Shown here: positions 1 through 64,000 of the stretch, piece after piece
How positions within the stretch are numbered: the first letter of the stretch is position 1
Layout: each line of letters opens with the position of its first letter
Assembly (NCBI GenBank): GCA_050273025.1
Contig: CP158635.1
Coordinates: 20,894,001-20,958,000, forward strand
Length of the DNA: 64,000 nucleotides
Direction of reading: 5' to 3'
Source of the DNA: Cenococcum geophilum
Lineage: Eukaryota
Notes under the pieces: generated by a model
Seen by the model: only the letters and a program-made list of their open reading frames with translations
Database searches by the model: none
What the model was told of the DNA's origin: nothing
Program-made: the position numbers and the translations under genes

Positions 1-2956
1 TAAGGAAGTCCCCATTAAGGCGTATAATAGTATTAAAAAAGTAGAGCGATATTACGCGCCATTACGCCGCGTATATAAGATTATCTCTTTAGAACTAAAG
101 GACGCTAGCGAAGAACTTACCTTGTAAATAGCTGTTAAAGCTATTAATAATTCCGCTGGCCCGGATAGACTCGTACTTATATTACTAGTCTTTAGCGCCT
201 ACCCTTAAATAACTAATAATTCTTTACTATTTCCCTTTATTATATAATAAGCTAAGGCTATTCGCAAGGTAATAAAGGAGGTGCGACGTCTTTACGCTAT
301 ACGCTAGGTTAATAACGCACTAGGAATAAGAAATGGCCTAAATACCTTAACTACGCTTAATCTGCCACTCTAGTCTAAAGTACGCATATAGCGTAAAAAG
401 GGAGGATAGTTAGGCCTATATTAACTTATTGCAATTAATGGTTAAACTTATACTATTTAGATGCCTCACAGACCCACTTAATTCTGTTTAACTATTATTA
501 AGCCTTACTATAAAGATAATAATTATAAGCCTTTATAGGATGCCCTAGAAGATGCCCTAGAAGAGAACTATAATTAACGTACTCTAGAAGACGACTACAA
601 TCCCAATATAATTGTAGTAGATATGTTATAACCATAACGCGGTAGAGGTCGCCTAAAGGGATTATAAAATCGCTAATATCTTATTAATTTTAAAGAATAA
701 TTTGTTGCCGCCATTAAGAATGGAGTTGAGTTATTAATGGCCTTTATAACAGCTAAAGAGAAGGCTAACTTTAAGCTCGTAAAACAGCTTTAAAAGGAAG
801 GTCGTATTATAACCCTAGGAGCTCCTTTCCAAGCATCTGATAAGTAGGAGATTAACGGTCTTATTGCAAGAGGAGTCTTTAAATTTAAAAAGTATGACCC
901 TACTAAGTTTAATAAAGTTTGCATCTTTAAGTTAAGAATGGTTAATGAGATTAAAGGCAAAGCTACTAACGCCCTATTTAAGAAATTAAGGCTTATTATT
1001 TAAGGTTATAACGATAATAGTAAGGAGGTAATTCTTACATAATCTCTTATAATTTAACGAGCTAGTTAGCAAGTTATTATTGCGCTAGCTCCCTCCTTAA
1101 TAAAGAATGGAATAGCGGTTTATTTATAAGATATTACTTAAGCCTACACCTAATTAGAGACGCACCTTTAGCGCTTAATATTGGCATACCTTCTGGAGCA
1201 AATTCGCCACTAGTATCCTGAAGATACAATTATAGTTGTGCTTAAGCTATTGTATAGAATTGTAGAGGTAGGAACTTACTAGTGGGCTACCTACAGTAAG
1301 CACTATAAAGAGAAGCTTTTAATAACTACTTCTATATTTAATTCCTGCTTCCTTATTATAACTATAGGAACTCTGTTTGGAATTATTGGTATATAAACTA
1401 ATAATACAATTATCTTAGGGGACGACTAATTCTTAGCTCTTAAAGAAGATAAGCTAGTAAAGGCAAATCTTATAGTAAAGCTAAAAGAAAAGCTTAATTT
1501 AATAACACTATTACTCTTTAATAGATGCATCCTCTCCCTAAATAAGGATTCTATTGCTTTACGCCAGAAGGGTTAAGGTAAGAAGATCGACGTTATTAAC
1601 GTTAATTCCCTAAAGTAAGGATATGTGGAGTAACGCGCTTATAGAGCTTATATTACTTCTATCTATTAACCTAAGGCTTTATTTAATCTCTCCGTTGCCG
1701 CCTAATACTAGGAACCAACTAAGGATGACGTTTTTACCCTAAATAAACGTCTTTTTTGGTAAATAAACCATCTTAATTGGGGACTACTCTACGTGCCTAT
1801 TAATCTTCCTACCGCTAAGCTCTTTATATTTATTAATAGATCGTTTATAAATAATAAAGATTTTAGCTCCTAGTTAGGATATAAGATTATTATCGCGAAC
1901 GAATTTACTAGAGAGAATAACTTTATAATCTATAGTAATCTTATCTATTAGAGCTTAACTAAAAGCAAGCGCGTTACCTAAAGTGTTTTAGCGTTAGAGA
2001 TATATAGAATAGTTAGCGGAGTTAATATAGCAATTGCAATTGGAACTACCCTAAAGATAATTATAGATCGACTTAAACTTCCCGTTATCCCTATAATTGT
2101 GTGCACTAACTCATATTCCCTTTATAAGTGTTTAATTAAGCTTGGTACCATAAAAGAGAAGCGCCTTATAATTGATATTATGGCACTTTAGCAATCCTAC
2201 GAGCGTTAAGAACTCTTTAAGATTTAATAGATTAATAGCTAAAATAACCCGGCAGATATAATAACAAAGGCGAACCCAAATAAGGCACTAGAGATGTTTG
2301 TTAATATAAATACTCTGCGTGTACGAGTTAAAGGTTAGGTTAAAAGGGAGTCCCTAGAAATTTCTTAGTCACGTAAGGTCTTAAGATATCTAGGAACTTT
2401 AACCGGCGGTTAAAGTTGTCTAATTGGTTAGATTCTCTTGCTAAGACTTTTTTAGAGGGGGAGCCTAACTTAATCTAGCCAATTAGGATTTTTTATCCCC
2501 GGGATAGAAAATCGCTATTAGCTCGCTTACTACTAGCGCCTTAGTGGCCCTCTAAACACGATATCTACCTATAACTCCTAAGTAAGAAAGCACCACGTGC
2601 TAAGAGGCAAATTTTGGGATAGCAAGACTTATATTATAATGGCAATAGTAAGTAAAAAGGATTAATATTTGTTACGCTAGTTAAGCGGTATATATATATA
2701 TATAGATGGCAACTACAAAAGAAGAGTTACCAGTATTAGGAATAAAGGCAAGTGGTCACTATATGAGGCATATTGCCACCACGTGTGGCAAGTTGCCGTT
2801 ACGTGCGGCAAGTTGCCGTCACGTGCCGCCGCGGCACTAGCGTGGTGAGGAACCTTAAGTTCCTTACCCCTTTCTTTAACGAATCAAAAAGAATAACAAT
2901 TATCATACTATCTACGAACCGTAGCTACGTGATATCACCTTGTGTAACCTACAATA
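1..2956 (+). mobile_element. Ty1/Copia LTR retrotransposon, 3' part (end of integrase, RT, RNase H, 3' UTR, 3' LTR), RIP-inactivated, nested in a Gypsy RT gene
   Basis: De-RIP reading gives KSRLVIQGYND..ILTQSPTIQR (~980-1060), GMQTDDTIIL (~1390), FVDGSFANNKD..SQLG (~1830), SKRVTRSVLASE (~1965) and NPADAMTK (~2245). Pol ends ~2369, followed by a purine tract at ~2717 and an LTR ~2734-2956. Gypsy RT resumes immediately after. Confidence 0.9.
2734..2956 (+). repeat. Copia 3' LTR
   Basis: Follows aaaagaagag PPT-like tract, starts tattagg (RIP'd tgttgg) and ends ...cctacaata. The right end is +/-3 nt. Confidence 0.7.
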
Positions 2957-3988
2957 TTAAACTATCGCAATTATTAGCGGGTTATTTAGTATAATTTGTA
3001 CTAAAGAAGAATAGTAAACTAAGGCTGTGTATTAACTATAGATAGTTAAACAGCATTACTAGAAAGGATAGATATCCTTTACCCTTAATTAGCAAAATCT
3101 AAGATAGGATAGGCAATGCGTAAATCTTTACAAAGATAGATCTAAGATAGGCGTACTATTAGATTAGAATTAAGGAAGGCAATAAATAGAAGGCAGCCTT
3201 TAGGTTAAAGGAAGGACTATATAAACTATTAGTTATGCAATTCGGGCTTATAAACACACTAGTAATGTTCTAAAAGCGTATTAATAATATATTAGGAGAG
3301 TACTTAGATAAGTTTATTATAGTATATTTTATTATTATTATTATCTACTTAATAATTAAGGAAGAATATAGAGAATACGTTAAATGGGTCTTAAAGAGAC
3401 TATAAGAAGAATAGATGCTAGTAGCAATTAAGAAATACAAGTTCTTTACTAGAAAGACCGATTTTATTAAATTTATTATTAAACTAGGCTAACTTAGTAT
3501 AGATCTAAAGAAGATTAAGGCTATAGTGAATTAGTAAGAACTAGAGAATATTATATAGTTAAGATTATTCTTAGGGTTTTGCAATTACTATAAAAGGTTT
3601 ATAGCGTAATAATTAAAGGATATTAAACTATTTACGTAATTAATAAAGAAAGAAGAACTATAAGTATAGGGGAAGAAATAATAAAAACTATTTAAAAAAG
3701 TTAAAGGGTTATTTACCTAGGAGCCAGTTCTTAAAATCTATTAACTAGGTCTAGAGACGGTTATAAAGACAAATATATTAAACTTTATATTAGGGGTATA
3801 CTTTATATAGAAATATTTAGACGGATGGTACTTAGTAGTATACTATAGTTGGAAAATAACACTACTAGAGTTAAACTATAACATTTATAATAAGGAGTTA
3901 TTAGGTATAATTATAGTATTAAAGGAATAAAGAGCATTCTTATAAGGTATAGAGAAACTATTTATAATTAAGACGGATTATAAGAACT

Positions 3989-6130
3989 GAATATTCACCA
4001 CACATGCAACCTTACCAAAAGGTGGCGCCGCACTTCAAAACTTACGCATACCCATCTTACCATCAAAAACAATCGATTTCCTAACTTTTAAGACCTAATT
4101 CTCACTGCCTAGCGAGCTAGAGGTGGATTTATTTGTCGTTTTACCCCCTTTTCCCCAGCAGAAAATTCTTCTTAGGGGTGGTCCTAGCTTATAAGCGAGG
4201 CACGGACAGGAACACCAAAACTACAACTACTACTACGAATACTAATAGGGGCTAGTCTTTCTACTACCTTTTAGCCTAATCTCCCCAGAAATCTTCTAGT
4301 AGGATTAGTAAGGAGAAAGGGTATAAAGATAGTAAAAACTAGAAACCCCCCTATAAGATATAAAATGCCAAGGCCTAATAGGTCTAAAAAAAAACCTCCT
4401 ATAGAAATAAGTGATGAAGATTCTACATCTACTTTTTCTCCCCCTTCTCCTTCTCCTGGCCCGTTTAGGACAGGAGAAAAAAGAGGACATCCTCAGTCTT
4501 CTCCTAAAAAAGAAAACCAAAAACCTGCAAAAAAGATAATAAAACTAACAACTACTACGGATAGTATGCCTAGTATACCTCCGTCTTCCCTTTCTCCGGA
4601 AGAACATCTACACGAGGCTTTAAGAAGCCTAATCCAGGCCTATAGAGGGCTAGAAGGAGAAGAACAAGAAGAACAAGTTGGACAGCTAATGGACTATACA
4701 CACAATATCCTAATAGGAAAAAACCCCTTTGCAAAAGAAGAAGAAGAAGAAGAGGCAAAAGAGGTCCTAGAAGGACTAGTAGAAGAAGTAAAAGCTCTCC
4801 GTAAGGAGGTAGCTTCTACTAAAAATACTTACGCAGAGAGACTGAAGAAGGACCTCCCTTCTTTTTCGTCCTCCCCACCCTCCTCACCATTACCACCACT
4901 ACCTTCTACCCCTTCTTCTTCTAGTAGGGGTTCTACTTCTACTAGAAGTAAGAAAAAGCAGCTATAAGAAAGGAAACTAGTCCTAATTACAGACGAAAAG
5001 GACCAACCTCTAGATACCTTCTCTATACGAAATAAAGTCAATCAACTATTTGCATCAAAACTGCAAGTAAAAAAGCCAGTTCTAGCGTCTATAGCTAGAA
5101 CTAAAGGAAAACAAAATATTCTCCTTACGACTACAGAAGAGTATAATGCAGATTTCCTAGTCAAATATAAGGAGATCTGGCATAACTGCTTTACCTTTTA
5201 AAGAGAACAAAAACTAGAACCATGGGTTCAAATTATAGCCCATGGGGTTCCTACCCTACCTTTCCTAGGAGAAGGAGGCTCTAAGCTTCTAAAAGAAGAG
5301 ATTGAGACCTTTAATCCTATAAGGATACAAGGACTACCTAGATGGATCTTATCTAGTGAAAAAAGACACAATCCACAGACCAGATTTGGCTCTATAGTTT
5401 TTACTATAGAGAACGAAGAAAAAAGACAAGAAATCCTTAAGCAAAAAGAGATATTAATTGCAGGTACAGCTACTAAGGTAGTAAAGTACCTTAAAGTCTC
5501 TCCTACTACGCAGTGTAATAGCTGCCAAAAATTTGGCCATATAGGAGACAGATGCTTTACTAGGGCCTGTAGATATTATGCGGCTGCACATCTATCTAAA
5601 GACCACTGCTGTCCTACCTGCTTAATAAGCGGTAGGCCTTGCAAGCATACCACCCCTCTTTGCATTAATTGTAAAGAAAAACACTTTGCTAATAGTAGAG
5701 ACTGCGAGAATCTTAGAGCAGCTAAATTAGTACATAGTACTAGCGTAGAAGACTCTATGGAAGAATAAAATTAATAGAAGTCTAGAAGGAGGTAACTCCT
5801 ACTAGGCTTTTAGGTTAAAAGACAGTAGAGAGCAAAAGGACAGAAATAAATTGCAAAAGGACAGGGACAGGGGTTAGGATTTCTTACAGTTTTTCTTACC
5901 ATTTTCTCATTCCCTAGTAGTTGTAGTATCTTAGTATTTTTACTAGGAAACTATAAACTCCTAATTTAGGGGTTTATAAACTACTAGGATATAGCTACTA
6001 GTACATATTAAGCTGCCCCAAAAAGGATTTATGTATATAGAACTATAGCGCCATAGCCCAGAGGCTGCATGCGCAGTATTGTACGTAGTATAATACAATG
6101 GATAAAAAAAAAAAAAAAAAAAAAAAAAAA
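3989..6130 (+). mobile_element. Non-autonomous LINE derivative carrying only ORF1, with poly(A) tail
   Basis: 13-bp TSD gattataagaact (3976-3988 / 6131-6143) and poly(A) ~6104-6130. The 3' ~330 nt match the LINE end at ~28780-29130. Confidence 0.92.
4365..5768 (+). pseudogene. LINE ORF1 (gag-like, three C-terminal zinc-knuckle-like motifs), one RIP stop at 4965-4967
   Basis: ORF 4365-4967 continues in frame past TAA (from CAA) to CNSCQKFGHIGDRC, CRY(C)AAAHLSKDHCC and CINCKEKHFANSRDC, with stop at 5766-5768. Confidence 0.88.
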
Positions 6131-7809
6131 GATTATAAGAACTTAATAGGATTCCTAATAATAAAGGAACTTAACTAAAAACAGGTTAGATAGGTAGAGA
6201 TATTTATAAAATACTATTTTAAAATTTAGTATACTAAGGGTATAGATAATACGCGGGCTAATGCGTTAAGTTAAAAGGCTAAACTATAAAATAATAAAAA
6301 GCCATTAAGGGCTTTACTACGAAAAGATATAAATAGGTTAATTAAATATAATTATTTAAAGATCGCAGCAACTTAGGAAAATAAGTTAGATAGAATTTAT
6401 AAGTTACTAAAAAGCTTTTAGGTATAGAAAATTCTAAAAGTATAGCTAGAAGATCAATAAACGAATATATATAAAAACTAAAAAGTAAAGTATATCCTAA
6501 AAAGCATAGTAGAGTACTTTATAGAAGATTTCTATAAGGGACTAACTTAAGGATATAATAGAGCTATAGGATTAGTATTAAGACTCTAAGAGGAGTATAT
6601 TATTAATAGAATCTAAAAAATAGCTAGGAGGGTTACTAAGGAGTATCTAAATTATTAAAGAAATAAACTAATAAGGCATAAACTATATAGAGGGCTATAA
6701 CCTATTAAAATACCGAAAAGACTATAGGAGGTCATATTATGGGACTTTATTATTAAGTTACTAAAATTAAGAGATCCTATTATAGGATAAGATTATAACG
6801 CGATCTTAATAATAGTGGATAAACTTATAAAGTAGGGATACTTTATAGCGTGTACAGAAGAAATCTTAGCGGAAGATATCGCTAAAATCTATATTAAAGA
6901 AGTGTTTGTAAGATATAGAGCACTAAGTAAGATTATATCGGATAGGGATTTAAGATTTATAGCAGTATTTTAGAAGGTATTCTTAGCAGAGTAAGAAGTT
7001 TAAGTAGTAACTTCTACTATATATTATCCGCAGACAGACGGTTAAATAAAAAGACTAAATTAGACACTAGAGTAGTATTTAAGGCACTATATTAATTACG
7101 CATAGAATAATTAGGTATTATTATTACTAGTTATATAATTTGCATATAATATAACACCTTAAAAAGGAATAGGCACTTTACTATTTAAGGCAAATTATAG
7201 ATATAAGCTAAGGATATTATTATTACCACATTAAGTAAAGAAGATAAGTAGTATAGTAAAGTAAAGAATAGATATGTTAATAAATCTTTATAAGAACCTT
7301 ACGGAAATAGTAAAAGTAGTATAGTAAAGGATAAAAAGATACTATAACGCTAAGAGATCTAAGGGACTAGATCTTAAGGAGGGAGATAAAGTATGGCTAC
7401 TATACAAAAATTTTAAAAGTTAATAACTAAGTAAGAAGTTGGACTACGTTAGACTAGGACCTTTTAAAATCACATAAAGGATTTTACTAATCACGTTTAA
7501 GTTAAACCTACTAGCCAAAATAAGAATCTACCCTATATAGTATATTACAATGCTAGAGCTAGTATATAGAAATATTAAGCTGCCGGTTTATAAAGTAGAT
7601 ATATATAAAGGGCAAGAAGAAAACAAATAATAAGTTTTAAAAATTGTTAGTTATAAGGACGTAGATAATAAAATATAGTATAAAGTAAAGTGGATAGGCT
7701 ATAATAAGACTACCTAGGAATCACTAGAAAATTTAAAGAACGCTATAGGAAAGATACAGGAGTATTAAAAGAGATTAGGTTAGGTAATATTATTAAAAAA
7801 GGATTAAAA

Positions 7810-8406
7810 AAGGAGTTACTTAAGGGGGACCCAGGAGGAACAGCTACTAAACTATTTAGACTTATTTCCTTTATAGGGGAGTCCGTTCTTTCGTCACTAA
7901 GTTCCTATAAACCTTATTCTATAAGCTTCTACTCCTTAAAACAGACCTTTTTATAAACCTATTTAAGATATAGAAGATAAGTAAAGGCCAAAAGACGAGT
8001 CTTAAGGGCACGCTGTTAAGTAGCCGCAGCCTTTTACTCCGCCTCTCGCGATTAATATAACTTATTAAAGGCGCTTAAGAGCTTACTATTAAGCTTTATA
8101 GCAGTAAATTAAACACGAGACCCTATAATAAATTACTTAGGGAACTTAAAAATTATTAAAAGTTATAGGACGTGTATATTTAGCGTTAGAAATAAAGTAA
8201 ATATTATAAGATAAATAAATATTTACTTTAGTACACTCTAAATAAGAGGAAGGTTGCCAAGATAAGGGACTTACTAGCGTAATATAAACTAACCTCTTTT
8301 TCGTATAATAAGAATACGGAGATGGCATTATTTTACCTAGTAATAGTATAGCAGCAATAGTGCGAGCATATTAAACTGTAGAAGAAAGAGAAATTGCTTT
8401 AGGTAT
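7810..8406 (-). pseudogene. Antisense Zn2Cys6-like plus coiled-coil gene inside Gypsy family A 3' region (copy 1)
   Basis: Two-copy consensus with 42985-43576 gives a C-x2-C-x6-C-x13-C-x2-C-x8-C pattern. Three of six Cys codons are seen directly and three are inferred from TAT/TAC. Confidence 0.6.
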
Positions 8407-8936
8407 AATAAGTAATAATATTAACTAAATTAATTAGACGGATATTACACCTTTAGTTAACAACTTAGAGATATTTAAAATCTTTAAGGATAAAGATAGA
8501 GAGGAGGGAGATAGTATTACGGACGCTTTAAATATAATATTATAACTACTTAGAGAAGAGTTAAAAGAAGCTAGTTAGTTAATATAGGCACAGTCTAAGA
8601 TAGAGCCGGTAGAACTATATAATAAGGAATAGTAACTAAGTTATATAATATAATCTATATAATCTGTATAATCTATATAATCCGTAATAAAGTAAATAAA
8701 GTATACATACCTTACGTATAAGGAGGGTTTCCTAGGAGTACGGTTATATATTTAAAGGACCATAATCCTTACTCTAAATAGTTCTTTCCTTATAGTAATT
8801 TTCAGAATATAATTAGAGTTAATCTATTAGGCAACCACTCCACTAGTTATTATTACGTTGTTGACTTACTTGTAATACCTACACACCTAGCCTAATAACG
8901 AGCCCATCGTAGTTCTTACTATAAGGTTCCGTTATA

Positions 8937-10560
8937 GTCCCTATAAAGATCCCGTTTTTAATAACTATAAGCTGTTTATTCTAAGTATAGGTAAAACCTT
9001 AGCCGTATAAAAGGGCTATTAAAAGGAGTTAAAGAAGTAAATATATAATATATGGAATACTAAAATATAAGGCTATTTAAATTACTTACAGCAAATATAA
9101 AGGCAGAACTGTTGGTATTTAAGCATATCTTATTTATATTACGTTCTATATAGGGTCCATTTCCAGTACCCTAATAGGACCAGTTTTAGGAGCTAAGCCT
9201 AAACTATTTATTAATGCTATTTACTTCCAAATTACGTATATAAGATACTATTCCGCTATATTCCATTAAATTAATCTATAGAAGCAGCTCTCCTCCTTAT
9301 TTAAGTTCTATTTCTAAATCTTAAGTTCTATTTTACTTTAACGTTTAGTAATCTCCAGTTTACTAAGCTAATTTACATAATACTTTAGCGGAGGAATAAG
9401 TGTTTACCAAGTCCGCCCACCTAAGCCTACTTTACTATCCCACTACCCTAAAACACACGCATTAATAAACAGTAGAATATTAAGGCTGCCTAGTACTACC
9501 CCTTTTTCTTTAGCCAAGTTATGCCTAGATAACTTCCTTAGCATTCTTATCTAAAAACTACACTCCCTTCCTCTCCTTTAGAGCTTTTACTAAAACTACT
9601 ATAAGCCGCTTAACCAAACTCGTGTAAGGCAGTAAGGCTTTATATCCACTACTAGCTATATCCTTACCACCCCTCTAAGGGGTAGTTAATTAGCAGGTAA
9701 AGCGGGGTAATCCCTTTAGGCAATGTCCATATATAGACATCTTAGAGATATATAGGCTAGTAGGCTAAATAGGATCCGCTAGGCAACTAAGGTCTACTCT
9801 AATTGTTAAAGTTATATATATCACCAGGGGTTTAAGTAACTATTTAACTGCATATAAATTTCTATATAGGTAGGCTTAGTTGCTTTTACCGTCTAGCCTA
9901 AGCTATAAAGAGGATTAGTATTACTTAGCCTAGCTCTATTCTAACCACCCTAATATAATCTTAGTTTTGTTAGGCCCCTAAAGCAAGTAAGTAATCTAAG
10001 TAGGTTTACTATATAGCTAGACCTTCCAGCTTAAATAAGTTAAGGGCTCTATTGTTTTAAATAGAATGTGGGACATTATATAAGCTAATTAGGTCCTATT
10101 TATTACTTCGCGATTAAGACCTAAGGTACTCTCTTAACTTCCACTAATCTCCCCAAACTAATGTCTTTAAAAAAAGCTTAAGAGGATAGTGTATATAGGT
10201 AGTTTTAGCTATATCTTATTAAGCCACCAAGCAGATTAGAATCTTTATATATATCGCTAGCTATTATTTCTTCTCTTAGGCCTTAAGCATAGTTTCTTAC
10301 TGGGCGTAGTGGGGTTTATAGGCTAGGATTATTGTTATATCCGCTTATCTAGGTATTTAATAGCTCTATAATAGAGTAGATTGGTTGCCTTTATATTAAG
10401 TATTTAGGCAGGTAAAGCAAATTTTAAGTTAATTATAGCCGAGCTCCTAAGCCATAAAATAATAATCTATCAACTTTTTAATTAGCCCTAGGGTTTAAAA
10501 AAACGGTAGAAAATATAGGGGGGTAGAATTTGGCTTTATATAGAGGCTTAAAGTTAGTTT
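8937..10560 (-). other. RIP-degraded probable coding region of unidentified type
   Basis: A long minus-strand frame contains only TAA/TAG (RIP-type) stops and ends at a gtaagt donor-like site (~9090). No family was recognised. Confidence 0.3.
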
Positions 10561-10869
10561 AATAGGGGAAAATGGACAAAGTTATAGCCTAGCAGCTTAA
10601 GATAAAAAGGGGAAAGTATATCACGTTATAAAGCTGGGTCAAAAAAGCCTTTTTAAGCCCTAAAGAGACAGGCGCGAGCGGGGTAAAAAATCACCCTTAC
10701 TCACCTAACACTTACCTCGGCTCGCGCGAGCTTAAGGCAGTAACGCTTACCCACTAAAACGGGAAAAGAAGTCTTTTAACACTTATAGAGAAACCATACC
10801 TAGGTAAATATAAGGGGTATACTTAGCAGAGGCACGTATAAAGGCTATTAGGAATATAGCGGGGACCCA

Positions 10870-11305
10870 ATACAGAGCTTCGTATAAAGCCTCCGTACGC
10901 AGAACTTTATATAGAGCCTTATACAGAGCCTCTATATATAAAGCTTTATATAGAGCTTTGTATAGAGCTTTGTATAAAGCCTTATATAAAGCCTCTATAC
11001 GTAAAGCTATATATAGAGCCTTATATAGAGCCTCGCGTAAAGCTTTATATAGAGCTTTATATAGAGCTTTATACAGAGCTTTATATAGAGCTTTATATAG
11101 AGCTTTATATAGAGCTTTATATAGAGCCTTATATAGAGCCTCTATACGTAGAGCTTTATATAAAGCCTTATGCAAAGCTTTATATAGAGCCTTATGCAGA
11201 GCCTCTATATATAGAGCTTTATATAAAGCCTTCTGTAAAGCTTTATATAGAACCTTGTACAAAGCCTTTATATATAAAGCTTTATATAGAGCTTTATACA
11301 GCCTT
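10870..11305. repeat. 12-bp minisatellite (agctttatatag)n with occasional 15-bp units
   Basis: Directly visible. It generates the repetitive ALYK/ALYR ORFs in the ORF track. Confidence 0.9.
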
Positions 11306-11314
11306 ATAGTATTT

Positions 11315-11477
11315 TTATTACAGCTAAAATTAGGGTCTGCTTAAGTCGTAATTTTAATAATTCGCAGCAATTTACAGAAATCTATATAAGTAGCCTAGCA
11401 AATCGCCAAAATCGCCACAAATCGCCAAAATCGCGACTTACGCCGGTTTTGCAGACCCTAATTTTCGCTTGCAATAA
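11315..11477. repeat. Inverted repeat / palindrome
   Basis: ttattacagctaaaattagggtctgc pairs with gcagaccctaattttcgcttgcaataa. An inner arm taagtcgtaattttaataatt pairs with aatcgccaaaatcgcgactta. Confidence 0.8.
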
Positions 11478-11899
11478 CATACCCAAAAAAAGTTTTCCTA
11501 ATATAATAGTAAAAGCCCTATACTTAATAAGCCTCTTCTTTTAGAGCTTAGTAGTCTATACCTCTTAGCCAATAACGCTTTAAAATACTTTCTCTGTCTA
11601 TCTACCGGCTATATACGCGCTAATTATCTTCTTAAAAAAGCTTCTTAACTTTATTACGGCTACAGTAAGGCCGGTTATCTTAAAGCTAACTACTTTAACC
11701 CTATATATAATAATAAGAGGGAAGCTAGTTATCTTAAGAGTAACTATTCTTATATAACGTGTAACTAATATAGTACTATAGGCTATAGAAAGCAAGACTA
11801 TCCCTAGCTATTAAATAAGAAGAAATAGACTTACCTAAACTATAACTCCCTAGATTATTAAACTGTTTTTTATAGTTAGGTATATAAGAACTACAGAGT

Positions 11900-13950
11900 T
11901 ATAGGGCATAATATTAATAATTATATAAGTAGACCTACTTTAATTTGGGTAATAGACGCCGTAACTGCTCTAGGTAAGGTAGATATACTAAATACTACCG
12001 CTTTAAGTATAGCTACTACCTCTCTATCGCCTAAACCTCTTAATATAGCTGGCTTCTATCCGGTAGTGGATAGCCTAGTAAATAATTTAGACACCTATAT
12101 AGAGGATAGCGATTCTATAATAGCTAAACCTCTAGATATACTCCAGCTTTTAAATAATAACTACCTTATAATTTAGTTTATTATGCAAATTATTAAAGAG
12201 TATATTATAGTATATAGCATTATATTTTAAGTATCTTATAAAACCAGTAGAATACCTATTTATTATTTATATAAGATAGCGTTTATCTAATTTATGGATG
12301 CTAATATTACCAGTAACGTTAGGGTTAATACTACTAATACTACTTCTCCGGTTACTTAATAACTATTATATCTAACTACGCTTAAGTATCTTACTTATAT
12401 TCTCCCGCGAGATGCTATAACCCTATAACTTTACTATATTAGGTTTATTGTCGCCTTTAATAAACTTATATTAGGTACGTGTACATTACTTAGTAAGCAC
12501 TTCTTCGTTAATAGGGACTTTAGCCTATTTACGCCGTAAATTTATAAAGCTTAAAATATGCTATTAAATAGTCCTATAGTTATTATCTACTTTTTTATAC
12601 TAGATACTAAATAGCTTAATAGTTATATCGCGAGCCTAAACGCGAGCCTAAAATAGCAGAGCGTTAATAATCCTTTAGGTCGCTAGTAGAAGGACTATAA
12701 TATAAATATCTAGCTTAGTATATAGCTCTTAGTAAAGGACCAACTATTATATAAAATCCCCGTAAGGTATTAGTTTAATAGCGTTCTTAAGTATTTTACG
12801 GTCTAGTTCTATATCGCAATTATAAGCCTTAAGGCCGTTAACCAGAACCCCTAGGTACTTACTATTATTTATTTTATTACCTTCCTAAGTAGCGTAAACT
12901 AAGTCTACTACGCTACTATCTAGATAGTTAATCGTCTTACCCTTTACACTAACTCTATTATCGATATCTTATTTCTAGGTAAAGACGTAAATAGCTTAGC
13001 CAGCTAAAAAGGAGTTATTATTAATACTACTCCCTTTAGCTCCAGCTATAACTACTATACTTTTATCTTTTAACTATAGGTGGGTTATAAGTTTATACTA
13101 AACCCTATATTCGCTCTAGAGTATATCCTAAACAGTAACAACTTCATAATAGTTAGTAACTTAAGTAAGGCCCTAATTACGGTATAGGGCATTAAATGTC
13201 TTATAACTAAGCGTGTCCCTAAGGTTAGAATCTCCTAAGAGGTTAATACTCTATACTACCTATAGTAAGGAGGTAATAGTTTCTATATTAAGCGCTAAAT
13301 TACGCTATTTAATAACTTTACAGATCTCCCACGTATTAATTACTTTAACTACAATATTGCTAAGTATAGGAAGAACTTAGTTAATAATACCCTTAAGGCC
13401 ATCTTGCCGCTACTTAATAAAGAGTAAATAGGTACCTATACTGCGCTTAAATATATAATAGGCAGTATTTTACTAATCTACGGCCCTAGTAGTATTAGGA
13501 AATTAACCTTTTTAACCATTTTAGTATAATACTAGTATTAACTTAGGTCGCCTTAGTAGGATCCTACTAGAATCTAGGTCCTATTACCGCTTAATTACTA
13601 ACTAAATATACTAGCTAAGACAATTAATAATACGCTTATAGAGGACCATAAGGCACTAATTACGTAAAGCTATCCCGCTAAATTTCCTATTATCCTTCGC
13701 CGCTATATACGCTTAATAGAAAATAAGGTCTATAAGTAAAATACCGTTATATAGCAAATAGCGGTAGGCATTAATACTTTTCCTAAGTATTTTAAGGAAT
13801 AGAATAACTATGCTATAATTAATAAGAACGCGTCTATGCTAAATATAGCATTTCTACTCTACAGTACGTTTAAGGCTAGTAATACCATTGGCTTTAATAA
13901 GCGGTTATAGGTTATAGATTTGTTTAAAGGTTAGTAGAATTTACTAATAA
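11900..13950 (+). pseudogene. RIP-inactivated SF1 (Upf1/DNA2-NAM7-like) P-loop helicase gene fragment
   Basis: 13470-13508 reads LLIYGPSSIRKLT, de-RIP LLIHGPGGIGKST (Walker A). It is preceded by LL(D)(E)E(Q) (Q-motif-like) and followed by VLLP.N... and IILRR. Boundaries are approximate. Confidence 0.6.
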
Positions 13951-14192
13951 ACTGGAATTTGCTAATAAAGAGGATAAAAGTAAAAAAGGTAGTAAAATAG
14001 ATAGGAAAAATAACGGCAAGAATAAAGATAATTAGGGGTTTAGTAGTACGGTGCTATTATTACGGTAGAACTAATATAAATATTAAACTTAAAATAGTAG
14101 GTTAATTAAAGGGCGTTATTAGGCGTATTAAGGTTATACTATACTACTATTAGGTTAAAATATATTCTTTATATAATATATACTAGGTATAT

Positions 14193-14570
14193 AGAATAAG
14201 TAAAAAATACTAACTGTATAGAATAAGTAAAGGGTACTAACTGCGTAGACTATGTAAAGTATACTAATTACATAGAATAGGTAAATACTACTAACCGCGT
14301 AGACTAAGTAAATACTATTAAGTGCGTAGGATAAGCACTTAATAACAACTACGTAGAAAGAGTAATACCTATATATTACTTAAAGTGAGTAAAGTATACT
14401 AATTACGCGGAATAGGTAAATATTAACCGCGTAGACTAAGTAAATACTATTAAGTGCGTAAAATAAGCACTTAATAATAACCACGCGGGAAGAGTAATGA
14501 TTATCTATTACTTAAAGTAAGCAAGATATACAGAATGCGTAAGGAGGGTATTATATATTAATTGCGTATT
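14193..14570. repeat. 27-bp tandem repeat (~14 units) with a ~132-bp higher-order duplication
   Basis: Units such as gactaagtaaatactattaagtgcgta recur at ~14302 and ~14434. One unit is 24 bp. Confidence 0.75.
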
Positions 14571-15339
14571 AAGTATAAAAAAAGCTTAATAGAATAAAGG
14601 TATTACTTACCCAGGTAGCTGTAAATACGTAATTAGCTACACCGCGTTATTAGTTTCTGTTAAATGCGGTAGTATACTATACCTTAGTTGATACTATACG
14701 CTACACGTTACAATGCGCGAAATGCGCATTTAGCCGCAATATGCTGCCAAATACTGCAAAAATGCTGGTAAATTTTTTCCTAATGACTCTTAAGGTTACC
14801 TCTAGCGCTTAATTTTCTAATTAGCCTAAGTAGGGCTAGAGGTGTTCTACTGTAGCTACTTTTTAGTAGCGTTATAGCTGTTATAAAAGGTATCTATATT
14901 TTTCTTAGTGGTAACTATAGGTATATAAGAGTTTTTAGGCTCCTAGTATATCTAGGTATTAGGGCTTATTTAGCTATCTTACTTAGAGGTTTATATTATT
15001 ATAATCTCTTACTATTAGAGTAATCTTTCTACCTTAACGTAATAGCTTTCTATAAGGTATCTATAAAGTTTCTATTTAGTTATTATAAAATTTTAAAGGA
15101 GGGATAGTAGATATAAATAAAAGATATAAATAAACACTCTTATTCTTAGAGCTGGCTGCCTTTTTAAATAGAGTATAAAGAATTTATATAAGGGAACTTT
15201 ATAGATAGGGAGCTATAAGGCATAATTATAGGAATAAATAAATTATAAAGGAGATAAATTCTTAAAAAGGTAAGGCCTTTAAAATTATAGAGACTATATA
15301 CTATAGGCACGTACCTTTAGTATATAACCGGCAACTATC

Positions 15340-15713
15340 TAAGGGGCGTCTGGGGGTTACCCCAAGGGAAACTCAATACAACTGTAATAATATCCCTTAT
15401 AGATAATCCTTTTTAAGGGGGGGCATTATTAGGTAAAACTAAGTAAATAGTTATATAGATATAAGGTATAGGCGACCTAGGGGCAACCTAGGGGTAACTT
15501 ACCTATAAGGTATATGCGCTATATATACTTAGAGAACACCCTTCCTTACCTTGTATATAGACTCCTCCTTTTCCCTTAAGGATTTATCTATCTATATAAT
15601 ATATCCTATTGTTCTCTTAATTGGACTCCCTATCTATATCCTTACTTTATACTTTTTTATAATATATTTAAAGGTATTATTATAATAACGAAGTATTATA
15701 TACGAACGCTAGA
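15340..15713 (+). mobile_element. Remnant of another LTR element: PPT plus probable 3' LTR
   Basis: tcctttttaagggggggcat followed by tattagg (tgttagg) at ~15427. The right end is uncertain. Confidence 0.4.
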
Positions 15714-16280
15714 TAAACAGGCATCAGATTTAAAGAATTAATAGCTATATACGGCTGTTATAGAGACTTAAGAGGATTACTAGAGAGCTTGAGAGAAATG
15801 CAGCTGCGCCCAAATTTATATAGGGACAATTAGGGTGGATAAACTATTTGCTAAGCGATATTAAATAAGGAAAGAAAACCAGCTACGCGCACGGCGTAGC
15901 GCATGGAACGGCAGTCTCGTAATAGGTATAACTATTAGTCTTTATATATTAAAATATTAAAAGCAGATTCTAAGCTATATAGCTTATACTATATAATATA
16001 TAACGTGTTTTATTATTACTTACTATTACTAAAATACCCTCTCTACTAGGTATATCTAATAGGTATATACTTTTATAGGCGTTAAGAGCACTATATACTC
16101 TTACCTAGCTAGGGTAGTAGGCTAAACTTATATAAGATCTTATTTAGTATTAATCCTAAAGCCTAATAATTTAAGGAGTTAATTAGCTTATTAAAGGGTA
16201 TTAAATAGTAATATATTTAGCTATTATACTTATAAAGGGGACTTGGGACTTTATATAGCTAATTAATATTAAAAATAAAA

Positions 16281-16365
16281 GCCCGCGAAGCCCTACTGTA
16301 CGCGTCCACGTTGCCGCGGGTGGAAATATCATCAGGAAACCTTACCTTTTGATGGTTAAGTGCAG
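16281..16365 (+). ncRNA. HDV/CPEB3-like self-cleaving ribozyme fold (this copy probably inactivated)
   Basis: P1 gcccgcg/cgcgggt (G.U at cleavage site), P2 ctgtac/gtgcag, P3 gcg/tgc, L3 tccacgt, P1.1 cc/gg, P4 tcatcagga/ttttgatgg and J4/2 ttaa (expected ctaa). G1 coincides with the insertion's 5' junction. Confidence 0.85.
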
Positions 16366-16563
16366 AGGCGATGGTAGAGAGCCGCCGCAGCGCATGCAGC
16401 GCGCTGTCGTTGTGGTTTTGTGGTGTTGAGCTCGCGACGCGTACTATTAAAGTATCGCCCTTAACAACACTAGAGCCTTACTGCCTCCATTTAAGGCTCC
16501 TGCTTTACCACCTAGGGAGGCCTATTAAGGGATACTGGGATACGAAAACCACCTAATGTACGA

Positions 16564-16690
16564 CTACCTGGCTTATAGCCAGGCCCGAAACTGGCCTTAT
16601 TATTAGCTAGTTAATATAGACGCGTCCTAGTCGCATAACAGGACACCCTTAGGCTTGTACTAGCTCTGAGATCGCAAGACGAGGGCGTAG
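16564..16690 (+). ncRNA. Candidate type II hammerhead ribozyme variant with a hairpin inserted at core position 7
   Basis: gccc-GAAA (16583-90), stem I agctagt/actagct, CTGA (16666-69)-gatcgcaagac-GA-gggc. Stem II is extended by ctac/gtag. The cleavage triplet att (16602-04) is inferred from GTC and stem III is imperfect. Confidence 0.5.
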
Positions 16691-19600
16691 GGAAACCCTT
16701 TTTTATAAGAACTTGTTAAGGTTAACGCGTTACAGATAAACCTCGTACGAAACTTATTAAGGCCCTAAGGCTACCGCGAAGAACTTATTAAGGCCCTGCC
16801 TAGAGAACTTATTAAGGCCCCTCTACGAGGGCCTATTTGGTATTTGGTACTCCTAGGTAACTTAGAAGAGGGTCTTAATAGGCGTGGTGCGCGCGACCTA
16901 GAGACGCGATAATGATATAATAGCGACGCGACGGCGATTAGACGGCTTAACGAGGTGGAAATATAGGCAAAGCTCTAGGCAGCGGAAACACAGGCCAGCT
17001 TTGACGGCCCTATAGCGTTCGACATACGGTTAACCTATAGGTGACTTACAGGAGGGCCTTAATAGGCGTGGTGCACGTAACCTGCGTATATATATAGGGG
17101 AGGCTCTAAGGAAATATAGGCTAGTTATATAAGGACTCGATAGTTAGAGATATAGGCCAGCTTATATAAAGGGGGGATATAAGCTTAATTAGTAGAATAG
17201 GGTAGGGTAGGTTGCCTAGTATAGGACCTAGTCTATAACCTATTCTGTAAGGCACGGTCGGCCTATTATAAGGAGACTCTTATAGGCAACGCGAAATAGG
17301 AATTAAAACCTCCCGTAGGGCGTAGTATATAGTAGCCACTGCTAGCTTTAGGGACCTTACCCCTTAGCTAGGCTCTAACCCCTAGTATACCTAGTAGGTA
17401 GGTAGGATTACGTCCTAGCTGGAGAGACTACTATACGGCTTAAGAGAATAGATACGCGTATTGGTATACTAACAGACGGGACTGCTTACTAGGGTAGTAC
17501 GCTAGTAAGGTATACTTAAGGAGTAAATAGGAGTTACTTGGGCGGGAGAGGTTTTGGCTAGGCCTTGATCGTAGAAGGTATACCTAGCTATATTACAGGA
17601 TGTAGCTATAACGCCCTTATAGGACTACACTAGTAGGCGCGTAAGATAGGAGTTGCGACCCCTATAAATGGTAGCTTATGCCCGCGCTAGTGGAAATAAT
17701 AAAGAAAAGCGTAAAACTAGAGGCTATAGAAGGCTCCTAAGCCGTATAAAAGTGTACTAACTTTAGGAGGAAACTCTTATATAGACCGCTGGGGGGTAGA
17801 TTAGTACTTGGGCTAATCCCGTTATAAGATATCTAAAAGAACTAGTGAGAATCCCTATATTAGGTAGTGGTAGCTAACTGCTTATAGACTAGGACTAAAG
17901 TATTAGAAAACTAGGGTAGAGGCCTAAATAAATAGGTATATTAAACTTTACTATATTACTAGCTAATATATAACTACCTACTATAAATTAGCTTTTATCT
18001 ATTTGTAAGGAACTAGGGCTACCTATAGTGTTTACGTAATAGGTAGCTACCTTCCTTAGTAATAGAAAGCTATAGCTTTGCTTTAATGGACAAATATAAA
18101 AAAAGGTAGATGTTACAGTGCTGTAATGAAGTAGACTAAATAGCTACGTTGTGGTATAAAGAGGGGAAGAAGGTGGAAAGGGGGTATTGTATACAAATAG
18201 TAGGGCTAGCCGCTAAGTCACTAGTGGTGGGCTAGCTAATAGTAGGAAATAGTATAAGATAGTATAAAACAGTATGTATTAGGTCAGTGCCGTAATAGTA
18301 CTCCTCTCCCCTAGATGGTTTGGTCCCTAAATTAAATAGATAACTTAAAAATAGGCAGTGTATAGGGTTACCTATTTTTTTTTTTTTTACTGTAAAGATG
18401 TTAATTCCGCTTACCGCCCTTAACCGAGCTAATGGCGATTTTCTATACCGGGCATGGAAAATCCTAATTAGTTAGTTTAGTGAGTAAGGTTGGTAGAACT
18501 CTATACCGCCACCTAAATTAATCCGCGTGGCGTTTCTTGGCAAGAATTTGGCTAATTAAATAACTTTAACTGCTAGTTAAAGTTCTATAACATCTTAACC
18601 ACCACAAATTTTAATACGGTGGTTGGCTGTGACCTTAGCGTAACTTTTCCTTATCTTATACTTAGTCTAAGGGTCTTGGCTTCTTAGGGTGTTACTTATA
18701 AAAGCGCTATATGGCTTATTTATAACCCCTTAGGTCTTCCTCTAGCTGCTAGGTTATGTCCTTATAATATTTCCATTTAATCTTATAAGTTAGGCCCTAG
18801 GGGTCTTTGTTGTATATATTAAGGATTTTCTTAAACTCCCATTTGTCTTCTATGTTACCATTATTATTTCTCTCTACTACTTATCCTTGTATATTACGGC
18901 GCTCTATAGTATTAATATTTACTTAGCTAGGGATCTTTTTAGTAGCCTAGAGGCGGACCTTAGATATATAAAAGGATTTATTTACTTAGATATAGTCTGG
19001 GAGGTCTACTACGACTACCCTTTAGTATACTGCGAGTACGGGGTATAGGCCGTCCCATTTATCGTCCTATTTCTTCTTAGGTCTATTTATCTTTATATTT
19101 TCTAAGCTAACTATAACTATATCGCCTTCGTAGAATAACGCGCTCTTATCCCTACGGGTATTAGCATTATCTTTATAGCGTTACTATAAAATCCGGGCTA
19201 GGGCCTTAAGCTATGTTAATATCTACTTAAAGCGGTTAGCCATAGAGTCTGCGCGGAAGAACTCCCTCTTTACTTATACTAATAGTATTAGTAGGTAGGG
19301 GCCAGCAGGCTTAATTCCAAGGCGAGGGTTAAAGCTATAGTTTACAAAAAATGGGAAGATGCCTGTGCTCTTATTGACTTGGTTATTTGTAGTAAACTTA
19401 GTAAGCGGCAGGTAGTTAACCTAGTTATCCTATATAAAGCTAACAAAAGTATAAAGGTATTTATTTACGGCAGCGTTAATAATTTTAGTTTAGCCGTCCG
19501 TTTCTAGGTACTAGGCTAAGCTTAGTTATAAGGTTGTCTTAAGGCGTTTACTTAGTCGTTGCTAGAAGTCGCTAACAAATTATATACCGCGATTAGAGAT

Positions 19601-20029
19601 AATCGTGCTTGGTATACTATAGAGCTTATATATATTATTAATAAAGCTATTAACTAGCTCCTCTATTAAGAGTCCTGTTACTAAAATAAGGTATTATATT
19701 TTAGTTAGGCGGTCTATAATAATAAGGATATATTTATATGCCTTACCGTGGCGTTAGTATACTAGCAGCGTTATAATATAGTTAATTAAGATATTAGTCT
19801 ATAGGCGGGCGGGTAATTTTAGTAGCTTTAGGAAACCGGGTGGGGTAGAATAGGGGGTCTTAGTGCGAAAGTATAGGGTATAGTCTTTAACGAAGGTAGC
19901 TATAAACTGGGAGATTCCTAGCTACTAATATATTTAGTTTAAGAGGTTAAAAGTTTTAACCCGGCTAGGGTAACTAGCGGGGCCGCTACTATAAGAATGA
20001 TGGGTAACTTCTAGGTGGAGGTCTAGGGT

Positions 20030-21408
20030 TTTTTTTTTTTTTTTTTTTTTTATATCCGATTGTATTATACTACATACAATACTGCGTATGCAGCCTCTAG
20101 GCTATGGCGCTATAGTTCTATATACATAAATCCCTTAGGGCAGCTTAACATATACTAGTAACTAAGTAAACACTCTGGCCCGTTTTAGATGCTAGGGGAG
20201 TTTTATCCTAGTATTTTGCTCTCTAATATTTAGTTTGCACTAAGGAAATAAAGAAATCCTGGCTCTTTTATCTATTTCTGCCGTATTCTGCCGTTCCTAG
20301 AGTAGAAAAAGCGCTCTAAAAGATAGATTTAGTAATATTTTTGCATATAAAAACAAAGGGCTCTATATAGTTTGCCAGCTTAGAGACAACTACCAGTTAT
20401 TCCTATACAACTTTTTTTGGTAATGTGACCTATTTCTTCTCCTTGCTTAAGAATAGGTAGGGAATTAGTAATTAATAGCTACTCTTCCCAAAAGTAGGCT
20501 ATTAATCCTAGATTTACGTTCTAGAAAACGGGTATTTTATAAGGGCGAACCTTGCTATATAAACCCACCCTAAAAGGAAAATTTTTCACAAGGTTGTCTT
20601 GTATAGGTTATAAACACCAATTCGCCTATACACCTTATATTTTACGTGCTAAAGTAACACAGGCCGGCCCCTTTCCCCCTACTATAGCTACCCTAGCAGT
20701 GCATCGTCTGCGGTGCCTCTGCTATGCGCCTGCGGTGCCTCTGCCATACGCTTATAGTATAGTAATTGCCTACAGCGCGACAGCTATAGACTAGTTATAG
20801 GGGATGAGGTCGTCTGCTCTATGGCAGACTGGTTATAGGGGAGGAGGTCGTCTACTCTGTGGCAGACTTATTGTAGGGGAGGAGGTCGTCTACTCTGTGG
20901 CAGATTCGTTATAGGGGAGGAGGTCGTCTACTCTATAGCAGATTCGTTATAGGGGAGGAGGTCGTCTACTCTATAGCAGATTCGTTATAGAGGAGGTCGT
21001 CTGCTCTGTGGCAGATTCATTATAGAGGAGGTCGTCTGCTCTATGGCAGACTGGTTGTAGGGGAGGAGGTTGTCTGCTCTGTAGCAGACTAATTGTAGAC
21101 AGGGTCGTCTGCTCTATGGCAGACTGGTTGTAGGGGAGGAGGTTGTCTGCTCTATAGCAGACTGATTGTAGAGGGGGTCGTCTGCTCTGTAGCAGACTGA
21201 TTGTAGAGGGGGTCGTCTGTTCTGTAGCAGACTGATTGTAGAGGGGGTCGTCTGCCTTATGGCAGACTGGTTGTAGTGGAGGTGGTTAGTTGTTGTGGTG
21301 ACGCGTCGTGTGACGCGTCCTCAGGGGGTATATAATCGGCGGCGCCCCTGCGACGACGGCGGAGGAGCAAAGGGAGGCGACGGCAGAGACGAAAGGGAGG
21401 CGACGGCG
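20030..21408 (-). mobile_element. SINE-like retroposon with LINE-derived 3' tail and tandem hairpin array
   Basis: 13-bp TSD ggaggtctagggt (20017-29 / 21409-21) and poly(T) on + at ~20030-20051. 20052-20163 matches the LINE 3' terminus at ~5995-6104 and ~29020-29130. No ORF. Confidence 0.9.
20790..21280. repeat. 13 tandem 35/38-bp units each containing a 7-bp-stem, 4-nt-loop hairpin (gtctgcY-NNNN-Rgcagac)
   Basis: gtcgtct/gttgtct at 20809, 20847, 20885, 20923, 20961, 20996, 21031, 21069, 21104, 21142, 21177, 21212 and 21247. Confidence 0.9.
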
Positions 21409-24400
21409 GGAGGTCTAGGGTATTAGGGACGAAGAGATATTAGCGGAAGTAGATCTGTCCGTTAATAATATTATATTCTAACTTATTATAATGGAGTAAT
21501 TTCCTAATCTTCTTTAGCTAATAGCGAGCTTTCTAATTATATAGGGCCGCTACTATATCTCTTACAAGTTTATTCTCCTAGTATCCTAGCCAGATTAACT
21601 TATTTAGTGACTTTTTGGCTATTTTAGGGTCTAGAGCGGCTATAAACTTTACGTTATTAGAATTACGGGACTTATATAATAATTCTTCTAAGATTATAGG
21701 GTTAACTTTCTGGGGCGGTATAACGACTTAGGCTTAGTAGCGGAGGCGTTTATTATTGGCGTCCTTAGGCCTTATTTTTAGTAGCCGGCTTAGGGCGTTA
21801 GGGAGCGTAGCTTTGCTACTAGGTCTATATATAATTATAAAGTTAAACTATAAAAGGAACTCTGCCTACTGGACTTGGCGCTAATTTAGCTACTTAGTAG
21901 TTATAAACGTCTATAGGTTCTTATAGTTAGTAATAATTTTAAACGGCTCCTTAGTCCCTTGCAGCTTAGGACGCTATTCCTTTAAAGCCTTAATAATAGC
22001 TAAGAGTTTTTTATTATAGATTTTGTAGTTATACTTTAGCGTAAAGTACTTTACGGAGAAGAATACGACCGGTCTTAATTTTCTGTTATTATTATACTGG
22101 GAAAGGACTCTGTCGGAAGCCTAATTTAATACATCTATCTCTACTACTGTTTTCTTTATATAGTTATAGTATGCTAGTACTAGTGCTAAAGTAAAGGCTC
22201 CCTTAAGGGCCTTAAACGATTTAGCTTATTCTAGTCCCTATAGCTATCCAATATCCTTCTTTAGGAGTTTTGTTATAGGTATAGCGATAGCAGAGTAGCT
22301 TTGGATAAATTGTTAGTAGAAGTTCGCAAAGCCGAGAAATTATTATAGTTCTTTAATTAATGTCGGGTCCTTCTATTTTTATAAGGCCTATACCTTCTTA
22401 GGGTCTATAGTTATGCTATTAGTTAAGATAATTAAGCCGAGGTATTTTGTTTTAGTAGAGTAAAACTTAGACTTATTAATATTAATCTAAAGTCTAGCAT
22501 TACCAAGTCTTTGGATAACTTCATTTATATACTTAGTATGCTCGGCGCGTATTTTAGAAAAGATAAGGATGTTATTAAGGTAGACAGTGCAGTAGTTATT
22601 AAGGGCGTTATATAGAATATAGTTAATATAATTCTAAAATATAGCGGGTGCGTTATAGAGGCCAAATAGTATAACTAGTATTTTATAGAGTCCGAACCGG
22701 GTAATAAATGCTATAAGCTACTTATAGCCCTTTATAATCTAGATCCGGTTAAACGCAGTAATTATATTAAGTTTAGTAAAGTACTTAGCACTATAAAGTA
22801 CGTTAAGTATCTTGCCGATTAGTAGTAGTGGGTACCAATTTTTAATAGTAACTGTGTTTAGGCCTTAGTAGTTATAGTAGATTTATATACTACCGCCGGG
22901 CTTAGCAGCGAGGAAAAGTAGTGCGGTAGCTAGTGAGGTTAATTTGCGGATAAAACCCTTATCTAGCATCTTATTAATCCACTTCTTTACACACCTAAGT
23001 TCAGCAGGTAAGAGTAGTCTATTTTTATAGTATAGGGCCTAGTTTCCGGGGATAATCTTAATTTTATGGTCCCATAGTTGGTAAGGGGGTAGCTTATCTG
23101 CGTTCTTAGGGAGGAAGTGCTTAATATATTTATAAAACTCCTTTAGTAGGCGTTATAGAATGTCTTCGCAGGTTAATCCTAGTTTGCTTTTTAGGAATTT
23201 TTTAACATTAATATTAACTATCTTCCAACGTAGAAGCTTGGGTTTAGTTTTTAGATTTATCTTAAGGAAGTTATAAAAATAGGGGGGGAGTACTTTACGG
23301 GCTTCCTTTATTATATAGTTGCCTTTTACTAGCCAGCGGAAAGACCTTTCTAATAGGTTTGGTACTTCTATTAGGCCTATAGGCAGCTCTTTAAGCAGCT
23401 ATTAGTGCTTATCTTATTTAACTAGTTCTACTAGCTTCGCTATATAGATCCTTATTACCTTTATATCTTTTTATTTATAGAACTAGGTAAAATTAATAGT
23501 ATAAGTATATTTAATATTATCTAGGTTAGGGCGTATCTAGTTCTCCGGTGCTACGGCTGGGCTAGTATAGCTTAGTCAGCCTAGGGGGGCGGAAACGAGG
23601 CGGCGGCCCTATATAGTACGCGCGGGAAACGGGTATAAGGTTAGGTATTATAGTGGCGCGGTTTCTCTTATTCGGGTCTTAGTAGTTCCATAGCCAGTCC
23701 TTATTATAACGCGAGCTGTAGTATGCGTATATAGCATATAGCTTAGTTCTAGGTATTAGGCTAGGCGGCTAGGGTTTAAATAGTACCTAAATTGGGGTTA
23801 GATTCTTAGTAGTGGCGGCATAAAGCGGACCTTCTTTCTAGGTCTCGGCAGGGCTGGCTAGCCCGTCGTTTTAGTCTTAAGTACTAAGGTAGTCCAGTCT
23901 TCCGCTATTTTATTTCTTTGCAGCTATATAGGCTCCCCTTTATTAGAAACGTCTTTTACTATTAGGGCTTTATATATAGTTCTAGGCACTAAGCTTAGTA
24001 GTGCTAAGTATCTATATAGGGCGTCCCTACTACCATTAGTTATCCCCTATAGGAGGTAGTGCCTAAAGCAGTAGTCTAAGTTAAAGCGGATCTTAAGTTT
24101 CCTAAAGCTAGGACGGGGCTTATATTTCTAAAGCTAAAGCATACCTAAGATAATTAGGGTAGTAAGCGAGAGTTTAGTAATAAAAAAGAGCATGGCTTTA
24201 GTATAAAGGCCAATTAATATTTAGGTGGTAAAGTAGTCTGTAATAAGCGAAGTTAGGATACTATCTGCGAGGCGTAGTGGCCTAGGTGCTAGCAGCTTCT
24301 TAGTTATAACGTTATACTTTCTTATAATAGACTCTATATTAATAAATGCCATTACAGTACTACCGGAGTCTATTAGGCTTACTATATTAATATAAACTTA

Positions 24401-26563
24401 GGGGTATAGGTTATATAATAAGGAGAGTTAGGTTTAAATAAGGATTAATTTCTTATTACTGTTTGCTAATCTAAGATTAAGTGGCAGCTTACTAATAAAA
24501 AAAACTAATTAATCTAGTAATAGGGACCTAATCTTCTTATCTTCCTCTTTATATAGTTTAGACCCTTAGACGCGACTTAGTCTAAGGGTTTGCCTTTTAA
24601 TAACTAGGGTATAGGGCTATCTTAGCGGGGCGGTTTAGTGTCCGTCTGGCTAGTAGTGTCGGTATTAGTCTTAGTCAGAGTATAGGAAGACAATACCTCG
24701 CCGACGATATAGCTATGCTTATATTTACTAGCGCGGAGTCGCTAATACTAGGCGTTGTTAACGGGTTAAGCTCCTATATAGGGTATAGTTTGGAGTAACT
24801 AAGCCGTAGGGTTAAAGGGGGGGGTTATCCGCTGCGGCTATAATAGGCTCTATAGTTGCCGCGTCTATAATAAACTCTACGGTCGCCATGTCTGCGGTTA
24901 TTAGTTTGCGTTATTTAGCGGGGTAGTATTAGGACTAGGTTTACTGTCTTAGTAAAGTTATAGGCGTCCTTCTAGTAGCTAGGTAGGCTATAGGTAAGGT
25001 ATAGTCTATTATTAACGCGGCGCTTATATTCCGTATCTGAGATTCCATTAAGGTCTATAGGTTCTTTAGTTATTACTAGGGTTAGGGTTAATATAGGGGC
25101 AGAGGCTTAGGTAGGTAGGCGGTAGTTAGCGTTCTTCTTAAGGTTAGCTTAGTGTGCATAGTTCGCGAGGTTCTTAGTAAATATATCTATCTGCTTATTC
25201 TAACCTATATAGTTACTGTTATTGATTTTATAGGTAAGTCTAAGTACTAGCTCTTCTATCTTTAGAGAAATAAACTTTTAGAGTAGGTCTACCTTCTATT
25301 TATCTATTTTTTTGGCGCGGACTATTAGCTTATTAAGCTCTCCCTTCCAGGACTAGTAATTACGCTCGCCCTAGGGGAAATGGTTAAGCTTATTTTTTGC
25401 GACCTAGGTCGTATTAAGGACCTCGTAGTAGGTAGTAAGGTCTTTAAGCATATCTTCCTTAGTAGGCCATTTCCATGCAGATATATTGTTTGGGTTCTTA
25501 TATATAAGCTCTAGGCCCTACTTAATAAACTTATAGGCCTTGTCCTTTAGTATATCCGAGATATAAAGGATCTGGGACTAAACTATATTAAAGTAGTCCC
25601 AGTCCCAGTTAAAGACTCCCTTAATCTTAATATGCCAGGTTTTAAAATTAGCTTATCATTCTAGCGGGGTGCCTTTTCCGCTAAATATTAGTAGGTCTTT
25701 AGATCTCCGTTTTTTCTGCTAGGTTACTACCGTTATTATAAGGGTTGATTATTTTAAAACGGCGATAGTCTCTGCCTGGGAGTTAATAGTTCCTATTTAA
25801 AAAGCGATAAGGGCACTAAGGTTTTCGTTAGCTTTTTTATTGGCGGTGTTTGTATTATATATATACTATAGTCCTATTTTAATATTATTAAGGAACTCGT
25901 TGGTATAGTTAATAAGGGTAAGGTAAGCTTTGCTAGGCTTAAAGGTTTTAGGGTATAGTAGGGAGCAGCGGATTGTCTATGTAATATTGGGGTATGTCTC
26001 TATAAAGAGGTCTATAAAAACGTCACAGGAGTTTTAGGTTTTGGCTATTTTAGCATCATTAGTGTCGCCTATATAGGCATTAGGTAAAAACTAAGGATCG
26101 TTTTAAGACTATGCTGGGGACGTATTAGTTTTAGCAGAGGCGCGTATAGGTCGCGATTGCTCTAGAGTAGAGGTTAATTGGCTAGGGTATAAGGAATTAG
26201 TGATCGCGATGGGGCGTAAATTAAAGATACTATAAACTGTTATAGTGCTGTAATAAAGTAGACTAAATAACTACATTGTGGTATAAAGAGGGGAAGAAGG
26301 TGGAAAGGGGGTATTGTATACAAATAGTAGGGCTGGCCGCTAAGTCACTAGTAGTGGGCTAGTTAACAGTAGGAAATAGTACGAGATAGTATGAAATAGT
26401 ATGCGTTAGGTTAGTGCCGTGACAGTAGAAATAGAAACAGGGATACTATAGGGTTTGCCTATATCCCCTATTTTATTTCTATTATATATACATAATATCT
26501 GCAGCCTATAGATAGAAGGAGCCTATTCCCTTAGCTATATGGACGATTTTGTAATTACGGTTA

Positions 26564-26997
26564 ACGTGATTTATAAGCCAGTGGCCTATATAAGTAAGTG
26601 GCCCACCCCACCTAATACGCGACGCGTTATTTAACAACCACCTAAATGGCACTACAATAGCAAGAGGCCCTTTTTCGAGAGGGTTGACCTAGGTGTTTAA
26701 GCCTATAAGCTAGGCTAAATTATATCCTTACGAGGTGTCGAGAGGGCATATAATAGAAGGGGGTAGTAGAGGGGGCAGCGGTAGTGGCGGAGTGACCGTA
26801 ATAGGTAGTGCGCAAGTATAGTATGTGTAAATTAGCAGAATATATAGCACGTACGTGCCCTAGACGGTAGGCAACTAGCGTGTAGATAGCTACACTAAAT
26901 ACAGTTATTTATGGTTAAATAATTGTCCTGTTTTGCGATCGCGTGTTTAGTAGGGTAGGCTACTTGCTTATGTGGGCTACTAGCTTATAGATTACGT
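26564..26997. mobile_element. Short non-autonomous pogo/Fot1-type element (MITE-like) inserted just after the LINE YMDD motif
   Basis: TA TSDs and ~45-bp TIRs acgtgatttataagccagtggcc.../...ggctactagcttatagattacgt. The LINE frame is restored on removal. Confidence 0.88.
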
Positions 26998-29197
26998 TAC
27001 TTTGAACTCAGCTAAATCTAATTGTAAAAAGCTAGAGGGAATAGCGCTAGAGCTAATGTCTAGAGCTAAAGAAGCTGCTATTAGTTTTAATATTAGTAAA
27101 ATAGAGCTTATACACTTCTATAGTAAGCGTACTACTATAGAAGAAGGGCTAAAGCTAGGAGATATAGAAATATCCCCTAAACCCCTAGTTAGGTGGCTAG
27201 GGGTATTTCTAAACTCTAAGCTTACTTTTAAACAATATATAAAAATAAAAATCTCTAAAGCAAAAACAGCCTTTTATTTAATTAGAAGACTAGGTAATAT
27301 ATAAAGAGGTCTATCTCTATAAGCTCTACGACAGCTCTATATAGCTTGCGTTACTACTATAGCAGACTATAGAATATAATGCTAGTAGAAAAGCAAATCT
27401 AGAAACTACCTACTAGCTAGGTACTAATCTCTATAAAATAAGGCCCTAAAACTAGTCTTAGGAGCGTTTAAAGGACCTCCTACGCAAGCTATAGAAATTG
27501 AGGCCTTTATCCCTCCTCCTAGAATTAGATTTAAAAAGCTTTGCAATAGCTATATATTAAGAATCCTAAAATTTAAAGAAAACCACATAATTAAGAAGGC
27601 CTATATAAAAGAGATTAATAAGGATAGGGAGGAACTAGTAACTAGTTCTAGTTCTAGTCCTAGCCCTAGAAACTCTACTATAAGACACCTTCTATAGCCA
27701 AAAACTTAACTACTATCTCTAGCTTCTAGAGTCTAGTAACTAATTTAAAATTGGAAAATAGAGAGAATCTCTCTAGATTGGCAAAAACCGTGGTCTCCCC
27801 CTATTTCTGCATTCTTTTCTATCTCTAGGGGTAGTAAAGAAGAAGCTGTATAAGAACATTTAAGACTAGTAGAAAATCTATAAGAATTCCTAGAATGGGA
27901 CCTAGTAGATATATACTATATAGACGGCTCTAAAGATAGTAAATTAAGTGTAGCGGCCGTATGTAAAATAGGGGAGAGAAATAGGATTAAATACGCAATA
28001 AATTGGAATTTAGGGCCTTATATGGAAATTATAGACGCAGAACTTTATGCAGTCTATAGGGCCCTAGAATATCTAAAACAATAAAGACTAGAAGAGAAAC
28101 AAGTTTATATCTTTATAGATAGCTAAGCAGCTATTAAAAGATTACAGCTTAATTCTCTTATAGGGGGACAAGAACTAGTCTTTAAAATTACGCAAAGCTG
28201 CTCTTATCTAGCTAGTAAGAATATCTCTATTAACTTTTATTGGGTTCCTAGCCACCTAGAAATCTATAAAAATAAAATAACAAATAAGCTAGCTAAAAAG
28301 GGCCTCTCTAAAAGAAAAATATAATCTTCTTATACATCCCTAGCCTATATAGGGAGAGCAGCAAGAGAAAAAATACTAGAATAGTGGAAAAGCAACTAGC
28401 AACAGAAAAAAAATAAAGGAAAATACTATACTAGGATCTCTAGAAGAAACTACTCTTTATCTCTTAAAGCCCTTAAGGATAAATATCCTAAAAGGTTATA
28501 ATTAGCTTTATATCAACTAAAACTAAGAAAAGGCTTCTTTAAATCCTTCTCTAAGACAATAGGGAAGGATAAAGAAGGTAGATGCTTTAAGGACTATAGA
28601 GCTATATAGACTCCTAAGCACCTATTACTAAAATGCAGACTATATAGGGGAGAGAGAAAAGAAATGTAAAGACAACTAAGCTCTTCTCTCTCCCTAGAGA
28701 AGCTCTTTTGTACAGAGAAAGGAAAAAGGGCGCTCTTCCTATTTCTAAGTAAAACAGAAATAGCTACTAGAAAGTGGCTAATAGAAGTAAAAGCTTTAGA
28801 AGGAGGTAACTTCTACTAAACTTTTAGTAAATAGATAGTAGTAAGTAAAAGGATAGAAATAAACTATAAAATGTATAGGGGCAGGTATTAGGATTTATTT
28901 ACCATTTCTTTTACTATTTTTCTACTGTTTTAATACTACCTAATAGTTATCGTAACCTAGTATTTTACTAGGGAGCGGTAAACCTCTAGTCTAGAGGTTT
29001 ATAAACTACTAGGATATAGCTACTAGTATATATTAAGCTGCCTAGAAAGGATTTATATATATAGAACTATAGCGCCATAGCCCAGAGGCTGCATACGTAG
29101 TATTGTACGTAGTATAATACAATAGATATAAAATTTTAAAATTTAAAATTTAAAAAATTTAAAAAATAAAAGTAATAGTACCGTTAGAGGTATATTA

Positions 29198-30715
29198 TAC
29201 AAAGGCGCGCGGCATTAAATTTGACCTATATTTAAGCGAGCCTCACCAAAGTAGAAATGCGCATCACGAAAAACACCTTAAATCGCGATTCAACCCCACC
29301 AAAATCTAAGTACTACCCGTGAAAATTATTTCTACCTTTGTGTTCTATAATAAGGGTATTAATAGCTGCCATTCTGGCAACGAGAGCCCTAATCTTTGCC
29401 TATGGGAGGTCATCCCACGCACCTCTCCACGCTCTATCCGTCCATTCTAGAGTATAAGGGGCACCCCATTGCTGAGTTATTTGAATCCTCATAGGCATCC
29501 AAGCTCCCTCAATAGCGTTTATATTAGGGGAGTTGCCTATATACTCTAATAACGGGATACCTTCTTTCTTAAGGAGGCGTAAAGTCCACTTACTAGAGTA
29601 TAAGGGAGCGTTATCTTACTAAAAGACGTAGCTAGGTTAATTACACTTAAATATATCCAGATTATGCCGTTATAACATAATCTCTTTATAAAAAGGAATT
29701 AAGTATGGTATAATCACCTCGTATAAGTAGCGTATATTGTCTACGCCTCCTCTACTGATGATTCTTCCAATATATCTCCCAACTGGCCCTTTTTAACGGA
29801 AATCTCTGCCCTTTAGCTGTCCACTTAGCCTCCTTATCCTTCTCTTATTGTGCAAACTCTACCTAACATTTAACTTCTAGCTCCTCCGTATTAAGTGTCT
29901 CAATCGCATCTTTATAGGTCTGCTTTTAGTTAGCAGTTTTGGGGTAATATATATAATAAGGGCCTTTTTAATCGTACGTAAAGCATCCCCAAAACATTAC
30001 TTCTAAGTAGTTATTATACTGGCGTTTAATGCAATCAGGATGATAGCGTTTATTAGGAAATCGTGATATATTCTAGTATCCTTACTTTACGAAGACAATA
30101 ATAGAAGCTTCGTCCAAGAAGATAACCATTCTCTACTCTACTAGACCCCAATCCTTTCGCGAGAGTGCTACCTTATATCTTTATACCTCCTAAATGTCCG
30201 TAAGACCTAACTTCTTTATGCTTTTAGCTCTGCGAAGGCCTCTTTCGCGGAGCTTCTTCTCAATCATACGGCGGTGGTAGTCGAAGAATCTATCCTCCTT
30301 TACGACGACGTGCCAAAGCTTCTTCCGTTGTTTCTTATTTAACGTATAACTTTCAACTAAGTTGGTAATCTCTTAAACTAAGGTTTGAGGCTTCGCACCT
30401 AATCCAGGCTTCCTAGCAACTTGCTCTTTAATCGTAGGGGTAGGGAGACCAGCTTCTTCACACTCTACCAGGAAGGCACCAACGCGCGCTCTAATCTTTT
30501 TAGCTGTGTTTATATTAATTCCAGCTCGTCGAGCAGCCTCTGCAGAATGCACGTATTGTAGGTGGGTCAAATATTCAATCTTCTGGCCTTCCGTAGGTGG
30601 TGGAGCCATAAGTTCCGTCTCAGTAATTATCTTGGTGGGGTTTGCTAAGAAAAAATTTCGCTAATAAAATACCTCGGCAAAATATGGGTCAAATTCAATG
30701 CCGCGCGCCTTCGTA
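29198..30715 (-). mobile_element. Tc1/mariner DNA transposon, transposase 30609->~29313, lightly RIP'd
   Basis: TA TSDs and ~36-bp TIRs tacaaaggcgcgcggcattaaatttgacc / ggtcaaattcaatgccgcgcgccttcgta. Motifs VIF.DEAS, QDNAP and NSP..NAIEGAW. Confidence 0.92.
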
Positions 30716-31065
30716 TAGGGAGATGTTCTATAAGCTTAATAGGGGTAGTTCTTAGTTTAAGGGATAGAAAATAGAGAGGAAGAGGCTACAGCTATATAAC
30801 GACGTATAGTACTAAATTATTATATATAAGGCTATATAATTCGTTAATATCCCGGGATTTAAAGAGTAGTTATATAGGTTTTTGAATTAAATTCAAGGCG
30901 TTATGGTGGAATAACTGTACGAAGACGCTGGTGGGTGGCCGGATGACTGGGGTAGCTGGATGACTGGGGTGGCCGGATGAATGGTGAAACACGTTATGTG
31001 AGTACATTTTTATTCGTAACGACTAAAGAAATGTCTCTTCCCTCACCACCTTTTCGTGACTCTAG

Positions 31066-32415
31066 CTACTTCGCGGCCTTAACTGCGACAACCTCATCTT
31101 CCTTCCCCAGAATATCCGGCAGCGGCCCTACAGGCGTGATACCAAGCGGGTTAATCTGCCCGTGGCTCTTCGTATAATGCTTCTTGATATGCTCCCACTG
31201 CGTAGTCTCCTTGAACGCTGGTATATCCCAATATAAGTGCCGCAGCCATTTGTGCAGTGCTGGGTACCCCGAGCGGATGTCGCGGATGTTGCACTTGAAG
31301 TGCTGGACGTAGACGGGGTCGAATCGTGCGATGGTCGTGTAGAGGCGCACATCGGCTTCGGTGATGGTAGGCGACGAGAGTAGGTAAGGCGTTGACGAGG
31401 TGACAAGGGCGTTCTCAATGCGGTCGAGAGATTTGAAGAGCTGGTGCACGGCTTTTTCGTAGGCTTCTTGCGTCCTGCAGAGTTAGGGAGCGGTTAGTTT
31501 AGTTGCGGGTAAGAGTGGAGGGCGGGGGCCGGATGGCCGGGGGGGGGGGACGTACGTTGCAAAACCAGATTTATAGACGCCGTTATTGATGTCATTATAG
31601 ACCCACTCATTCAGCTCGTCGATATCTTTCTCGAGCTTCTTGGGAAGTAGGTCAACGCTTTTGTAGGGTTCCTCGAGCAGGTCATCGAATTCGTGGTAGA
31701 GCATCCGGATGATTTCACTACTTTCATTGTTCACAATTCGATTCGTTCTCTTATCATAGAGAGTTGGGACAGTAAAACGGCCAGTGAAGTCTGGATTCTG
31801 CTCAAAGTAAATGTCGCGAAGATGCGTGAAGTTTTGGTGAACCGGATCCGGCGTGACACTTTCGCCCGGAATGTGCTCGTCAGGGGTTGCGAAACGCCAG
31901 CCTAATGTTATTCCAGTCAATTTTGGCATCTTGGAGAAGGCATTGAATAGAGGAGGTAAACCAGACCTTTATCCTCCATATGCCAATGCACTGCAGTGAA
32001 GGGGACAATGTCCTCAAGACCCTTCAACTTCCTTACAATGAGTGTGCGATGTGCTGAAACCGTCAGGAACTAAATTAATGGTATATCAGGTAGCGGAGAT
32101 AAATACCCCATGGACATGCGTAAGAAACATAGAGGTGGTATCGGTCTTTTTCGGCTGGGAACTCTGCTCCTGGCTCTTTCGAAATGAAACTTCTGAAGAC
32201 GGACTGCTGGCGCTTGAACTCGCCAGTTTTATCTTTAGGATCTACCCAATGGAGAATACTTTTCTTGTCCTAAATACAAAATGCTCAATTAACCATCTGA
32301 ACTGATATACTGGACCAGAAAAACAAACCATGCTCGCAGTGAAAGCTCTAGGAATTGTAGTGGGGATAAACAGATGATTGCCAACCAGTCGGACACGTGA
32401 AAGAATGGAGTTCAT
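31066..32415 (-). CDS. ECM4: Omega-class glutathione S-transferase / glutathionyl-hydroquinone reductase (ECM4/YqjG family), intact, 5 exons
   Basis: Exons 32415(or 32331)-32329, 32269-32107, 32053-31967, 31901-31556 and 31474-31066 with GT-AG introns. Motifs [50 protein letters not shown] and [10 protein letters not shown]. Confidence 0.95.
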
Positions 32416-32809
32416 ATACTACCAATTTGCTAGAGAGAACAGGAGAGCAGTAAGAGAGATGATGAGGATTGGAGCCCTTGAGAAAGTTGAAATGGAAGAA
32501 GGAAAAGGTCATTACTTATGTGACGGAGCTCCAAGCACCTCGGATTCAGCGGGGCGCGTTCCGCGATGCAGTTTTATCTCAGTAAGCGACTCTGACGGCA
32601 AGGGCAAACTAAAGGCGCACTCACTAATACTAAAGTATTACTAGTCTCCATCCCAAAAACGCCACTTTCTTTTAACCAATCAGGATCTACCAACCTTAAG
32701 TATTTTTTACATCGGTCCTGGCGACCCCTTTTCCTTCTCCTTAGCTTAGAATTTTCGTAATACAGCATTCGTTCAAGCTTTGACTTAGAGGTATTTGTTC
32801 GAGCCGTAA

Positions 32810-33457
32810 CAGACACTAAATTAAACTGGAATGCGTATATTACGCAGGCGACTTACAGGGGAGCAGCGGCATTTGCAGCGGTATTACGAATCGCAGTCTC
32901 GACCTAAGGACCCTTATTTAGACGCACACGACTACTATACATAGTAGTAGTAAGGCCAACAATACTATACGGCGCCTAGATCTGGAGTATAGGACTAAAC
33001 GGCAAACTAATAGTAAAAGGTTCCCTAGCGCTATTAGAGAAGCTATAAAACTAATACTTACGTAGGATTATAAGGGCCTATAAAAGGACATTATCTACTA
33101 TACTAGAACGCGAAGTAGTAGAACTACTACTAGATATATAAATAGAGGCAATTGCTATATAGAGAGTAACTATGGTATAAGGCCACCTAGTTGTTGTAGC
33201 AATTTAGTTAATTAAGGTACTAGTACGGTAATATAACGCGCATACGCCTATATAATTAGTAGTTTATAGACTAAGATATTAAGATAAAAAGTAGAAGAAG
33301 GTAGAAAAAAGGATATATCTATATATATAGAGCTAAGCCCTTAGCTAAACCCCTAACGCGAGGTGTTGATTGGGTATGGGCGTGCGATAGTTGCGCGCGG
33401 ACATACATGACGTTCTAACGTGAAGAGGAAGGATCTAAGCCTGTTTAGGTGGGGGAT
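32810..33457 (+). mobile_element. 5'-truncated LINE fragment (RT C-terminal/thumb region and 3' UTR; 3' UTR probably resumes at 53658-53690)
   Basis: DTKLNW.A.I, RLLY..VVRPT.LYGA.IW and RRI..AYKRT...LERE. Confidence 0.75.
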
Positions 33458-36070
33458 GTATGACTAGGGGCTTACAGTTCGCGGGGGTTACAGAAAAGTT
33501 AAACGGGGTCACCAATGGGGGTCGGCGAAAGCTAAATGGGGTCACCGATGGAGCGCCGGAAAAGGTCGGCGGTACTACACTTTTAGCCATATAGAACGCG
33601 CATTAGTAGCTATAATTTACCTTAGCGACCGTATGCACTAAATATATAGTGTATATACTAAGTATATGCATATATATAACTATAAAATACATATATTAAA
33701 CGGCTTATTAGTGGACGTATATATTAAGTATATGCTTAGCATATATAGATAATATAGTATACCCTACCTTTTTAGAATAGTAAGTCTATATATTATATAT
33801 GCTAAGTTTATATATATACCTATAAGAATATATTATAGTAGTTAAATAGCTTTTTAGGAAGTATATATAATATATTAGTGGTGTATATACTTAGTATATG
33901 TGTTAGCGACTTAGTTAATTCAAGGCACGAGCACGGTAAGAGGGACGCGCAAGCCTATACAAATGGTAGTCTATAAATAAGGATTTAAAGCTAGAGAAAG
34001 AAGAGGAGACGGAGGGTGGCGCCGCTTAATGTTATATACAATCCGTTAGTTATATAATAGCAACTATTTAAAACTGTGTAAAACTGTCTATAACTATCTA
34101 CAACTATCTATAACTATCTGCAACTGTCCGCTATAATCCACTATTATCTACTAGCCGCAATCCACCAGTTTCTACTAGTGCCGTAATATTACCCCCCCCC
34201 TCTAAAAAAGCCTACCCTCAGGCTTTATACGTCCATATTATATCTATAAAGTATTCTTATCTTTATACTTAATAGGCAGCTTATTATCTTTACTATTCTA
34301 GTATTTTATCTACTCGTTAAGGTACTTTAGGGGTCTGGGTTTATTAGGGTAACAACTATAGAATTTTTAAAGCTTATGGAGACTACCTATAAAGTTCTAT
34401 ATAGGGTACTAAGTAGGGTTTAGGTCGTACCCTTTCTAACTAATATAATATTTTAATATTCCCCTTATAAGCTTACAGGCTAGTATTTCTTTAATTTCCT
34501 ATTTATTGTCGCCATTAATTTAAATCGGTAGGGGAGGTTTATTCTTTTATTTAGGTAATAGGTTATTTATAGCTTTCTATAGTTTATCTAGAGAGAAAAT
34601 AGGGTAAACTTTAATTAAATTTAGAAGCTTTACTTTATACGCGTTGCCTATCTTTTTAAGAACCTTATATAGTCCTACTATCTAATAGTCTAGCTTACGG
34701 CTAGGTCGTTCTATTTTTTAGTTCTTTATTATAACCTAGACTATATCTTCTACGGCAAAGTTAGGCTCTCGCCTATGCTTATTCGCCTATTATTATATTA
34801 ACTTTTAGGCCTTTTCTAGATTTATACGGGCTACCGTCTAGGCTTCTTCTAAGCGCTTAGTGTACTGCTGTGCTTCCTTATAAGATAGTTTTTTGTGTAC
34901 GGTCTGGGGTCCTTTTAGTCTTTCCTAGTTAAAGCTTATATAGGGTAAGTAACCTATTTCCAGTTAAATAGGGGCAAATCCTGTGGAGTTGTGGGGTAGG
35001 TTTGCTTGGGTATAGTTTATTAGGGGTAGTAGTTTAGCCTAGTTATCTTAAAAGTAGTTAATAAAGGGCCGAAGTCTCTAATCTAAGTATTGATTTATAA
35101 TTTCCGTCTAACTATCTATCTAGGGGTAATATATGGTAGAAAGCTTTAGCTTAATACCTAAAATCTAGGTAAACTTATTCCAGAATGCTAATATAAATTG
35201 CGGTTTGTAATCGGATATAATAGTATCTAGTAGTCCGTAGATTTAGTAAATGTAGTAGATATATAGTTGGGCCGCTTCTTTAGTATTAATATTTTTATAA
35301 TATAGGATTAAGGCGCTTGCTAAAGTAGTTAACTAAAATTATAACTATATCGTATCTGTTATGGTTTGTAGATAGCTTATAAAAGTCTATAAAGATATAT
35401 TACTAAGGGCGTTCTAGTATTAGAAGTAGTTTTAATAGTCCTAGGGTCTTATTTTATATGATTATAAATCTACGGCAGCTATTGCAGTTCCGTATATAGC
35501 GGTTAATATCTATAACTATTCTAGGCTAGTAGTAGCGGTTACTAATAATCTTACGGGACTTATTTTTTCTAAGGTAAGCTATAAAGACCTAGATATAAGC
35601 TTTAGCAATAAGCTAGGTCCGTAAGTTTTATTTCTTAGCTACTACTAGCCGTTCCTAGTGCTTAAGTAGTCTATTTTTAAGGGACTATAAGCTAGTAACG
35701 TTCTTTGCCTTTTTACGGTACTTCTATAGAGAGGGGGTTATTTAGTTAGCCTATAGTAGTTTATTAATAAGGTTAAGTTTAGAGGAGTTAATAGGATATA
35801 TCTTGGCGCTTAAAAAGTCTATGCTTAGTTCTGCCCATATTTAGGGGTTAAGGTATTCTAGTTATAGTAGCGTCTAGGTCTATAATAAGATCTTTACAGC
35901 CGTTTAGTTATCTAGGTCTTACTTACGCCTTATAAGAGCGTTTATACGGTTTATAGCGCCTAGTTTATATATAATTAAGAAGTTAAACTAAGATAGGGTA
36001 TCCGCCTAGTGTGCCTGCCGGGCTATAAGGGCCTTATAATCTAAAACTACCTTAATTAGATTAGGGGTCC

Positions 36071-39000
36071 TGTTACGGACGCTTTAAGTACAATATTACG
36101 ACTATTTAGAGAGGAGTTAGAAGAAGCTAGTTGGTTAATATAGGTATGGTTTAGAATGGATCCGGTAGAACTATATAACGAGGAATAGTAACTAAGTCAC
36201 GTAATGTAATCTATATAATCTGTACGATCTATATAATCTGTAATAGAGCAGATAGAGCACGCGTACCTCACGTATAAAGAGGGTTTCCTAGGAGTACGGT
36301 TATGTATTTAAAGGACCACAGTCCCTACTCTAGATAGTTCTCTCCTTATAGTAATTCTTAGAATACAATTAGAGTTAATCTATTAGGTAACCACTCTACT
36401 AGTTATTATTACGTTGTTAACTTACTTATAATACCTATACACCTAGCCCAATAACGAGCCCACCGTAGTTCTTACTATAAGGTTCCGTTACACAATTACT
36501 ACCTAGTTATGGTTTTAATAAGTTAAACAATATGCCACCAAAAGCAGCCACTATAACGCCATTAACGGCGGCAACTACTTTAAGGTCAGGAGGCGACACT
36601 AGTATAGCAAATACTAACTCGTAACAACCTATAACGGTTAAATAACTATAAGAAATAGTTAACTAGTTAATAGAGAATAATATAACGCTTAAATAAAGGA
36701 TTAATGGGATAGGAGCAGTAAAGGTTAAGTTACTATTAATTAAAAGATTCTTAGGGGAGAGATTAAAGCTTAAAGGATTCCTTACGCAAATGCACTTTAA
36801 GGTTATATAGGAAGGAGCAAAGCCGGCAATACCTATAGATTGAATAGCTTATGCGGGATTATTCCTATTAGGAAGAGCACTTAAATAGTTTAAGCCTTAC
36901 CTTATAGAAATATAGGTAAATGGAATAACAACTACTAACTAAGAGGTGCGGTTCATATTCTTAAGTTAGGAGGAATTTATAGAGCAACTTATACAAATAT
37001 TCAGAGATCTGGAGGCAGTAACTATAGCGGAAAGAAAACTCTAAAACATTATATAGCGAACCTTAGTAATTAAGTACATAATATAGTTCTAAACGCTAGC
37101 TATATAAGTTAAGTAGAATAATAAGGCGTTTATGGCACAGTATAAATAGGGACTTAAGGCTAAAGTCCAGGACGTAATTATTCTAATAAAAGATACGAAC
37201 ACCCTAAGGGAGTTAATAAATTAAGCAATAAAGATTAATAATAGGATTTACTAAAGGGAATAGACTAAGAAAGGTTAGAATAGAGTTCTACAGTTATATA
37301 AGGCGCAGAGTACGTAATAACTAAAGCTAAGTTAGAAACTATAGTATAGCGTAGACCTAATAGACCTAAGTAGCACTAAAGAAACCTATAAGAGATGGAG
37401 TAAGAAATTATAAAAACCTAGAGGTTAAGGATCTAGTAATTATAGGACTAAGGAGTAAAGGCTAAACCAGGGATTTTAGTAGCAGAAGACGTTTAGGCGG
37501 ACTCTATAGTAAAGTTAATAGTTTAAAGACGGAGCTTATATAAATTGCGGAAAATAAGGTTACTCTATAAGGGATTATAAAGATAGTTAGAGTTACTATA
37601 TAATAAAGGGAACCTAATTAGTAGAAGACATATATGTATAAAGGAATAATAGTATACTATAAGGAACAAAAGAATATTTAATTAAAAGTTTTGCGTTTTG
37701 TTATAATAACGCATGCTAAATTTATAAAAACGCTAAGTATAGCGTAAGCTATTAGCTATAAGAGCTAGAGTTAAAAGGACTTAGAGGAACTAGAGAGTTA
37801 AATAAAGAATAAAATTAACTCTATAAGCTAGATTAAGATATTATAGTAATATACGGACAATAATTAGTAATAATAATAATGGAATTAGAGTATTTATTAA
37901 TTAATAGCAATAAGGACAATAAAGGAATTAACTAGGGGTATCTAAACCTTAATAACGCAATTATAGAAGTAGAGACTAAGACCGCTATAGAGCAAGGTTT
38001 AGTAACGGGCATTATAATACCGTTAAATACAGCATCTATTACTTTATAAGACGGAAGGAGTAGTATCTAAAAGAGATTAAGCAAGCAGACAACTGCTAGT
38101 GCTAGCTTACTACTTAATAAAGGCAAAAGGCCAAAGGCTTAAGATTTTTAAAACAAGATAAGAGAGATCCAAGATTCTAAAGATAGGATAAGAATAGCTT
38201 AAGGACCTATAATAGACAACAACCGATAAAGCAGAGCAGTAGCTTAGTTTAAAGATATATAAACAAGCTTGGGATAGAGATTCCTAGAGACATAAGATTC
38301 TTAAGACGAAATAAGTAAGATTTAAGACTCTTAAGACGAGATAAGAATACTATAGACGCCTAGTTAGATTAAGGCGGGAGTAAAGCTTAAGATAAAAGCG
38401 AGCTTAGGATTAAAGAATCTAAGGGACTAAGAATTTAGAGTATAAATAAGGACACCTATAAATAAGAAGCGCGAAGCTTTATTATAGATTAGAGAATCTA
38501 TAATATAAACAGCAGTTAGACTAGGAGATAAATATATAGACTTAGAGGATTTATTAAGTAAACTAGGGGTTTAGCTTAAAGATCGAAAGTTTAATACCAA
38601 GATTAAGAAGCAGGAAGACTTTGAGGATCTACTTATAAGACGTGAAAAAAAAGAAACTATAGCAGAATTTAGAGCAAGAATTGCTATATAGTAAGAATAG
38701 AAACTAGATAAGAGATCTAGTATATTAGGACGTATAAGGGACAGAGTACCCGTACGGAAGGTTACTAATAGGCCTAAGACAGGCACACTAAGAGCTAAAT
38801 GGCTTACTAAACTAAAATAAGAAGAGGATCTAGGGATTTTAACTAGGTTTAAGGAATAACATATAAAAAGCTATTACGACGCAGTAATGGGAAGATACTT
38901 CCTTATAGACGAGTCGTACACACTTAAAGGGCTGTACTAAAAGTAGTATAGATAACGACATAACGATAAGTGGGAAGATTTCTATATATAGTTGGATAAA

Positions 39001-42000
39001 AAAGTTGTCTAGGACCACCCGATCACGGAAAAGGCTATAACTTATATTAAAGGAGCCTTAATTATAACGTTAAAAGATCTAAAGGAGCAATTAGAGGACT
39101 AGAGAAGTAAAAGGTAAATCTTAGTACCTGCAAACGAAGTTGCAACACTTAGATTAATATAAGAAAGGTTTAAACTTAAGGATAAAGACAAGCTAAGAGT
39201 TAACCTAAGACACTAAGCACATTACACGTTAGCATAGATCGTATATATAGATAATGCGTGTAATATGCATAGAGCACTAAAAGATAAGAATTGGAAATAT
39301 CTAGTAAGGATATAGTAGTTAGCAGATAAGGCGAAATACTAAAACGCTAAGTATATGCATAGTTAGCACCTAGTAGAAGTTTAAGAATAAGGGGACTTAA
39401 TACTTTAACTAGAAAGATTCCTTATAGAAGAATACCTAGACGGATAATAGTGGTATAAATGTCCTAAGAATACGTATCTATAGCATATTAAAGATAAAAA
39501 GCGAACTAAGTATTGGCCTAAGTTAGACTAAGTATAAATAGGATCTAGTGGCTAGTAGTTAGGAAAAGTAGAGGCCTATAAAACCAGAGGGAACTAGTAG
39601 TAAAGCCTTAAACCCTTAAAGGAATTTAAGGAAAATACCTAAATTTACGAGTTAAATGGCAAGATTAACAGTTTGAGGTATTAATAGATAGTAAAGCAAT
39701 AAGGAACTATATCTTACTAGTAGCAGTTAAAAGAATAGGGTTACCGCATAGGAAAAAGGAATGTCCTTATTTATTAGTAATAATTTTAGGAGATCTAATA
39801 GCCTATGGAGGAGGTATTATTAATCTTAAAACAGGACCTATTTAGTTAACTATTAAAGGGAGATAAATTGAGATGTCTTTTAATATATTACTATTAGGGA
39901 ATAATAAGGTAGTATTAGGAATGCCTTAGTTATAGGAATATAATTTAAAGATTAATTGGGTTATAGGTTAGGTCAATATTAAGGATACTTAACGCCGTAA
40001 GATGTAATAATAAGCCAAAATAGTATGGTACTAAGTAGGAGCGACCTACGAGAAAATAGAAAAAGGGCTAAGCTATGTACTAAAGAGATACCACAAGTAT
40101 AGCAAGAAACTATAGTTATTAGAAAGTAAAAAGCTATTAGAGTATACAGTATAGGACTATAGGATAGAATTAGAACTAGAAATAAGTCTAAGGTTCTTTC
40201 CAATCTATAAGCTTATTAAAGAAGAAGGTAGAGCATTAAAAGAGTTTATCTAAGAGAACTTATAAAAGGGATATATTAGACTATTGTAATTATTAGCGGG
40301 TTATCTAATACTGTTTGTACTAAAGCAGAATAATAAATTAAGGCTGTATATTAACTATAGATAGTTAAATAGCATTACTAGAAAGGATAGGTATCCTTTA
40401 CCCTTAATTAGCAAAATCTAAGATAGGATAGGTAATGCGTAAATCTTTATAAAGATAGATCTAAGATAGGCGTACCATTAGATTAGAATTAAGGAAGGTA
40501 ATAAATAGAAGGCAGCCTTTAGGTTAAAGAAAGGACTATATAAACCATTAGTTATACAATTTAGGCTTATAAACGTACTAGTAATATTCTAGAAGTGAAT
40601 TAATAATATATTAGGAGAACACTTAGATAAATTTGTTATAGTATATCTTAACGATATTATTATCTATTTAATAACTAAGGAAGAATATAGAGAGTACGTT
40701 AAATGGGTTTTAAAGAGACTATAAGAAGAATAGATGCTAGTAGCAATTAAGAAATGCAAGTTCTTTACTAGGAAGACTAATTTCATTAGATTTATTATTA
40801 AACTAGGCTAACTTAGTATAGATCTAAAGAAGATTGAGGCTATAGTAAATTAGTAAGAACTAGAGAACGTTACGCAGTTAAGATTGTTTTTAGGGTTTTG
40901 CAATTACTATAGAAGGTTTATAGCGCAATAGTTAAAGGATATTAAGCTATTTATACGGTTAATAAAGAAAGAAAAACTATAGGTATAGGGAGAAGAGTAA
41001 TAAGAACTGTTTAAGAAAGTTAAAAGGTTATTTACCTAGGAACTAGTTCTTAAAATCTATTAACTAGGTCTAAAGACGGTTATAAAAATAGATGTATTAG
41101 ACTTTGCACTAGGGGTATACTTTATATAGAAATATTTAGATAGATGGCACCTAGTAGCATACTATAGTTAAAAAATAACACTACTAGAGTTAAACTATAA
41201 TATCTATAACAAGGAGTTATTAGGGATAGTTATAGCATTAAAGAAATAGAGGGCATTCTTATAAGGCATAGAAAAACTATTTATAGTTAAGATAGATTAT
41301 AAGAACCTAACAGGATTCCTAATAATAAAGGAACTTAATTAAAGATAGGTTAAATAGGTAGAGATACTTATAGAATACTATTTCGAGATTTAGTATACTA
41401 AGGGTATAAATAACACGCGGGCTGATACGTTAAGTTAAAAGGCTAAACTATAAAATAATAAAAAGCTATTAAGGGCTTTACTGCGAAGAGATATAGATAG
41501 GTTAATTAGATACAATTATCTAAAAATTATAGTAACTTAAGAAAATAAGTTAGAGAAAGTTTATAAGTTACTAAAAAGCTTTTAGGTATAAAGAATTCTA
41601 GAAGTATAGCTAGAAGACCTATAAACGGATATATATAAAAACTAAGAAGTAAAGTATATCCTAAAAAGTATAGCAGAGCACTTTATAGAAGATTTCTATA
41701 AGGGATTAACTTAAGGACATAATAAAGCCACGGGATTAGTGTTAAGACTCTAAGAGGAGTATATTATTAACGGAATCTAAAAAATAGCTAGGAAGGTTAC
41801 TAGAGAGTATCTAGATTATTAGAGAAATAAACTAATAAGGCATAAGCTATATAGAGGGCTATAACCTATTAAAATACCAGAGAGACTATAGGAGGTCATA
41901 TTATAGGACTTTATTATTAAGTTGCTAAAGTTAAGAGATTCTATTACCGGATAAGATTATAACGTAATCTTAGTAATAGTAAATAAGCTTATAAAGTAGG

Positions 42001-44106
42001 GATACTTTATAGCGTATATAGAAGAAATCTTAGCGAAAGATGTCGCTAAAATCTATATTAAAGAAGTATTTATAAGACATAGAGCACTAAGCAAAATTAT
42101 ATTAGATAGAGATCTAAGATTTATAGTAGTATTTTAGGAGGTATTCTTAGTAGAGCAAGGAGTTAGAGCAGTAACTTCTACTATATATTATTGGCAAACA
42201 GACGGTTAAATAGAAAGATTAAATTAGACACTAGAGCAGTATTTAAGATACTATATTAATTACGCATAGAATAATTAGGTATTATTATTACTAGTTATAT
42301 AGTTTATATATAATATAATACCTTAAGAAGGAATAGGCACTTTACTATTTAAGGCGAATTATAGATATAAGCTAAGGACATTATTATTACCATATTAAGT
42401 AAAGAAGATAAATAGTATAGTAAAGTAAAGAATGGAGATATTAATAAATCTTTATAAGAACCTTACGGAAATAGCAAAAGTAGTATAATAAAGGATAAAA
42501 AGGTACTATAATGCTAAGAGATCTAAGGGACTAGATCTTAAGGAGGGAGATAAAGTATAGCTACTATATAAAAATTTTAAGAGTCGATAACTAAGTAAGA
42601 AGTTAAACTATGTTAGACTAGGACCTTTTAAAATTACGTAAAGGATTTTACTAGTTATATTTAAGTTAAACCTACTAGCCAAAATAAAAATCTACCCTAT
42701 ATAGTATATCGCAATACTAGAGCCAGTATATAGAGATATTAAGCCACTAATTTACGAAGTAAATATATATAGAAGGCGAGAAGAAGACAAATAGTAAGTT
42801 TTAAAGATTGTTAGTTATAAGGACGTAGATAATAAAATATAGTACAAAATAAAGTAAATAGGCTACGATAAGACTACCTAGGAACCACTAGAAAATTTAA
42901 AGAACGCTATAGGAAAGGTATAGGAGTATTAGAAGAGAATAGGTTAGGCAACATTAATAAGGAAGAATCGCCAAAGAATAAGTTACCTAAGGGGGACCTA
43001 GGAAGAGCAACTACTAAACTACTTAAAGCTATTCCCTTTATAGGTAGAGAGTTAGTTCTCTTATTACTAAGTTCCTATAGACCTTATTTTATAAGCTTTT
43101 ACTTCTTAAAACGAACCTTCTTATAAACCTGTTTAAGACGTAAAAGATAAGTAGAGGCTAGGAGACAAGTCTTAAGGGCACGCTATTAAGCAGCCGCAGC
43201 CTCCTATTCTACCTCTTGCGATTAATATAATTTATTAAAAGCGCTTAAGAGCTTACTATTAAGCTTCGCAGTAGTAGATTAAATATAAAACCCTATAATA
43301 AATTACTTAGGGAACTTAGAGACTATTAAGAGTTATAGGATATATATACTTAGCGTTAGAAACAGAGCGAACGTTACAGGACAAATAAATATTCGCTTTA
43401 GTGCACTTTAAATAAAAGGAAGGTTACTAAAATAAAGGACTCGCTAGCGCAACGTAAACTAACCCCTTTTTTGCATAACGAGAACATAAAGATAATATTA
43501 TTTCACCCAGCGATAGTATAGCAGCAATAGTGCGAGCACATTAAACTATAAAAGAAAGAGAAATTACTTTAGGTATAATAAGTAACAATATTAACCAAAT
43601 TAATTAGATAAATATTATACCTCTAGTAAATAACTTAGAGATATTTAGAATCTTTAAGGATAAAGATAAAGAGGAGGGAGATGGTGTTATAGACGCTTTA
43701 AGTATAATATTATAACTACTTAAAGAGCAGTTAGAAGAAGCTAGTTGGTTAATATAGGTATAGTCTAGAATAGATCTGGTAAAACTATATAATAAGAAAT
43801 AGTAACTAAGTTATGTAATATAATCTATATAATCTATATAATCTATATAATCTATAATAAAGTAGATAGAGCACACGTACTTTATATATAAGGAGGGTTT
43901 CCTAGGAGTACGGTTATATATTTAAAGAACCACAGTCCCTACTCTAGATAGTTCTTTCCTTATAGTGATTCTCAGAATATAATTAAAGTTAATCTATTAG
44001 GCAACCACTCTACCAGTTATTATTACGTTGTTAACTTACTTGCAATACCTATACACCTAGCCCAATAACGAGCCCACCGTAGTTCTTACTACAAGGTTCC
44101 GTTATA
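36071..44106 (+). mobile_element. Full-length Ty3/Gypsy family A, copy 2 (LTRs 36071-36492, 43685-44106)
   Basis: 422-bp LTRs and TSD ggtcc (36066-70 / 44107-11). Gag ATG 36532, knuckle (C)xNCGK(Q)G(H)xxRD(C) ~37535, protease VLIDS(G)A ~39680, RT YLNDI (YLDD) ~40645, integrase and chromodomain. Confidence 0.95.
42985..43576 (-). pseudogene. Antisense Zn2Cys6-like plus coiled-coil gene inside Gypsy family A 3' region (copy 2)
   Basis: Reads ..ARTIAAILSLGEI..CSR(C)AKKGLV(C)VALASP......(C).KCTKANI.LSCNVRSVS, then a putative intron ~43347-43293 and a helical A/E/Q/R-rich segment. Confidence 0.62.
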
Positions 44107-44797
44107 GGTCCCCTTTAGCTATATACGCTAGTGCTAAAAGCTAGAGATAATAGCCAGCATTTCTTTATTATAGATATGGTAGTTTAGCTTAGCATTTATT
44201 ATAGTCTTTAAATAGTATATAATAGGGTGCTATTCTCTGTCTAGTTGCTTCTAGGAAAAAATACTAGCTATTACGCTATTTAAGGCATTAGTTTCTAGTA
44301 TTAAGGGCTGTTTTAGGTTAAAATAAGTAAATAGGGGAGCCGATACTAGCCGTTTCTTAAGCTTATTAAAGGCCTGCCTATATATAGCGTTAAAGTAAAA
44401 GGGTTAGTCTTTTCTAGTAAGACGGTTAAGAGGCCGGGTGATTCTACTATAGTTTTTAATAAAGTGTTAGTAGAAGTTATAAAACCCTAAAAATAATTAT
44501 ACCCCCTTTACGGTCCGTGGGGGTGCCTACTAGTTAATTACGGCCGTCTTCTTTAGGTTAGTTTTAATTCCGTTTATACTAATAATAAAACCTAGGTACT
44601 TTATACGCTTAATACTAAACTTTAACTTCTTAATGTTAACCTAGAGGCTAGCCTTGCGGAGCTGTTATAGGACTTTATAGACGTGCTTCTTATATTCTAG
44701 CTTATTCTTAGAGTAGATTATAATATTATTTAAATAAGCTGTATAAAAGTCGTTAAGGTAGTTAAAGAGTATATTATTTATATACCGCTAATATATA

Positions 44798-47700
44798 ATA
44801 ATAATAATTCATTGCTTAACATCCGATTTGGATCCCTATTAGGCCCACGCGGATTACTCCTTATTTATATATAGGGAGAAAACTTAACTTAAGAAAGACT
44901 TAACTTGAGAAAACCCCGTAATCTATCTCCCCGCCTCTTGGGACTCGCCTATAAGGCGCCTGCGAGGCGCCTACGAGTCACCTATAGTGCTCCTACTATT
45001 TTACTTTTTGACCTCCTTGAGAACCACTGCTGCCGTAACTAGCTTACGGACGCGCTAGTATTATATACTTTACTCTGCTACTATAGAGTCATTAAGGGGC
45101 GCCCGTTACTCGCCCCCCCACCCTTTATTATTATTTCCTTTGTAACCTAGAACTAGTTTAGTATATTTTAGCTAATAAGCTACTAGGTAACCGCCTTAAG
45201 GCCTTTTTATATTAAGAGCAGTATCTTATAGTTCTCTATACTAGCTACTAAGAGTATTACTTCTTAGTTAGTGCGTAAGGGGCATAATAGTATTATATGT
45301 TTTAGTTTCTATCTTAGCTAGCCATATTCGCATCTTAGGCTACCTACTAGGACACCCACCTAGTAGAGCCAGTCTTTTAGTCCTATTATTCCTGTTTTTA
45401 AAAGCGTTGCTATTATATTTTCTGCCTTCGTTAGGCCTTCTTGGAGCCCTAGGGTGTTTACCCCCTATAGCGTTAACTATACTACGGCTTGGGTTTCTCT
45501 TGCCTTAGTTAGCCTCTGTACCTTTAACTCCTATACGCCTCTTTAGCATTGGTTCAGCCAGTATTATATTACAGTAGATAGTCCCCTAGCGTTCTTTTAT
45601 GCTCTACTTTAGCTCCTTTCTCTCTTTTACTATTGTTCTTACTAGCCTCTTACGCGTCTCCCTTTCTCCTCTATATAGGCTTAGGCCCTAAAGCAGCACT
45701 ATTTTTCTTCTACTTTCTTTACCTATTTCTTTAATATATCTTCCCTACTTTAGGGTTATTAGTTTATTCTCCTATAAGGCGCCCTAAGATCCCTCCATAG
45801 TTTATTTAGGCATGTCTTAATATACTTTATAATATTAGAGTTACGTTCCTTTTATATCCTTTATATTATAGCGGCTTTAATATATAGTTATAGGGGGGGA
45901 ATATTAGCTTCCTTCTTAAGTAGAGCTGTGGCCGTTCGCTTATATCCGCCTATTATACTCTAAAGGCAGGCTGTTTAGACCTTTTAGAGTGGTTTAAGGA
46001 GCGATTTAGGGGGGCCTTTCTTAGATTCTCTAATGGCCTAGATACTAGACCTATACATTATAGTTAGCCGGATAACTACTATATATAGTAGGCGTGACCT
46101 CTAGAAGTATAAACCCTATATAAAATTAACAATCCTAGATAATGTAATATACTATACTTAGCCCTTATAGGCCGCTTACGCCGCATATACGCTCTACCGG
46201 AGCTTACTATCTACCTATACTCCTAATACTCTTAGGCCCTAAACTGGTTAACCCCTAAAGCCTCAGATGCGAATTATATGCTAAAAATCTGCAGATTAGT
46301 TACGTTTTCTTATAAAATAGATTAGCTGGTATTTCTCTAGTAAGAATTGGACTCTATATCGTCTTACCTATTTTATATAGGTATTATATACTTTCTCTAG
46401 TGTTCTACAATTCTCTACGGCTGTTGGCCTATATATAATTAGGTTTATATTATTAATAAAGCCTATCCCCTAGGTCGCCCCTTCCTTAAAGGAGTTAAGT
46501 AGGTTGCTTATAAAGAAAAGGAAGAGTATAGGCAAGAGGGGTAATCCTTATAGTATTCCTGTTGCAACTATAATAGGGGGGCTTTAGTATCCGCTAAAGA
46601 CTAGTAATATTTCTTTTTAACCCGTAAACCCTTAAACAAATTATATAATCTATTCTAGGAAGCCTTTTACCCTAAGGATATATAGGAGACGCTTATAGGG
46701 TATATTATTATAGGCGCCACTAATATCTAGGCTAAGCATTAATACTATAAAGTCCCTTTGCATCGCCTATGCAGATTTAATAGTAGTAGTAAGTAGCGTA
46801 AGTGCTAATAGTGTTAAGCGGTTCTTTCTTGCCCCTATTTAGCTTTGTGGTAATAGGGCGTGTTCCTTAGCTATATCTACTATACGGTCTACTATTACCC
46901 TTTCTAAGATCTTGCTAAGGGTATTCTCTAAGGCAATAGGGCGGTAGCTTCCTAGGAGTAAGTAGTCTATTTTACCTTCTTTACGTAGGATAAACGTTGT
47001 TATAGCTCTTCTAAGTCTTGGGTAGTAGCCTATTATAAAGTATACTTTAGCTATATCCGTAAGCTAAGGTGCTATTAGTGGTCCGTAGGTCTTTAGGGCT
47101 TTATTTAGGATCCTATCTGGTCCTAGTGCTATATTATTTAAAAGGCGGCTAATAGTTTTAGCCATTTCTTCGGTTGTTATATTACTGTTAACCCTTAGGC
47201 GAGTTATTAGTGCTTCGCCTATAATATCGCTGAGGTCTACTAAAGCTGGTTAAGGGAAAAATCTTTCTATAAGGATCTTTGCCTTCTTATTATTGTTGCT
47301 TATGGCTAGTAATTTACCTAGTCTTTATAGGGGCGGAAGGTGTAGGTCTTCTACTAGACGTCCCACCTTTTTTTTTACTTATTTTGCTATCCTCTAAAGA
47401 CCTTTATTATAGGGGAGGCTCGGGTTAATAGTATACTTATTTATAAACTGTCTCCAGCTATTCCTTACTTCTTTTTTTAGGGTATTCTTTAGCTAGTTTC
47501 TTATGTCTTTATATTGTCTCTCGTCTTTAGGATTATAGCTGCTTATATATTTTCTTCTTGCTCGTCGTTAGCTGGTGATAAGAATTGCGCATTATGCGGA
47601 CTATGTGTATCGCGCGTAGGGGCCCGGTTTTAAGACCGGGCAGTACTCTTTTAGCCCGTTTTTAATTGCTACCTAGATCCTTTCTAGTCTTTAGTTGATT

Positions 47701-49715
47701 TCCTTAGGGGTAGCTAATAAGCCTCGCTTATTTAGTATCGGGTAGATTTCTTCTAGGTCTTAAAGTTATTATTTAACTATGTTAAGGAAGCTGTTTATCT
47801 TAAGCTTTCTTATTACATATTTTTTACTATTTAGTTGCGCCTTAATATCCAGATCTAGCTATATCTAAATAGGGATATAGTCTAAGGCGAGTGCCTATTC
47901 TTTTTTAGGTTTGCACCTTTTAAGTCTTTAGTATAGGCCTTTGTCCATAAATATAAGGTTAATTATACTTCTAGTGGTGCCTTATTGCTATATAATTGCT
48001 CCTAAGGGGGTGGCTAGCTTAAGGCCCCCAGTGTCTATAGCTTTTAGTAGGCACTCTACCTATTATTCAGCAGCAATATAGATACCCCCCTACTGTAGGT
48101 GGTAGAGGTTCATGTCTCCTAATAGGATAAACTCTATACCTTTGGTTTCTAGTAAGCTTATTACTAATATAATGTTCTCTGTTTATAGGACCCCTTTAAC
48201 CCTAGGGTTATATACATTAATAATCTATACCGGTCCCCTATATATCTGGATTATTATTACTATAATATCTAGGTTAACTACCTGCTATAACTATAAGGAC
48301 AGGCTAATAGCCTTGCTAATTATAAAGCATACGCGTATAGCTGCTTTTGGTTTGTATAGGAGCTAGAATTCTTAGGGGCAGTATGTTAATTATGTGTAGG
48401 CATTGTAATATAGCTCTTGTATAGTAAGGATATAGTGTTTTTCTGGGTCTAGGCTGTCTAGTAAGGGCCTTATGAGATAGTGGTTTGTATTGCCGTAGTT
48501 ATACTATATAATGGATAGGTGGCAGACTCCTAGCGAGGGTCCTTCGCCTCTCCTTCGTTCCTTACTTCTTCTGTTTCCACTTTCTCTAGGATATTTAGAA
48601 CTTCTATCTCTTATATCTACACCCTAGTTACTACTTATTTTATGTGGAGCTTTCTATTCCTGTATCTTATGTTCCTACTAGCGCTTTTATGTCTAAATCT
48701 ATTATTATCTCCGGTTCTTCCCCTGTTCTTACTAATTAGCTATATACCCTTTAAGAGTTAGCTGCGAATATTATATTTGCCGCGTTAAGTCTAATTCTTA
48801 ATTATCCTAGTTTTAAGCTTGCTATAGCTGTTTATAAGGGTCTTCCTATAGGGCGTCCTCTCCCTTATATTCCCTGTAACCCTTATGTCCCTATACGGTC
48901 TAGTAATATCGCGCGGCGTCGCTTCTAACCCGTTAAGGCTTGGGATGGCTAGCCTAGCCCCCTAGTGTTAAAGGTAGGAAACGCTAGAAAGGCACCTACG
49001 CCCCCCTAGCTTATCGCCTATTATTTCCATTCGTATAACCTAGCGTATAGTTATTCCCGTAGCTGTTAAGCCCTTACCTTCCGTCTCCTATATTTAATAT
49101 AGTCTTCTCTCTCCCACGCCTTGTATATGCTTTAGTAGCAGTTTATATATTTTGTTTAGTCTTAATTTAAGTAATATCTTGTATTATAGGGGCCTATATA
49201 GTGGCCGCAGCACACCTGTGCTGTGTATGTGGATTAGGTGTGTCCCTATTATATATAGCGATAGCATCGTTCTAGGCGGAGTCTGTGGTTATAAAGCCTT
49301 ATGTCGTATATAAGGCCATTTATAATAATACCTTTTTGGATAAGGAGTTTTTGCATTCCTGGTATATATATGCTAACGATAAGGGAGCTATGCGTTTAAC
49401 CGGCGCCTCCCTAGCGAGTCTCTGGCGACCCTTATATTCTTTTATTATTCTTATCGTATGCTTAGTTTGCATTTTCCTATCGTAGCCATTAGATTCGGGT
49501 AATCTCGAGTCCTAGTATAAGGCGTTCCGTTTATTTTACTATCTTATATATGGTTGCTGTATTGTCCGCCTAGCGTCCCTTTTCTACCCTAAGGCTTAGG
49601 GGAACCGCTGAGACTTCAACTGGGTAATCTTCGCGGAGCACTTTTATGCCAATACGTTCTCCTAGCCTGTCCCCTGCCCTTACGGCTCGTTCCTTTGCCT
49701 GTTGGTCCCTTAGAA
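44798..49715 (-). mobile_element. 5'-truncated Tad1-like LINE (part of ORF1, endonuclease, RT), RIP-inactivated
   Basis: 16-bp TSD ataccgctaatatata (44782-97 / 49716-31) and (TTA)n tail. Motifs GDMNLYH (~48115), SYRPIALENTL (~46930), GI(P)(Q)G(S)PL(S)PILFLFF (~46530) and GF(V)(D)(D). Confidence 0.92.
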
Positions 49716-52700
49716 ATACCGCTAATATATAGCTAGTCCGTTAGTTAGTCTAAAAGGGAATATCTTATATTTATATGTTTTGTAATAGGTCTAAAATATA
49801 ATAAAATCTTTAGACTTAGGGTTTATCCTAATTTAGTAAAAGGCCTAGCGGATATTAAGCTTTATAAAGACCTTAGCTTTACTTATTTGGGCTAGAGTTT
49901 TATTAAGTAGGGGTAGCGGATAGCGGTCCTTACGGGTTATATTATTTAGCTTATAGTAGTTAATACAGAAGCGGAGTCCTTTATTTAGCTTTTTAATTAA
50001 AAAAATAGGTAATGTAAAAGGGGCTTAGCTAGGCTTAATAAAGCCCTTATTTAGGTTATTAATAAGATATTACTTTATAGCCTATAATTTAGTAATAAAC
50101 TGCTCGTAGAGGGGGCTAAAGCTAAGGGTATTTTCTTTACCCTGCTTAATCTTAATTTTATAGTTATATGGTCAGTAAGGTAGAAGTATATTAGACGCTA
50201 CTTTAAAGAATATATTCTTAAATTTCTAGTATTAATAGGGTAGCTTTTGTTTTACTAGTTCCTTATCTATAAGCTCGCTTTTTATCCACTAAGCTTACTT
50301 CCCTTTTCCTTAATTATTTAATTAATTTTGTATAAGCTTATTATAAAGGCGATAGTATTAGGCTAAACTAAGTTCTATTAAAATCCTACGGCACTAATAT
50401 AGTATATATTAACTGGTGGGAGGTCTACTAGTTTCCTTATAGCTGTTTTCTAAACCGTATTTTATGGTTTAGGGTTTATAATCTTTCTTAGCTCCTATTC
50501 TATCTTCCGTAGGTTATCCCTCTAATCTATTAGTTTAGTATAACGTCTAACGTCCCTTACTGTTTTTTATGGCTATATAGGGCCTAAGCTTTCTATAAGG
50601 GGCTTTTTTAGGTCACTACTAACTTTCTAGGTCTTTAATGCGGGTGGCGAGATATAGGTAGTCTAGGGGCGAAGTAGTATATAGATCCGTTGCAAATTAA
50701 GCTATATATCTTTCTTAAAGGCCTAGTTTTTATGCATATCATCGGCCTAATAAATAGTATTAATCTAGGGCTGTATAAGGTTTTCTATTATAATGCTGAT
50801 TTCTTTTATAAAGGAAGGGGTTAGGGGTAAGGTTTTAGGCTAGATAAGCCGTCTACTCCGTATATTAAGCTATAAGCCTAAATAGGCTAGCTATTTTCGC
50901 CTTAAAATTATATTATAGCTACCTAGGTCTATAATAAGGAAGGGGATATTATACTACCTTTATCTGTTAACACGGAGGTAAGTTTATAAGATAGTTATAA
51001 TAGGTGGCCCTATCCGCCCGTTATACCCGCGGATAAGAATTAGTTTAGGCAGTTCTTTAATAAGTGCATTTAAAAAGTCAGCCAGCTTTACGGTATACTA
51101 GGTATCTATTAAGGTAAGGGTATTTACTCTAGAGTTAACTAAAGCAGAGGTTAAAACTTGGTATTTATTACGGAATAAAGTATAAGGGATAGTGCAGCTT
51201 CTTTTACTAACTAGCTAACCTAAATTAATATCTAATATATCGATTCCTTTTGACCCTAGAGAGGAGTTTTTTTCTAGGGTTCCTCTTTTTCTAACTCTGC
51301 GCTATTCTCCTAGATTAATAAAACCTTATCTGCTTTTACGCCCGTTAAATAATTCTTTATACGGTAACCTTTCTAACTATAAGAGAAGTAAGCTTCTTAA
51401 TTACTAAGGGCCTATATATAGGGGTTACTGTACGTAGGCCGAGCATTTGCTGGACTTATGGCAGGACTAGCCGTATAGCTAGCTGCTAAATTGGCGGCGG
51501 GCTATACGGGTGGTGCTATAGGGGTTGCCGATTGTGCTAGGGCATTGTGGGCCGTTTTTATATTGCTTATAGTCTAATTTAAAGGGTTTCTAGCTTTATA
51601 CCGTTTGGCGCGTGCCTTAATTTAGTAAAGGCCTTAGTTAATAGCTAAGCGCTAGTCCGTAAGTTCCTTTAGCGTCTATATAGTAGTAAAAACTAGTAAT
51701 ATAGCTCGCTGTAGGTCTAGGGTAAGCTTATTAAATAGGTCTAGCATTAAATCTTTCTGGGGAATTTAAGCCTGGCTAGCTAGGTATAAAAAGCGGGTCT
51801 AAAAGGCTAAGAAGGTCTCTGTTATTTTTATATTTAGGCTTTTATAATTAAATTAGGCGTTTTATACTTTAAAGGGGTCCTTATAAATAAAAAAATAGGT
51901 AGATAATTATCTCTTCTTTAGAAAGGAAGGGATTTATTAAGTCCTGTATATACCGCGGACGTAGGTGCGTTTATACGTCCCTACTAGTACGGCTAAAGAC
52001 ATAGGCTATTTTAGCCTAAGTAGTAGGGAAGTAGTCTGCATTAACTTTAAGCTTATCCTATAATTAAAGCTTTTAATTATTAAATATAGGGTTGGTTCCG
52101 TCTGTAAGTAATAGGGGGTCCGCAACCTTTACGGACTGCGATAATACTAATACTATATATTGGGCTAGAGCCTTAAGGACTATAGCAAGTCTCTAGGTGT
52201 CATGCCCAAGCCCAACCCACTCGGCCATGCAAACTAAAAAGATAGCAGCAGTGTCTCGCGACTGGACGGGCTGCCGGTTGGAATGCCTTATAAGCTCTAC
52301 AGCTTATACCGCCGTATAGGTAGCGCAAGGTCTAACACTAGGTGTTTAATAATTCTTTATTAGGTATAGGGGGTTCTCTAGCTTTAAGTAGCTCTTAAAG
52401 TTGTTTAATTTTAGTATTAGCTACTATAAGCTCTACCTAGGAGTTTGAGTTAGTTGCTATTTTACTATTAGAGGTATTTAAGGGTCCTACGGCTACTTTA
52501 CCAGCTACTATATTTCTTAGTATTATGGTATAGTTATTAGGGTAACTTCTAGTAGGATTCTATAGGGGTTTTAGTCTATGCGTATTCTATAGATCTTATT
52601 ATTCTTTTCTATTCTTCTAGTTTTATTTTATTCTTTAAGTTCTAATAATAGTCTTTAGGTCTATTTCTGTGTTCTGTTCTTATTTATAGTTTATAAATAT

Positions 52701-53692
52701 TTTTAAGTTCCTTCTTAGAAAGAAGAGGTAGTTAAGCTTTAGATAATATTAGCGACTTAGTTAATTTGAGGTACAAGCACAGCAAGAGGGACGCGCAAGC
52801 CTGTACGAATGGTAGTCTATAAACAAAGATCTAAAGCTAAAAAAAGGAAAGAAGATGGGGGGTAGCGCCGCTTAACGTTATATATAATCCGTTGGTTACG
52901 TAATAGTAACTATTTAGAACTGTATAAAACTGTCTGCGACTATCTATAACTGTTTGCAACTATCTATAACTATCCGCTATAATCTACTAATATCTACTAG
53001 CCGCAATCTACCAGTTTTTACCAGTGCCGTAATAATATATTAAGTATATATAAAGAGATATTATAGCGCAGCCTACCTTATATAAAACTAGTAAATATAT
53101 AGGCTTAGTATATGCAGCATATATACATAGTCTATACTATAATAACTTAGCTTATTTATTTAATGCTATAGTTAATAGGAAGTATATACTAAGTATATAT
53201 ACCTTAAGCATTCTAGAATATTATTTTATATTATATATATTAAATAAATACTATAATATAGCCTATCTTATATAGAATATAAAGGCAATACTTTAGAGGG
53301 TAGTATATAAGGGAGTAAGATCTCTGTAAGATAAAAATAGAATAGGTAAAGTATATAGAGTAAGCATATGCAAAGTATATATAAAGACTATATAATGCGT
53401 ATGTAGGTATATTTTAACAACTTAGATTATTAATTTTATTATTGCATATGCCCTGCATATACCTGGCATATAATTTATAATTTATTAAATATTTTAAATT
53501 CTATAAAATAAAGTATTTTGGGTTATATATGCGCTGCAAATGCAAAAACTTAGCGGGCTTAGAAGCTAAGTGGGGTCAGAAAGGTTCTGACCCTATTGAA
53601 CTTTCTAACCTTGCCAAGTTTTTCCGTGACCCCCCCGAGCTGCACCCCGTATGACTAGTAGTGGCCTAAGTTTAATAAGTCTTAATAAATAG

Positions 53693-53784
53693 GCTTAGAC
53701 GTGATTTTGGCGGCGCGTCCATAAAGGGTTAGTTAGCACAGCGGACTAATAGAATATCCGCGCCAACCAAAATCACGTCTGAGC
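53693..53784. repeat. Small inverted repeat (25-bp arms, ~40-nt spacer)
   Basis: gcttagacgtgattttggcggcgcg / cgcgccaaccaaaatcacgtctgagc. Confidence 0.8.
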
Positions 53785-53899
53785 TCGCTGAGGTAATCCT
53801 TTTATAACAATGCGTTCGCTTATTACCGAGCTTGCTCTAATCCTAGCTATTGTTTGCAATACCTTCTCCCTATCCACATGAGTTATAAATCACTAATTT

Positions 53900-55620
53900 T
53901 TCATGTCTTATGTCTCCCGAATTTTTCGATTGCTCCCCAAACTCCGTAGGAGAACTTGGCGCTCTAGGATTACGGTAATGCCCATCCTTCTAAGTGCCAT
54001 TTGCATTTTTATTGCACCTTTCTACGCGATATATAAGCTACCTACTTTTCTGATACGGTATTTCCAGCACCGGTGGCCAGATGCCCTTTAGCGAGCCTTG
54101 ACATCTTTAAAGATTATGGCGCTTATAATTGATAATAGGCCGTCCGAATATACCGGAGAGATAATATAGATCCTCAAAGCCAACAACGCAACGGCTACCT
54201 TTTTTATTATTAAATCACAAGTTGCAGGATATGAGCAGATATTATAAGACCTAATACCCAACGGAAACGAGCTAGGAAATCATGCAATGCACAATAAGCC
54301 TTCGCGACCCCTTAGTAACACTACTCTTGTTAAGTAGATTTACTCCGTGGAAGGATTGCTTAATAAGACATACGCTGCCGTTAATATAGAGCCTCCCTCT
54401 AAATACTTTCGACTGGGTTCAGGCTTGTTTAGCGAAAGGATGCGCCAGATGCTGGGCAGACTGGACTACCGAATAGTTCTTGGCAGCATATATCCACACA
54501 ATCCGCAGATTCCTTACTGGCGTATTAATGCGAGACATACTAAGCATGTTATGACCCGGTGGAATAATTATCTGCCATAACCGTAGGATATGGACGGCTC
54601 CCATGCTGCGTAGAGCGCTCCCCAAGATTCGGCGTCGAGGTTATCGCATAGTCACTATTATAGAGTTATTGAGGGAAACAAAGGCATAATGTCGCTGAAG
54701 ACATTATACTGGTTTCTCAGCATTGGCGGGGGAGGCTTAATCTATGTTGTGGCTTATAACCGAGATAATGTATTCTACAGCAACTTGCTTAGCATGTGAG
54801 CATCAGTCCCAATATAGTACAGATTATTAATTCCTTCACGTAACTACTGGCACTAAGCGGTAGGCAACCTTTCTAAAGTATATCTAATATCAGCTCCGAG
54901 TATAAGCCTTTAGCGGCCTCGTAATCTCTTAAGCGCCAAGCTGGTATCCGTTATAAAGAATCTCTATATAGTTAATCCAAGCTTTTTATAATCTCCTACA
55001 GCTCCGCCTCTCGTAACTACAGAAAAGGCGGCGGTATCCCGTTTAACAATCGCTTATAGACATTTGGGCTATCGTAGATATAGCGTAACAACATTAGAGA
55101 GAAATTTTCCGACTTAAATTTTGGTGTTCTATAATACCCACGAAATTAATTTCTATTTCGATTATTCCGAGAGGCGCCGTGAAGAAAGAAACGCATCAAT
55201 ATTGGGATATACGAAGGACCAACACTATAAGAAGTGGTTTGTACTCGGTGACCTGTTTATCCGTTAACTTCCCTTAGGCTCCCCCTTGTTCTCCTATTGT
55301 GCCAAAACAGCACCAAGGTTATAACGATAGGACGATCCTACAGCGGAATACCGCCTAAAAACGGTGCGAGAGGATATATCGAGCTCCTTTTTACTCACTA
55401 GGATTTAAATTGTGGATTAACAACAATTGTGGTTTCAGAGCTTAGGAAGTAATCTCCTAAAGTAGGGGAACCGGATATACCGGTGGACAAAGAGTTATAG
55501 CAATATATCTGCGTTCTATACACTCCATAGAAAGTTAGGAGCAATCAGCAGCTGTTAATCTTCTAACGCCGCAGAATAACCGGAATTCTAGGCAGTGTGC
55601 CTAGGTGGACCTATCTCATA
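53900..55620 (-). pseudogene. Degenerate unidentified gene
   Basis: Gene-like composition with a long minus frame broken mainly by TAA/TAG. No family was recognised. Confidence 0.3.
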
Positions 55621-56115
55621 TACCGCATAATCCTAGATTATATTATAGTTATCTTTTAGTGAATGTATAGAGTATTTATGGTAGTATACTTTCTATAGCT
55701 ATTAGTAAGGTATCTGGCTAAAATAAATAGGACTTATAGTTTTTTTGTCATATAAACGCGACTAGTTGGTTAAATTGGTAAACGAAAGCAACGCTACAGT
55801 TTTACGCATTCGCGCATTTCTACCTTACGCACGAAACCCCGGCGCATTACGCACAGCGCGCTTTTTTCGCCCTCACAGGGTCGCCACGTATATCTAGGCA
55901 TCCGCCGCCTTTTCGCCTTTTCGCCTTGCGCATGGTTCGCATTTCTCTTGCCTTTCTTCACACCAGGTCCTCAGCTCAGCTATTTTCCCAATATTCGCGG
56001 TCATCTATATCAAAAATTTAACCTGCCAAGACCTACTATTCAACGGGCCTTAGTTATTCCACTGTAAGCCTCTTAGAAGCCTTCGGTCCGATAACTATTA
56101 AGGTAAACGCTTTAT

Positions 56116-57560
56116 TATAAAATAATTCATTCCTACCCTCGCTTACAAAAATTATAGGCAGCGTATTCCATAAGTGGCCCTCTAGTTAGCAAACATATAC
56201 CAAGTGGCTTTTATTAAAGAAATTTTCTGCCGGTTTACACATCGTCGGGAAGAAGCGGAAGAGGCATTTTAGAATTTATCTTATAGTAGATCAGGTCTCT
56301 ACTCTTAGCGCATTATATAAAGGCTAGAGCTCTCCTAGCCTCCAAAAAACCGAAACGCTAGCTGCTAGTCCCTTATCTAATAAGGGCATATCCAAAAAAC
56401 GTAAACGCGGTCTCAAAGGCCGAGACGAGCCATATAATAAAGACAATAGCTTAGAGAAAATCCGTAAGGTTAATATAGCTTCTTTAGACAGCAATCGAAG
56501 CATTTCTACCAGGCTGGCATGCCCGTTTTTTAAACGAAATCTAAGGTTATATTAAGGCTCAACCTTCGGATCGAGATCCTATAGGTTCCTAGGATTTACC
56601 ACTATCCACTGGTTAAAGTTAGTTTTCATATTACATATTCCTATATAGTGGCTAATCAGCCACCAGGGAGCATTTATACAGGGCTTATTCTTTGCCGATC
56701 TAATACCCTAGATATAGCAAGTCTTTTACTGTTAAATCTGACCTTAATGCATATTTAAGATCTGCACCAAGTTGCGAGATTTAAGAAAATGCGCGGATGT
56801 AGGGCATAAATAAAGAGCAGGAGAAAAAATTAAGAAGTAAAAAGCGGTCGGCGGACGTGCAATCCGAAGAAGATAAGTAGAAGGCAGTCTATCGAATACT
56901 GTTTCTAGATAACAACCCCTCGGTAATACCATCACCCTGTAAAATATTAGAATTTGCGTAAATATAAAACTAGCTAATTGAAGTCGGCAGATTTTGAATA
57001 TAATTAGACTACCAACGGGGATAAGATATCAGTGTCCGAATTTATTAGGTTTAAAGAATATTCTAGGTGCGAGCTGCCACAGGTTGTAAAGATATAACTT
57101 AAAAGAGTTATAGACAAGGAGGTGGAACCATTTAAGGAGCAGCTGCACAGTCTTCTAATAAATTTAGTCCGTAATTGCTAGGACAGTCTTCTAAAATTAT
57201 ACCATTAAACAGTACTAGCAAAGCGTATTCCTAAGGGGCTATTAAGCGATAACTCATTGCGTATAGATAAGGGATTTAAAGCAAAACCACAGGATACTAG
57301 TAGTACTTTAAAGGAAACTAAAAATTAAGAACGCAATAGGCCTTCGCCTCGAGACTCTACCGTACAAGCATAAATAGTTCTTTCCTCTTTTTCTAATACC
57401 CGAGATTTACATTCAGTTAGTGTTGCCTCCGCTGTATAGATATCGCCATCTAGCGGATCTAATGCAGCAGCGGTATTAGGTTGTTTGAGTACTTTAAAGA
57501 GCAGAAAGGCACATTCCACTAACGCCGATTCTAGTGCAGAAATAAATCCGCCGGAATAGG
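56116..57560 (+). pseudogene. RIP-inactivated fungal C2H2 zinc-finger-domain gene
   Basis: RLACPFFKRN (56511) ... GFTTIH.LK|intron|EHLYRA(H)...(C)PR(C)..F...DL(D)A(H)L ... (W)KAVYRILF. Boundaries are approximate. Confidence 0.7.
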
Positions 57561-57932
57561 ATATTTACCTCTCCTCCCGGCCCTTTTAGAACGCAAGCCA
57601 CTAAACTAACCAATTTCTCCACGTAGCTAGGGGCGCTAAGTAAGTTCTAGAGCGTAAGTTAACTACTGTTTATGCCTTACTATTTCGGGTAGGGGTTTCG
57701 GAGGGGGCGTTAGGTTCCTTATAGGAACCAATATTTGTTTTAGGCGGGTTAGTGGTGCGTAATAACGTTATAAAACTTCTAATATACTATTATCTGAACG
57801 TTCTAAGTTTTTCTTCTTTTTATGTAAATTTAATATCTATTGCCTGCAAAGCAACAAGATTAGTAATACCCAAATTTAAACAACCATAAACTTTAAATAC
57901 GCTTTCTTTAATAAATAAACGCCTGCTATAAT

Positions 57933-58573
57933 TTAGGAGCTCCTCGGGCCCGTGCTTAAATTTTCTTTATCGGAACAATGTATTTAACGGAATTAGCACC
58001 AATATGTTCATAAGAGCAGCTTAACATACCGCTTTGGTAAAAGCCATCCACTCTTATACTCCTTTTAAGTAAGGGTTGTCTGTCTCTAACGGCATTAACT
58101 CATAACTCTATATAGTTATCTCGTCAAAAGAGCCAACCTCTTCGGCAAGTTTAACCTCGGCAGGCTTCTCATCCTTATCCTCATCCTTATCCTCCTTATT
58201 ATCATTAGAGCTATTATTTTTCTCACTGTTTATCTATAGAGCGACTTTATTGGTAATATTTAAGACAGAACCTATATAAGATTAGTTAAGACTTTAGGAG
58301 AGTCTAATGGGCAAACGTACCCCAGTAGCCATCCGGTATTTTAAGATTCTTTCCTTTTAACTTACGTCCGCGGAAATAAGCGGTATTTATGCCATCTAGC
58401 AGAGTTAGGTTATCGGTAATAGGTTATATATCTTAATATTACGCACTAGTCTCGACTTCAGGGTTTTAATATCTTTTGGTGGCATTAACGGAGCTATTAT
58501 GGTTGAGATAATATAGAATAATATTTAGAGCACATTTGGTAGATTTGGTGTTGGATTGCTGTATAGCTAATAT
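57933..58573 (-). pseudogene. RNH203: RNase H2 subunit C pseudogene (RIP stops, ATG>ATA)
   Basis: (M)LAIQ..KCA(P)NII(P)(C).LNH(D)(G)SV(D)ATKRY(W)NP, TAYFRGRKLKGK, an acidic linker and FDEITI(W)S(H)E..(D)PYLKGV(Q)EWMAF, with introns retained. Confidence 0.85.
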
Positions 58574-59386
58574 AATAGATACGGGAGTTGTAGGAAGGTC
58601 GCGACTTTTCGCGTCTAATGGGATGCATGTAGATTAGATTAGATGCATCTCGCTTAGCCGTGCTAAGCTTTTTTTTTATATAGATGCGAAGCTCGTATAA
58701 CGGCTGAAATGGGCGTAATGGAGTAGGCTGAATGTAACTCTAATATCGGACTTTATCAGGGCGAATTAGCATTGCCCGGGCTCGTTAAGGCATAGAAAAC
58801 GTCAAATGGGCACTGCTGCAACATGTGGGGGATTTAGATGCCGGAGAAGACGCCCGACGACTGCCTCCAGAGCATTAGACCCTGCAATCGAAAACGGAAG
58901 ATCCCATAGGCCTTATTATCGTCGCATAAAGCGGCAGCAATAATGCCGCTAATTAATATTAATATCGATCGGCGTACGTGCATCTACCGCGCTATATTCT
59001 ATCCCGACTCGCAGTAGGCGCAAAAACGTCATCAAATGGCTAGAAGGGGAAGAGCCTGTTATTAATTCTGCATCTTAAACAATTTTAACACATTTTGCAC
59101 GCTCCACTAGCCCACAAGTAAGTCGACCCGAGAGTGCAGTCATGGCAGCCACTGCTTGGCTTATGCTCTTCCGGTATTACCTCGTCAACAACGTTTGTAG
59201 TAGTAACAGGAACTACCTGCGAGGGTCCCGGTAACAACTTTTTTAATTTATAGAGAGCGTTATTTATTTCATCTCTTTGTTTATCACCGCTCTTTAGCTC
59301 TTTAATTTGCTTTTATACACGTTCCAGTATACCTTATCCCTTATAATCTTTTATTTTGACACTCTTAAAAGTTCCACATCAATCTA

Positions 59387-61016
59387 ATGGCTCTCGTTAA
59401 TCCGCTCTTTAAGCGTATCTAAACGCTATGGAACTCCGCTTAGGCATAAGCATAGGGACCTCTTGTATTATTATCCAGGACCGCAGTGCTATCTTATTCT
59501 AAAGTATTAAGTTCGGCCGTCTAGCAATATACAACGGCGATTTAGAAGAGGCTTTAGCCATTTACGGAAATCTAAAAGCGCAGCCTAGTTACCCGGTGGT
59601 ACTTCTACGCGTTCACAATAAGAAGTTCTAGTTTCGACTAGTACTCTTAGCTAATATAGTATATTAGCTACTCTACATCTCTATGTTTAGAATGCTTCGG
59701 TAATCGTACCCAATTACTATATAGCTCCGGAAAGGAAATCGAGAACACCAGAATTAAGGCAGTGGTATACGTTTAGACGTGGCTATTGCTTCTAGAGCTA
59801 TTATAACTGCTCTTTAAAGCATATCTAGTATACGAATTCTTTTAACATAGGCCTTGTAATGGTTGGATTATAGGCTAATAAAACGCAGGTCTTTTTAGAA
59901 AGCTATATACTTAAAGAAGTATTCTATCTAGATCTAACCGAGTTCTTTAAAGTAAAGTCCTGTGACTCTAGCTGTAATGCTTCAACCGCTTACAAGCCCT
60001 ATAACCTTTCGTTTTTAACCGCTTCCAACTATCCAATGGTTTTACACTCACTTCCACTATAAGCAACAGCTTTGTAGGAATAGCCTAAAGAAGCAACAGC
60101 CTTAAAAACGCCGAGCTCAACGTCAGCGCCCACTACGACAGCAACGACATGTTCTCCGCCTTCCTCTCCCCAGACATAACATGCTCGTGCCCGATATGGC
60201 TGCCCAAATCCGACCCCCGCTCCGCCACTAAGTCGCTTAAAGACGCTTAGAGGCACAAACTGCAGCGCTTTATTAATATACACACACCAAGCCAACTAAC
60301 CACGTCCTCGAGATTAGCACTGGCTAGGGCAGCTTCGCCACCCAAGCCGTGTAGTAGACTGGCTGCACCGTAGCCACCACAACGCTTAGCCCCGAGCAGC
60401 GCATCCGGGCCGCAGGACTCGCGGATGGAATCACCGTGCAGCAGACCGACTACCGCGACCTCCAGACCCCAACCACGAGGTCCTATGACAAGATCATCAG
60501 CATCGAGATGCTCGAGGCGGTCGGCGCGGCACACCTAGAAACCTACTTCGCCGGCATCGACCGCCTGCTGAAGCGCGACGGTGGGGTGGTGGTCTTCCAG
60601 TGCATCACGATCCCCAACGCCCGCCACGCCGCCTACGCCCGCTCCGACGACTTCATCCGCCGCTGCATCTCCCTCGGCGGCCACCTGCCCGCCGTCACGC
60701 GGCTGGTCTCCGCCATCGCGGCCGGCTCGCGCGGCGCCCCGTCGTCGACGGCGTCGAGAATATCGGCTCGCACTACGCGAAGGCGACGCGGCTGTGGCGC
60801 GAGGCGTTCCTGCGCGAGTTCGGCGCGGAGGTCCGGCCAGCGCTTCGGCACGAGCATGCGGGGATGGGGGAGCGGGACATGGAGGTTTTCAGGAGGAAGT
60901 GGGAGTGCTGTTTTGCGTATTCGGAGGCCGGGTTCGCGACAAGGACACTGGGCGATGTTGTGGTTACTGTAACGAGGGAGGGCGTGGCGGAGTTGATGGA
61001 GGATGTGCAGTTGTAA
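59387..61016 (+). pseudogene. Cyclopropane-fatty-acyl-phospholipid synthase-like SAM methyltransferase pseudogene (stops, frameshift, deletions)
   Basis: (W)GPLV..SRTAVLS, LRVHN.KF(W)FRL, NVSAHYD.SNDMFSAFLSPD, HVLEI(G)TG*GSFA, YDKIISIEMLEAVG, ENIGSHYAKATRLWR and FRRKWE..FAYSEAGF. Confidence 0.88.
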
Positions 61017-61853
61017 TTTAAACACCCACCGAGCGTGCCTAGGGACTTTTGCTCTTGCTCGCGCTCTCGCCTGAGAGCCCTTTCCACGCTTGCGATTTGC
61101 GATTTGCTGAGTCTAGTGGCGTAGGGCCGAGTCAAGGTTGTTTATCGAGACGGGGAGGGGGGCGTCCTGGTGATTTTGCCCAAAGTCGGCTGGATGTCAC
61201 GGTTGTGGTGGAGGGACGGCCTTGTGAGAATTGGAGTTCGGCTGGAGTATGTGCTTTGTGATGTTGATGATACCAATGAGGTAGTAGAGAGCGTTGTGAT
61301 GAATTAGATTGTCTTCACCCTTAAGACTTGCTTTAGGGTTTTTAATAAGTGCTATAAGGGGTAAGAATTTATGGAATGCTAGAGATGCTAGGGGTATCCG
61401 GCTATAAAGAAGAGGACTGGTATTATAGAAGTAGATCTTAGGAGCGTATTACGCGAACTCGCGGTTGAATTGTTCTATTTAATTAGATGATTTTGCTCCT
61501 TAATATCTCGTACGTAGTAACCCTATTCATGATCATAGACAGAATCTCAATCCACCTTACGGCCGTCCATTTCTCCTATTAACATAAAGCTCTAGTTCTC
61601 TTAGCGTAGATTCGCCCCTCCTCCTACTTAACGTTACAGATAGCCCAATATCGACTTCTTACTAGTGCTGCGCCGGAGACATCTGTGGTGCTTCTCCTAG
61701 TCTCCGTAAACTCTGGTATAGTTTGCTTGTCCAATTCTCTTAGAACTTTCTCTAGCGGTCTCAAAGTCCCGAAAAATCCAGTTCTAGACTCGACCCTAAC
61801 TTCCGTCTTATAGCATTTCTGCTCTCCATACAATATCCACTTTACTCCCTCCC

Positions 61854-62828
61854 TTACTTCTTTCCCTTCCTCCTCTTCTTCTTCTTCTTCTTTTTCTTCT
61901 TTGCCTCCCCATCCCCCTCCCCTCCCTCCTCCTCCCCACTCCCCTTCCCCTTCTCCTCCCTCGGCCTCCTAAACCGCTTAAAAACCTCCCTCTCAAACCC
62001 CTCCTTCTCCCCCCGAAACAGCGCTATCGCCACCCTCGCATCCTCCACACTCGAATACATCCCACACTAAATCGTTACCCCAAGCACCCTCTCCGCCAGC
62101 TCCCGCAACGCGGGCGTCCTCCCCACGCTTAGCGCCCGAAACCCAGGATACCGCGCCGTATCCCGGACATACCATTTCGGATGCACGAGCAGCAGCGCCG
62201 CGAGATCGTGCCGCAGCGCGTGCCCCACCAGGACCCTGTCCTGCAACAGCGCGGCGACCTCTTGCTAGATAACGGCGAACGGCCGCGCGCCGCTACCGGC
62301 GCGCAGGTGGTGCGGTATGATGCCAGAGATGGGCGTGCGGTAGTCGGTCACGCGGAGGACCGGCTGCACGTAGCTGTCGTAAAGCTGGTGGCCATAGTAG
62401 TTCACCAGCGAGACGCGCGCGAGTTACGAGGAGAAGGAGGGCGCCAGGCCGACACCGACCATTTCGCAGTTAAGCGCGATGTATTTGCTTACTATAGTAG
62501 TAGGGGAGAGGCCCACATTTGGGATGTCGGGGTAGTGGGGGGAGGGGGTTAGGAGAGTAAGCGGGTTAGTGGTAGTATCGTCGTCATTAGTGAGTGCAGA
62601 TGGTGAGATTGGGGTTATAGAGGGTTCCATTTTGCGTTTCTTGGAGGGTGGGAGGGTGGTAGAGGCAGGTTTGGCCAGCTTCACGTCGTTCTGGGGTACT
62701 ACAGTGTGATGCTTAGTCGAGCGCTTTAGCGGGTTCGGGGTTGGTTTTAGAGCATGTGGTTTGGGGGAGTCTTTTTAGAGCGTCCTCTGCAGCTTCTTCC
62801 AGTTGCTAGAGAGGTCCTTAAGGTCCAT
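61854..62828 (-). pseudogene. REX4: RNA exonuclease 4 (DEDDh) pseudogene with RIP stops
   Basis: MDLKDLSSNWKKLQ, KYIAL(N<-D)[42 protein letters not shown] and (H)SSVEDAR, with a K-rich tail. TAA stops at ~62775 and 62424. Confidence 0.9.
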
Positions 62829-62974
62829 AGTGGCATTGCTATGGAGACATTTTTGGTGTTGTTTCTCTAGAGAACGTTTCTTAAAGGTTTAGTAGAAATA
62901 TTTGGAGTCCATACACAGATTGGCAATGTCCTCAGTGTGGCTAACGATATAAACAGCGATCAGAAAACCATAAT

Positions 62975-64000
62975 ATGGCGTCGCGAGGCTGTCTTTCAGC
63001 CTTCTCCACTTGGATTTCGTCAGCTGCTGTGAACTCTCTTCCCTCACAATCACCTCCTCTCAAAATGGCTTCCACTTCTGTCTGGAACCCTAGTCCTCGA
63101 CTGGCAAACAACACTGTCCATCTTGATGATCTACAGATATCGTTCCAGCGCACAGTTCGAGTCCCGGATAACAAGGATACTTCAGCCTTGCCGCCTTCTC
63201 TGGGAGAGTTTCCTCTTTACGAGGTCAAGAACTATGTCAACAAGTTACCAGAGAACATGAGTGCGAAAGGAGGATTATTCATGCCACTCTATCGTAAGTC
63301 TTCTCCTACACTCTACATTACTTAGGCAGCATAGTTGTAGTTCCTGGAGTGGCATCAGTCGAGTTCTGCCCCCTTAGCATATGTCGTAGGCTAGGTTCTT
63401 GAAAGAATGCCCCTCTACCAGTTAGACCATTCTAGACGAGAGACCTTAAAAATCGGTTACGATAGTGATCCTGATATATATCATTTCCCTTTTCTTCCAA
63501 GCCATGACATATACTTCCCTAGTATCATTCTTACCACTGTCCTTACCGATTGAATAGAAAGAGAAGCTATGTGGATACGCTTTCACTCTACACGTACATA
63601 TACCATCAAGATATATGTTGGTGGAGTCAATGCCATTTCTGGAGAACCTGCAGTAGAGACCGCAGCAACAAAATTGCGACGGCAAAATTTACTCCGCCAG
63701 TCTAAGTCCATCCAAGACTACGTTGTCGTTCCAGATCAGCTTTGGCTTGATGGAATTGCCACTAGAGATGGAAATGTTCGACAGTTCGTTGCTATGGCGG
63801 CTGGAACTGGATATTCAGTGGAAGGGCAAGTCACCGGAGAGGAAGCCACCGGTGGACTGCAGTTCGAGATCACTCCTGTTGATGACATGATTGTGATCAA
63901 AATTGAAACAAACGCTTCCCCTCCCCAAACTTTGGCATGTCAAACAAGTAAAAGCGCTTCCCTTTCCACTCTAATGGATAAGCTCCAGGAAGATTTCGAG
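62975..64000 (+). CDS. Conserved fungal hypothetical protein (family often with C-terminal ubiquitin-like domain); intact, incomplete at window end
   Basis: ATG 62975 or 63065, exon to 63293, intron 63294-63557, exon 2 open to the end. Motifs ISFQRTVRVPD..LPPSLGEFPL, QREAMWIRF, YVGGVNAISGE, QDYVVVPDQLWLDGIA and GYSVEGQVTGEE..GGLQFEITP. Confidence 0.85.

Follow-up and report, generated by a model that had tools for sequence, protein, structure and literature searches.

CCAAT boxes are a working part of the LTR U3 in the ERV-9/LTR12 elements, where they lie within enhancer repeats bound by NF-Y. These repeats are arranged in tandem and are found in one animal family; to our knowledge, neither a palindromic partner site nor a transfer to other superfamilies is known for them. 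Recombination between LTR retrotransposons in general is known mainly within families.

Several further systems share single traits with the locus studied here. The Sireviruses of plants are described as carrying repeated-motif (RM) boxes, i.e., tandem, high-copy palindromes with a CGG/CCG core that lie shortly upstream of the LTR TATA and were proposed to be regulatory, as well as multiple polypurine tracts (PPTs), with extra copies upstream of the 3′ LTR (PMC2829016). For the fungal CCAAT-binding complex (CBC), the consensus CCAATVR and a footprint of 13 nt are given (PMC7144946), and the motifs KSRLVI, QTDD and CQPEA are assigned to fungal GalEa elements (PMC5445492). Recombination of co-packaged retroelement RNAs is reported between variants of one lineage (PMC12992720), while template switching between short inverted repeats is described as leading to spacer inversion and homogenisation of the arms (PMC8604942).

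Here we analyse a sequence common to the 3′ UTRs of a Copia and a Gypsy retrotransposon in a fungal genome. It consists of two separable modules, A and C, and not of one conserved RNA junction. Judged by titles and the beginnings of abstracts, no paper listed by searches of the open full-text literature describes such modules, and the main text of a recent study of RIP and the expansion of transposons in a fungus with a large genome (PMC12910237) is, according to term counts, free of CCAAT, palindrom-, hairpin, enhancer and untranslated.

Results

The shared sequence and its two hosts

The alignment between a Copia and a Gypsy 3′ UTR that had been claimed in an earlier note is real. Positions 2381–2529 (+) of the window, by which we mean the whole 64-kb stretch of DNA that was analysed, align with positions 18598–18421 (−) (nhmmer E 5e-14 for the entire paired stretch), and the 3′ half of the pair is recovered by blastn as well (59 nt, 85% identity, E 1e-13). 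There is no third full copy of the paired stretch within the 64 kb. Hairpins A (2395–2417 and 18584–18562) and C (2487–2513 and 18463–18437) are present in both copies as stated, and in Copia and Gypsy alike the motif follows the pol stop and precedes the PPT on the sense strand. The flanks, which had been called unrelated, are so only for this pair; the flanks of the Copia copy are pieces of other Gypsy families.

The first host is indeed a Copia. The pol of the window copy itself has no Pfam match; a less-mutated copy, L297, matches RVT_2 (E 7e-10) and contains all three of the fungal GalEa motifs KSRLVI, QTDD and CQPEA, which are RIP-altered in the window copy. In L297, which is full-length, the modules come after pol and before the 204-bp LTR. 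The assignment of the second host to Gypsy is borne out by RVT_1 and RT_RNaseH, while the chromodomain ascribed to it is recognisable by eye only, with no match to a Pfam chromo domain. Most of the window bears a strong RIP signature. The relevant features are as follows.

2..2368 (+): pol of Copia A, GalEa-type and RIP-degraded (integrase end, RT, RNase H); stop TAG at 2366–2368; frame 72% identical to L297
2351..2450 (+): captured block that stems from a D2-type Gypsy (3′ end); 90 of 100 nt identical in L142 (E 1e-36); begins in the last five pol codons
2369..2376 (+): E-box-like octamer, RIP-compatible TCACGTGA, upstream of A
2395..2417 (+): palindrome of module A, with the core CCG-N-CGG and 10-bp arms around a 3-nt centre
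2420..2430 (−): CCAAT box of module A, directed back into pol; fits CCAATVR; palindrome centre 17 nt away
2440..2445 (+): GCCAAG hexamer, RIP-altered here; recurrent near A across families
2448..2463 (+): dead Gypsy-type PPT (T-run plus G-rich tract), the "variable insert" of the earlier note; form as in the live PPT of Gypsy D2 and C
2464..2582 (+): block derived from a Gypsy C-type LTR U3; 72/82 (88%) to L099 and 82/104 (79%) to the 3′ LTR of L091
2479..2521 (+): module C, with CCAAT box, 27-bp palindrome (2487–2513) and second, inverted CCAAT box (2517–2521, RIP-altered)
2670..2953 (+): the Copia's own 3′ LTR, without modules; start approximate; 2736–2953 94% identical to the upstream LTR in L104
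18562..18584 (−): palindrome of the Gypsy B module A; its start and the first base of the pol stop (18613–18611) are 29 nt apart
18536..18559 (−): further sites of the Gypsy B module A, the inverted CCAAT box RIP-altered and GCCAAG intact
18429..18471 (−): module C of Gypsy B; the surrounding block is common, in inverted form, to Gypsy E and element J (L068, L090)
18111..18312 (−): live PPT (18312–18301) and 3′ LTR of Gypsy B; LTR pair 18111–18300 / 26238–26427, 91% identical

Two modules of one architecture

In each module, a CCAAT box is followed by a palindrome whose centre lies 17 nt further downstream. In the genome searched (178 Mb, 7 contigs), a strict pattern for hairpin A plus the inverted box matched 3,354 times and one for hairpin C plus the CCAAT box 698 times, against 0 matches for the reversed-pattern control in both cases. 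The patterns permitted only 2–3 non-RIP substitutions, so copies with more diverged arms are under-sampled and the conservation of the core is partly forced. No match to the module patterns was obtained in IMG/VR.

That A and C are separable follows from how they combine. Of the first 30 A matches on contig 1, 16 lack a C in the 220 nt downstream, 8 show A then C in the arrangement of the window, and in 6 the C is inverted. The 253 distinct A copies with enough flank, 65 of them from loci picked for likeness to the window, comprise 124 with A then C, 88 with A alone and 41 with C inverted. Copies were drawn from genome loci and at least 131 metagenome stretches (rows from four assemblies), and most of the metagenome copies listed belong to the same families as the genome copies. 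Families were assigned via flank similarity to example copies, so a few of these assignments may be wrong.

The palindrome centre lies 17 nt past CCAAT in 391 of 891 boxes, in both modules, and there is no other odd offset; the loci for this count were chosen for the modules, but that choice did not dictate that two dissimilar modules have the same spacing. A looser search gave 173 matches, and among the first 100 of these at least 7 retain box and core despite uncompensated mismatches in the arms; the four such loci that were fetched are all element J. No further module type appeared in the same 100 matches, 99 of which are A or C, and a pattern with other arms yielded 28 matches vs 28 in the control, i.e., a third module was not found. 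A third palindrome in the window (52381–52410) was rejected as a candidate: it belongs to another repeat family (40 matches), is without a CCAAT box and appears coding by eye.

Positions of the modules in their host families

Module A resides in the 3′ UTR, with its CCAAT box towards pol, in eight families (Copia A, variant A2, and Gypsy B, D1, D2, E, F and K). It has the opposite orientation in H, where PPT and LTR lie beyond A in 18 of 19 copies; the gag-like ORF of H has no Pfam match. Within a second Copia, Copia I (RVT_2 E 1e-47 in the full element L298), A is found inside the 180–181-bp LTR, one module per LTR. It begins 70–71 nt into the LTR wherever the LTR start was located (10 of 12), and the distance from CCAAT to a TATA-like box is 55 nt in all 12 copies. 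Two Copia I solo LTRs are flanked by 5-bp target duplications. Two hosts have A ahead of an ORF: in the young element J it directly precedes the first ATG of a gag-like ORF (4/4 fetched; weak Retrotrans_gag matches, E 0.006 and 0.027), and in repeat G it lies about 260 nt before the ORF (12/12 loci). The identification of repeat G as a Fot1/pogo transposase was discarded, with no Pfam support and none of the 67 matches listed being stop-free.

Module C occurs inside both 229-bp LTRs, in the U3, of Gypsy C (L091, L102), a family without A. No TATA was identified for module C, and the fixed CCAAT–TATA distance is a feature of A only. Copia A, Gypsy B, K and H carry C in the forward orientation in their 3′ UTRs; in E and J it is reversed. 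An apparent reversed C in the tail of another Copia (L098) may be an inserted LTR and was left uncounted. A stands alone in 20 of 40 copies of Gypsy E, and family K contains most of a foreign LTR within its 3′ UTR (L161).

Origin of the Copia tail

The block captured from Gypsy D2 supplies the pol stop of the Copia in frame. A stop is present in 48 of 48 Copia copies and the pre-RIP sense codon in none; the same codon is TAG in 6 of 6 Gypsy D2 copies. Translation of the modules as a tail of Pol was rejected because this codon, which lies 29 nt before A, is a stop in all 48 Copia copies. The dead PPT is present in 43 of 53 Copia A copies. Because a D2-like 3′ end with its stop, a Gypsy-type PPT and a C-type U3 follow each other in series, the tail is a Gypsy 3′ UTR–PPT–U3 junction ahead of the Copia's own PPT and LTR; it may stem from one donor outside the sample or from two steps.

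RT identity among the six Gypsy hosts compared amounts to 37–47% in 12 of 15 pairs (61–76% among C, D1 and D2), and the Copias have no blastp match to any of the six. DNA around A is nevertheless common to these hosts and to two Copias, over 33–80 nt at 74–96% identity in most pairs. The ends of these blocks vary between family pairs, and pairwise homology mostly contracts to the same 45–70 nt. Since RT is mostly 37–47% identical yet the blocks around A reach 74–96%, the sharing reflects transfer rather than common descent. The exchange of a non-coding cis-element between superfamilies, which the earlier note had proposed, is thus supported both by the capture seen in the Copia tail and by the blocks common to Copia and Gypsy.

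Secondary structure, covariation and RIP

Folding yields three helices for the window copy (z −4.33) and a different structure for the Gypsy B copy (z −1.56); in L157 both strands fold about equally (z −4.9/−4.0). When 20 A-then-C copies were aligned, 92.8% of cells paired and the covariation score exceeded that of 499 of 500 shuffles, which on its face favours a structure. However, 8 of the 9 pairs with two-sided change differ by C-G/T-A transitions of the RIP type, and 1 of 34 pairs changes by transversion; covariation beyond RIP is therefore confined to this one pair instead of several helices. Linkage of RIP states is no stronger between paired sites than between unpaired ones, with log odds of 0.85–2.1 vs an unpaired median of 1.2 in A, and of 0.4–0.7 vs 0.7 in C. 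When both arms of a palindrome are subject to RIP, the outcome mimics RNA covariation, and even stems are created.

The latter is illustrated by the 12-bp "long stem" of the earlier note and its proposed pre-RIP form, which do not hold up, as un-RIPed alleles mismatch beyond the 8-bp CCAAT core. At the first pair past this core, 51 of 53 Copia copies have T.G and 48 of 57 Gypsy B copies have C.A; in un-RIPed alleles the two pairs that follow do not match. The long stem consists of two CCAAT boxes in opposite orientation, and its part beyond the 8-bp core was made by RIP.

Hairpin A has no transversion pair in 253 copies, and its central base alternates between G and C within 7 of 12 families. 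In hairpin C, the single transversion pair is of the C-G type in 98 and of the G-C type in 89 of 187 copies, with 0 one-sided intermediates. The swap described earlier in this hairpin is accordingly a genuine transversion; it does not separate Copia from Gypsy, as 7 of the 9 named groups contain both forms. Because template switching yields spacer inversion together with arm homogenisation, one such swap needs no selection on RNA. Against Rfam, the window gave 0 matches at the gathering score, and the best match of L157 had 14.8 bits (E 0.2). The first of the two options in the earlier note, an RNA multi-way junction, is not supported by these data: besides the RIP-type changes in 8 of 9 pairs, the architecture exists at only 8 of the 30 A matches, and both orientations occur.

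Candidate protein-binding sites

The second option, palindromic DNA with CCAAT boxes and GCCAAG, is supported. In un-RIPed copies all three boxes fit CCAATVR, and the palindrome centre at 17 nt falls just past the 13 nt covered by the CCAAT-binding complex. Positions −2/−1 of the C box, both left unconstrained by the pattern, are purines (AA, AG, GA, GG) in 187 of 187 copies. GCCAAG, a putative PacC site, is present within 28 nt of A, 10–14 nt after it, in 11 of 12 families (background ≤0.04). The RIP-compatible TCACGTGA, presumably a bHLH E-box, precedes A with a spacer of 17–25 nt in 6 of 12 families (background 0.04–0.08) and is intact in only 9 copies. Hexamer and E-box are retained although spacer lengths differ. 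The CGG core of module A is, we assume, of the Zn2Cys6 type. The HapX rule CSAAT-N12-RWT does not apply to un-RIPed copies, whose triplet 13–15 is ACC in A and TGC/TCC in both C boxes.

RNA reads

About 12% of the raw RNA run X19 was read, 352 reads were placed on L157 at 85% likeness, and their strandedness was deduced from asymmetry. Depth over C was 23 on one strand vs 3 on the other, and 36–37 reads had loose ends matching the flanks of element J by eye, from which we infer that C is transcribed in reverse in this element. Over A, the reads ran in the sense of the 3′-UTR host (8.2 vs 0). At this low depth, neither piled-up read ends nor a sign of an antisense promoter at A was seen (antisense depth at the pol end 0.8–1.9 vs sense 0.4–9.2); because depth was low, both negatives are weak.

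Discussion

On balance, we lean towards reading A and C as double-stranded DNA modules of LTR promoters or enhancers, putatively bound by the CCAAT complex and a dimeric partner, which keep a role in 3′ UTRs. That the modules are separable, occur in either orientation, lie at promoter-type places in LTRs and were captured across superfamilies is directly observed. The CCAAT box would bind the fungal CCAAT-binding complex (HapB/C/E, NF-Y) and the palindrome, centred 17 bp downstream of it, would be the site of the dimeric partner; A has GCCAAG and often an E-box in addition. Transfers between Copia and Gypsy may have occurred via template switching in reverse transcription or via ectopic recombination. 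Template switching between the inverted arms could likewise have caused the centre flips and the single C:G/G:C swap, and the modules would have been kept in 3′ UTRs by still binding host factors beside the 3′ LTR. Counting against a promoter role, most copies are in 3′ UTRs, from which an upstream activator is not obviously within reach of the 5′ promoter, and blocks can invert and spread as passengers. Most module positions also fit a role in RNA, because U3 and 3′ UTR both end at the 3′ end of the genomic RNA. The origin of the modules is well supported; their function we infer.

Two alternatives deserve weight. The modules might work only in their native LTRs, in which case the 3′-UTR copies would be inert captured LTR ends, spread via template switches that palindromes and common CCAAT boxes favour. 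The dead PPT–U3 junction of the Copia tail looks like such debris, as do the foreign LTR of family K, A without C in half of the Gypsy E copies and the lack of A in Gypsy C, and no antisense transcription was seen in the X19 reads. However, mere passengers would not explain why pairwise homology mostly contracts to the same 45–70 nt, why hexamer and E-box persist while spacers change length, and why A has one orientation in the 3′ UTR of eight families, and we consider this explanation rather unlikely. We judge it less likely again that the palindromes form a strand-neutral signal in RNA or cDNA, pairing genomic RNAs in dimerisation and packaging or guiding strand transfer near the 3′ end, so that unrelated families are co-packaged and recombine. 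Such a signal would agree with the nearly equal folding of both L157 strands, with U3 and 3′-UTR copies all lying at the RNA 3′ end, with the C:G/G:C swap that lacks a one-sided intermediate in 187 copies and with the clustering of exchange at the modules; yet it leaves the non-palindromic CCAAT box, GCCAAG, the fixed TATA distance and the copies ahead of ORFs in G and J unaccounted for, and the arm mismatches tolerated by J and the presence of a single non-RIP covarying pair speak against it.

By comparison, one conserved RNA multi-way junction or ribozyme is very improbable and largely refuted. The three helices of the window copy and the pairing and covariation score of the 20 A-then-C sequences would suit it. 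Against these stand the other fold of Gypsy B, the absence of the architecture at 22 of 30 unselected A matches, the RIP-type transitions in 8 of 9 two-sided pairs, the mismatched stem extension, the lack of an Rfam match and of piled-up read ends, and the reversed transcription of C in element J. We give practically no credence to the idea that a MITE or another small mobile element entered each host separately. Thousands of copies exist, and by eye the A-bearing stretch of D2 is bracketed by two GCC triplets, while the corresponding site of Gypsy C is empty. However, hallmarks of a MITE are missing: terminal inverted repeats, fixed ends and random sites are absent (target duplications were judged by eye), block ends vary by family pair, and nearly all sampled copies are at fixed places in recognisable host families.

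Returning to the DNA-module reading, a wider and decidedly speculative version of it is that the Copia and Gypsy elements of this fungus take their host-factor modules from one shared pool, all of them built as a CCAAT box plus a palindrome whose centre is 17 bp away. Placed just ahead of the PPT, such a module might serve as upstream activator for the lone LTR in one-LTR circles or in tandem arrays; alternatively, its palindrome might pair RNAs of different superfamilies, leading to co-packaging and recombination at that place. If the RNA-pairing version is true, the module would drive its own spread.

A Copia with an in-frame Gypsy 3′ end and a dead PPT scar, together with about a dozen lineages that have the same short modules, offers direct sequence evidence for exchange across superfamilies and suggests that regulatory parts move between them. 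Testable candidates thus emerge for the host factors behind the expansion of transposons in a large fungal genome.

Comparison with known systems

A CCAAT box in the LTR U3 is a feature common to ERV-9/LTR12 and modules A and C. The nearest analogues appear to be the Sirevirus RM boxes (PMC2829016) and CBC sites. As far as the RM boxes are described, module A resembles them in its palindrome, its CGG/CCG core and its position near an LTR TATA, and the extra PPT before the 3′ LTR is a further parallel (PMC2829016). The RM boxes belong to one Copia genus, whereas the fungal modules are single, are joined to a CCAAT box, move between Copia and Gypsy and lie mostly in 3′ UTRs, and the extra PPT of the window Copia is a foreign relic, unlike those portrayed for Sireviruses (PMC2829016). 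With one module A per fungal Copia I LTR, this is a resemblance and not membership.

Bipartite CBC:HapX sites, in the account available, likewise join CCAATVR to a second site just past the 13 nt of the complex (PMC7144946). The modules differ from them in that no RWT follows 12 nt after the box, in that the partner is a long GC-cored palindrome instead of a bZIP half-site, and in their location in retrotransposons (PMC7144946). The Conserved Hairpin Site of fungal GalEa Copia elements also has a GalEa host and is a non-coding hairpin that is sometimes common to families of one species; according to its description it lies right after the 5′ LTR, replacing the PBS, has 9-nt arms of another sequence and is restricted to GalEa (PMC5445492). 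Arm homogenisation and spacer inversion in short inverted repeats, as reported in PMC8604942, find their counterpart in the palindromes of the modules. Finally, the cases presented in PMC12992720 have chimeric LTRs and non-coding regions as well, whereas the exchange observed here spans Copia and Gypsy.

Spacing and mixing among host families

Copia A, the GalEa-type Copia of the window, and D2, the Gypsy donor type of its tail, share with Gypsy B, the second window host, a distance of 29 nt from the pol stop to hairpin A, the palindrome of module A:

2366-2395, + strand: stop-to-hairpin A interval of Copia A
18613-18584, - strand: stop-to-hairpin A interval of Gypsy B

Despite this equal spacing, the initial 14 nt past the stop are dissimilar between Copia A/D2 and Gypsy B. 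Three more families with module A in their 3′ UTRs, E, F and K, are unlike these hosts: their pol homology already stops more than 200 nt upstream. Because the remaining families differ, the shared distance may be due to chance.

The 3′ UTR of family K (L161) holds most of an LTR of the type found in Gypsy C, a Gypsy with module C in its LTRs, reaching the 3′ end of that LTR and lying upstream of the element's own PPT. Variants of Copia A (L157 / L297; L087, L112) have either Gypsy C-type LTR sequence continuing into the Copia LTR or the cassette form of Gypsy B. RNA reads over 46 nt of one such variant (L157:322-367) were strongly one-stranded (depth 105 vs 7), show fold-back joints and derive from other contexts.

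Further carriers of module A

Module A is also carried by these repeats:

L291:528-6725 and L292:3113-9840: young LTR element J
L136:2390-5389 and 7800-9901, also L319-L330: large repeat G

Element J has 233-bp LTRs (pair identity 99.6-100%) and an intact gag-like frame of 743-813 codons, bracketed by modules A and C, which face each other; a search for pol in it gave no match. It is apparently transcribed. The paralogous ORFs of repeat G (~1000 codons, module A upstream) are frequently paired 5-6 kb apart, had no match in Pfam and, among the matches listed, contain stops in every one of 67. An additional LTR-like sequence, seen in one copy (L209:268-400), has module A ~60 nt in from its start, with CCAAT in sense orientation and gag-like sequence adjoining.

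Other features of the window

2700-2850: repeated GGCAAC/GTTGCC half-sites and CACGTG boxes in the Copia LTR
2954-8941 and 40273-44112: two copies of another repeat family, 88-90% alike
10870-11308: short tandem and inverted repeats that yield stop-free frames on both strands
19980-21800: inserted sequence breaking up Gypsy B pol
20788-21287: imperfect tandem repeats within this insertion

Arrays like that at 10870-11308 occur near J-type copies (L094). Copy 2954-8941 lies directly downstream of the Copia 3′ LTR, whose half-sites and CACGTG boxes resemble RFX- and bHLH-type sites.

Follow-up and report, generated by a model that had tools for sequence, protein, structure and literature searches.

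Does the segment at positions 16281-16365 of the window, by which we mean the whole stretch of 64,000 nucleotides analysed here, descend from an HDV-like ribozyme, and what kind of element does it introduce? We consider it probable that this segment is a decayed copy of a family-wide HDV-like ribozyme that makes up the first ~85-89 nt of a 1.7-kb non-coding retro-module in a RIP-affected fungus, and that the insertion to which it belongs is a template-switch chimera.

Read from the letters of the window, 16281-16365 runs GCCCGCG-AAGCCCTA-CTGTAC-GCG-TCCACGT-TGC-CGCGGGT-GG-(P4)-TTAA-GTGCAG. This direct reading bears out the initial annotation, which had claimed that every helix of a nested double pseudoknot is present in order: P1, P1.1, P2, P3 and P4 follow one another as such a fold demands, each at the place proposed for it, and the cleavage-site pair is the G.U that had been named, formed by G16281 and T16321 (Table 1). 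P1, about 7 bp long, lies directly 3' of P3/L3 with the cleavage-site place at its 5' base; this pair is GU in eight of nine copies of the family and AU in the remaining one. In loop L3, UCCACGU, the bases U16305 and G16310 match the reverse-wobble feature, and the two-pair feature of P1.1 is present as well. The conserved U and G in L3 of HDV-like ribozymes form a reverse wobble, as described in an excerpt of PMC3774820.

Table 1. Coordinates of the predicted ribozyme, of the module that it heads and of the insertion containing both, in window numbering.
Feature	Position	Strand	Details
Candidate left TSD	16271..16280	.	AAAAATAAAA; directly before G16281
HDV-like ribozyme fold (predicted)	16281..16369	+	helices read from letters; pairing in nine copies; sole descriptor match in the window
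P1	16281-87 / 16315-21		GCCCGCG / CGCGGGT; 7 bp, G16281.T16321 at base
J1/2	16288-95		within the HDV-like fold; letters between the P1 5' strand and P2, AAGCCCTA
P2 extension	16290-92 / 16367-69		GCC / GGC; suggested by RNAalifold; 27 of 27 cells paired in the nine-copy alignment
P2	16296-301 / 16360-65		CTGTAC / GTGCAG; 6 bp, one U.G
P3	16302-04 / 16312-14		GCG / TGC; 3 bp
L3	16305-11		TCCACGT; U16305 and G16310 present
P1.1	16306-07 / 16322-23		CC / GG; two pairs, L3 with the two bases after P1
P4	within 16327-16354		hairpin; best-kept register 16327-31/16350-54, 45 of 45 cells paired in the nine-copy alignment
Second private change	16344	+	A in the window, T elsewhere; breaks a distal P4 A-U pair (pair 57-65)
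J4/2	16356-59		TTAA; four bases, T16356 at the catalytic place
Catalytic cytosine place	16356	+	T in the window, C in all other copies seen
Non-coding, highly repeated, transcribed 5' module ('unit')	16281..17975	+	depth jump, RNA reads, no coding signal
15-nt repeat	17952-17985		at the module 3' end; TRF
Tad1-like LINE ORF2 piece 1, 5'-truncated	~17976-18110 (tblastn 17986-18114)	+	aa 643-685 of P0014; frame by eye against P0001
Nested LTR retrotransposon	18111..26424	-	LTRs ~18111-18300 and 26238-26424, 91% identical
LINE ORF2 piece 2	~26430-26562	+	aa 685-728 of P0014, YMDD box included; tblastn 26431-26562
MITE-like insertion, ~433 bp	26563..26995	.	gap in the tblastn map, inverted arms
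Rest of LINE	26996..29161	+	ORF2 aa 728-1311 with RNase H to 28777, 3' UTR, A/T-rich tail from ~29126
Candidate right TSD	29162..29171	.	AAAAATAAAA just after the LINE tail; not cleanly separable from the A-rich tail

How far does the fold by itself exceed chance? A loose descriptor, which we wrote ourselves along the outline of published HDV-like descriptors and which accepts C or T at the catalytic place, gave the site at 16281 as its single match on both strands of the window. When the window was shuffled block-wise by dinucleotides, 4 of 60 shuffles also gave one or more matches to this descriptor, and for this reason the fold taken alone stands only modestly beyond chance. The nested-only minimum free energy (MFE) of the site is no better than that of shuffled sequence (-20.6 versus a mean of -20.8 (-20.81) kcal/mol; z 0.07), and the nested MFE structure puts a different small hairpin where P3 would be. 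The site is raised above chance by its family, because the latter shows a sharp 5' boundary at G1 and carries C at J4/2 elsewhere.

The Rfam covariance search that the initial annotation had proposed returned no family at the gathering score, either for the window or for the family copy L007. The whole window matched no family at gathering scores, and 16150-16500 gave no match at E<=10. Curated HDV-like covariance models are narrow and do not contain pseudoknots. For L007, the best Rfam match was RF02682 (HDV-F-prausnitzii), with 14.1 bits against a gathering score of 44 and an E value of 1.9. This model, from Faecalibacterium prausnitzii, is the only one in Rfam that aligns L007 end to end (1-74) and in register with the helices, and in this sub-threshold alignment the GGCUAAG around the catalytic C of L007 is identical to the model consensus. 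The score lies below the gathering score, so L007 does not count as a member, and the likeness may be called suggestive, not significant.

The extent of the family was read from three DNA contig sets (X1, X6 and X5) and one RNA-seq run (X21) mapped on 15900-18200 at a likeness of at least 80%. The summed contig depth of X1 rises from 482 (16131-16207) through 3822 (16208-16284) to 77215 (16285-16361), which is an increase of about 160-fold within 150 bases; the step is also seen in X6 and X5, and the jump is placed at 16281-85. A highly repeated family therefore starts at about 16281. Single copies were collected by a metagenome scan with a core pattern covering 16294-16329, in which C/G was opened to Y/R (only transitions were allowed). 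The scan returned eight loci, whose core is present by construction, while the P1 5' strand, P4, J4/2 and the P2 3' strand were left free. One of the eight, L004, represents the window's own locus as found in another sample, with 99.56% identity over 5036 bp and a shared flank. The seven independent loci all have unrelated upstream flanks and similarity that starts exactly at G1; none of them extends 5' of this point. Among the eight distinct insertions (seven loci and the window, with L004 dropped as a duplicate), ungapped identity has a mean of 0.32 and a maximum of 0.50 over the 40 nt upstream of G1, and a mean of 0.73 and a minimum of 0.50 over the first 40 nt of the element. In all eight, the predicted cleavage site equals the family 5' boundary to the base. 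The initial annotation had taken this point for the natural full-length 5' end of the element. The shared exact 5' end agrees with that claim, whereas a full-length autonomous LINE does not follow it, ORF2 aa 1-642 being absent.

In a nine-sequence alignment of the window with the eight metagenome loci, 90.9% of 243 cells are paired in the structure as initially annotated. With the refined P4 register and the P2 extension, 94.4% of 270 cells hold standard pairs, compared with 30-53% for slid partners. RNAalifold, which considers nested structures only, recovers P2, P1.1 and P4 unaided. Eleven pairs change on both sides, nearly all by GC-to-AU transitions. We rejected covariation as a proof of selection, as RIP on both arms yields the same pattern without selection; the excess of two-sided changes over shuffles may reflect heavy versus light RIP among the copies. 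A strict descriptor is passed without mismatch by one of the eight metagenome copies, namely L004, which has C at the catalytic place, and each of the seven independent copies shows transition-type disruptions of this descriptor.

The catalytic place itself sets the window apart from its family. At 16356, C is found in every other copy seen: in 39, 27 and 24 contigs of the DNA runs X1, X6 and X5, in 8 of 8 RNA reads and in 8 of 8 metagenome loci, the same-locus copy L004 included. All eight loci read C(T/C)AA at J4/2. The catalytic-C feature is absent from the window copy and present in the family, and because all other copies seen have C, the T of the window is a private, derived C-to-T change. 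No contig among the three DNA runs carried the T allele, and T16356 may be an assembly error. The base that other copies have in place of A16344, T (20, 16 and 13 contigs of X1, X6 and X5, and 6 of 6 RNA reads), restores the A-U pair of distal P4. An R2 ribozyme lost its cleavage when the catalytic C was exchanged for U, as reported in an excerpt of PMC3774820. We predict that the window copy is dead, that is, an inactive ribozyme, because it combines U at the catalytic place with the broken P4 pair; judged by its sequence, it is a disabled member of the HDV-like class.

That C16356 had been changed to T by RIP was part of the initial annotation. The derived C-to-T change stands, and RIP is only a plausible cause of it, since T16356 lies in a CpT context and RIP favours CpA. 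The RIP indices of the module are 2.18 for TpA/ApT and 0.46 for (CpA+TpG)/(ApC+GpT), against about 1.0 for both in the window's genic parts; the call of strong RIP rests on the thresholds for these indices. The window and L004 are separated by 21 substitutions, all of them transitions, and one indel. Some of these differences have a non-RIP direction, as at 17540, where the window has G while L004 and the family have A. Of 469 variable places in X1, 427 are transitions.

What does the putative ribozyme head? Relatives of a 106-aa frame at 26984-27301 include the 1317-aa P0014, which has APE, RT and RNase H domains. A tblastn search with P0014 on the window covers aa 643-1311 only, with an E value of 8.75e-147 for the LINE 3' part, and the junction between module and LINE is fixed to within about 10 nt, near 17976. 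The LINE is interrupted by two later insertions. The nested LTR retrotransposon has TG..CA ends and a 5-bp TSD, GTAGA, at 18106-10 and 26425-29, and contains RT_RNaseH_2 at 21977-22120(-) (Pfam, E 1.8e-08); other LINE copies cross its insertion site uninterrupted (loose end at 18110). The MITE-like insertion, whose 61-nt arms at 26562-26622 and 26939-26999 are 79% complementary, splits the LINE RT just past the YMDD box. The LINE 3' end can be aligned to another copy, which lies at 5783-6146 and ends in poly(A). Minus the two nested insertions, 16281-29161 is, as far as its letters tell, a chimera of a full-length module and a 5'-truncated Tad1-like LINE, and the mark of a full-length autonomous LINE, APE together with a complete RT downstream, is absent from the insertion. 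Independently of this, the LTR retrotransposon was seen to carry a tandem array of 35-38 bp at about 20750-21320.

Upstream of about 17976, tblastn with P0014 found no similarity to ORF2 aa 1-642, and neither tblastn nor Pfam detected an APE or N-terminal RT in 16281-17985. Pfam was searched on 95 stop-to-stop ORF pieces, and those of the module (16281-17985) gave no match; its longest open frame measures 67 aa in the window, L004 and L007 copies. We regard 16281-17975 as a non-coding module, and not as the head of a full-length LINE, because it shows no ORF2 similarity, no Pfam match and no long frame. ARAGORN found no tRNA in 16000-18200, where a tRNA-derived, SINE-like head was looked for, and self-BLAST found no second module copy within the window. 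Other copies align as far as 17965-17981, after one or two of the 15-nt repeats, and then diverge. RNA of the family is represented in run X21 by 368 reads covering 16285-17978, with approximately zero beyond. These reads have the first mate mostly on the minus strand, which corresponds to plus-strand RNA in most stranded libraries. At a depth of about 7, no pile-up of RNA 5' ends was seen at G1. The module also contains an internal direct repeat (16854-16899 and 17038-17083, about 184 bp apart, 85%). RNA depth peaks on this repeat (16853-17083), and in other genomic copies joints 'go back' 149-169 bases there; the repeat number at 16853-17083 therefore differs among copies.

The whole had been described as a TSD-bounded insertion with G1 right after the left TSD. 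The 10-mer AAAAATAAAA does occur on both sides, in line with a template-switch chimera, but as a TSD it is weak: it is a low-complexity A/T sequence with four occurrences on the plus strand of the window, and on the right it adjoins the A-rich tail. A TSD search with an 18-mer and 3 mismatches gave nothing useful, the 10-mer alone matching. No direct repeat was found in the window around the LINE part alone, and no empty site for the insertion was found.

Comparison of the copies reveals that the module is joined to two LINE families at three points, in all three copies with identifiable downstream sequence. In the window, the junction falls at about aa 643-655 of the first LINE. In L001 and L007, a second, more distant LINE family, oriented like the module, comes next, with joins at window-equivalent 46136 and 47709, or roughly aa 823 and 307 of the second LINE. 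This family is present in the window at about 45894-47534 on the minus strand and has 26% identity to P0014 over aa 378-900. When the loci were searched with P0014 by tblastn, which has too little sensitivity for the RIP-worn second LINE, only L007 gave a match, and a weak one (E 0.17). The sequence after the module is not recognisable as LINE in L008, and in four copies the module is interrupted earlier by other insertions.

The most likely origin of these joins, by analogy with known chimeras, is that a LINE reverse transcriptase left LINE RNA for module RNA as its template. Copies of the module would be transcribed by read-through from whatever lies upstream, and the ribozyme would cut just 5' of G1 to leave an RNA starting exactly at G1. 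The LINE reverse transcriptase would begin on LINE RNA, switch to module RNA, giving a chimera of module and truncated LINE, and copy the module RNA to its G1 end, so that each new copy would have the same first base. The resulting chimeras would be bounded by TSDs. We further put forward, tentatively and as a possibility that we would not yet favour, that the module is a ribozyme-headed, promoter-independent ncRNA that uses template switching to parasitise two or more LINE families, giving re-releasable chimeras of the MINE/WEIRD type. In L003, the second LINE family is represented by its 3' part at 1199-2487, and only about 66 nt separate the end of this part from the module G1 downstream; with the two placed head to tail like this, transcription could read through into the ribozyme.

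These joins can also be looked at from the side of the LINE. Suppose that the ribozyme is real and that an autonomous LINE has the module as its native 5' leader; the chimeric copies would then be deleted or recombinant non-autonomous derivatives, like R2 SIDE. Non-autonomous R2 derivatives by internal deletion do exist, to judge from a title cited in PMC6765202, and the loci, at 5 kb or less, are too short to exclude a full-length parent among the nine copies. We nevertheless judge a native leader unlikely: the module joins two different LINE families at three internal points, the second LINE copy at about 45894-47534 (minus) has no module nearby and the window no second module, and the family RNA stops at the module 3' end. 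Were the module instead an independent SINE-like element, with LINEs inserted later and preferentially at its 3' end, two insertions would be involved. The 15-nt repeat at that end could serve as their target, and the unrecognisable sequence downstream of the module in L008 fits such a history. The candidate TSD, however, flanks module plus LINE, no direct repeat surrounds the LINE part alone, and three LINEs, all 5'-truncated and in one orientation, would have to have inserted at a single spot; of the explanations considered here, we give this one the least credence.

A more sceptical reading takes the fold for a chance look-alike and traces the common G1 to an internal promoter start or another repeat boundary. 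It can point to the loose descriptor matching 4 of 60 shuffles, to Rfam finding no family, to the MFE z-score of 0.07 and to pair changes that are explicable by RIP. It would have to accept as coincidence that the predicted cleavage site meets the 5' boundary to the base in 8 of 8 distinct insertions, that all other copies have C at the one place where it is required, and that L3 (U..G), P1.1 (CC/GG) and J4/2 (CNAA) all match active-site features. In addition, a full-length, in-register alignment (with copy L007, below threshold) was obtained with a single Rfam model, and that model is HDV-like. We hold a chance resemblance to be very improbable.

We therefore return to the reading in which an HDV-like ribozyme heads a non-coding module that was fused to LINEs by template switching. 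HDV-like ribozymes have been described at the exact 5' end of the non-LTR elements R2, R4, Dong, Baggins, RTE and L1Tc, and also in some non-autonomous retroelement derivatives (excerpts of PMC6765202 and PMC3774820); the general statement of the initial annotation, that such ribozymes define the 5' ends of many non-LTR retroelements, is established by the same sources. Common to these ribozymes and the fungal module are the nested double pseudoknot, a cleavage site (predicted in the module) just 5' of G1, and a G1 that is the first base of the element, and the family here shares the catalytic C of J4/2 and the U/G pair of L3; the presumed role, release from a read-through co-transcript, is alike (PMC6765202, PMC3774820, in the parts cited). 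The host, in contrast, is a fungus, whereas the retroelement ribozymes in those parts come from animals and a trypanosome, and the ribozyme here, whose activity is a prediction, stands on a non-coding module and not on a LINE with ORFs. A further difference is that no Rfam HDV-like model matches the window or L007 at threshold. The module ribozyme would be a fungal addition to this established class. One fungal HDV-like ribozyme is mentioned in passing in an excerpt of PMC3774820, which shows that a fungal occurrence of the class is already on record. In the literature searched, which was incomplete and contained no Repbase-type resources, we found no paper on an HDV-like ribozyme heading a fungal retroelement, and none linking such a ribozyme to MINE/WEIRD-type chimeras.

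To our knowledge, no ribozyme is known for WEIRD. MINE of Magnaporthe consists of the full-length, 1.1-kb non-coding WEIRD RNA fused to MGL fragments (230-5461 nt; 28 sites), has TSDs of 10-20 bp, and was explained by RT template switching, no solo WEIRD copy having been found (excerpts of PMC2104539). The excerpted text of PMC2104539 mentions no ribozyme in WEIRD. Resemblance to the present insertion lies in a full-length, expressed non-coding RNA of about 1-2 kb on the 5' side, and in a variably 5'-truncated LINE on the 3' side; MINE also has many junction points and TSDs around the whole, which the candidate TSD here would match (PMC2104539). Here, too, a non-coding copy stands head-to-tail with a 5'-truncated LINE and the junctions vary; unlike MINE, the module has two LINE partner families, only three junctions are seen and the TSD is weak. 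The module is likened to WEIRD on the published description (PMC2104539).

Ribozymes of the HDV-like class that trim retroelements to a precise 5' end are established in animals and trypanosomes, and fungal examples are barely documented in the literature searched. The locus adds a high-copy fungal family in which the predicted cleavage site falls exactly, to the base, on the boundary of the repeat, and since it occurs naturally in an active-looking form (C) and a disabled one (U), it provides a ready-made experiment. A ribozyme on a module fused to truncated LINEs would link ribozyme processing with the long-unexplained MINE/WEIRD chimeras. If this holds true, the ribozyme at the head of a chimera could free it again from whatever read-through transcript contains it, and the orphan 5' modules of fungal chimeric retroelements would owe their exact 5' end and their mobility to this hitherto missing feature; WEIRD-like RNAs of other fungi might hide the same fold. 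The family also illustrates the erosion of a structured RNA by RIP, which proceeds mostly from GC to AU and from GC to GU and keeps many pairs. In the window copy, erosion struck the one base that matters for catalysis, with RIP as a plausible cause.

The surroundings of the insertion are rich in other repeats. To its right, fragments resembling Tc1/mariner-type transposases were recognised by eye at 29400-29615 (-) and 30373-30660 (-); they gave no Pfam match. Large dispersed repeats, 84-92% identical, at 2954-8941 and 36071-44112 fill much of the remaining AT-rich part, and GC-normal, RIP-free genic sequence begins at about 31000 and again at about 60000.

Follow-up and report, generated by a model that had tools for sequence, protein, structure and literature searches.

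A ribozyme-headed structured RNA module joined to a LINE 3' half in Cenococcum geophilum, a probable template-switch chimera

Architecture of the element

The window analyzed here is a 64,000-nucleotide stretch of the Cenococcum geophilum genome, to which all coordinates refer. It contains an element enclosed by a single target-site duplication (TSD), whose two 11-nt plus-strand copies (AAAAATAAAAG) are identical and lie at 16271-16281 and 29162-29172. The left copy can be written AAAAATAAAA(G), and its final G may be counted either as a letter of the TSD or as the first nucleotide of the element (G1). Flush with this duplication, on the plus strand, begins a structured non-coding module of 1702 nt (16281-17982), delimited by end-to-end alignment with its relatives, covarying helices and the lack of an ORF, and starting with an HDV-like fold. 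Immediately behind the junction is a segment of LINE ORF2 from the middle of the reverse transcriptase (RT) domain (17983-18110, plus strand, reading ...LCFNGQI*KKVE..., with tblastn homology from 17986). The rest of the LINE follows at 26430-29161, also on the plus strand, with the RT motifs GLPISPILF and YMDDF from 26437, the thumb, an RNase H at about 27980-28360 (placed by alignment to P0002), a CCHC-type C-terminus, the 3' UTR and an A/T-rich tail. An initial sequence-only reading of this DNA had recognized that one TSD pair surrounds both the module and the LINE half, which we confirm. It had put the end of the module at 17984, which we correct to 17982; here the module closes with ...ATATAACTACCT followed by ACT, the RIP form of the GCC found in the family.

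That reading had also described the LINE half simply as RT, RNase H and tail, and had not mentioned the Gypsy/Ty3 LTR retrotransposon nested in it (18111-26424, minus strand), which interrupts the RT domain. This element is recognized by minus-strand Pfam matches to RVT_1 and RT_RNaseH, by its 187-bp LTRs (18111-18297 and 26238-26424; 170 of 187 positions identical, all 17 differences transitions) and by its TSD, GTAGA, at 18106-18110 and 26425-26429. With the Gypsy element excised the RT frame is continuous, and one tblastn HSP obtained with ORF2 relatives as queries spans the excised site. The Gypsy element is a later insertion and lies outside the chimera proper. The window copy as a whole is a dead relic, full of C-to-T and G-to-A changes that include the catalytic C of its ribozyme, its LINE part having later been split by the Gypsy insertion.

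The RT homology begins as abruptly near 17985 as had been claimed. With 26 full-length APE-RT-RNaseH relatives as tblastn queries, ORF2 homology in the window appears only from 17986 or 17992 onward, corresponding to amino acids ~595-704 of proteins of ~1300-1400 amino acids, and the same queries give no plus-strand match at E<0.5 in 16281-17985. The module is also unrelated to the 5' region of the ORF1-bearing LINE relative elsewhere in the window, as the initial reading had noticed: it has no DNA similarity to 3988-6129, and the ORF1 of that relative (4365-5767) has no tblastn match in it. Pfam searches of all six frames, both of 16001-29500 and of the module alone, found nothing inside the module, which bears out the earlier statement that it carries no ORF1 or endonuclease signature. 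Eleven un-RIPped copies of the module (GC 0.53-0.575) have longest plus-strand open frames of only 62-128 codons, at non-conserved places; the hidden protein that might have emerged on de-RIPping, whether ORF1 or any other conserved ORF, is absent from them.

Two protein-coding origins for the module were considered and rejected. It does not hold the endonuclease (APE) and the N-terminal part of the RT from a LINE with a single ORF, because the tblastn homology starts only at 17986, and it is not a RIP-degraded ORF1/endonuclease region, because the un-RIPped relatives have no conserved ORF and the Pfam and tblastn searches are empty.

What the module does conserve is base pairing. Its 434 consensus pairs are paired in 94.2% of cases, versus 36-42% when partners are slid, and 100 of them change on both sides, versus 17-36 in the slid controls, a comparison that flatters the structure because it was derived from the same 13 sequences. 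Compensatory base-pair changes are pronounced among the un-RIPped copies.

The HDV-like head of the module

The first 89 nt of the module (16281-16369, plus strand) fit the nested double pseudoknot P1-P1.1-P2-P3-P4 of HDV-like ribozymes, with predicted cleavage 5' of 16281. P1 pairs GCCCGCG with CGCGGGT (16281-87/16315-21) and has G1.U at its base; P2 pairs CTGTAC with GTGCAG (16296-301/16360-65); P3 pairs GCG with TGC (16302-04/16312-14) around the loop L3, TCCACGT; and P1.1 pairs CC with GG (16306-07/16322-23). A P4 hairpin occupies ~16329-16355 and is followed by J4/2 (16356-59), which reads TTAA in the window. The zero-length joints between P2 and P3 and between P3 and P1 are present. An HDV-like descriptor matches the module head along with two AT-rich low-complexity sites of the real window, and gives 0 hits in each of six windows shuffled by blocks.

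Support at the level of the family comes from the relatives described below. Across 91 sequences the 31 pairs of the fold are paired in 96.6% of cells, versus 34-54% with slid partners, where alignment columns 18-43 are uninformative on conservation because they were fixed by the search pattern. The pair at the base of P1, at the predicted cleavage site, is G.U in 84 of the 91 sequences and A-U in five. J4/2 has the form C(C/T)AA, and its catalytic C is present in 109 of 112 relatives. In the window copy, alignment with the relatives places a T at this position (16356), a C-to-T change that is consistent with RIP; since it replaces the catalytic C, the window ribozyme is probably dead. In the distant copy L115 the second P2 pair is changed on both sides (U-A to A-U), and P4 is built from another helix, CAGCC/GGCUG. 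Overall, the ribozyme shows weak covariation, with only five pairs changing on both sides, a number reached by 10 of 500 shuffles; this we attribute to the youth of the family and to the columns (18-43) held constant by the search.

Generic RNA searches are silent on the head. Searched at gathering score, and at E<=10 on 16000-18500, the Rfam models gave no HDV-class match in the window and nothing beyond chance-level matches to unrelated families; five loci with intact copies gave nothing at E<=1, and thus neither an HDV-class match nor a second ribozyme. The missing HDV match weighs little because the HDV-class models are narrow. Likewise, the minimum free energy fold of the head alone is no better than shuffles (z 0.22), which is expected because the fold program cannot form the pseudoknot. 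Judged by fold, cleavage-site pair and catalytic C across the family, the module head is assigned to the HDV-like ribozymes, so that the description of the module as ribozyme-headed stands.

Module copies, LINE partners and the origin of the chimeras

A degenerate search with the ribozyme core recovered 121 metagenome loci, which are contigs chosen by the ribozyme pattern, ribozyme-less copies being invisible to such a search. A total of 110 copies begin at the same G1 behind unrelated 5' flanks, no two 30-nt flanks sharing >=24 of 30 positions. The window module can be aligned end to end with more than 40 loci at 74-86% identity, and its length among relatives is 1.4-1.85 kb. Its 3' end in the family is ...AACTACCT(GCC): ATAACTACCT is followed by GCC or its transition variants in 37 of 48 loci and by other letters at the remaining 11 junctions. 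The LINE, by comparison, is joined to this constant end at 41 distinct break points in the 48 loci. An exact TSD of 12-16 nt, directly after the A/T-rich LINE tail, encloses module and LINE together in 21 of 51 loci, as compared to 18 of 997 in a control using the flanks of other loci. No TSD surrounds the module alone in any copy whose flanks were checked, contrary to what the sequence-only reading had said an independent insertion should leave. Every copy keeps the LINE 3' tail, and a module standing alone, as a solo or master copy, is not among the metagenome loci examined. A loose pattern for head-to-tail arrays gave 26 matches, none with a module end before G1, and ARAGORN, run on five loci, detected nothing tRNA-like where the module ends.

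Sequence words from the module also turn up in DNA sequencing runs from two organisms, in metagenomes of roots and soil and, with a share of 5-7%, in contigs of fungal metatranscriptomes; such word shares are evidence neither of habitat nor of expression.

The sequences fused to the module are diverse. One partner, LINE-A, has 81-94% DNA identity to the LINE of the window; another, LINE-B, has 24-35% amino acid identity to the same proteins and a different tail, (TAA)n. A third (L033) is an ORF1-only derivative, and one copy of the module is joined to an internal part of a tyrosinase coding sequence. Judging from these fusions, the partners of the module comprise at least two LINE lineages and one tyrosinase mRNA. 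At 21 of 38 junctions the LINE reference has CC beneath the last two letters of the module, against a background CC frequency of 4.6%; the overlap is missing at the other 17, and the G preceding the terminal CC of the module is absent from the LINE.

The family thus displays the features that define a LINE template-switch chimera, namely a full-length 5' partner with constant ends, a variably truncated LINE and a single enclosing TSD. We consider it likely that the sequence from 16281 to 29161, minus the Gypsy element, arose in a single retrotransposition from two RNAs joined by a template switch. Hypothetically, such an event would proceed as follows. A LINE of the APE-RT-RNaseH type would be reverse-transcribed at its target, starting from the 3' tail. 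In the middle of the RT region the enzyme would leave the LINE RNA and move to a second template, a separate structured non-coding RNA of ~1.7 kb whose free 3' end reads ...ACCUGCC-3', and would copy this RNA through to its very first nucleotide. The HDV-like ribozyme in the first ~90 nt would have cut the RNA free from upstream sequence, fixing that first nucleotide, which would be why all DNA copies start with the same G. A 2-nt pairing may aid the switch: the switch point falls mostly on NCC in the LINE template, and where this template ends in CC the new cDNA end GG could pair with the terminal CC of the acceptor. Finally, the chimera would be sealed into the chromosome with its 11-nt TSD. 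Because each new copy has a ribozyme head, it could in turn yield module RNA with the correct 5' end whenever it is transcribed from outside. In other words, we propose as the probable general process that LINE cDNAs are extended, by a switch onto a 3'-CC end, along a structured RNA that is independent of the LINE and owes its 5' end to a ribozyme. What the sequences themselves show are the constant module ends, the variable LINE break points, the TSDs around whole chimeras, the CC overlap, the covarying non-coding structure and the LINEs lacking a module; the cleavage of the module RNA by its own ribozyme (in vivo or in vitro), its existence as a free molecule, the origin of its 3' end and the machinery that transcribes it are inferred.

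The most serious alternative is that the chimeras themselves transpose as a SINE-like non-autonomous family, with a ribozyme head and a LINE 3' tail recognized by the LINE enzyme, so that they were rarely formed and often copied, the window copy being one of them. In its favor, six junctions are common to two or three loci with different flanks (L006/L071, L011/L014, L013/L065/L080, L025/L076, L045/L051 and L054/L058), the LINE 3' tail is universally retained, and the comparable MINE chimeras of Magnaporthe are transcribed (PMC2104539). However, the 41 distinct junctions and the several LINE lineages among the partners require many independent formations, and some loci with a common junction carry module subfamilies of different length (for example L054, 1823 nt; L058, 1511 nt), which fits switching hot spots equally well. 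The shared junctions therefore fit either chimera re-mobilization or hot spots, and we regard the SINE-like account of the family as unlikely. The sequence-only reading had offered two explanations, of which a template switch between an independent ribozyme RNA and a LINE transcript is favored by the constant module ends, the many junctions, the two or more LINE lineages and the TSDs. The other, a non-autonomous family whose RNA head is its own, survives in part: comparison of the copies supports template switching as the main mode of formation, with such a family, to which the six shared junctions might belong, as a minor one.

Under a second alternative, one LINE lineage would own the module as its native 5' leader, and the junctions would be internal deletions or recombinants of full-length elements. 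HDV-like ribozymes do occur at the 5' ends of R2, L1Tc, RTE and baggins (PMC6765202), and in two loci (L025 and L076) the module is joined to the 5' end of an almost full-length LINE-B. On the other hand, three full-length LINE-B copies (L096, L022 and one upstream in L071) likewise begin at this LINE 5' end, behind unrelated flanks, and have no module, and the LINE-A relative at 3988-6129, enclosed by a 13-nt TSD, starts with a 377-nt 5' UTR of its own and again lacks the module. Because full-length LINEs exist without it, the module is not their native 5' UTR; moreover, its left break point is constant and the right one variable, which deletions do not produce. The native-leader reading is largely refuted, and we think it very improbable.

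Finally, we give almost no credence to the idea that a 5'-truncated LINE inserted beside an older module copy and that the A-rich 11-mer is a chance repeat: the right-hand repeat does merge with the A/T-rich LINE tail, and in flanks of 75% A+T short A-rich matches are not rare, but the same architecture recurs with non-A-rich 12-16-nt TSDs well above the control rate, and a TSD enclosing only the LINE part was not observed.

Comparison with known systems

Circularization and a hammerhead ribozyme at each end characterize retrozymes and viroid-like circular RNAs. Like them, the module is non-coding, ribozyme-bearing and non-autonomous; unlike them, it has a single 5' HDV-like ribozyme, no second ribozyme by Rfam and no sign of circles, and nothing we saw supports the retrozyme or viroid-like nature suggested for it at first. 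LINE derivatives with an HDV-like head include R2 SIDEs and NARTc. Among LINEs themselves, HDV-like ribozymes head R2, L1Tc, RTE and baggins (PMC6765202, PMC3185411), where the ribozyme lies in the first ~80-180 nt and cleaves at the first nucleotide of the element, freeing the RNA from its co-transcript, much as we predict here. The difference is that their ribozyme is part of the LINE's own 5' UTR or of a deletion derivative, whereas the present ribozyme RNA is separate from the LINEs. The LINE-heading examples in the literature searched come from metazoans and trypanosomes, with none in fungi.

Fungal HDV ribozyme variants have been described by Li and Breaker (2017, PMC5640933): their cleavage site holds a C-G pair, P4 contains an E-loop, and one extra nucleotide separates P2 from P3. 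The module ribozyme resembles them in being fungal, of HDV class and present in many copies per genome. It differs in its G.U at the cleavage site, its plain P4 helix and the lack of an extra P2-P3 nucleotide, and is for these reasons of the canonical type, of which only 11 fungal examples are given in the same source. A high-copy fungal HDV-like ribozyme of canonical type, missed by the Rfam models, is thus new to the record, as is the large, well-covarying structured RNA family that it heads.

For the mammalian chimeric retrogenes made of U6 snRNA and L1, a template switch in the course of target-primed reverse transcription is the accepted explanation (PMC2104539). Their 5' part is a small cellular RNA; as in the present chimeras, this RNA is complete, the LINE at the 3' end is variably truncated, and a single TSD surrounds the whole. 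U6 is, however, a housekeeping RNA with its own genes, while the module is ten times longer, has a ribozyme-defined 5' end and has no known cellular role.

The closest known case is MINE of Magnaporthe grisea/oryzae, in which WEIRD RNA is joined to the 5'-truncated LINE MGL (Gogvadze et al. 2007, PMC2104539, which cites the accessions EF585235-EF585237); its publication makes 'undescribed system', the label first given to the window element, too strong. MINE elements, like ours, have a full-length non-coding RNA as their 5' part (about 1 kb) and a LINE 3' part truncated at many points, are bounded as a whole by direct repeats (10-20 bp), share some junctions between two elements, include tripartite forms, show a GCC motif at the switch site and yielded no solo RNA copy. 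The two systems differ in several respects. The sections consulted mention no ribozyme for WEIRD, and we found no link between WEIRD and any ribozyme in the literature searched, whereas the present RNA is headed by an HDV-like one. WEIRD was called a probable housekeeping RNA without relatives in other genomes, whereas the module has diverged relatives in other metagenomes; it is also longer, at 1.4-1.85 kb, and paired with at least two LINE lineages. The MINE authors saw no microhomology, in contrast to the CC overlap at over half of the present junctions. The published 20-nt MINE primer MNR2 matches the module with 5 mismatches at best, which is chance level; otherwise WEIRD was compared by its description.

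Non-coding RNA-LINE chimeras have been known in one fungus since 2005-2007, with WEIRD left unexplained, without a known gene, function or relatives. With a ribozyme located at its first nucleotide, such an RNA would for a concrete reason always appear 'full length', and each chimeric copy could become a new source of RNA without a promoter of its own. The more than 100 relatives in other fungal DNA suggest repeated spread of a ribozyme-headed RNA by chimera formation, and these >100 insertions, with their 41 distinct junctions and several LINE partners, amount to a natural experiment on how LINE RTs switch templates, including the 2-nt CC overlap. For genome annotation, they account for 1.4-1.85-kb heads that would otherwise be classed as unknown repeats or degraded LINE 5' regions.

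More speculatively, and with rather less confidence than in the template switch itself, we hypothesize that the module is not a borrowed cellular RNA but a dedicated selfish RNA of an undescribed kind, a 'template-switch retrotransposon'. Such an RNA, with neither a protein nor a LINE-derived tail, would offer its 3'-terminal CC to stalled LINE RTs, regenerate its exact 5' end from read-through transcripts by means of the 5' HDV-like ribozyme, and use its ~1.5 kb of covarying structure for stability and closeness to LINE particles. WEIRD of Magnaporthe might then belong to the same class rather than being a housekeeping RNA.

Architecture of the window chimera

The module, a non-coding RNA element at 16281-17982, lies in an AT-rich, TpA-laden region, a composition like that left by repeat-induced point mutation (RIP). 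The 11-mer AAAAATAAAAG at 16271-16281 recurs at 29162-29172, directly after an A/T-rich tail, bearing out the target-site duplication (TSD) that a sequence-only reading had placed around the module and the LINE half joined to it. The right-hand part translates as LINE ORF2, with the reverse transcriptase (RT) motifs GLPISPILF and YMDDF from 26437 and, downstream, a thumb, an RNase H region and a CCHC-type C-terminus (translation and Pfam). A profile-free search with 26861-28825 against 1.84 billion proteins returned 6735 relatives at E<=0.001 (top match 9.4e-132); in those that are full-length, an endonuclease (Exo_endo_phos_2) is followed by RVT_1 and then RNase_H. When 26 relatives of at least 1100 aa were mapped by tblastn, homology began at 17986 or 17992, corresponding to residues ~595-704 of the relatives and thus about 60-120 residues inside their RVT_1 match; the same relatives found neither endonuclease nor N-terminal RT upstream of 17986. 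The module contains no Pfam family in any of its six frames and does not match the 467-aa ORF1 of a LINE relative at 4365-5767. The abrupt start of RT at ~17985 and the lack of an ORF1 or endonuclease signature in the module were therefore both read correctly from the sequence. The 64-kb window holds no second copy of the module.

What that reading did not mention is a nested Gypsy/Ty3 LTR retrotransposon (18111-26424, minus strand, 8.3 kb) that interrupts the LINE part. It is marked by minus-strand Pfam matches around 22800-21950 (RVT_1 and RT_RNaseH), and by a direct repeat in the window self-comparison, beginning at 18111 and 26238, that corresponds to LTRs of 187 bp with TG...CA ends (18111-18297 and 26238-26424). 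The LTRs are identical at 170 of 187 positions, all 17 differences being transitions, and are flanked by a 5-bp TSD, GTAGA (18106-18110 and 26425-26429). Excision of 18111-26429 restores a single frame (...LCFNGQI*KKVEIETGIL*GLPISPILF...), and one tblastn HSP from a full-length relative spans the join; the plus-strand LINE part therefore comprises 17983-18110 plus 26430-29161, and the Gypsy insertion postdates it. The interior of the Gypsy element includes a ~0.5-kb tandem repeat (20788-21287) and, in opposite orientation, a 136-bp fragment (20029-20164) of the 3' end of LINE-A, the window's own LINE type, 90.6% identical to 5992-6129.

The predicted ribozyme head and the folded module

The first 89 nt of the module can be arranged into a nested double pseudoknot of HDV-like type. 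P1, whose basal pair is G.U, spans 7 bp (GCCCGCG/CGCGGGT), P2 is CTGTAC/GTGCAG, P3 is GCG/TGC and L3 is TCCACGT, whose CC forms P1.1 with the GG directly after P1; P4 is a hairpin, and J4/2, TTAA, precedes the 3' strand of P2. The minimum-energy fold also gives P2 and P4, with an energy no better than that of shuffles, because such a fold cannot form the pseudoknot. An HDV-like descriptor, modelled on the published consensus, matches at 16281 and at no locus in six block-shuffled windows; two further matches in the real window lie in a palindromic, TA-rich repeat (near 11070) and at an AT-rich minus-strand site (16109). The region 10870-11300 is a TA-rich tandem and palindromic repeat that fits the loose descriptor by chance. 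The head has no match in Rfam.

Metagenome contigs were searched with the ribozyme core, in which Y replaced T and R replaced A to admit copies from before as well as after RIP, and at least 121 loci were recovered. Six of these are GC-rich chance matches (L043, L073, L078, L095, L101 and L102), in two (L029 and L072) the contig stops within the ribozyme, and two (L108 and L117) lack the first ~15 nt. Among the matches listed, 110 copies start at G1, the module's first nucleotide, with a complete 30-nt upstream flank, and no two of these flanks share 24 or more of 30 positions; G1 is thus the 5' edge of the repeat at 110 different insertion sites. Alignments of the window module to more than 40 of the loci listed run from its position 1 to ~1684-1707, at 74-86% identity.

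J4/2 reads C(C/T)AA in 109 of the 112 copies long enough to judge among the matches listed. The window copy has T at the C position (16356), with further C-to-T changes in P2, P3 and J1.1/4, and appears to be a dead, RIP-mutated relic. In an alignment of the window with 90 distinct copies among the matches listed (L049, with a P4 deletion, was left out), the 31 ribozyme pairs are 96.6% paired, compared with 34-54% when partners are slid. Covariation in the ribozyme is thin: with columns 18-43 fixed by the search pattern, both-sided changes occur in five pairs, a number reached by 10 of 500 shuffles, and 3 of 500 attain the covariation score. Most telling are the distant copies L115, L029 and L072, where P2 is CAGCAC/GTGCTG instead of CTGCAC/GTGCAG and P4 is a different helix, CAGCC.../...GGCTG. 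The ribozyme is of canonical HDV type, lacking all three marks of the fungal variants described by Li and Breaker (PMC5640933).

Eleven copies with a G+C of 0.53-0.575 look little touched by RIP, and their longest plus-strand open frames (62-128 codons at most) lie at non-conserved places. These un-RIPped copies encode neither ORF1 nor another conserved protein, in keeping with the non-coding character first attributed to the module. L029 has a frame of 172 codons on the minus strand. Comparison of the main family with the diverged L029 and L072 shows long near-identical blocks between variable, indel-rich stretches. An RNAalifold consensus of 13 copies has 434 pairs; because the structure was derived from those same sequences, the slid controls are generous, and with partners slid by 1-3 columns the share of paired cells falls from 94.2% to 36-42% and pairs changed on both sides from 100 to 17-36. 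Several helices occur in three or four compensated versions, such as GGUGUACC/GGUACGCU, GGUACAUC/GACGUGCU, GGUAUGCA/UGCAUGCU and GGUGCACA/UGUGUGCU. Despite the generous controls, such compensation is hard to explain other than by conserved structure. The motif GAACTTRTTAAGGCC occurs three to four times in the interior (e.g. 16707-16830 and 16854-17083) and its near-complement GGGTCTTAATAGGCGTGG, with which it could pair, two to three times; ACACAGGCCAG occurs four to five times in un-RIPped copies.

Junctions and partners of the module

TSDs were sought in 51 loci whose downstream sequence extends 1.9 kb or more. Among the matches listed, 21 of the 51 have an exact repeat of the 12-16 nt preceding G1 immediately after an A/T-rich LINE tail; in a control using the flank of another locus, 12 nt was reached in 18 of 997 tests. 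The bounded elements are 1.9-6.5 kb long, and the shortest LINE part among the matches listed is ~220 nt (L005). No TSD encloses the module alone in the 51 loci listed, and module and LINE appear to have been inserted in one event, not two.

Some LINE copies begin without the module. Those of LINE-B, a second lineage, start at ...ACTTTTGGAGCTCTTGC in L096, L022 and L071 (its second, upstream copy), with unrelated AT-rich flanks. The module of L025 and L076 meets this 5' end with 5-6 extra letters in between, an arrangement suggestive of a jump once a LINE RNA had been copied to its end. An almost intact, barely RIP-mutated LINE-A relative without ORF2 (3988-6129) has its own 377-nt leader within a 13-nt TSD (GATTATAAGAACT), a 467-codon ORF1 (4365-5767) with CCHC knuckles and two in-frame stops, and then the last few ORF2 codons, a 3' UTR and a 27-nt poly(A). 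Full-length LINE-B starts and the LINE-A leader speak strongly against the module as a native LINE 5' UTR. The LINE-A relative sits within another repeat, which is uninterrupted at 40273-44112. A minus-strand fragment at 49369-49713 is 83% identical to the LINE-B 5' region of the metagenome loci, so this second lineage is also present in the window's genome.

The module ends in ...ATATAACTACCT in all of the more than 40 aligned loci among the matches listed. GCC follows in 22 of the loci listed and a transition variant in 15, or 37 of the 48 with enough sequence; the window copy reads ACT, and beyond this position the loci diverge. Window-type LINE pieces start at query positions 2381, 3024, 3077, 3187, 3220, 3303, 3624, 4187, 4325, 4407 and 4420. 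Other partners belong to LINE-B, whose tail is (TAA)n and whose protein is only 24-35% identical to the same relatives, or, in L033, to an ORF1-only form like that at 3988-6129, of which the last 89 ORF1 codons and the 3' UTR follow the module. In L072 (1399-1497) an un-RIPped, diverged module runs straight into internal tyrosinase coding sequence in the sense direction (PF00264, E 1.1e-7, 32.9 bits; the contig ends 96 nt on), which looks like a chimeric retrocopy of module and mRNA. Additional tail types also occur among the matches listed. Directly behind a full module, L010 (oriented 1719-2125) and L023 (oriented 1848-1972) carry another that is 5'-truncated, hinting at double template switches; we liken these to the tripartite chimeras of Magnaporthe.

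Clustering gave 41 distinct junctions in 48 loci among the matches listed, six of them recurring in two or three loci whose flanks differ. The LINE letters at the switch point can be read for 38 junctions from a longer copy of the same LINE; among the matches listed, they are CC under the module's last two letters in 21 of these 38 (background 4.6%). One letter earlier the LINE mostly has T, C or A and the chimera G (or A); the module thus supplies the G, and CC belongs to both. The junction would be a 2-nt overlap of nascent cDNA (...GG) with an acceptor RNA ending in ...GCC-3'.

The conserved single-stranded 3' tail AUAUAACUACCUGCC (17966-17982 in the window, present in all loci among the matches listed) lies 3' of a covarying hairpin. 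It resembles the 5' end of U1 snRNA, AUACUUACCUG, and could pair with 5'-splice-site-like sequences, although the likeness is possibly due to chance.

Proposed mode of propagation and known systems

The ribozyme-headed chimera is real. The earlier proposal of a template-switch chimera between an independent ribozyme RNA and a LINE was essentially right, given the constant ends, the number of junctions and the TSDs around whole chimeras. We propose that the ribozyme would set the 5' end of the module, that the free ...GCC 3' end of the module RNA would take the switching reverse transcriptase, and that the LINE machinery would insert the chimera into the genome; of the possible working modes we consider this combination the most likely.

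No solo copy or head-to-tail array of the module occurs among the metagenome loci examined. The same puzzle is posed by WEIRD, the RNA that is joined to the 5'-truncated LINE MGL in the MINE chimeras of Magnaporthe. MINE was reportedly first described by Fudal et al. in 2005. A full-text search of open-access papers and preprints gave no link of WEIRD and MGL to a ribozyme, and the titles and abstract openings of the papers it gave on HDV-like ribozymes and retrotransposons name no fungal case. HDV-like ribozymes are placed at the first nucleotide of R2, L1Tc, RTE and baggins (PMC6765202). At MGL switch sites Gogvadze et al. describe a GCC*(A/U) motif without microhomology (PMC2104539), which may be a 2-nt overlap of the kind proposed here. 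The claim of an undescribed system does not stand, since MINE (WEIRD-MGL) of Magnaporthe and the mammalian U6-L1 chimeras (PMC2104539) have the same architecture as the window chimera.

Follow-up and report, generated by a model that had tools for sequence, protein, structure and literature searches.

A chromodomain Gypsy element of Cenococcum geophilum whose pol tail encloses a RIP-inactivated, two-exon antisense gene for a protein with six cysteines and a coiled coil

The window (the whole stretch analysed: 64,000 nucleotides of Cenococcum geophilum contig CP158635.1, positions 20,894,001 to 20,958,000) includes two copies of an 8.0-kb chromodomain Gypsy element. The element carries, antisense to pol, a two-exon gene that has been killed by RIP; both window copies of the gene are dead. 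It is a real accessory gene of a known kind, and both DNA strands of the region are coding at once. The original prediction of an antisense, intron-containing, Gypsy-borne gene for a protein with six cysteines and a coiled coil is borne out by the structure of intact relatives and by the linkage of the genomic copies. The further assignment to the Gal4-type clusters was not upheld, and the proposed activity as regulator or anti-silencing factor is putative.

The host element is a Ty3/gypsy chromovirus with gag, protease, RT, RNase H, integrase, chromodomain and LTRs (Pfam on the ORFs of L064, an intact natural relative; tblastn to the window). Copy A has 8,036 bp (36071-44106), 422-bp LTRs (5′ LTR, 36071-36492; 3′ LTR, 43685-44106; both on the plus strand) and a 5-bp target-site duplication, GGTCC just before the 5′ LTR. 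Its two LTRs are 43 transitions and 1 transversion apart. The RIP-broken gag region is found at 36448-39594 (plus strand; extent of the tblastn match to the L064 gag ORF). The pol frame, with RIP-type stops, occupies 39531-43805 (plus strand): protease, RT, RNase H, integrase, chromodomain and a tail of about 300 codons ending in the 3′ LTR. Residues 8-1415 of L064 pol align to 39531-43784 as a single tblastn HSP. The chromodomain remnant, placed from the window translation, has approximate limits of 42792-42910 (plus strand); L064 pol matches PF00385 at E 2.7e-08. The polypurine tract (43668-43684, plus strand) codes for an acidic run in the pol frame. The 3′ LTR contains the end of the pol frame and is also the likely start of the antisense RNA. 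Copy B is insertion-split; its 3′ LTR is at 8517-8941 (plus strand, approximate end). Its pol is interrupted at about 3986-6129 by an insert of ~2.1 kb with a poly-A end and a repeated 10-base flank, probably a LINE-like element.

The RIP signature is heavy across the repeat DNA of the window (TpA/ApT 1.5-2.1 over most of the window). Positions 60001-64000 are GC-rich, without RIP signature, and are probably host sequence. Distant Gypsy pol remnants, all on the minus strand, were found at 23143-21770, 19867-18728, 35296-34553, 44787-44107 and 50243-49719; they have 25-36% identity to L064 pol, and one abuts the right end of copy A. Tandem arrays occur at 20788-21287 and 10870-11308 (periods of ~38 and ~63/21 bases). 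The LTR includes a 9-base tandem repeat (43815-43860), ACGT-rich in the intact LTR of the relative L063 (6 ACGT per 428 bases): a candidate regulatory site.

As had been proposed for both family copies, the antisense frame is read on the minus strand from 43576 in copy A and from 8406 in copy B. In copy A, exon 1 (43348-43576) encodes a basic helix and the motif C-x2-C-x6-C-x13-C-x2-C-x8-C; its start codon is here ATA. The intron (43293-43347) has 55 nt, with a TAG acceptor and a donor that is AT in the window and GT in less mutated copies. Exon 2 (42907-43292) encodes a long helix and an acidic, aromatic tail. The gene had been thought to end at 42985, but the frame continues 78 bases further, to a stop at 42909-42907 that lies over the last chromodomain codons; this end is fixed by L063 and L064. 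The whole product of the window gene has 204 codons. The copy B gene (7743-8406, minus strand) has exon 1 at 8406-8178, the intron at 8177-8123 and exon 2 at 8122-7743. Three of the six Cys sites are retained in copy A and one in copy B; the remaining sites are Tyr. A scan of the window at E 0.01 with the profile of the wider family described below did not find a second such gene.

The source genome (178 Mb, 7 contigs) is RIP-active. Searches in it gave 2,954 candidates with DNA and 3,021 with protein, of which 40 and 150 were scored; 60 loci were fetched and, minus 2 duplicates, yielded 58 distinct copies, the best-scoring of ~3,000 candidates. Thirty copies were chosen through DNA alone and 28 through the protein query; the latter are biased towards Cys, because the query bore three of the Cys. 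TGY was found at 43486, 43477, 43456, 43414, 43405 and 43378 in 35, 19, 7, 4, 48 and 23 of the 58 copies, all others having TAY (13, 10, 6, 3, 21 and 8 TGY in the 30 DNA-chosen copies only). Three of the six cysteines had been inferred: each site carries only TGY or its RIP product TAY in 58/58 copies, and all six Cys are present in L063 and L064. The start codon is ATG in 20 copies and ATA in 38. At 43347, where a GT donor had been expected, the window itself has AT, as do 53 of the 58 copies; GT is found in the other 5 and in the intact L063 and L064. The acceptor is TAG in 56/58. Each departure at the Cys, start and splice sites of the 58 copies is C-to-T or G-to-A. An LTR adjoins the gene in 58/58 copies and a chromodomain in 57/58. 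The length of the helix differs between subfamilies through in-frame indels. When the intact L064 gene was used as the query, no copy above 76% identity was found among the 40 candidates scored out of 2,414, which suggests that the genome may have no unmutated copy left.

Intact relatives were found outside this genome. Of 511 stretches in a metagenome scan, 238 were confirmed; the scan yielded 79 loci, the majority of them in a single assembly. Where a locus leaves 1 kb of room, a chromodomain or integrase is encoded just downstream on the other strand (77/77); where it leaves 3.6 kb, RT is too (66/69). L063 and L064, 82% identical to each other, are without RIP signature and have the six Cys and a 55-nt GT-AG intron; their products have 209 and 197 residues. 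The window differs from them mainly by 128-140 C/G-to-T/A changes, versus 18-27 in the reverse direction. Three natural proteins from databases (P0001, P0002, P0020, on short contigs), which would derive from cDNA, span the predicted splice junction and read through it exactly as proposed. A scan of viral contigs did not find a relative. The gag ORF of L064 (4204-7152, minus strand) is long, with 983 codons; beyond its zinc knuckle, ~600 codons have no Pfam match. Its 91-base overlap with the pol frame suggests a frameshift.

An intron survives reverse transcription only when it is antisense, the packaged RNA being the opposite strand. Expression from the 3′ LTR had been proposed, and an RNA start in or beyond this LTR fits P0002, as indirect support. 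The first 31 residues of this protein match an antisense reading of the polypurine tract and the edge of the LTR (compared with L061:1595-1672 and L062:835-1096). About 52 bases, from a conserved AG|GT to an AG, are then skipped, and the usual start codon with them; P0002 is likely a second splice form whose first Met is just before Cys1. A site resembling this donor is also present in the window at about 43628.

The antisense gene is under purifying selection inside the element. In exon 1, the columns variable by transversion (in at least two copies) fall on antisense codon positions 1/2/3 as 5/2/24; for exon 2 the split is 16/12/39. The periodicity of exon 1 alone cannot separate the strands, because antisense and pol third positions coincide there; exon 2 is the discriminating part, because its antisense third positions are pol second positions. 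Between L063 and L064, exon 1 has 21 synonymous and 5 non-synonymous changes (dN/dS 0.09); the two blocks of exon 2 have dN/dS of 0.29 and 0.03, and the integrase control 0.06 (all dN/dS: simple counts, uncorrected for multiple hits). In one exon 2 block, the antisense frame has 10 synonymous changes and 1 non-synonymous, the pol frame 0 and 11. That the region is a pol tail only, the antisense frame being its shadow, accords with a pol frame that is truly open through the region and with the coinciding third positions in exon 1; it is already contradicted by the exon 2 block, by the spliced proteins and by a distant family with the same six Cys, and its probability is negligible. It is also very improbable that the element passively carries a captured host transcription-factor gene. 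A fungal Zn2Cys6-like motif with an intron could be so explained, but the gene occupies the same place in nearly all examined copies, is under purifying selection inside the element, and has no full-length host factor among its database matches.

Not noticed in the original prediction, the region is also coding on its sense strand: the pol frame runs through it. L064 pol is a single open frame of 1,421 codons with its chromodomain at 1092-1140. About 280-300 further codons, without Pfam match, follow the chromodomain; they cross the antisense gene with its intron as well as the polypurine tract, and the stop is ~120 bases inside the 3′ LTR; L063 pol has the same layout. From the end of the chromodomain to the LTR, L063 and L064 have 0 stops in the pol frame versus 5-20 in the other two frames. 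Among 20,000 Markov sequences, none had such an open frame; when 20,000 sequences were resampled with the antisense protein kept, 0 and 1 had it. The segment length is divisible by 3 in 156 of 164 measured cases, much of which exon indels alone would yield.

It is very probable that selection keeps this tail open. The alternative, quite improbable, is that the antisense gene is real and the open tail an unselected leftover from one ancestor. Only 10-12 of 462-489 synonymous single changes in the antisense gene would create a pol stop; since they are so few, comparing L063 with L064 is by itself hardly informative about the tail, and shared ancestry could suffice. A leftover would also fit the pol tail residues over exon 2, which are unconstrained, the mild dN/dS (0.40) of the sense-only tail end, and the tail of L062, open except for a one-base shift. 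It is opposed by relatives just 65-71% alike, which retain the pol frame and a similar acidic end. The L061 tail is open over ~275 codons including a 72-nt longer intron (5 stops versus 17 and 16 in the other frames), and the L072 tail frame has 8 stops versus 18 and 16. It is opposed further by the openness across spacer and LTR alone, expected 1.3-1.5% of the time, and by the introns. These have 55 nt in 169 of 173 measured (also one of 54 and a doubtful 28 in L120, left aside) and 61, 64 and 127 nt in distant relatives; 55, 61, 64 and 127 are all 3n+1 (chance ~1 in 27), and the pol frame is therefore kept across the intron. A tail dN/dS of 0.75-0.76 against L061 was rejected, because through roughly half of its block the ungapped alignment ran two codons out of register. 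For a tail kept open by selection, most residues follow the antisense code; the open frame, and perhaps the acidic end, are what is kept. The tail could be kept for an acidic integrase-end motif on a free linker, by analogy with the plant CRM group A, or it may serve to avoid the decay triggered by a long 3′ UTR. A literature search did not find a paper on decay avoidance for such a tail.

The product is Zn2Cys6-like and would bind zinc. The Zn2Cys6 pattern is C-x2-C-x6-C-x(5-12)-C-x2-C-x(6-8)-C; the Cys spacing of P0001 and P0002 is 2-6-13-2-8, one over this range. A wider family of ~190-210 residues is homologous to the antisense product (hhalign probability 98%), and its profile finds the window exon (E 1.9e-08); of the 31 proteins scanned besides P0001 and P0002, 28 have the spacing 2-6-8-2-6, and the source of one member calls it 'Zn(2)-C6 fungal-type'. 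Several of its members (P0103, P0108, P0109, P0110, P0118 and P0119) come from contigs of 6.5-7.4 kb, which match a collapsed LTR element in size. The six-Cys and coiled-coil part of the original prediction stands, but membership of the Gal4 type is not supported by Pfam: Zn_clus (PF00172) reaches at best 13.0-14.3 bits, under its gathering cut-off of 21, and matches at E 0.1 in only 1 of 33 family members. Gal4 has a basic recognition run between Cys2 and Cys3. Such a run was not found there in the family members, whose residues are AKEGLV or AEKKLV in the near family and xKHNRV-like in the wider one. The L063 LTR did not have an excess of CGG/CCG (6 versus 9.9 in shuffles).

Structure searches gave weak likenesses. 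The P0001 model (pLDDT 84.5, pTM 0.52) has helices at 13-27 and 77-151 and two short helices at the Cys pairs; a model of exon 1 only was poor (pLDDT 52). Foldseek with the P0001 model found no match at E 0.001; 15 of its 24 weak rows are the Zn2Cys6 factors Hap1, Put3, Gal4, Ppr1, AlcR or Pho7. VIA fold comparison to HAP1 gave Z 3.2-3.3 (rmsd 8-9). Generic coiled coils (Z 7.0-7.5) dominated the wide fold search. The top match of the PDB sequence search was Leu3 (E 0.066). An Atlas search with the RIP-hit exon found nothing above 0.81; the first match of another Atlas search (0.90) is in a cluster auto-named Zn(2)-C6, a lead only. The 88 matches of the HMMER library search are mostly exon 2 pieces, because the profile had lost its Cys columns.

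Two copies of P0001, folded without its tail, were predicted to pair (homodimer score 0.50 versus 0.00 for the best control; pLDDT at least 77; contacts agreeing at least 91% between runs), a pass that may reflect memory of similar coiled coils. Among solved pairs, 21 of 30 attain the homodimer mark, and among single chains 0 of 23; of eukaryotic cases for which no older relative had been solved, only 1 of 7 does. The predicted dimer is antiparallel (residue 133 with 94, 115 with 115), which would place the Cys clusters at opposite ends of the rod. The last 60 residues of seven full-length members include 8-14 acidic and 0-4 basic ones; activation regions are likewise acidic. A Gal4-type mechanism is unproven, because the Pfam cut-off is missed, the basic DNA-reading residues are absent and the predicted dimer is antiparallel.

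The most likely reading of the job of the protein, proposed from its anatomy and held with slightly less than even confidence, is a trans-acting factor in the nucleus that maintains expression of the element. In live elements, the antisense RNA would start in or at the 3′ LTR and would be spliced, as indicated by the natural proteins that span the junction; since it is the opposite strand that is packaged as RNA, reverse transcription would leave the intron in place. The product would have ~200 residues: basic helix, six-Cys metal cluster (putative zinc ligands), 75-residue helix predicted to pair with itself, acidic aromatic tail. The clusters would bind element DNA or chromatin and the acidic tail would recruit host machinery, so that the element stays expressed; pol would stay open into the LTR over the same bases as the antisense gene. 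Somewhat unlikely, the protein could instead serve as a bridging adaptor, in which both ends of an antiparallel rod bear a Cys cluster and which links element RNA, particles or integrase to host factors, or blocks a host silencing protein. The predicted antiparallel pairing, the absence of both the basic recognition residues and a CGG excess, and the variation of helix length between subfamilies by in-frame indels argue for an adaptor. The acidic, aromatic tail of both subfamilies argues against it, as does the weak but consistent likeness to Zn2Cys6 factors, to which the Atlas match at 0.90 adds a lead only.

The trans-acting factor would share with the Zn(II)2Cys6 factors (Gal4, Hap1, Leu3, Ppr1, Put3; PF00172) six Cys in two C-x2-C-x6/8-C halves, a pairing helix, an acidic tail, and a weak likeness of sequence and fold. 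It differs from them by its score below the Pfam cut-off, the 13 residues from Cys3 to Cys4, the lack of a basic recognition run, a size of ~200 residues without middle region, and a 75-residue helix predicted to be antiparallel; the Gal4 dimer is not antiparallel.

The closest known system is brtn of Boty, which is reportedly spliced and is said to be annotated with a possible Zn2Cys6 domain. The third ORF of CfT-1 is also said to be a parallel; a literature search on this ORF found nothing. No database match of the present gene is named BRTN, and most matches are nameless. Like brtn, an antisense gene of Boty-like elements of Botrytis (Zhao et al. 2011, PMID 21802103; cited in PMC8365987, PMC7264820, PMC4227169, PMC5987419), the gene is an additional antisense gene that a fungal Gypsy element with a chromodomain bears at its 3′ end. 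Its ORF adjoins the 3′ LTR downstream of the pol domains, as in the brtn type, but is nested in the pol tail and not after a pol stop. In the available part of the review PMC7264820, such antisense genes are put between pol and the 3′ LTR; unlike that placement, the present one is wholly inside an open pol tail. The same part of the review mentions the plant antisense ORFs Grande gene23, RIRE2 and Retand: family-wide, near the 3′ LTR as here, with a regulatory role proposed; they belong to plant elements, their description there reports no Cys cluster, and the likeness is one of descriptions only. The plant CRM group A chromoviruses, in the available part of Neumann et al. 2011 (PMC3059260), share a polyprotein frame that enters the 3′ LTR, but they have a CR motif in place of a chromodomain, whereas here a PF00385 chromodomain (E 2.7e-08) is followed by 300 codons overlapping a second gene.

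An antisense gene at such a position is thus already known from brtn; the nested, double-coded layout is a new detail, not found described. A literature search turned up no description of a pol tail that overlaps an antisense gene in fungi; Zhao 2011 and the element maps of Porquier 2021 (Fig. S1) may bear on this novelty. An accessory gene of the brtn kind, overlapped by pol and with a regulatory role in the broad sense, is probable. The reading in its full form is unlikely to hold as a whole: a fungal Gypsy lineage with a fully double-coded 3′ end, whose spliced antisense gene would encode an antiparallel Cys-cluster rod that is not of the Gal4 type. The rod would serve the element itself as a counter-silencing or trans-activating factor and would belong to a wide, unnamed, element-borne family. 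This gene would be nested in an integrase tail held open to the LTR, either because the tail carries a motif for acidic targeting or because a 1-kb 3′ untranslated region would otherwise expose the genomic RNA to nonsense-mediated decay.

The nested layout, in which the length of an intron is bound by the reading frame of the opposite strand, provides a clean overlapping-gene constraint in a eukaryotic element. With ~3,000 candidate copies in a 178-Mb RIP-active genome, the antisense protein belonged to a very successful element. We know of no function for the accessory genes of fungal LTR elements; the intact natural relatives supply a protein that can be tested.
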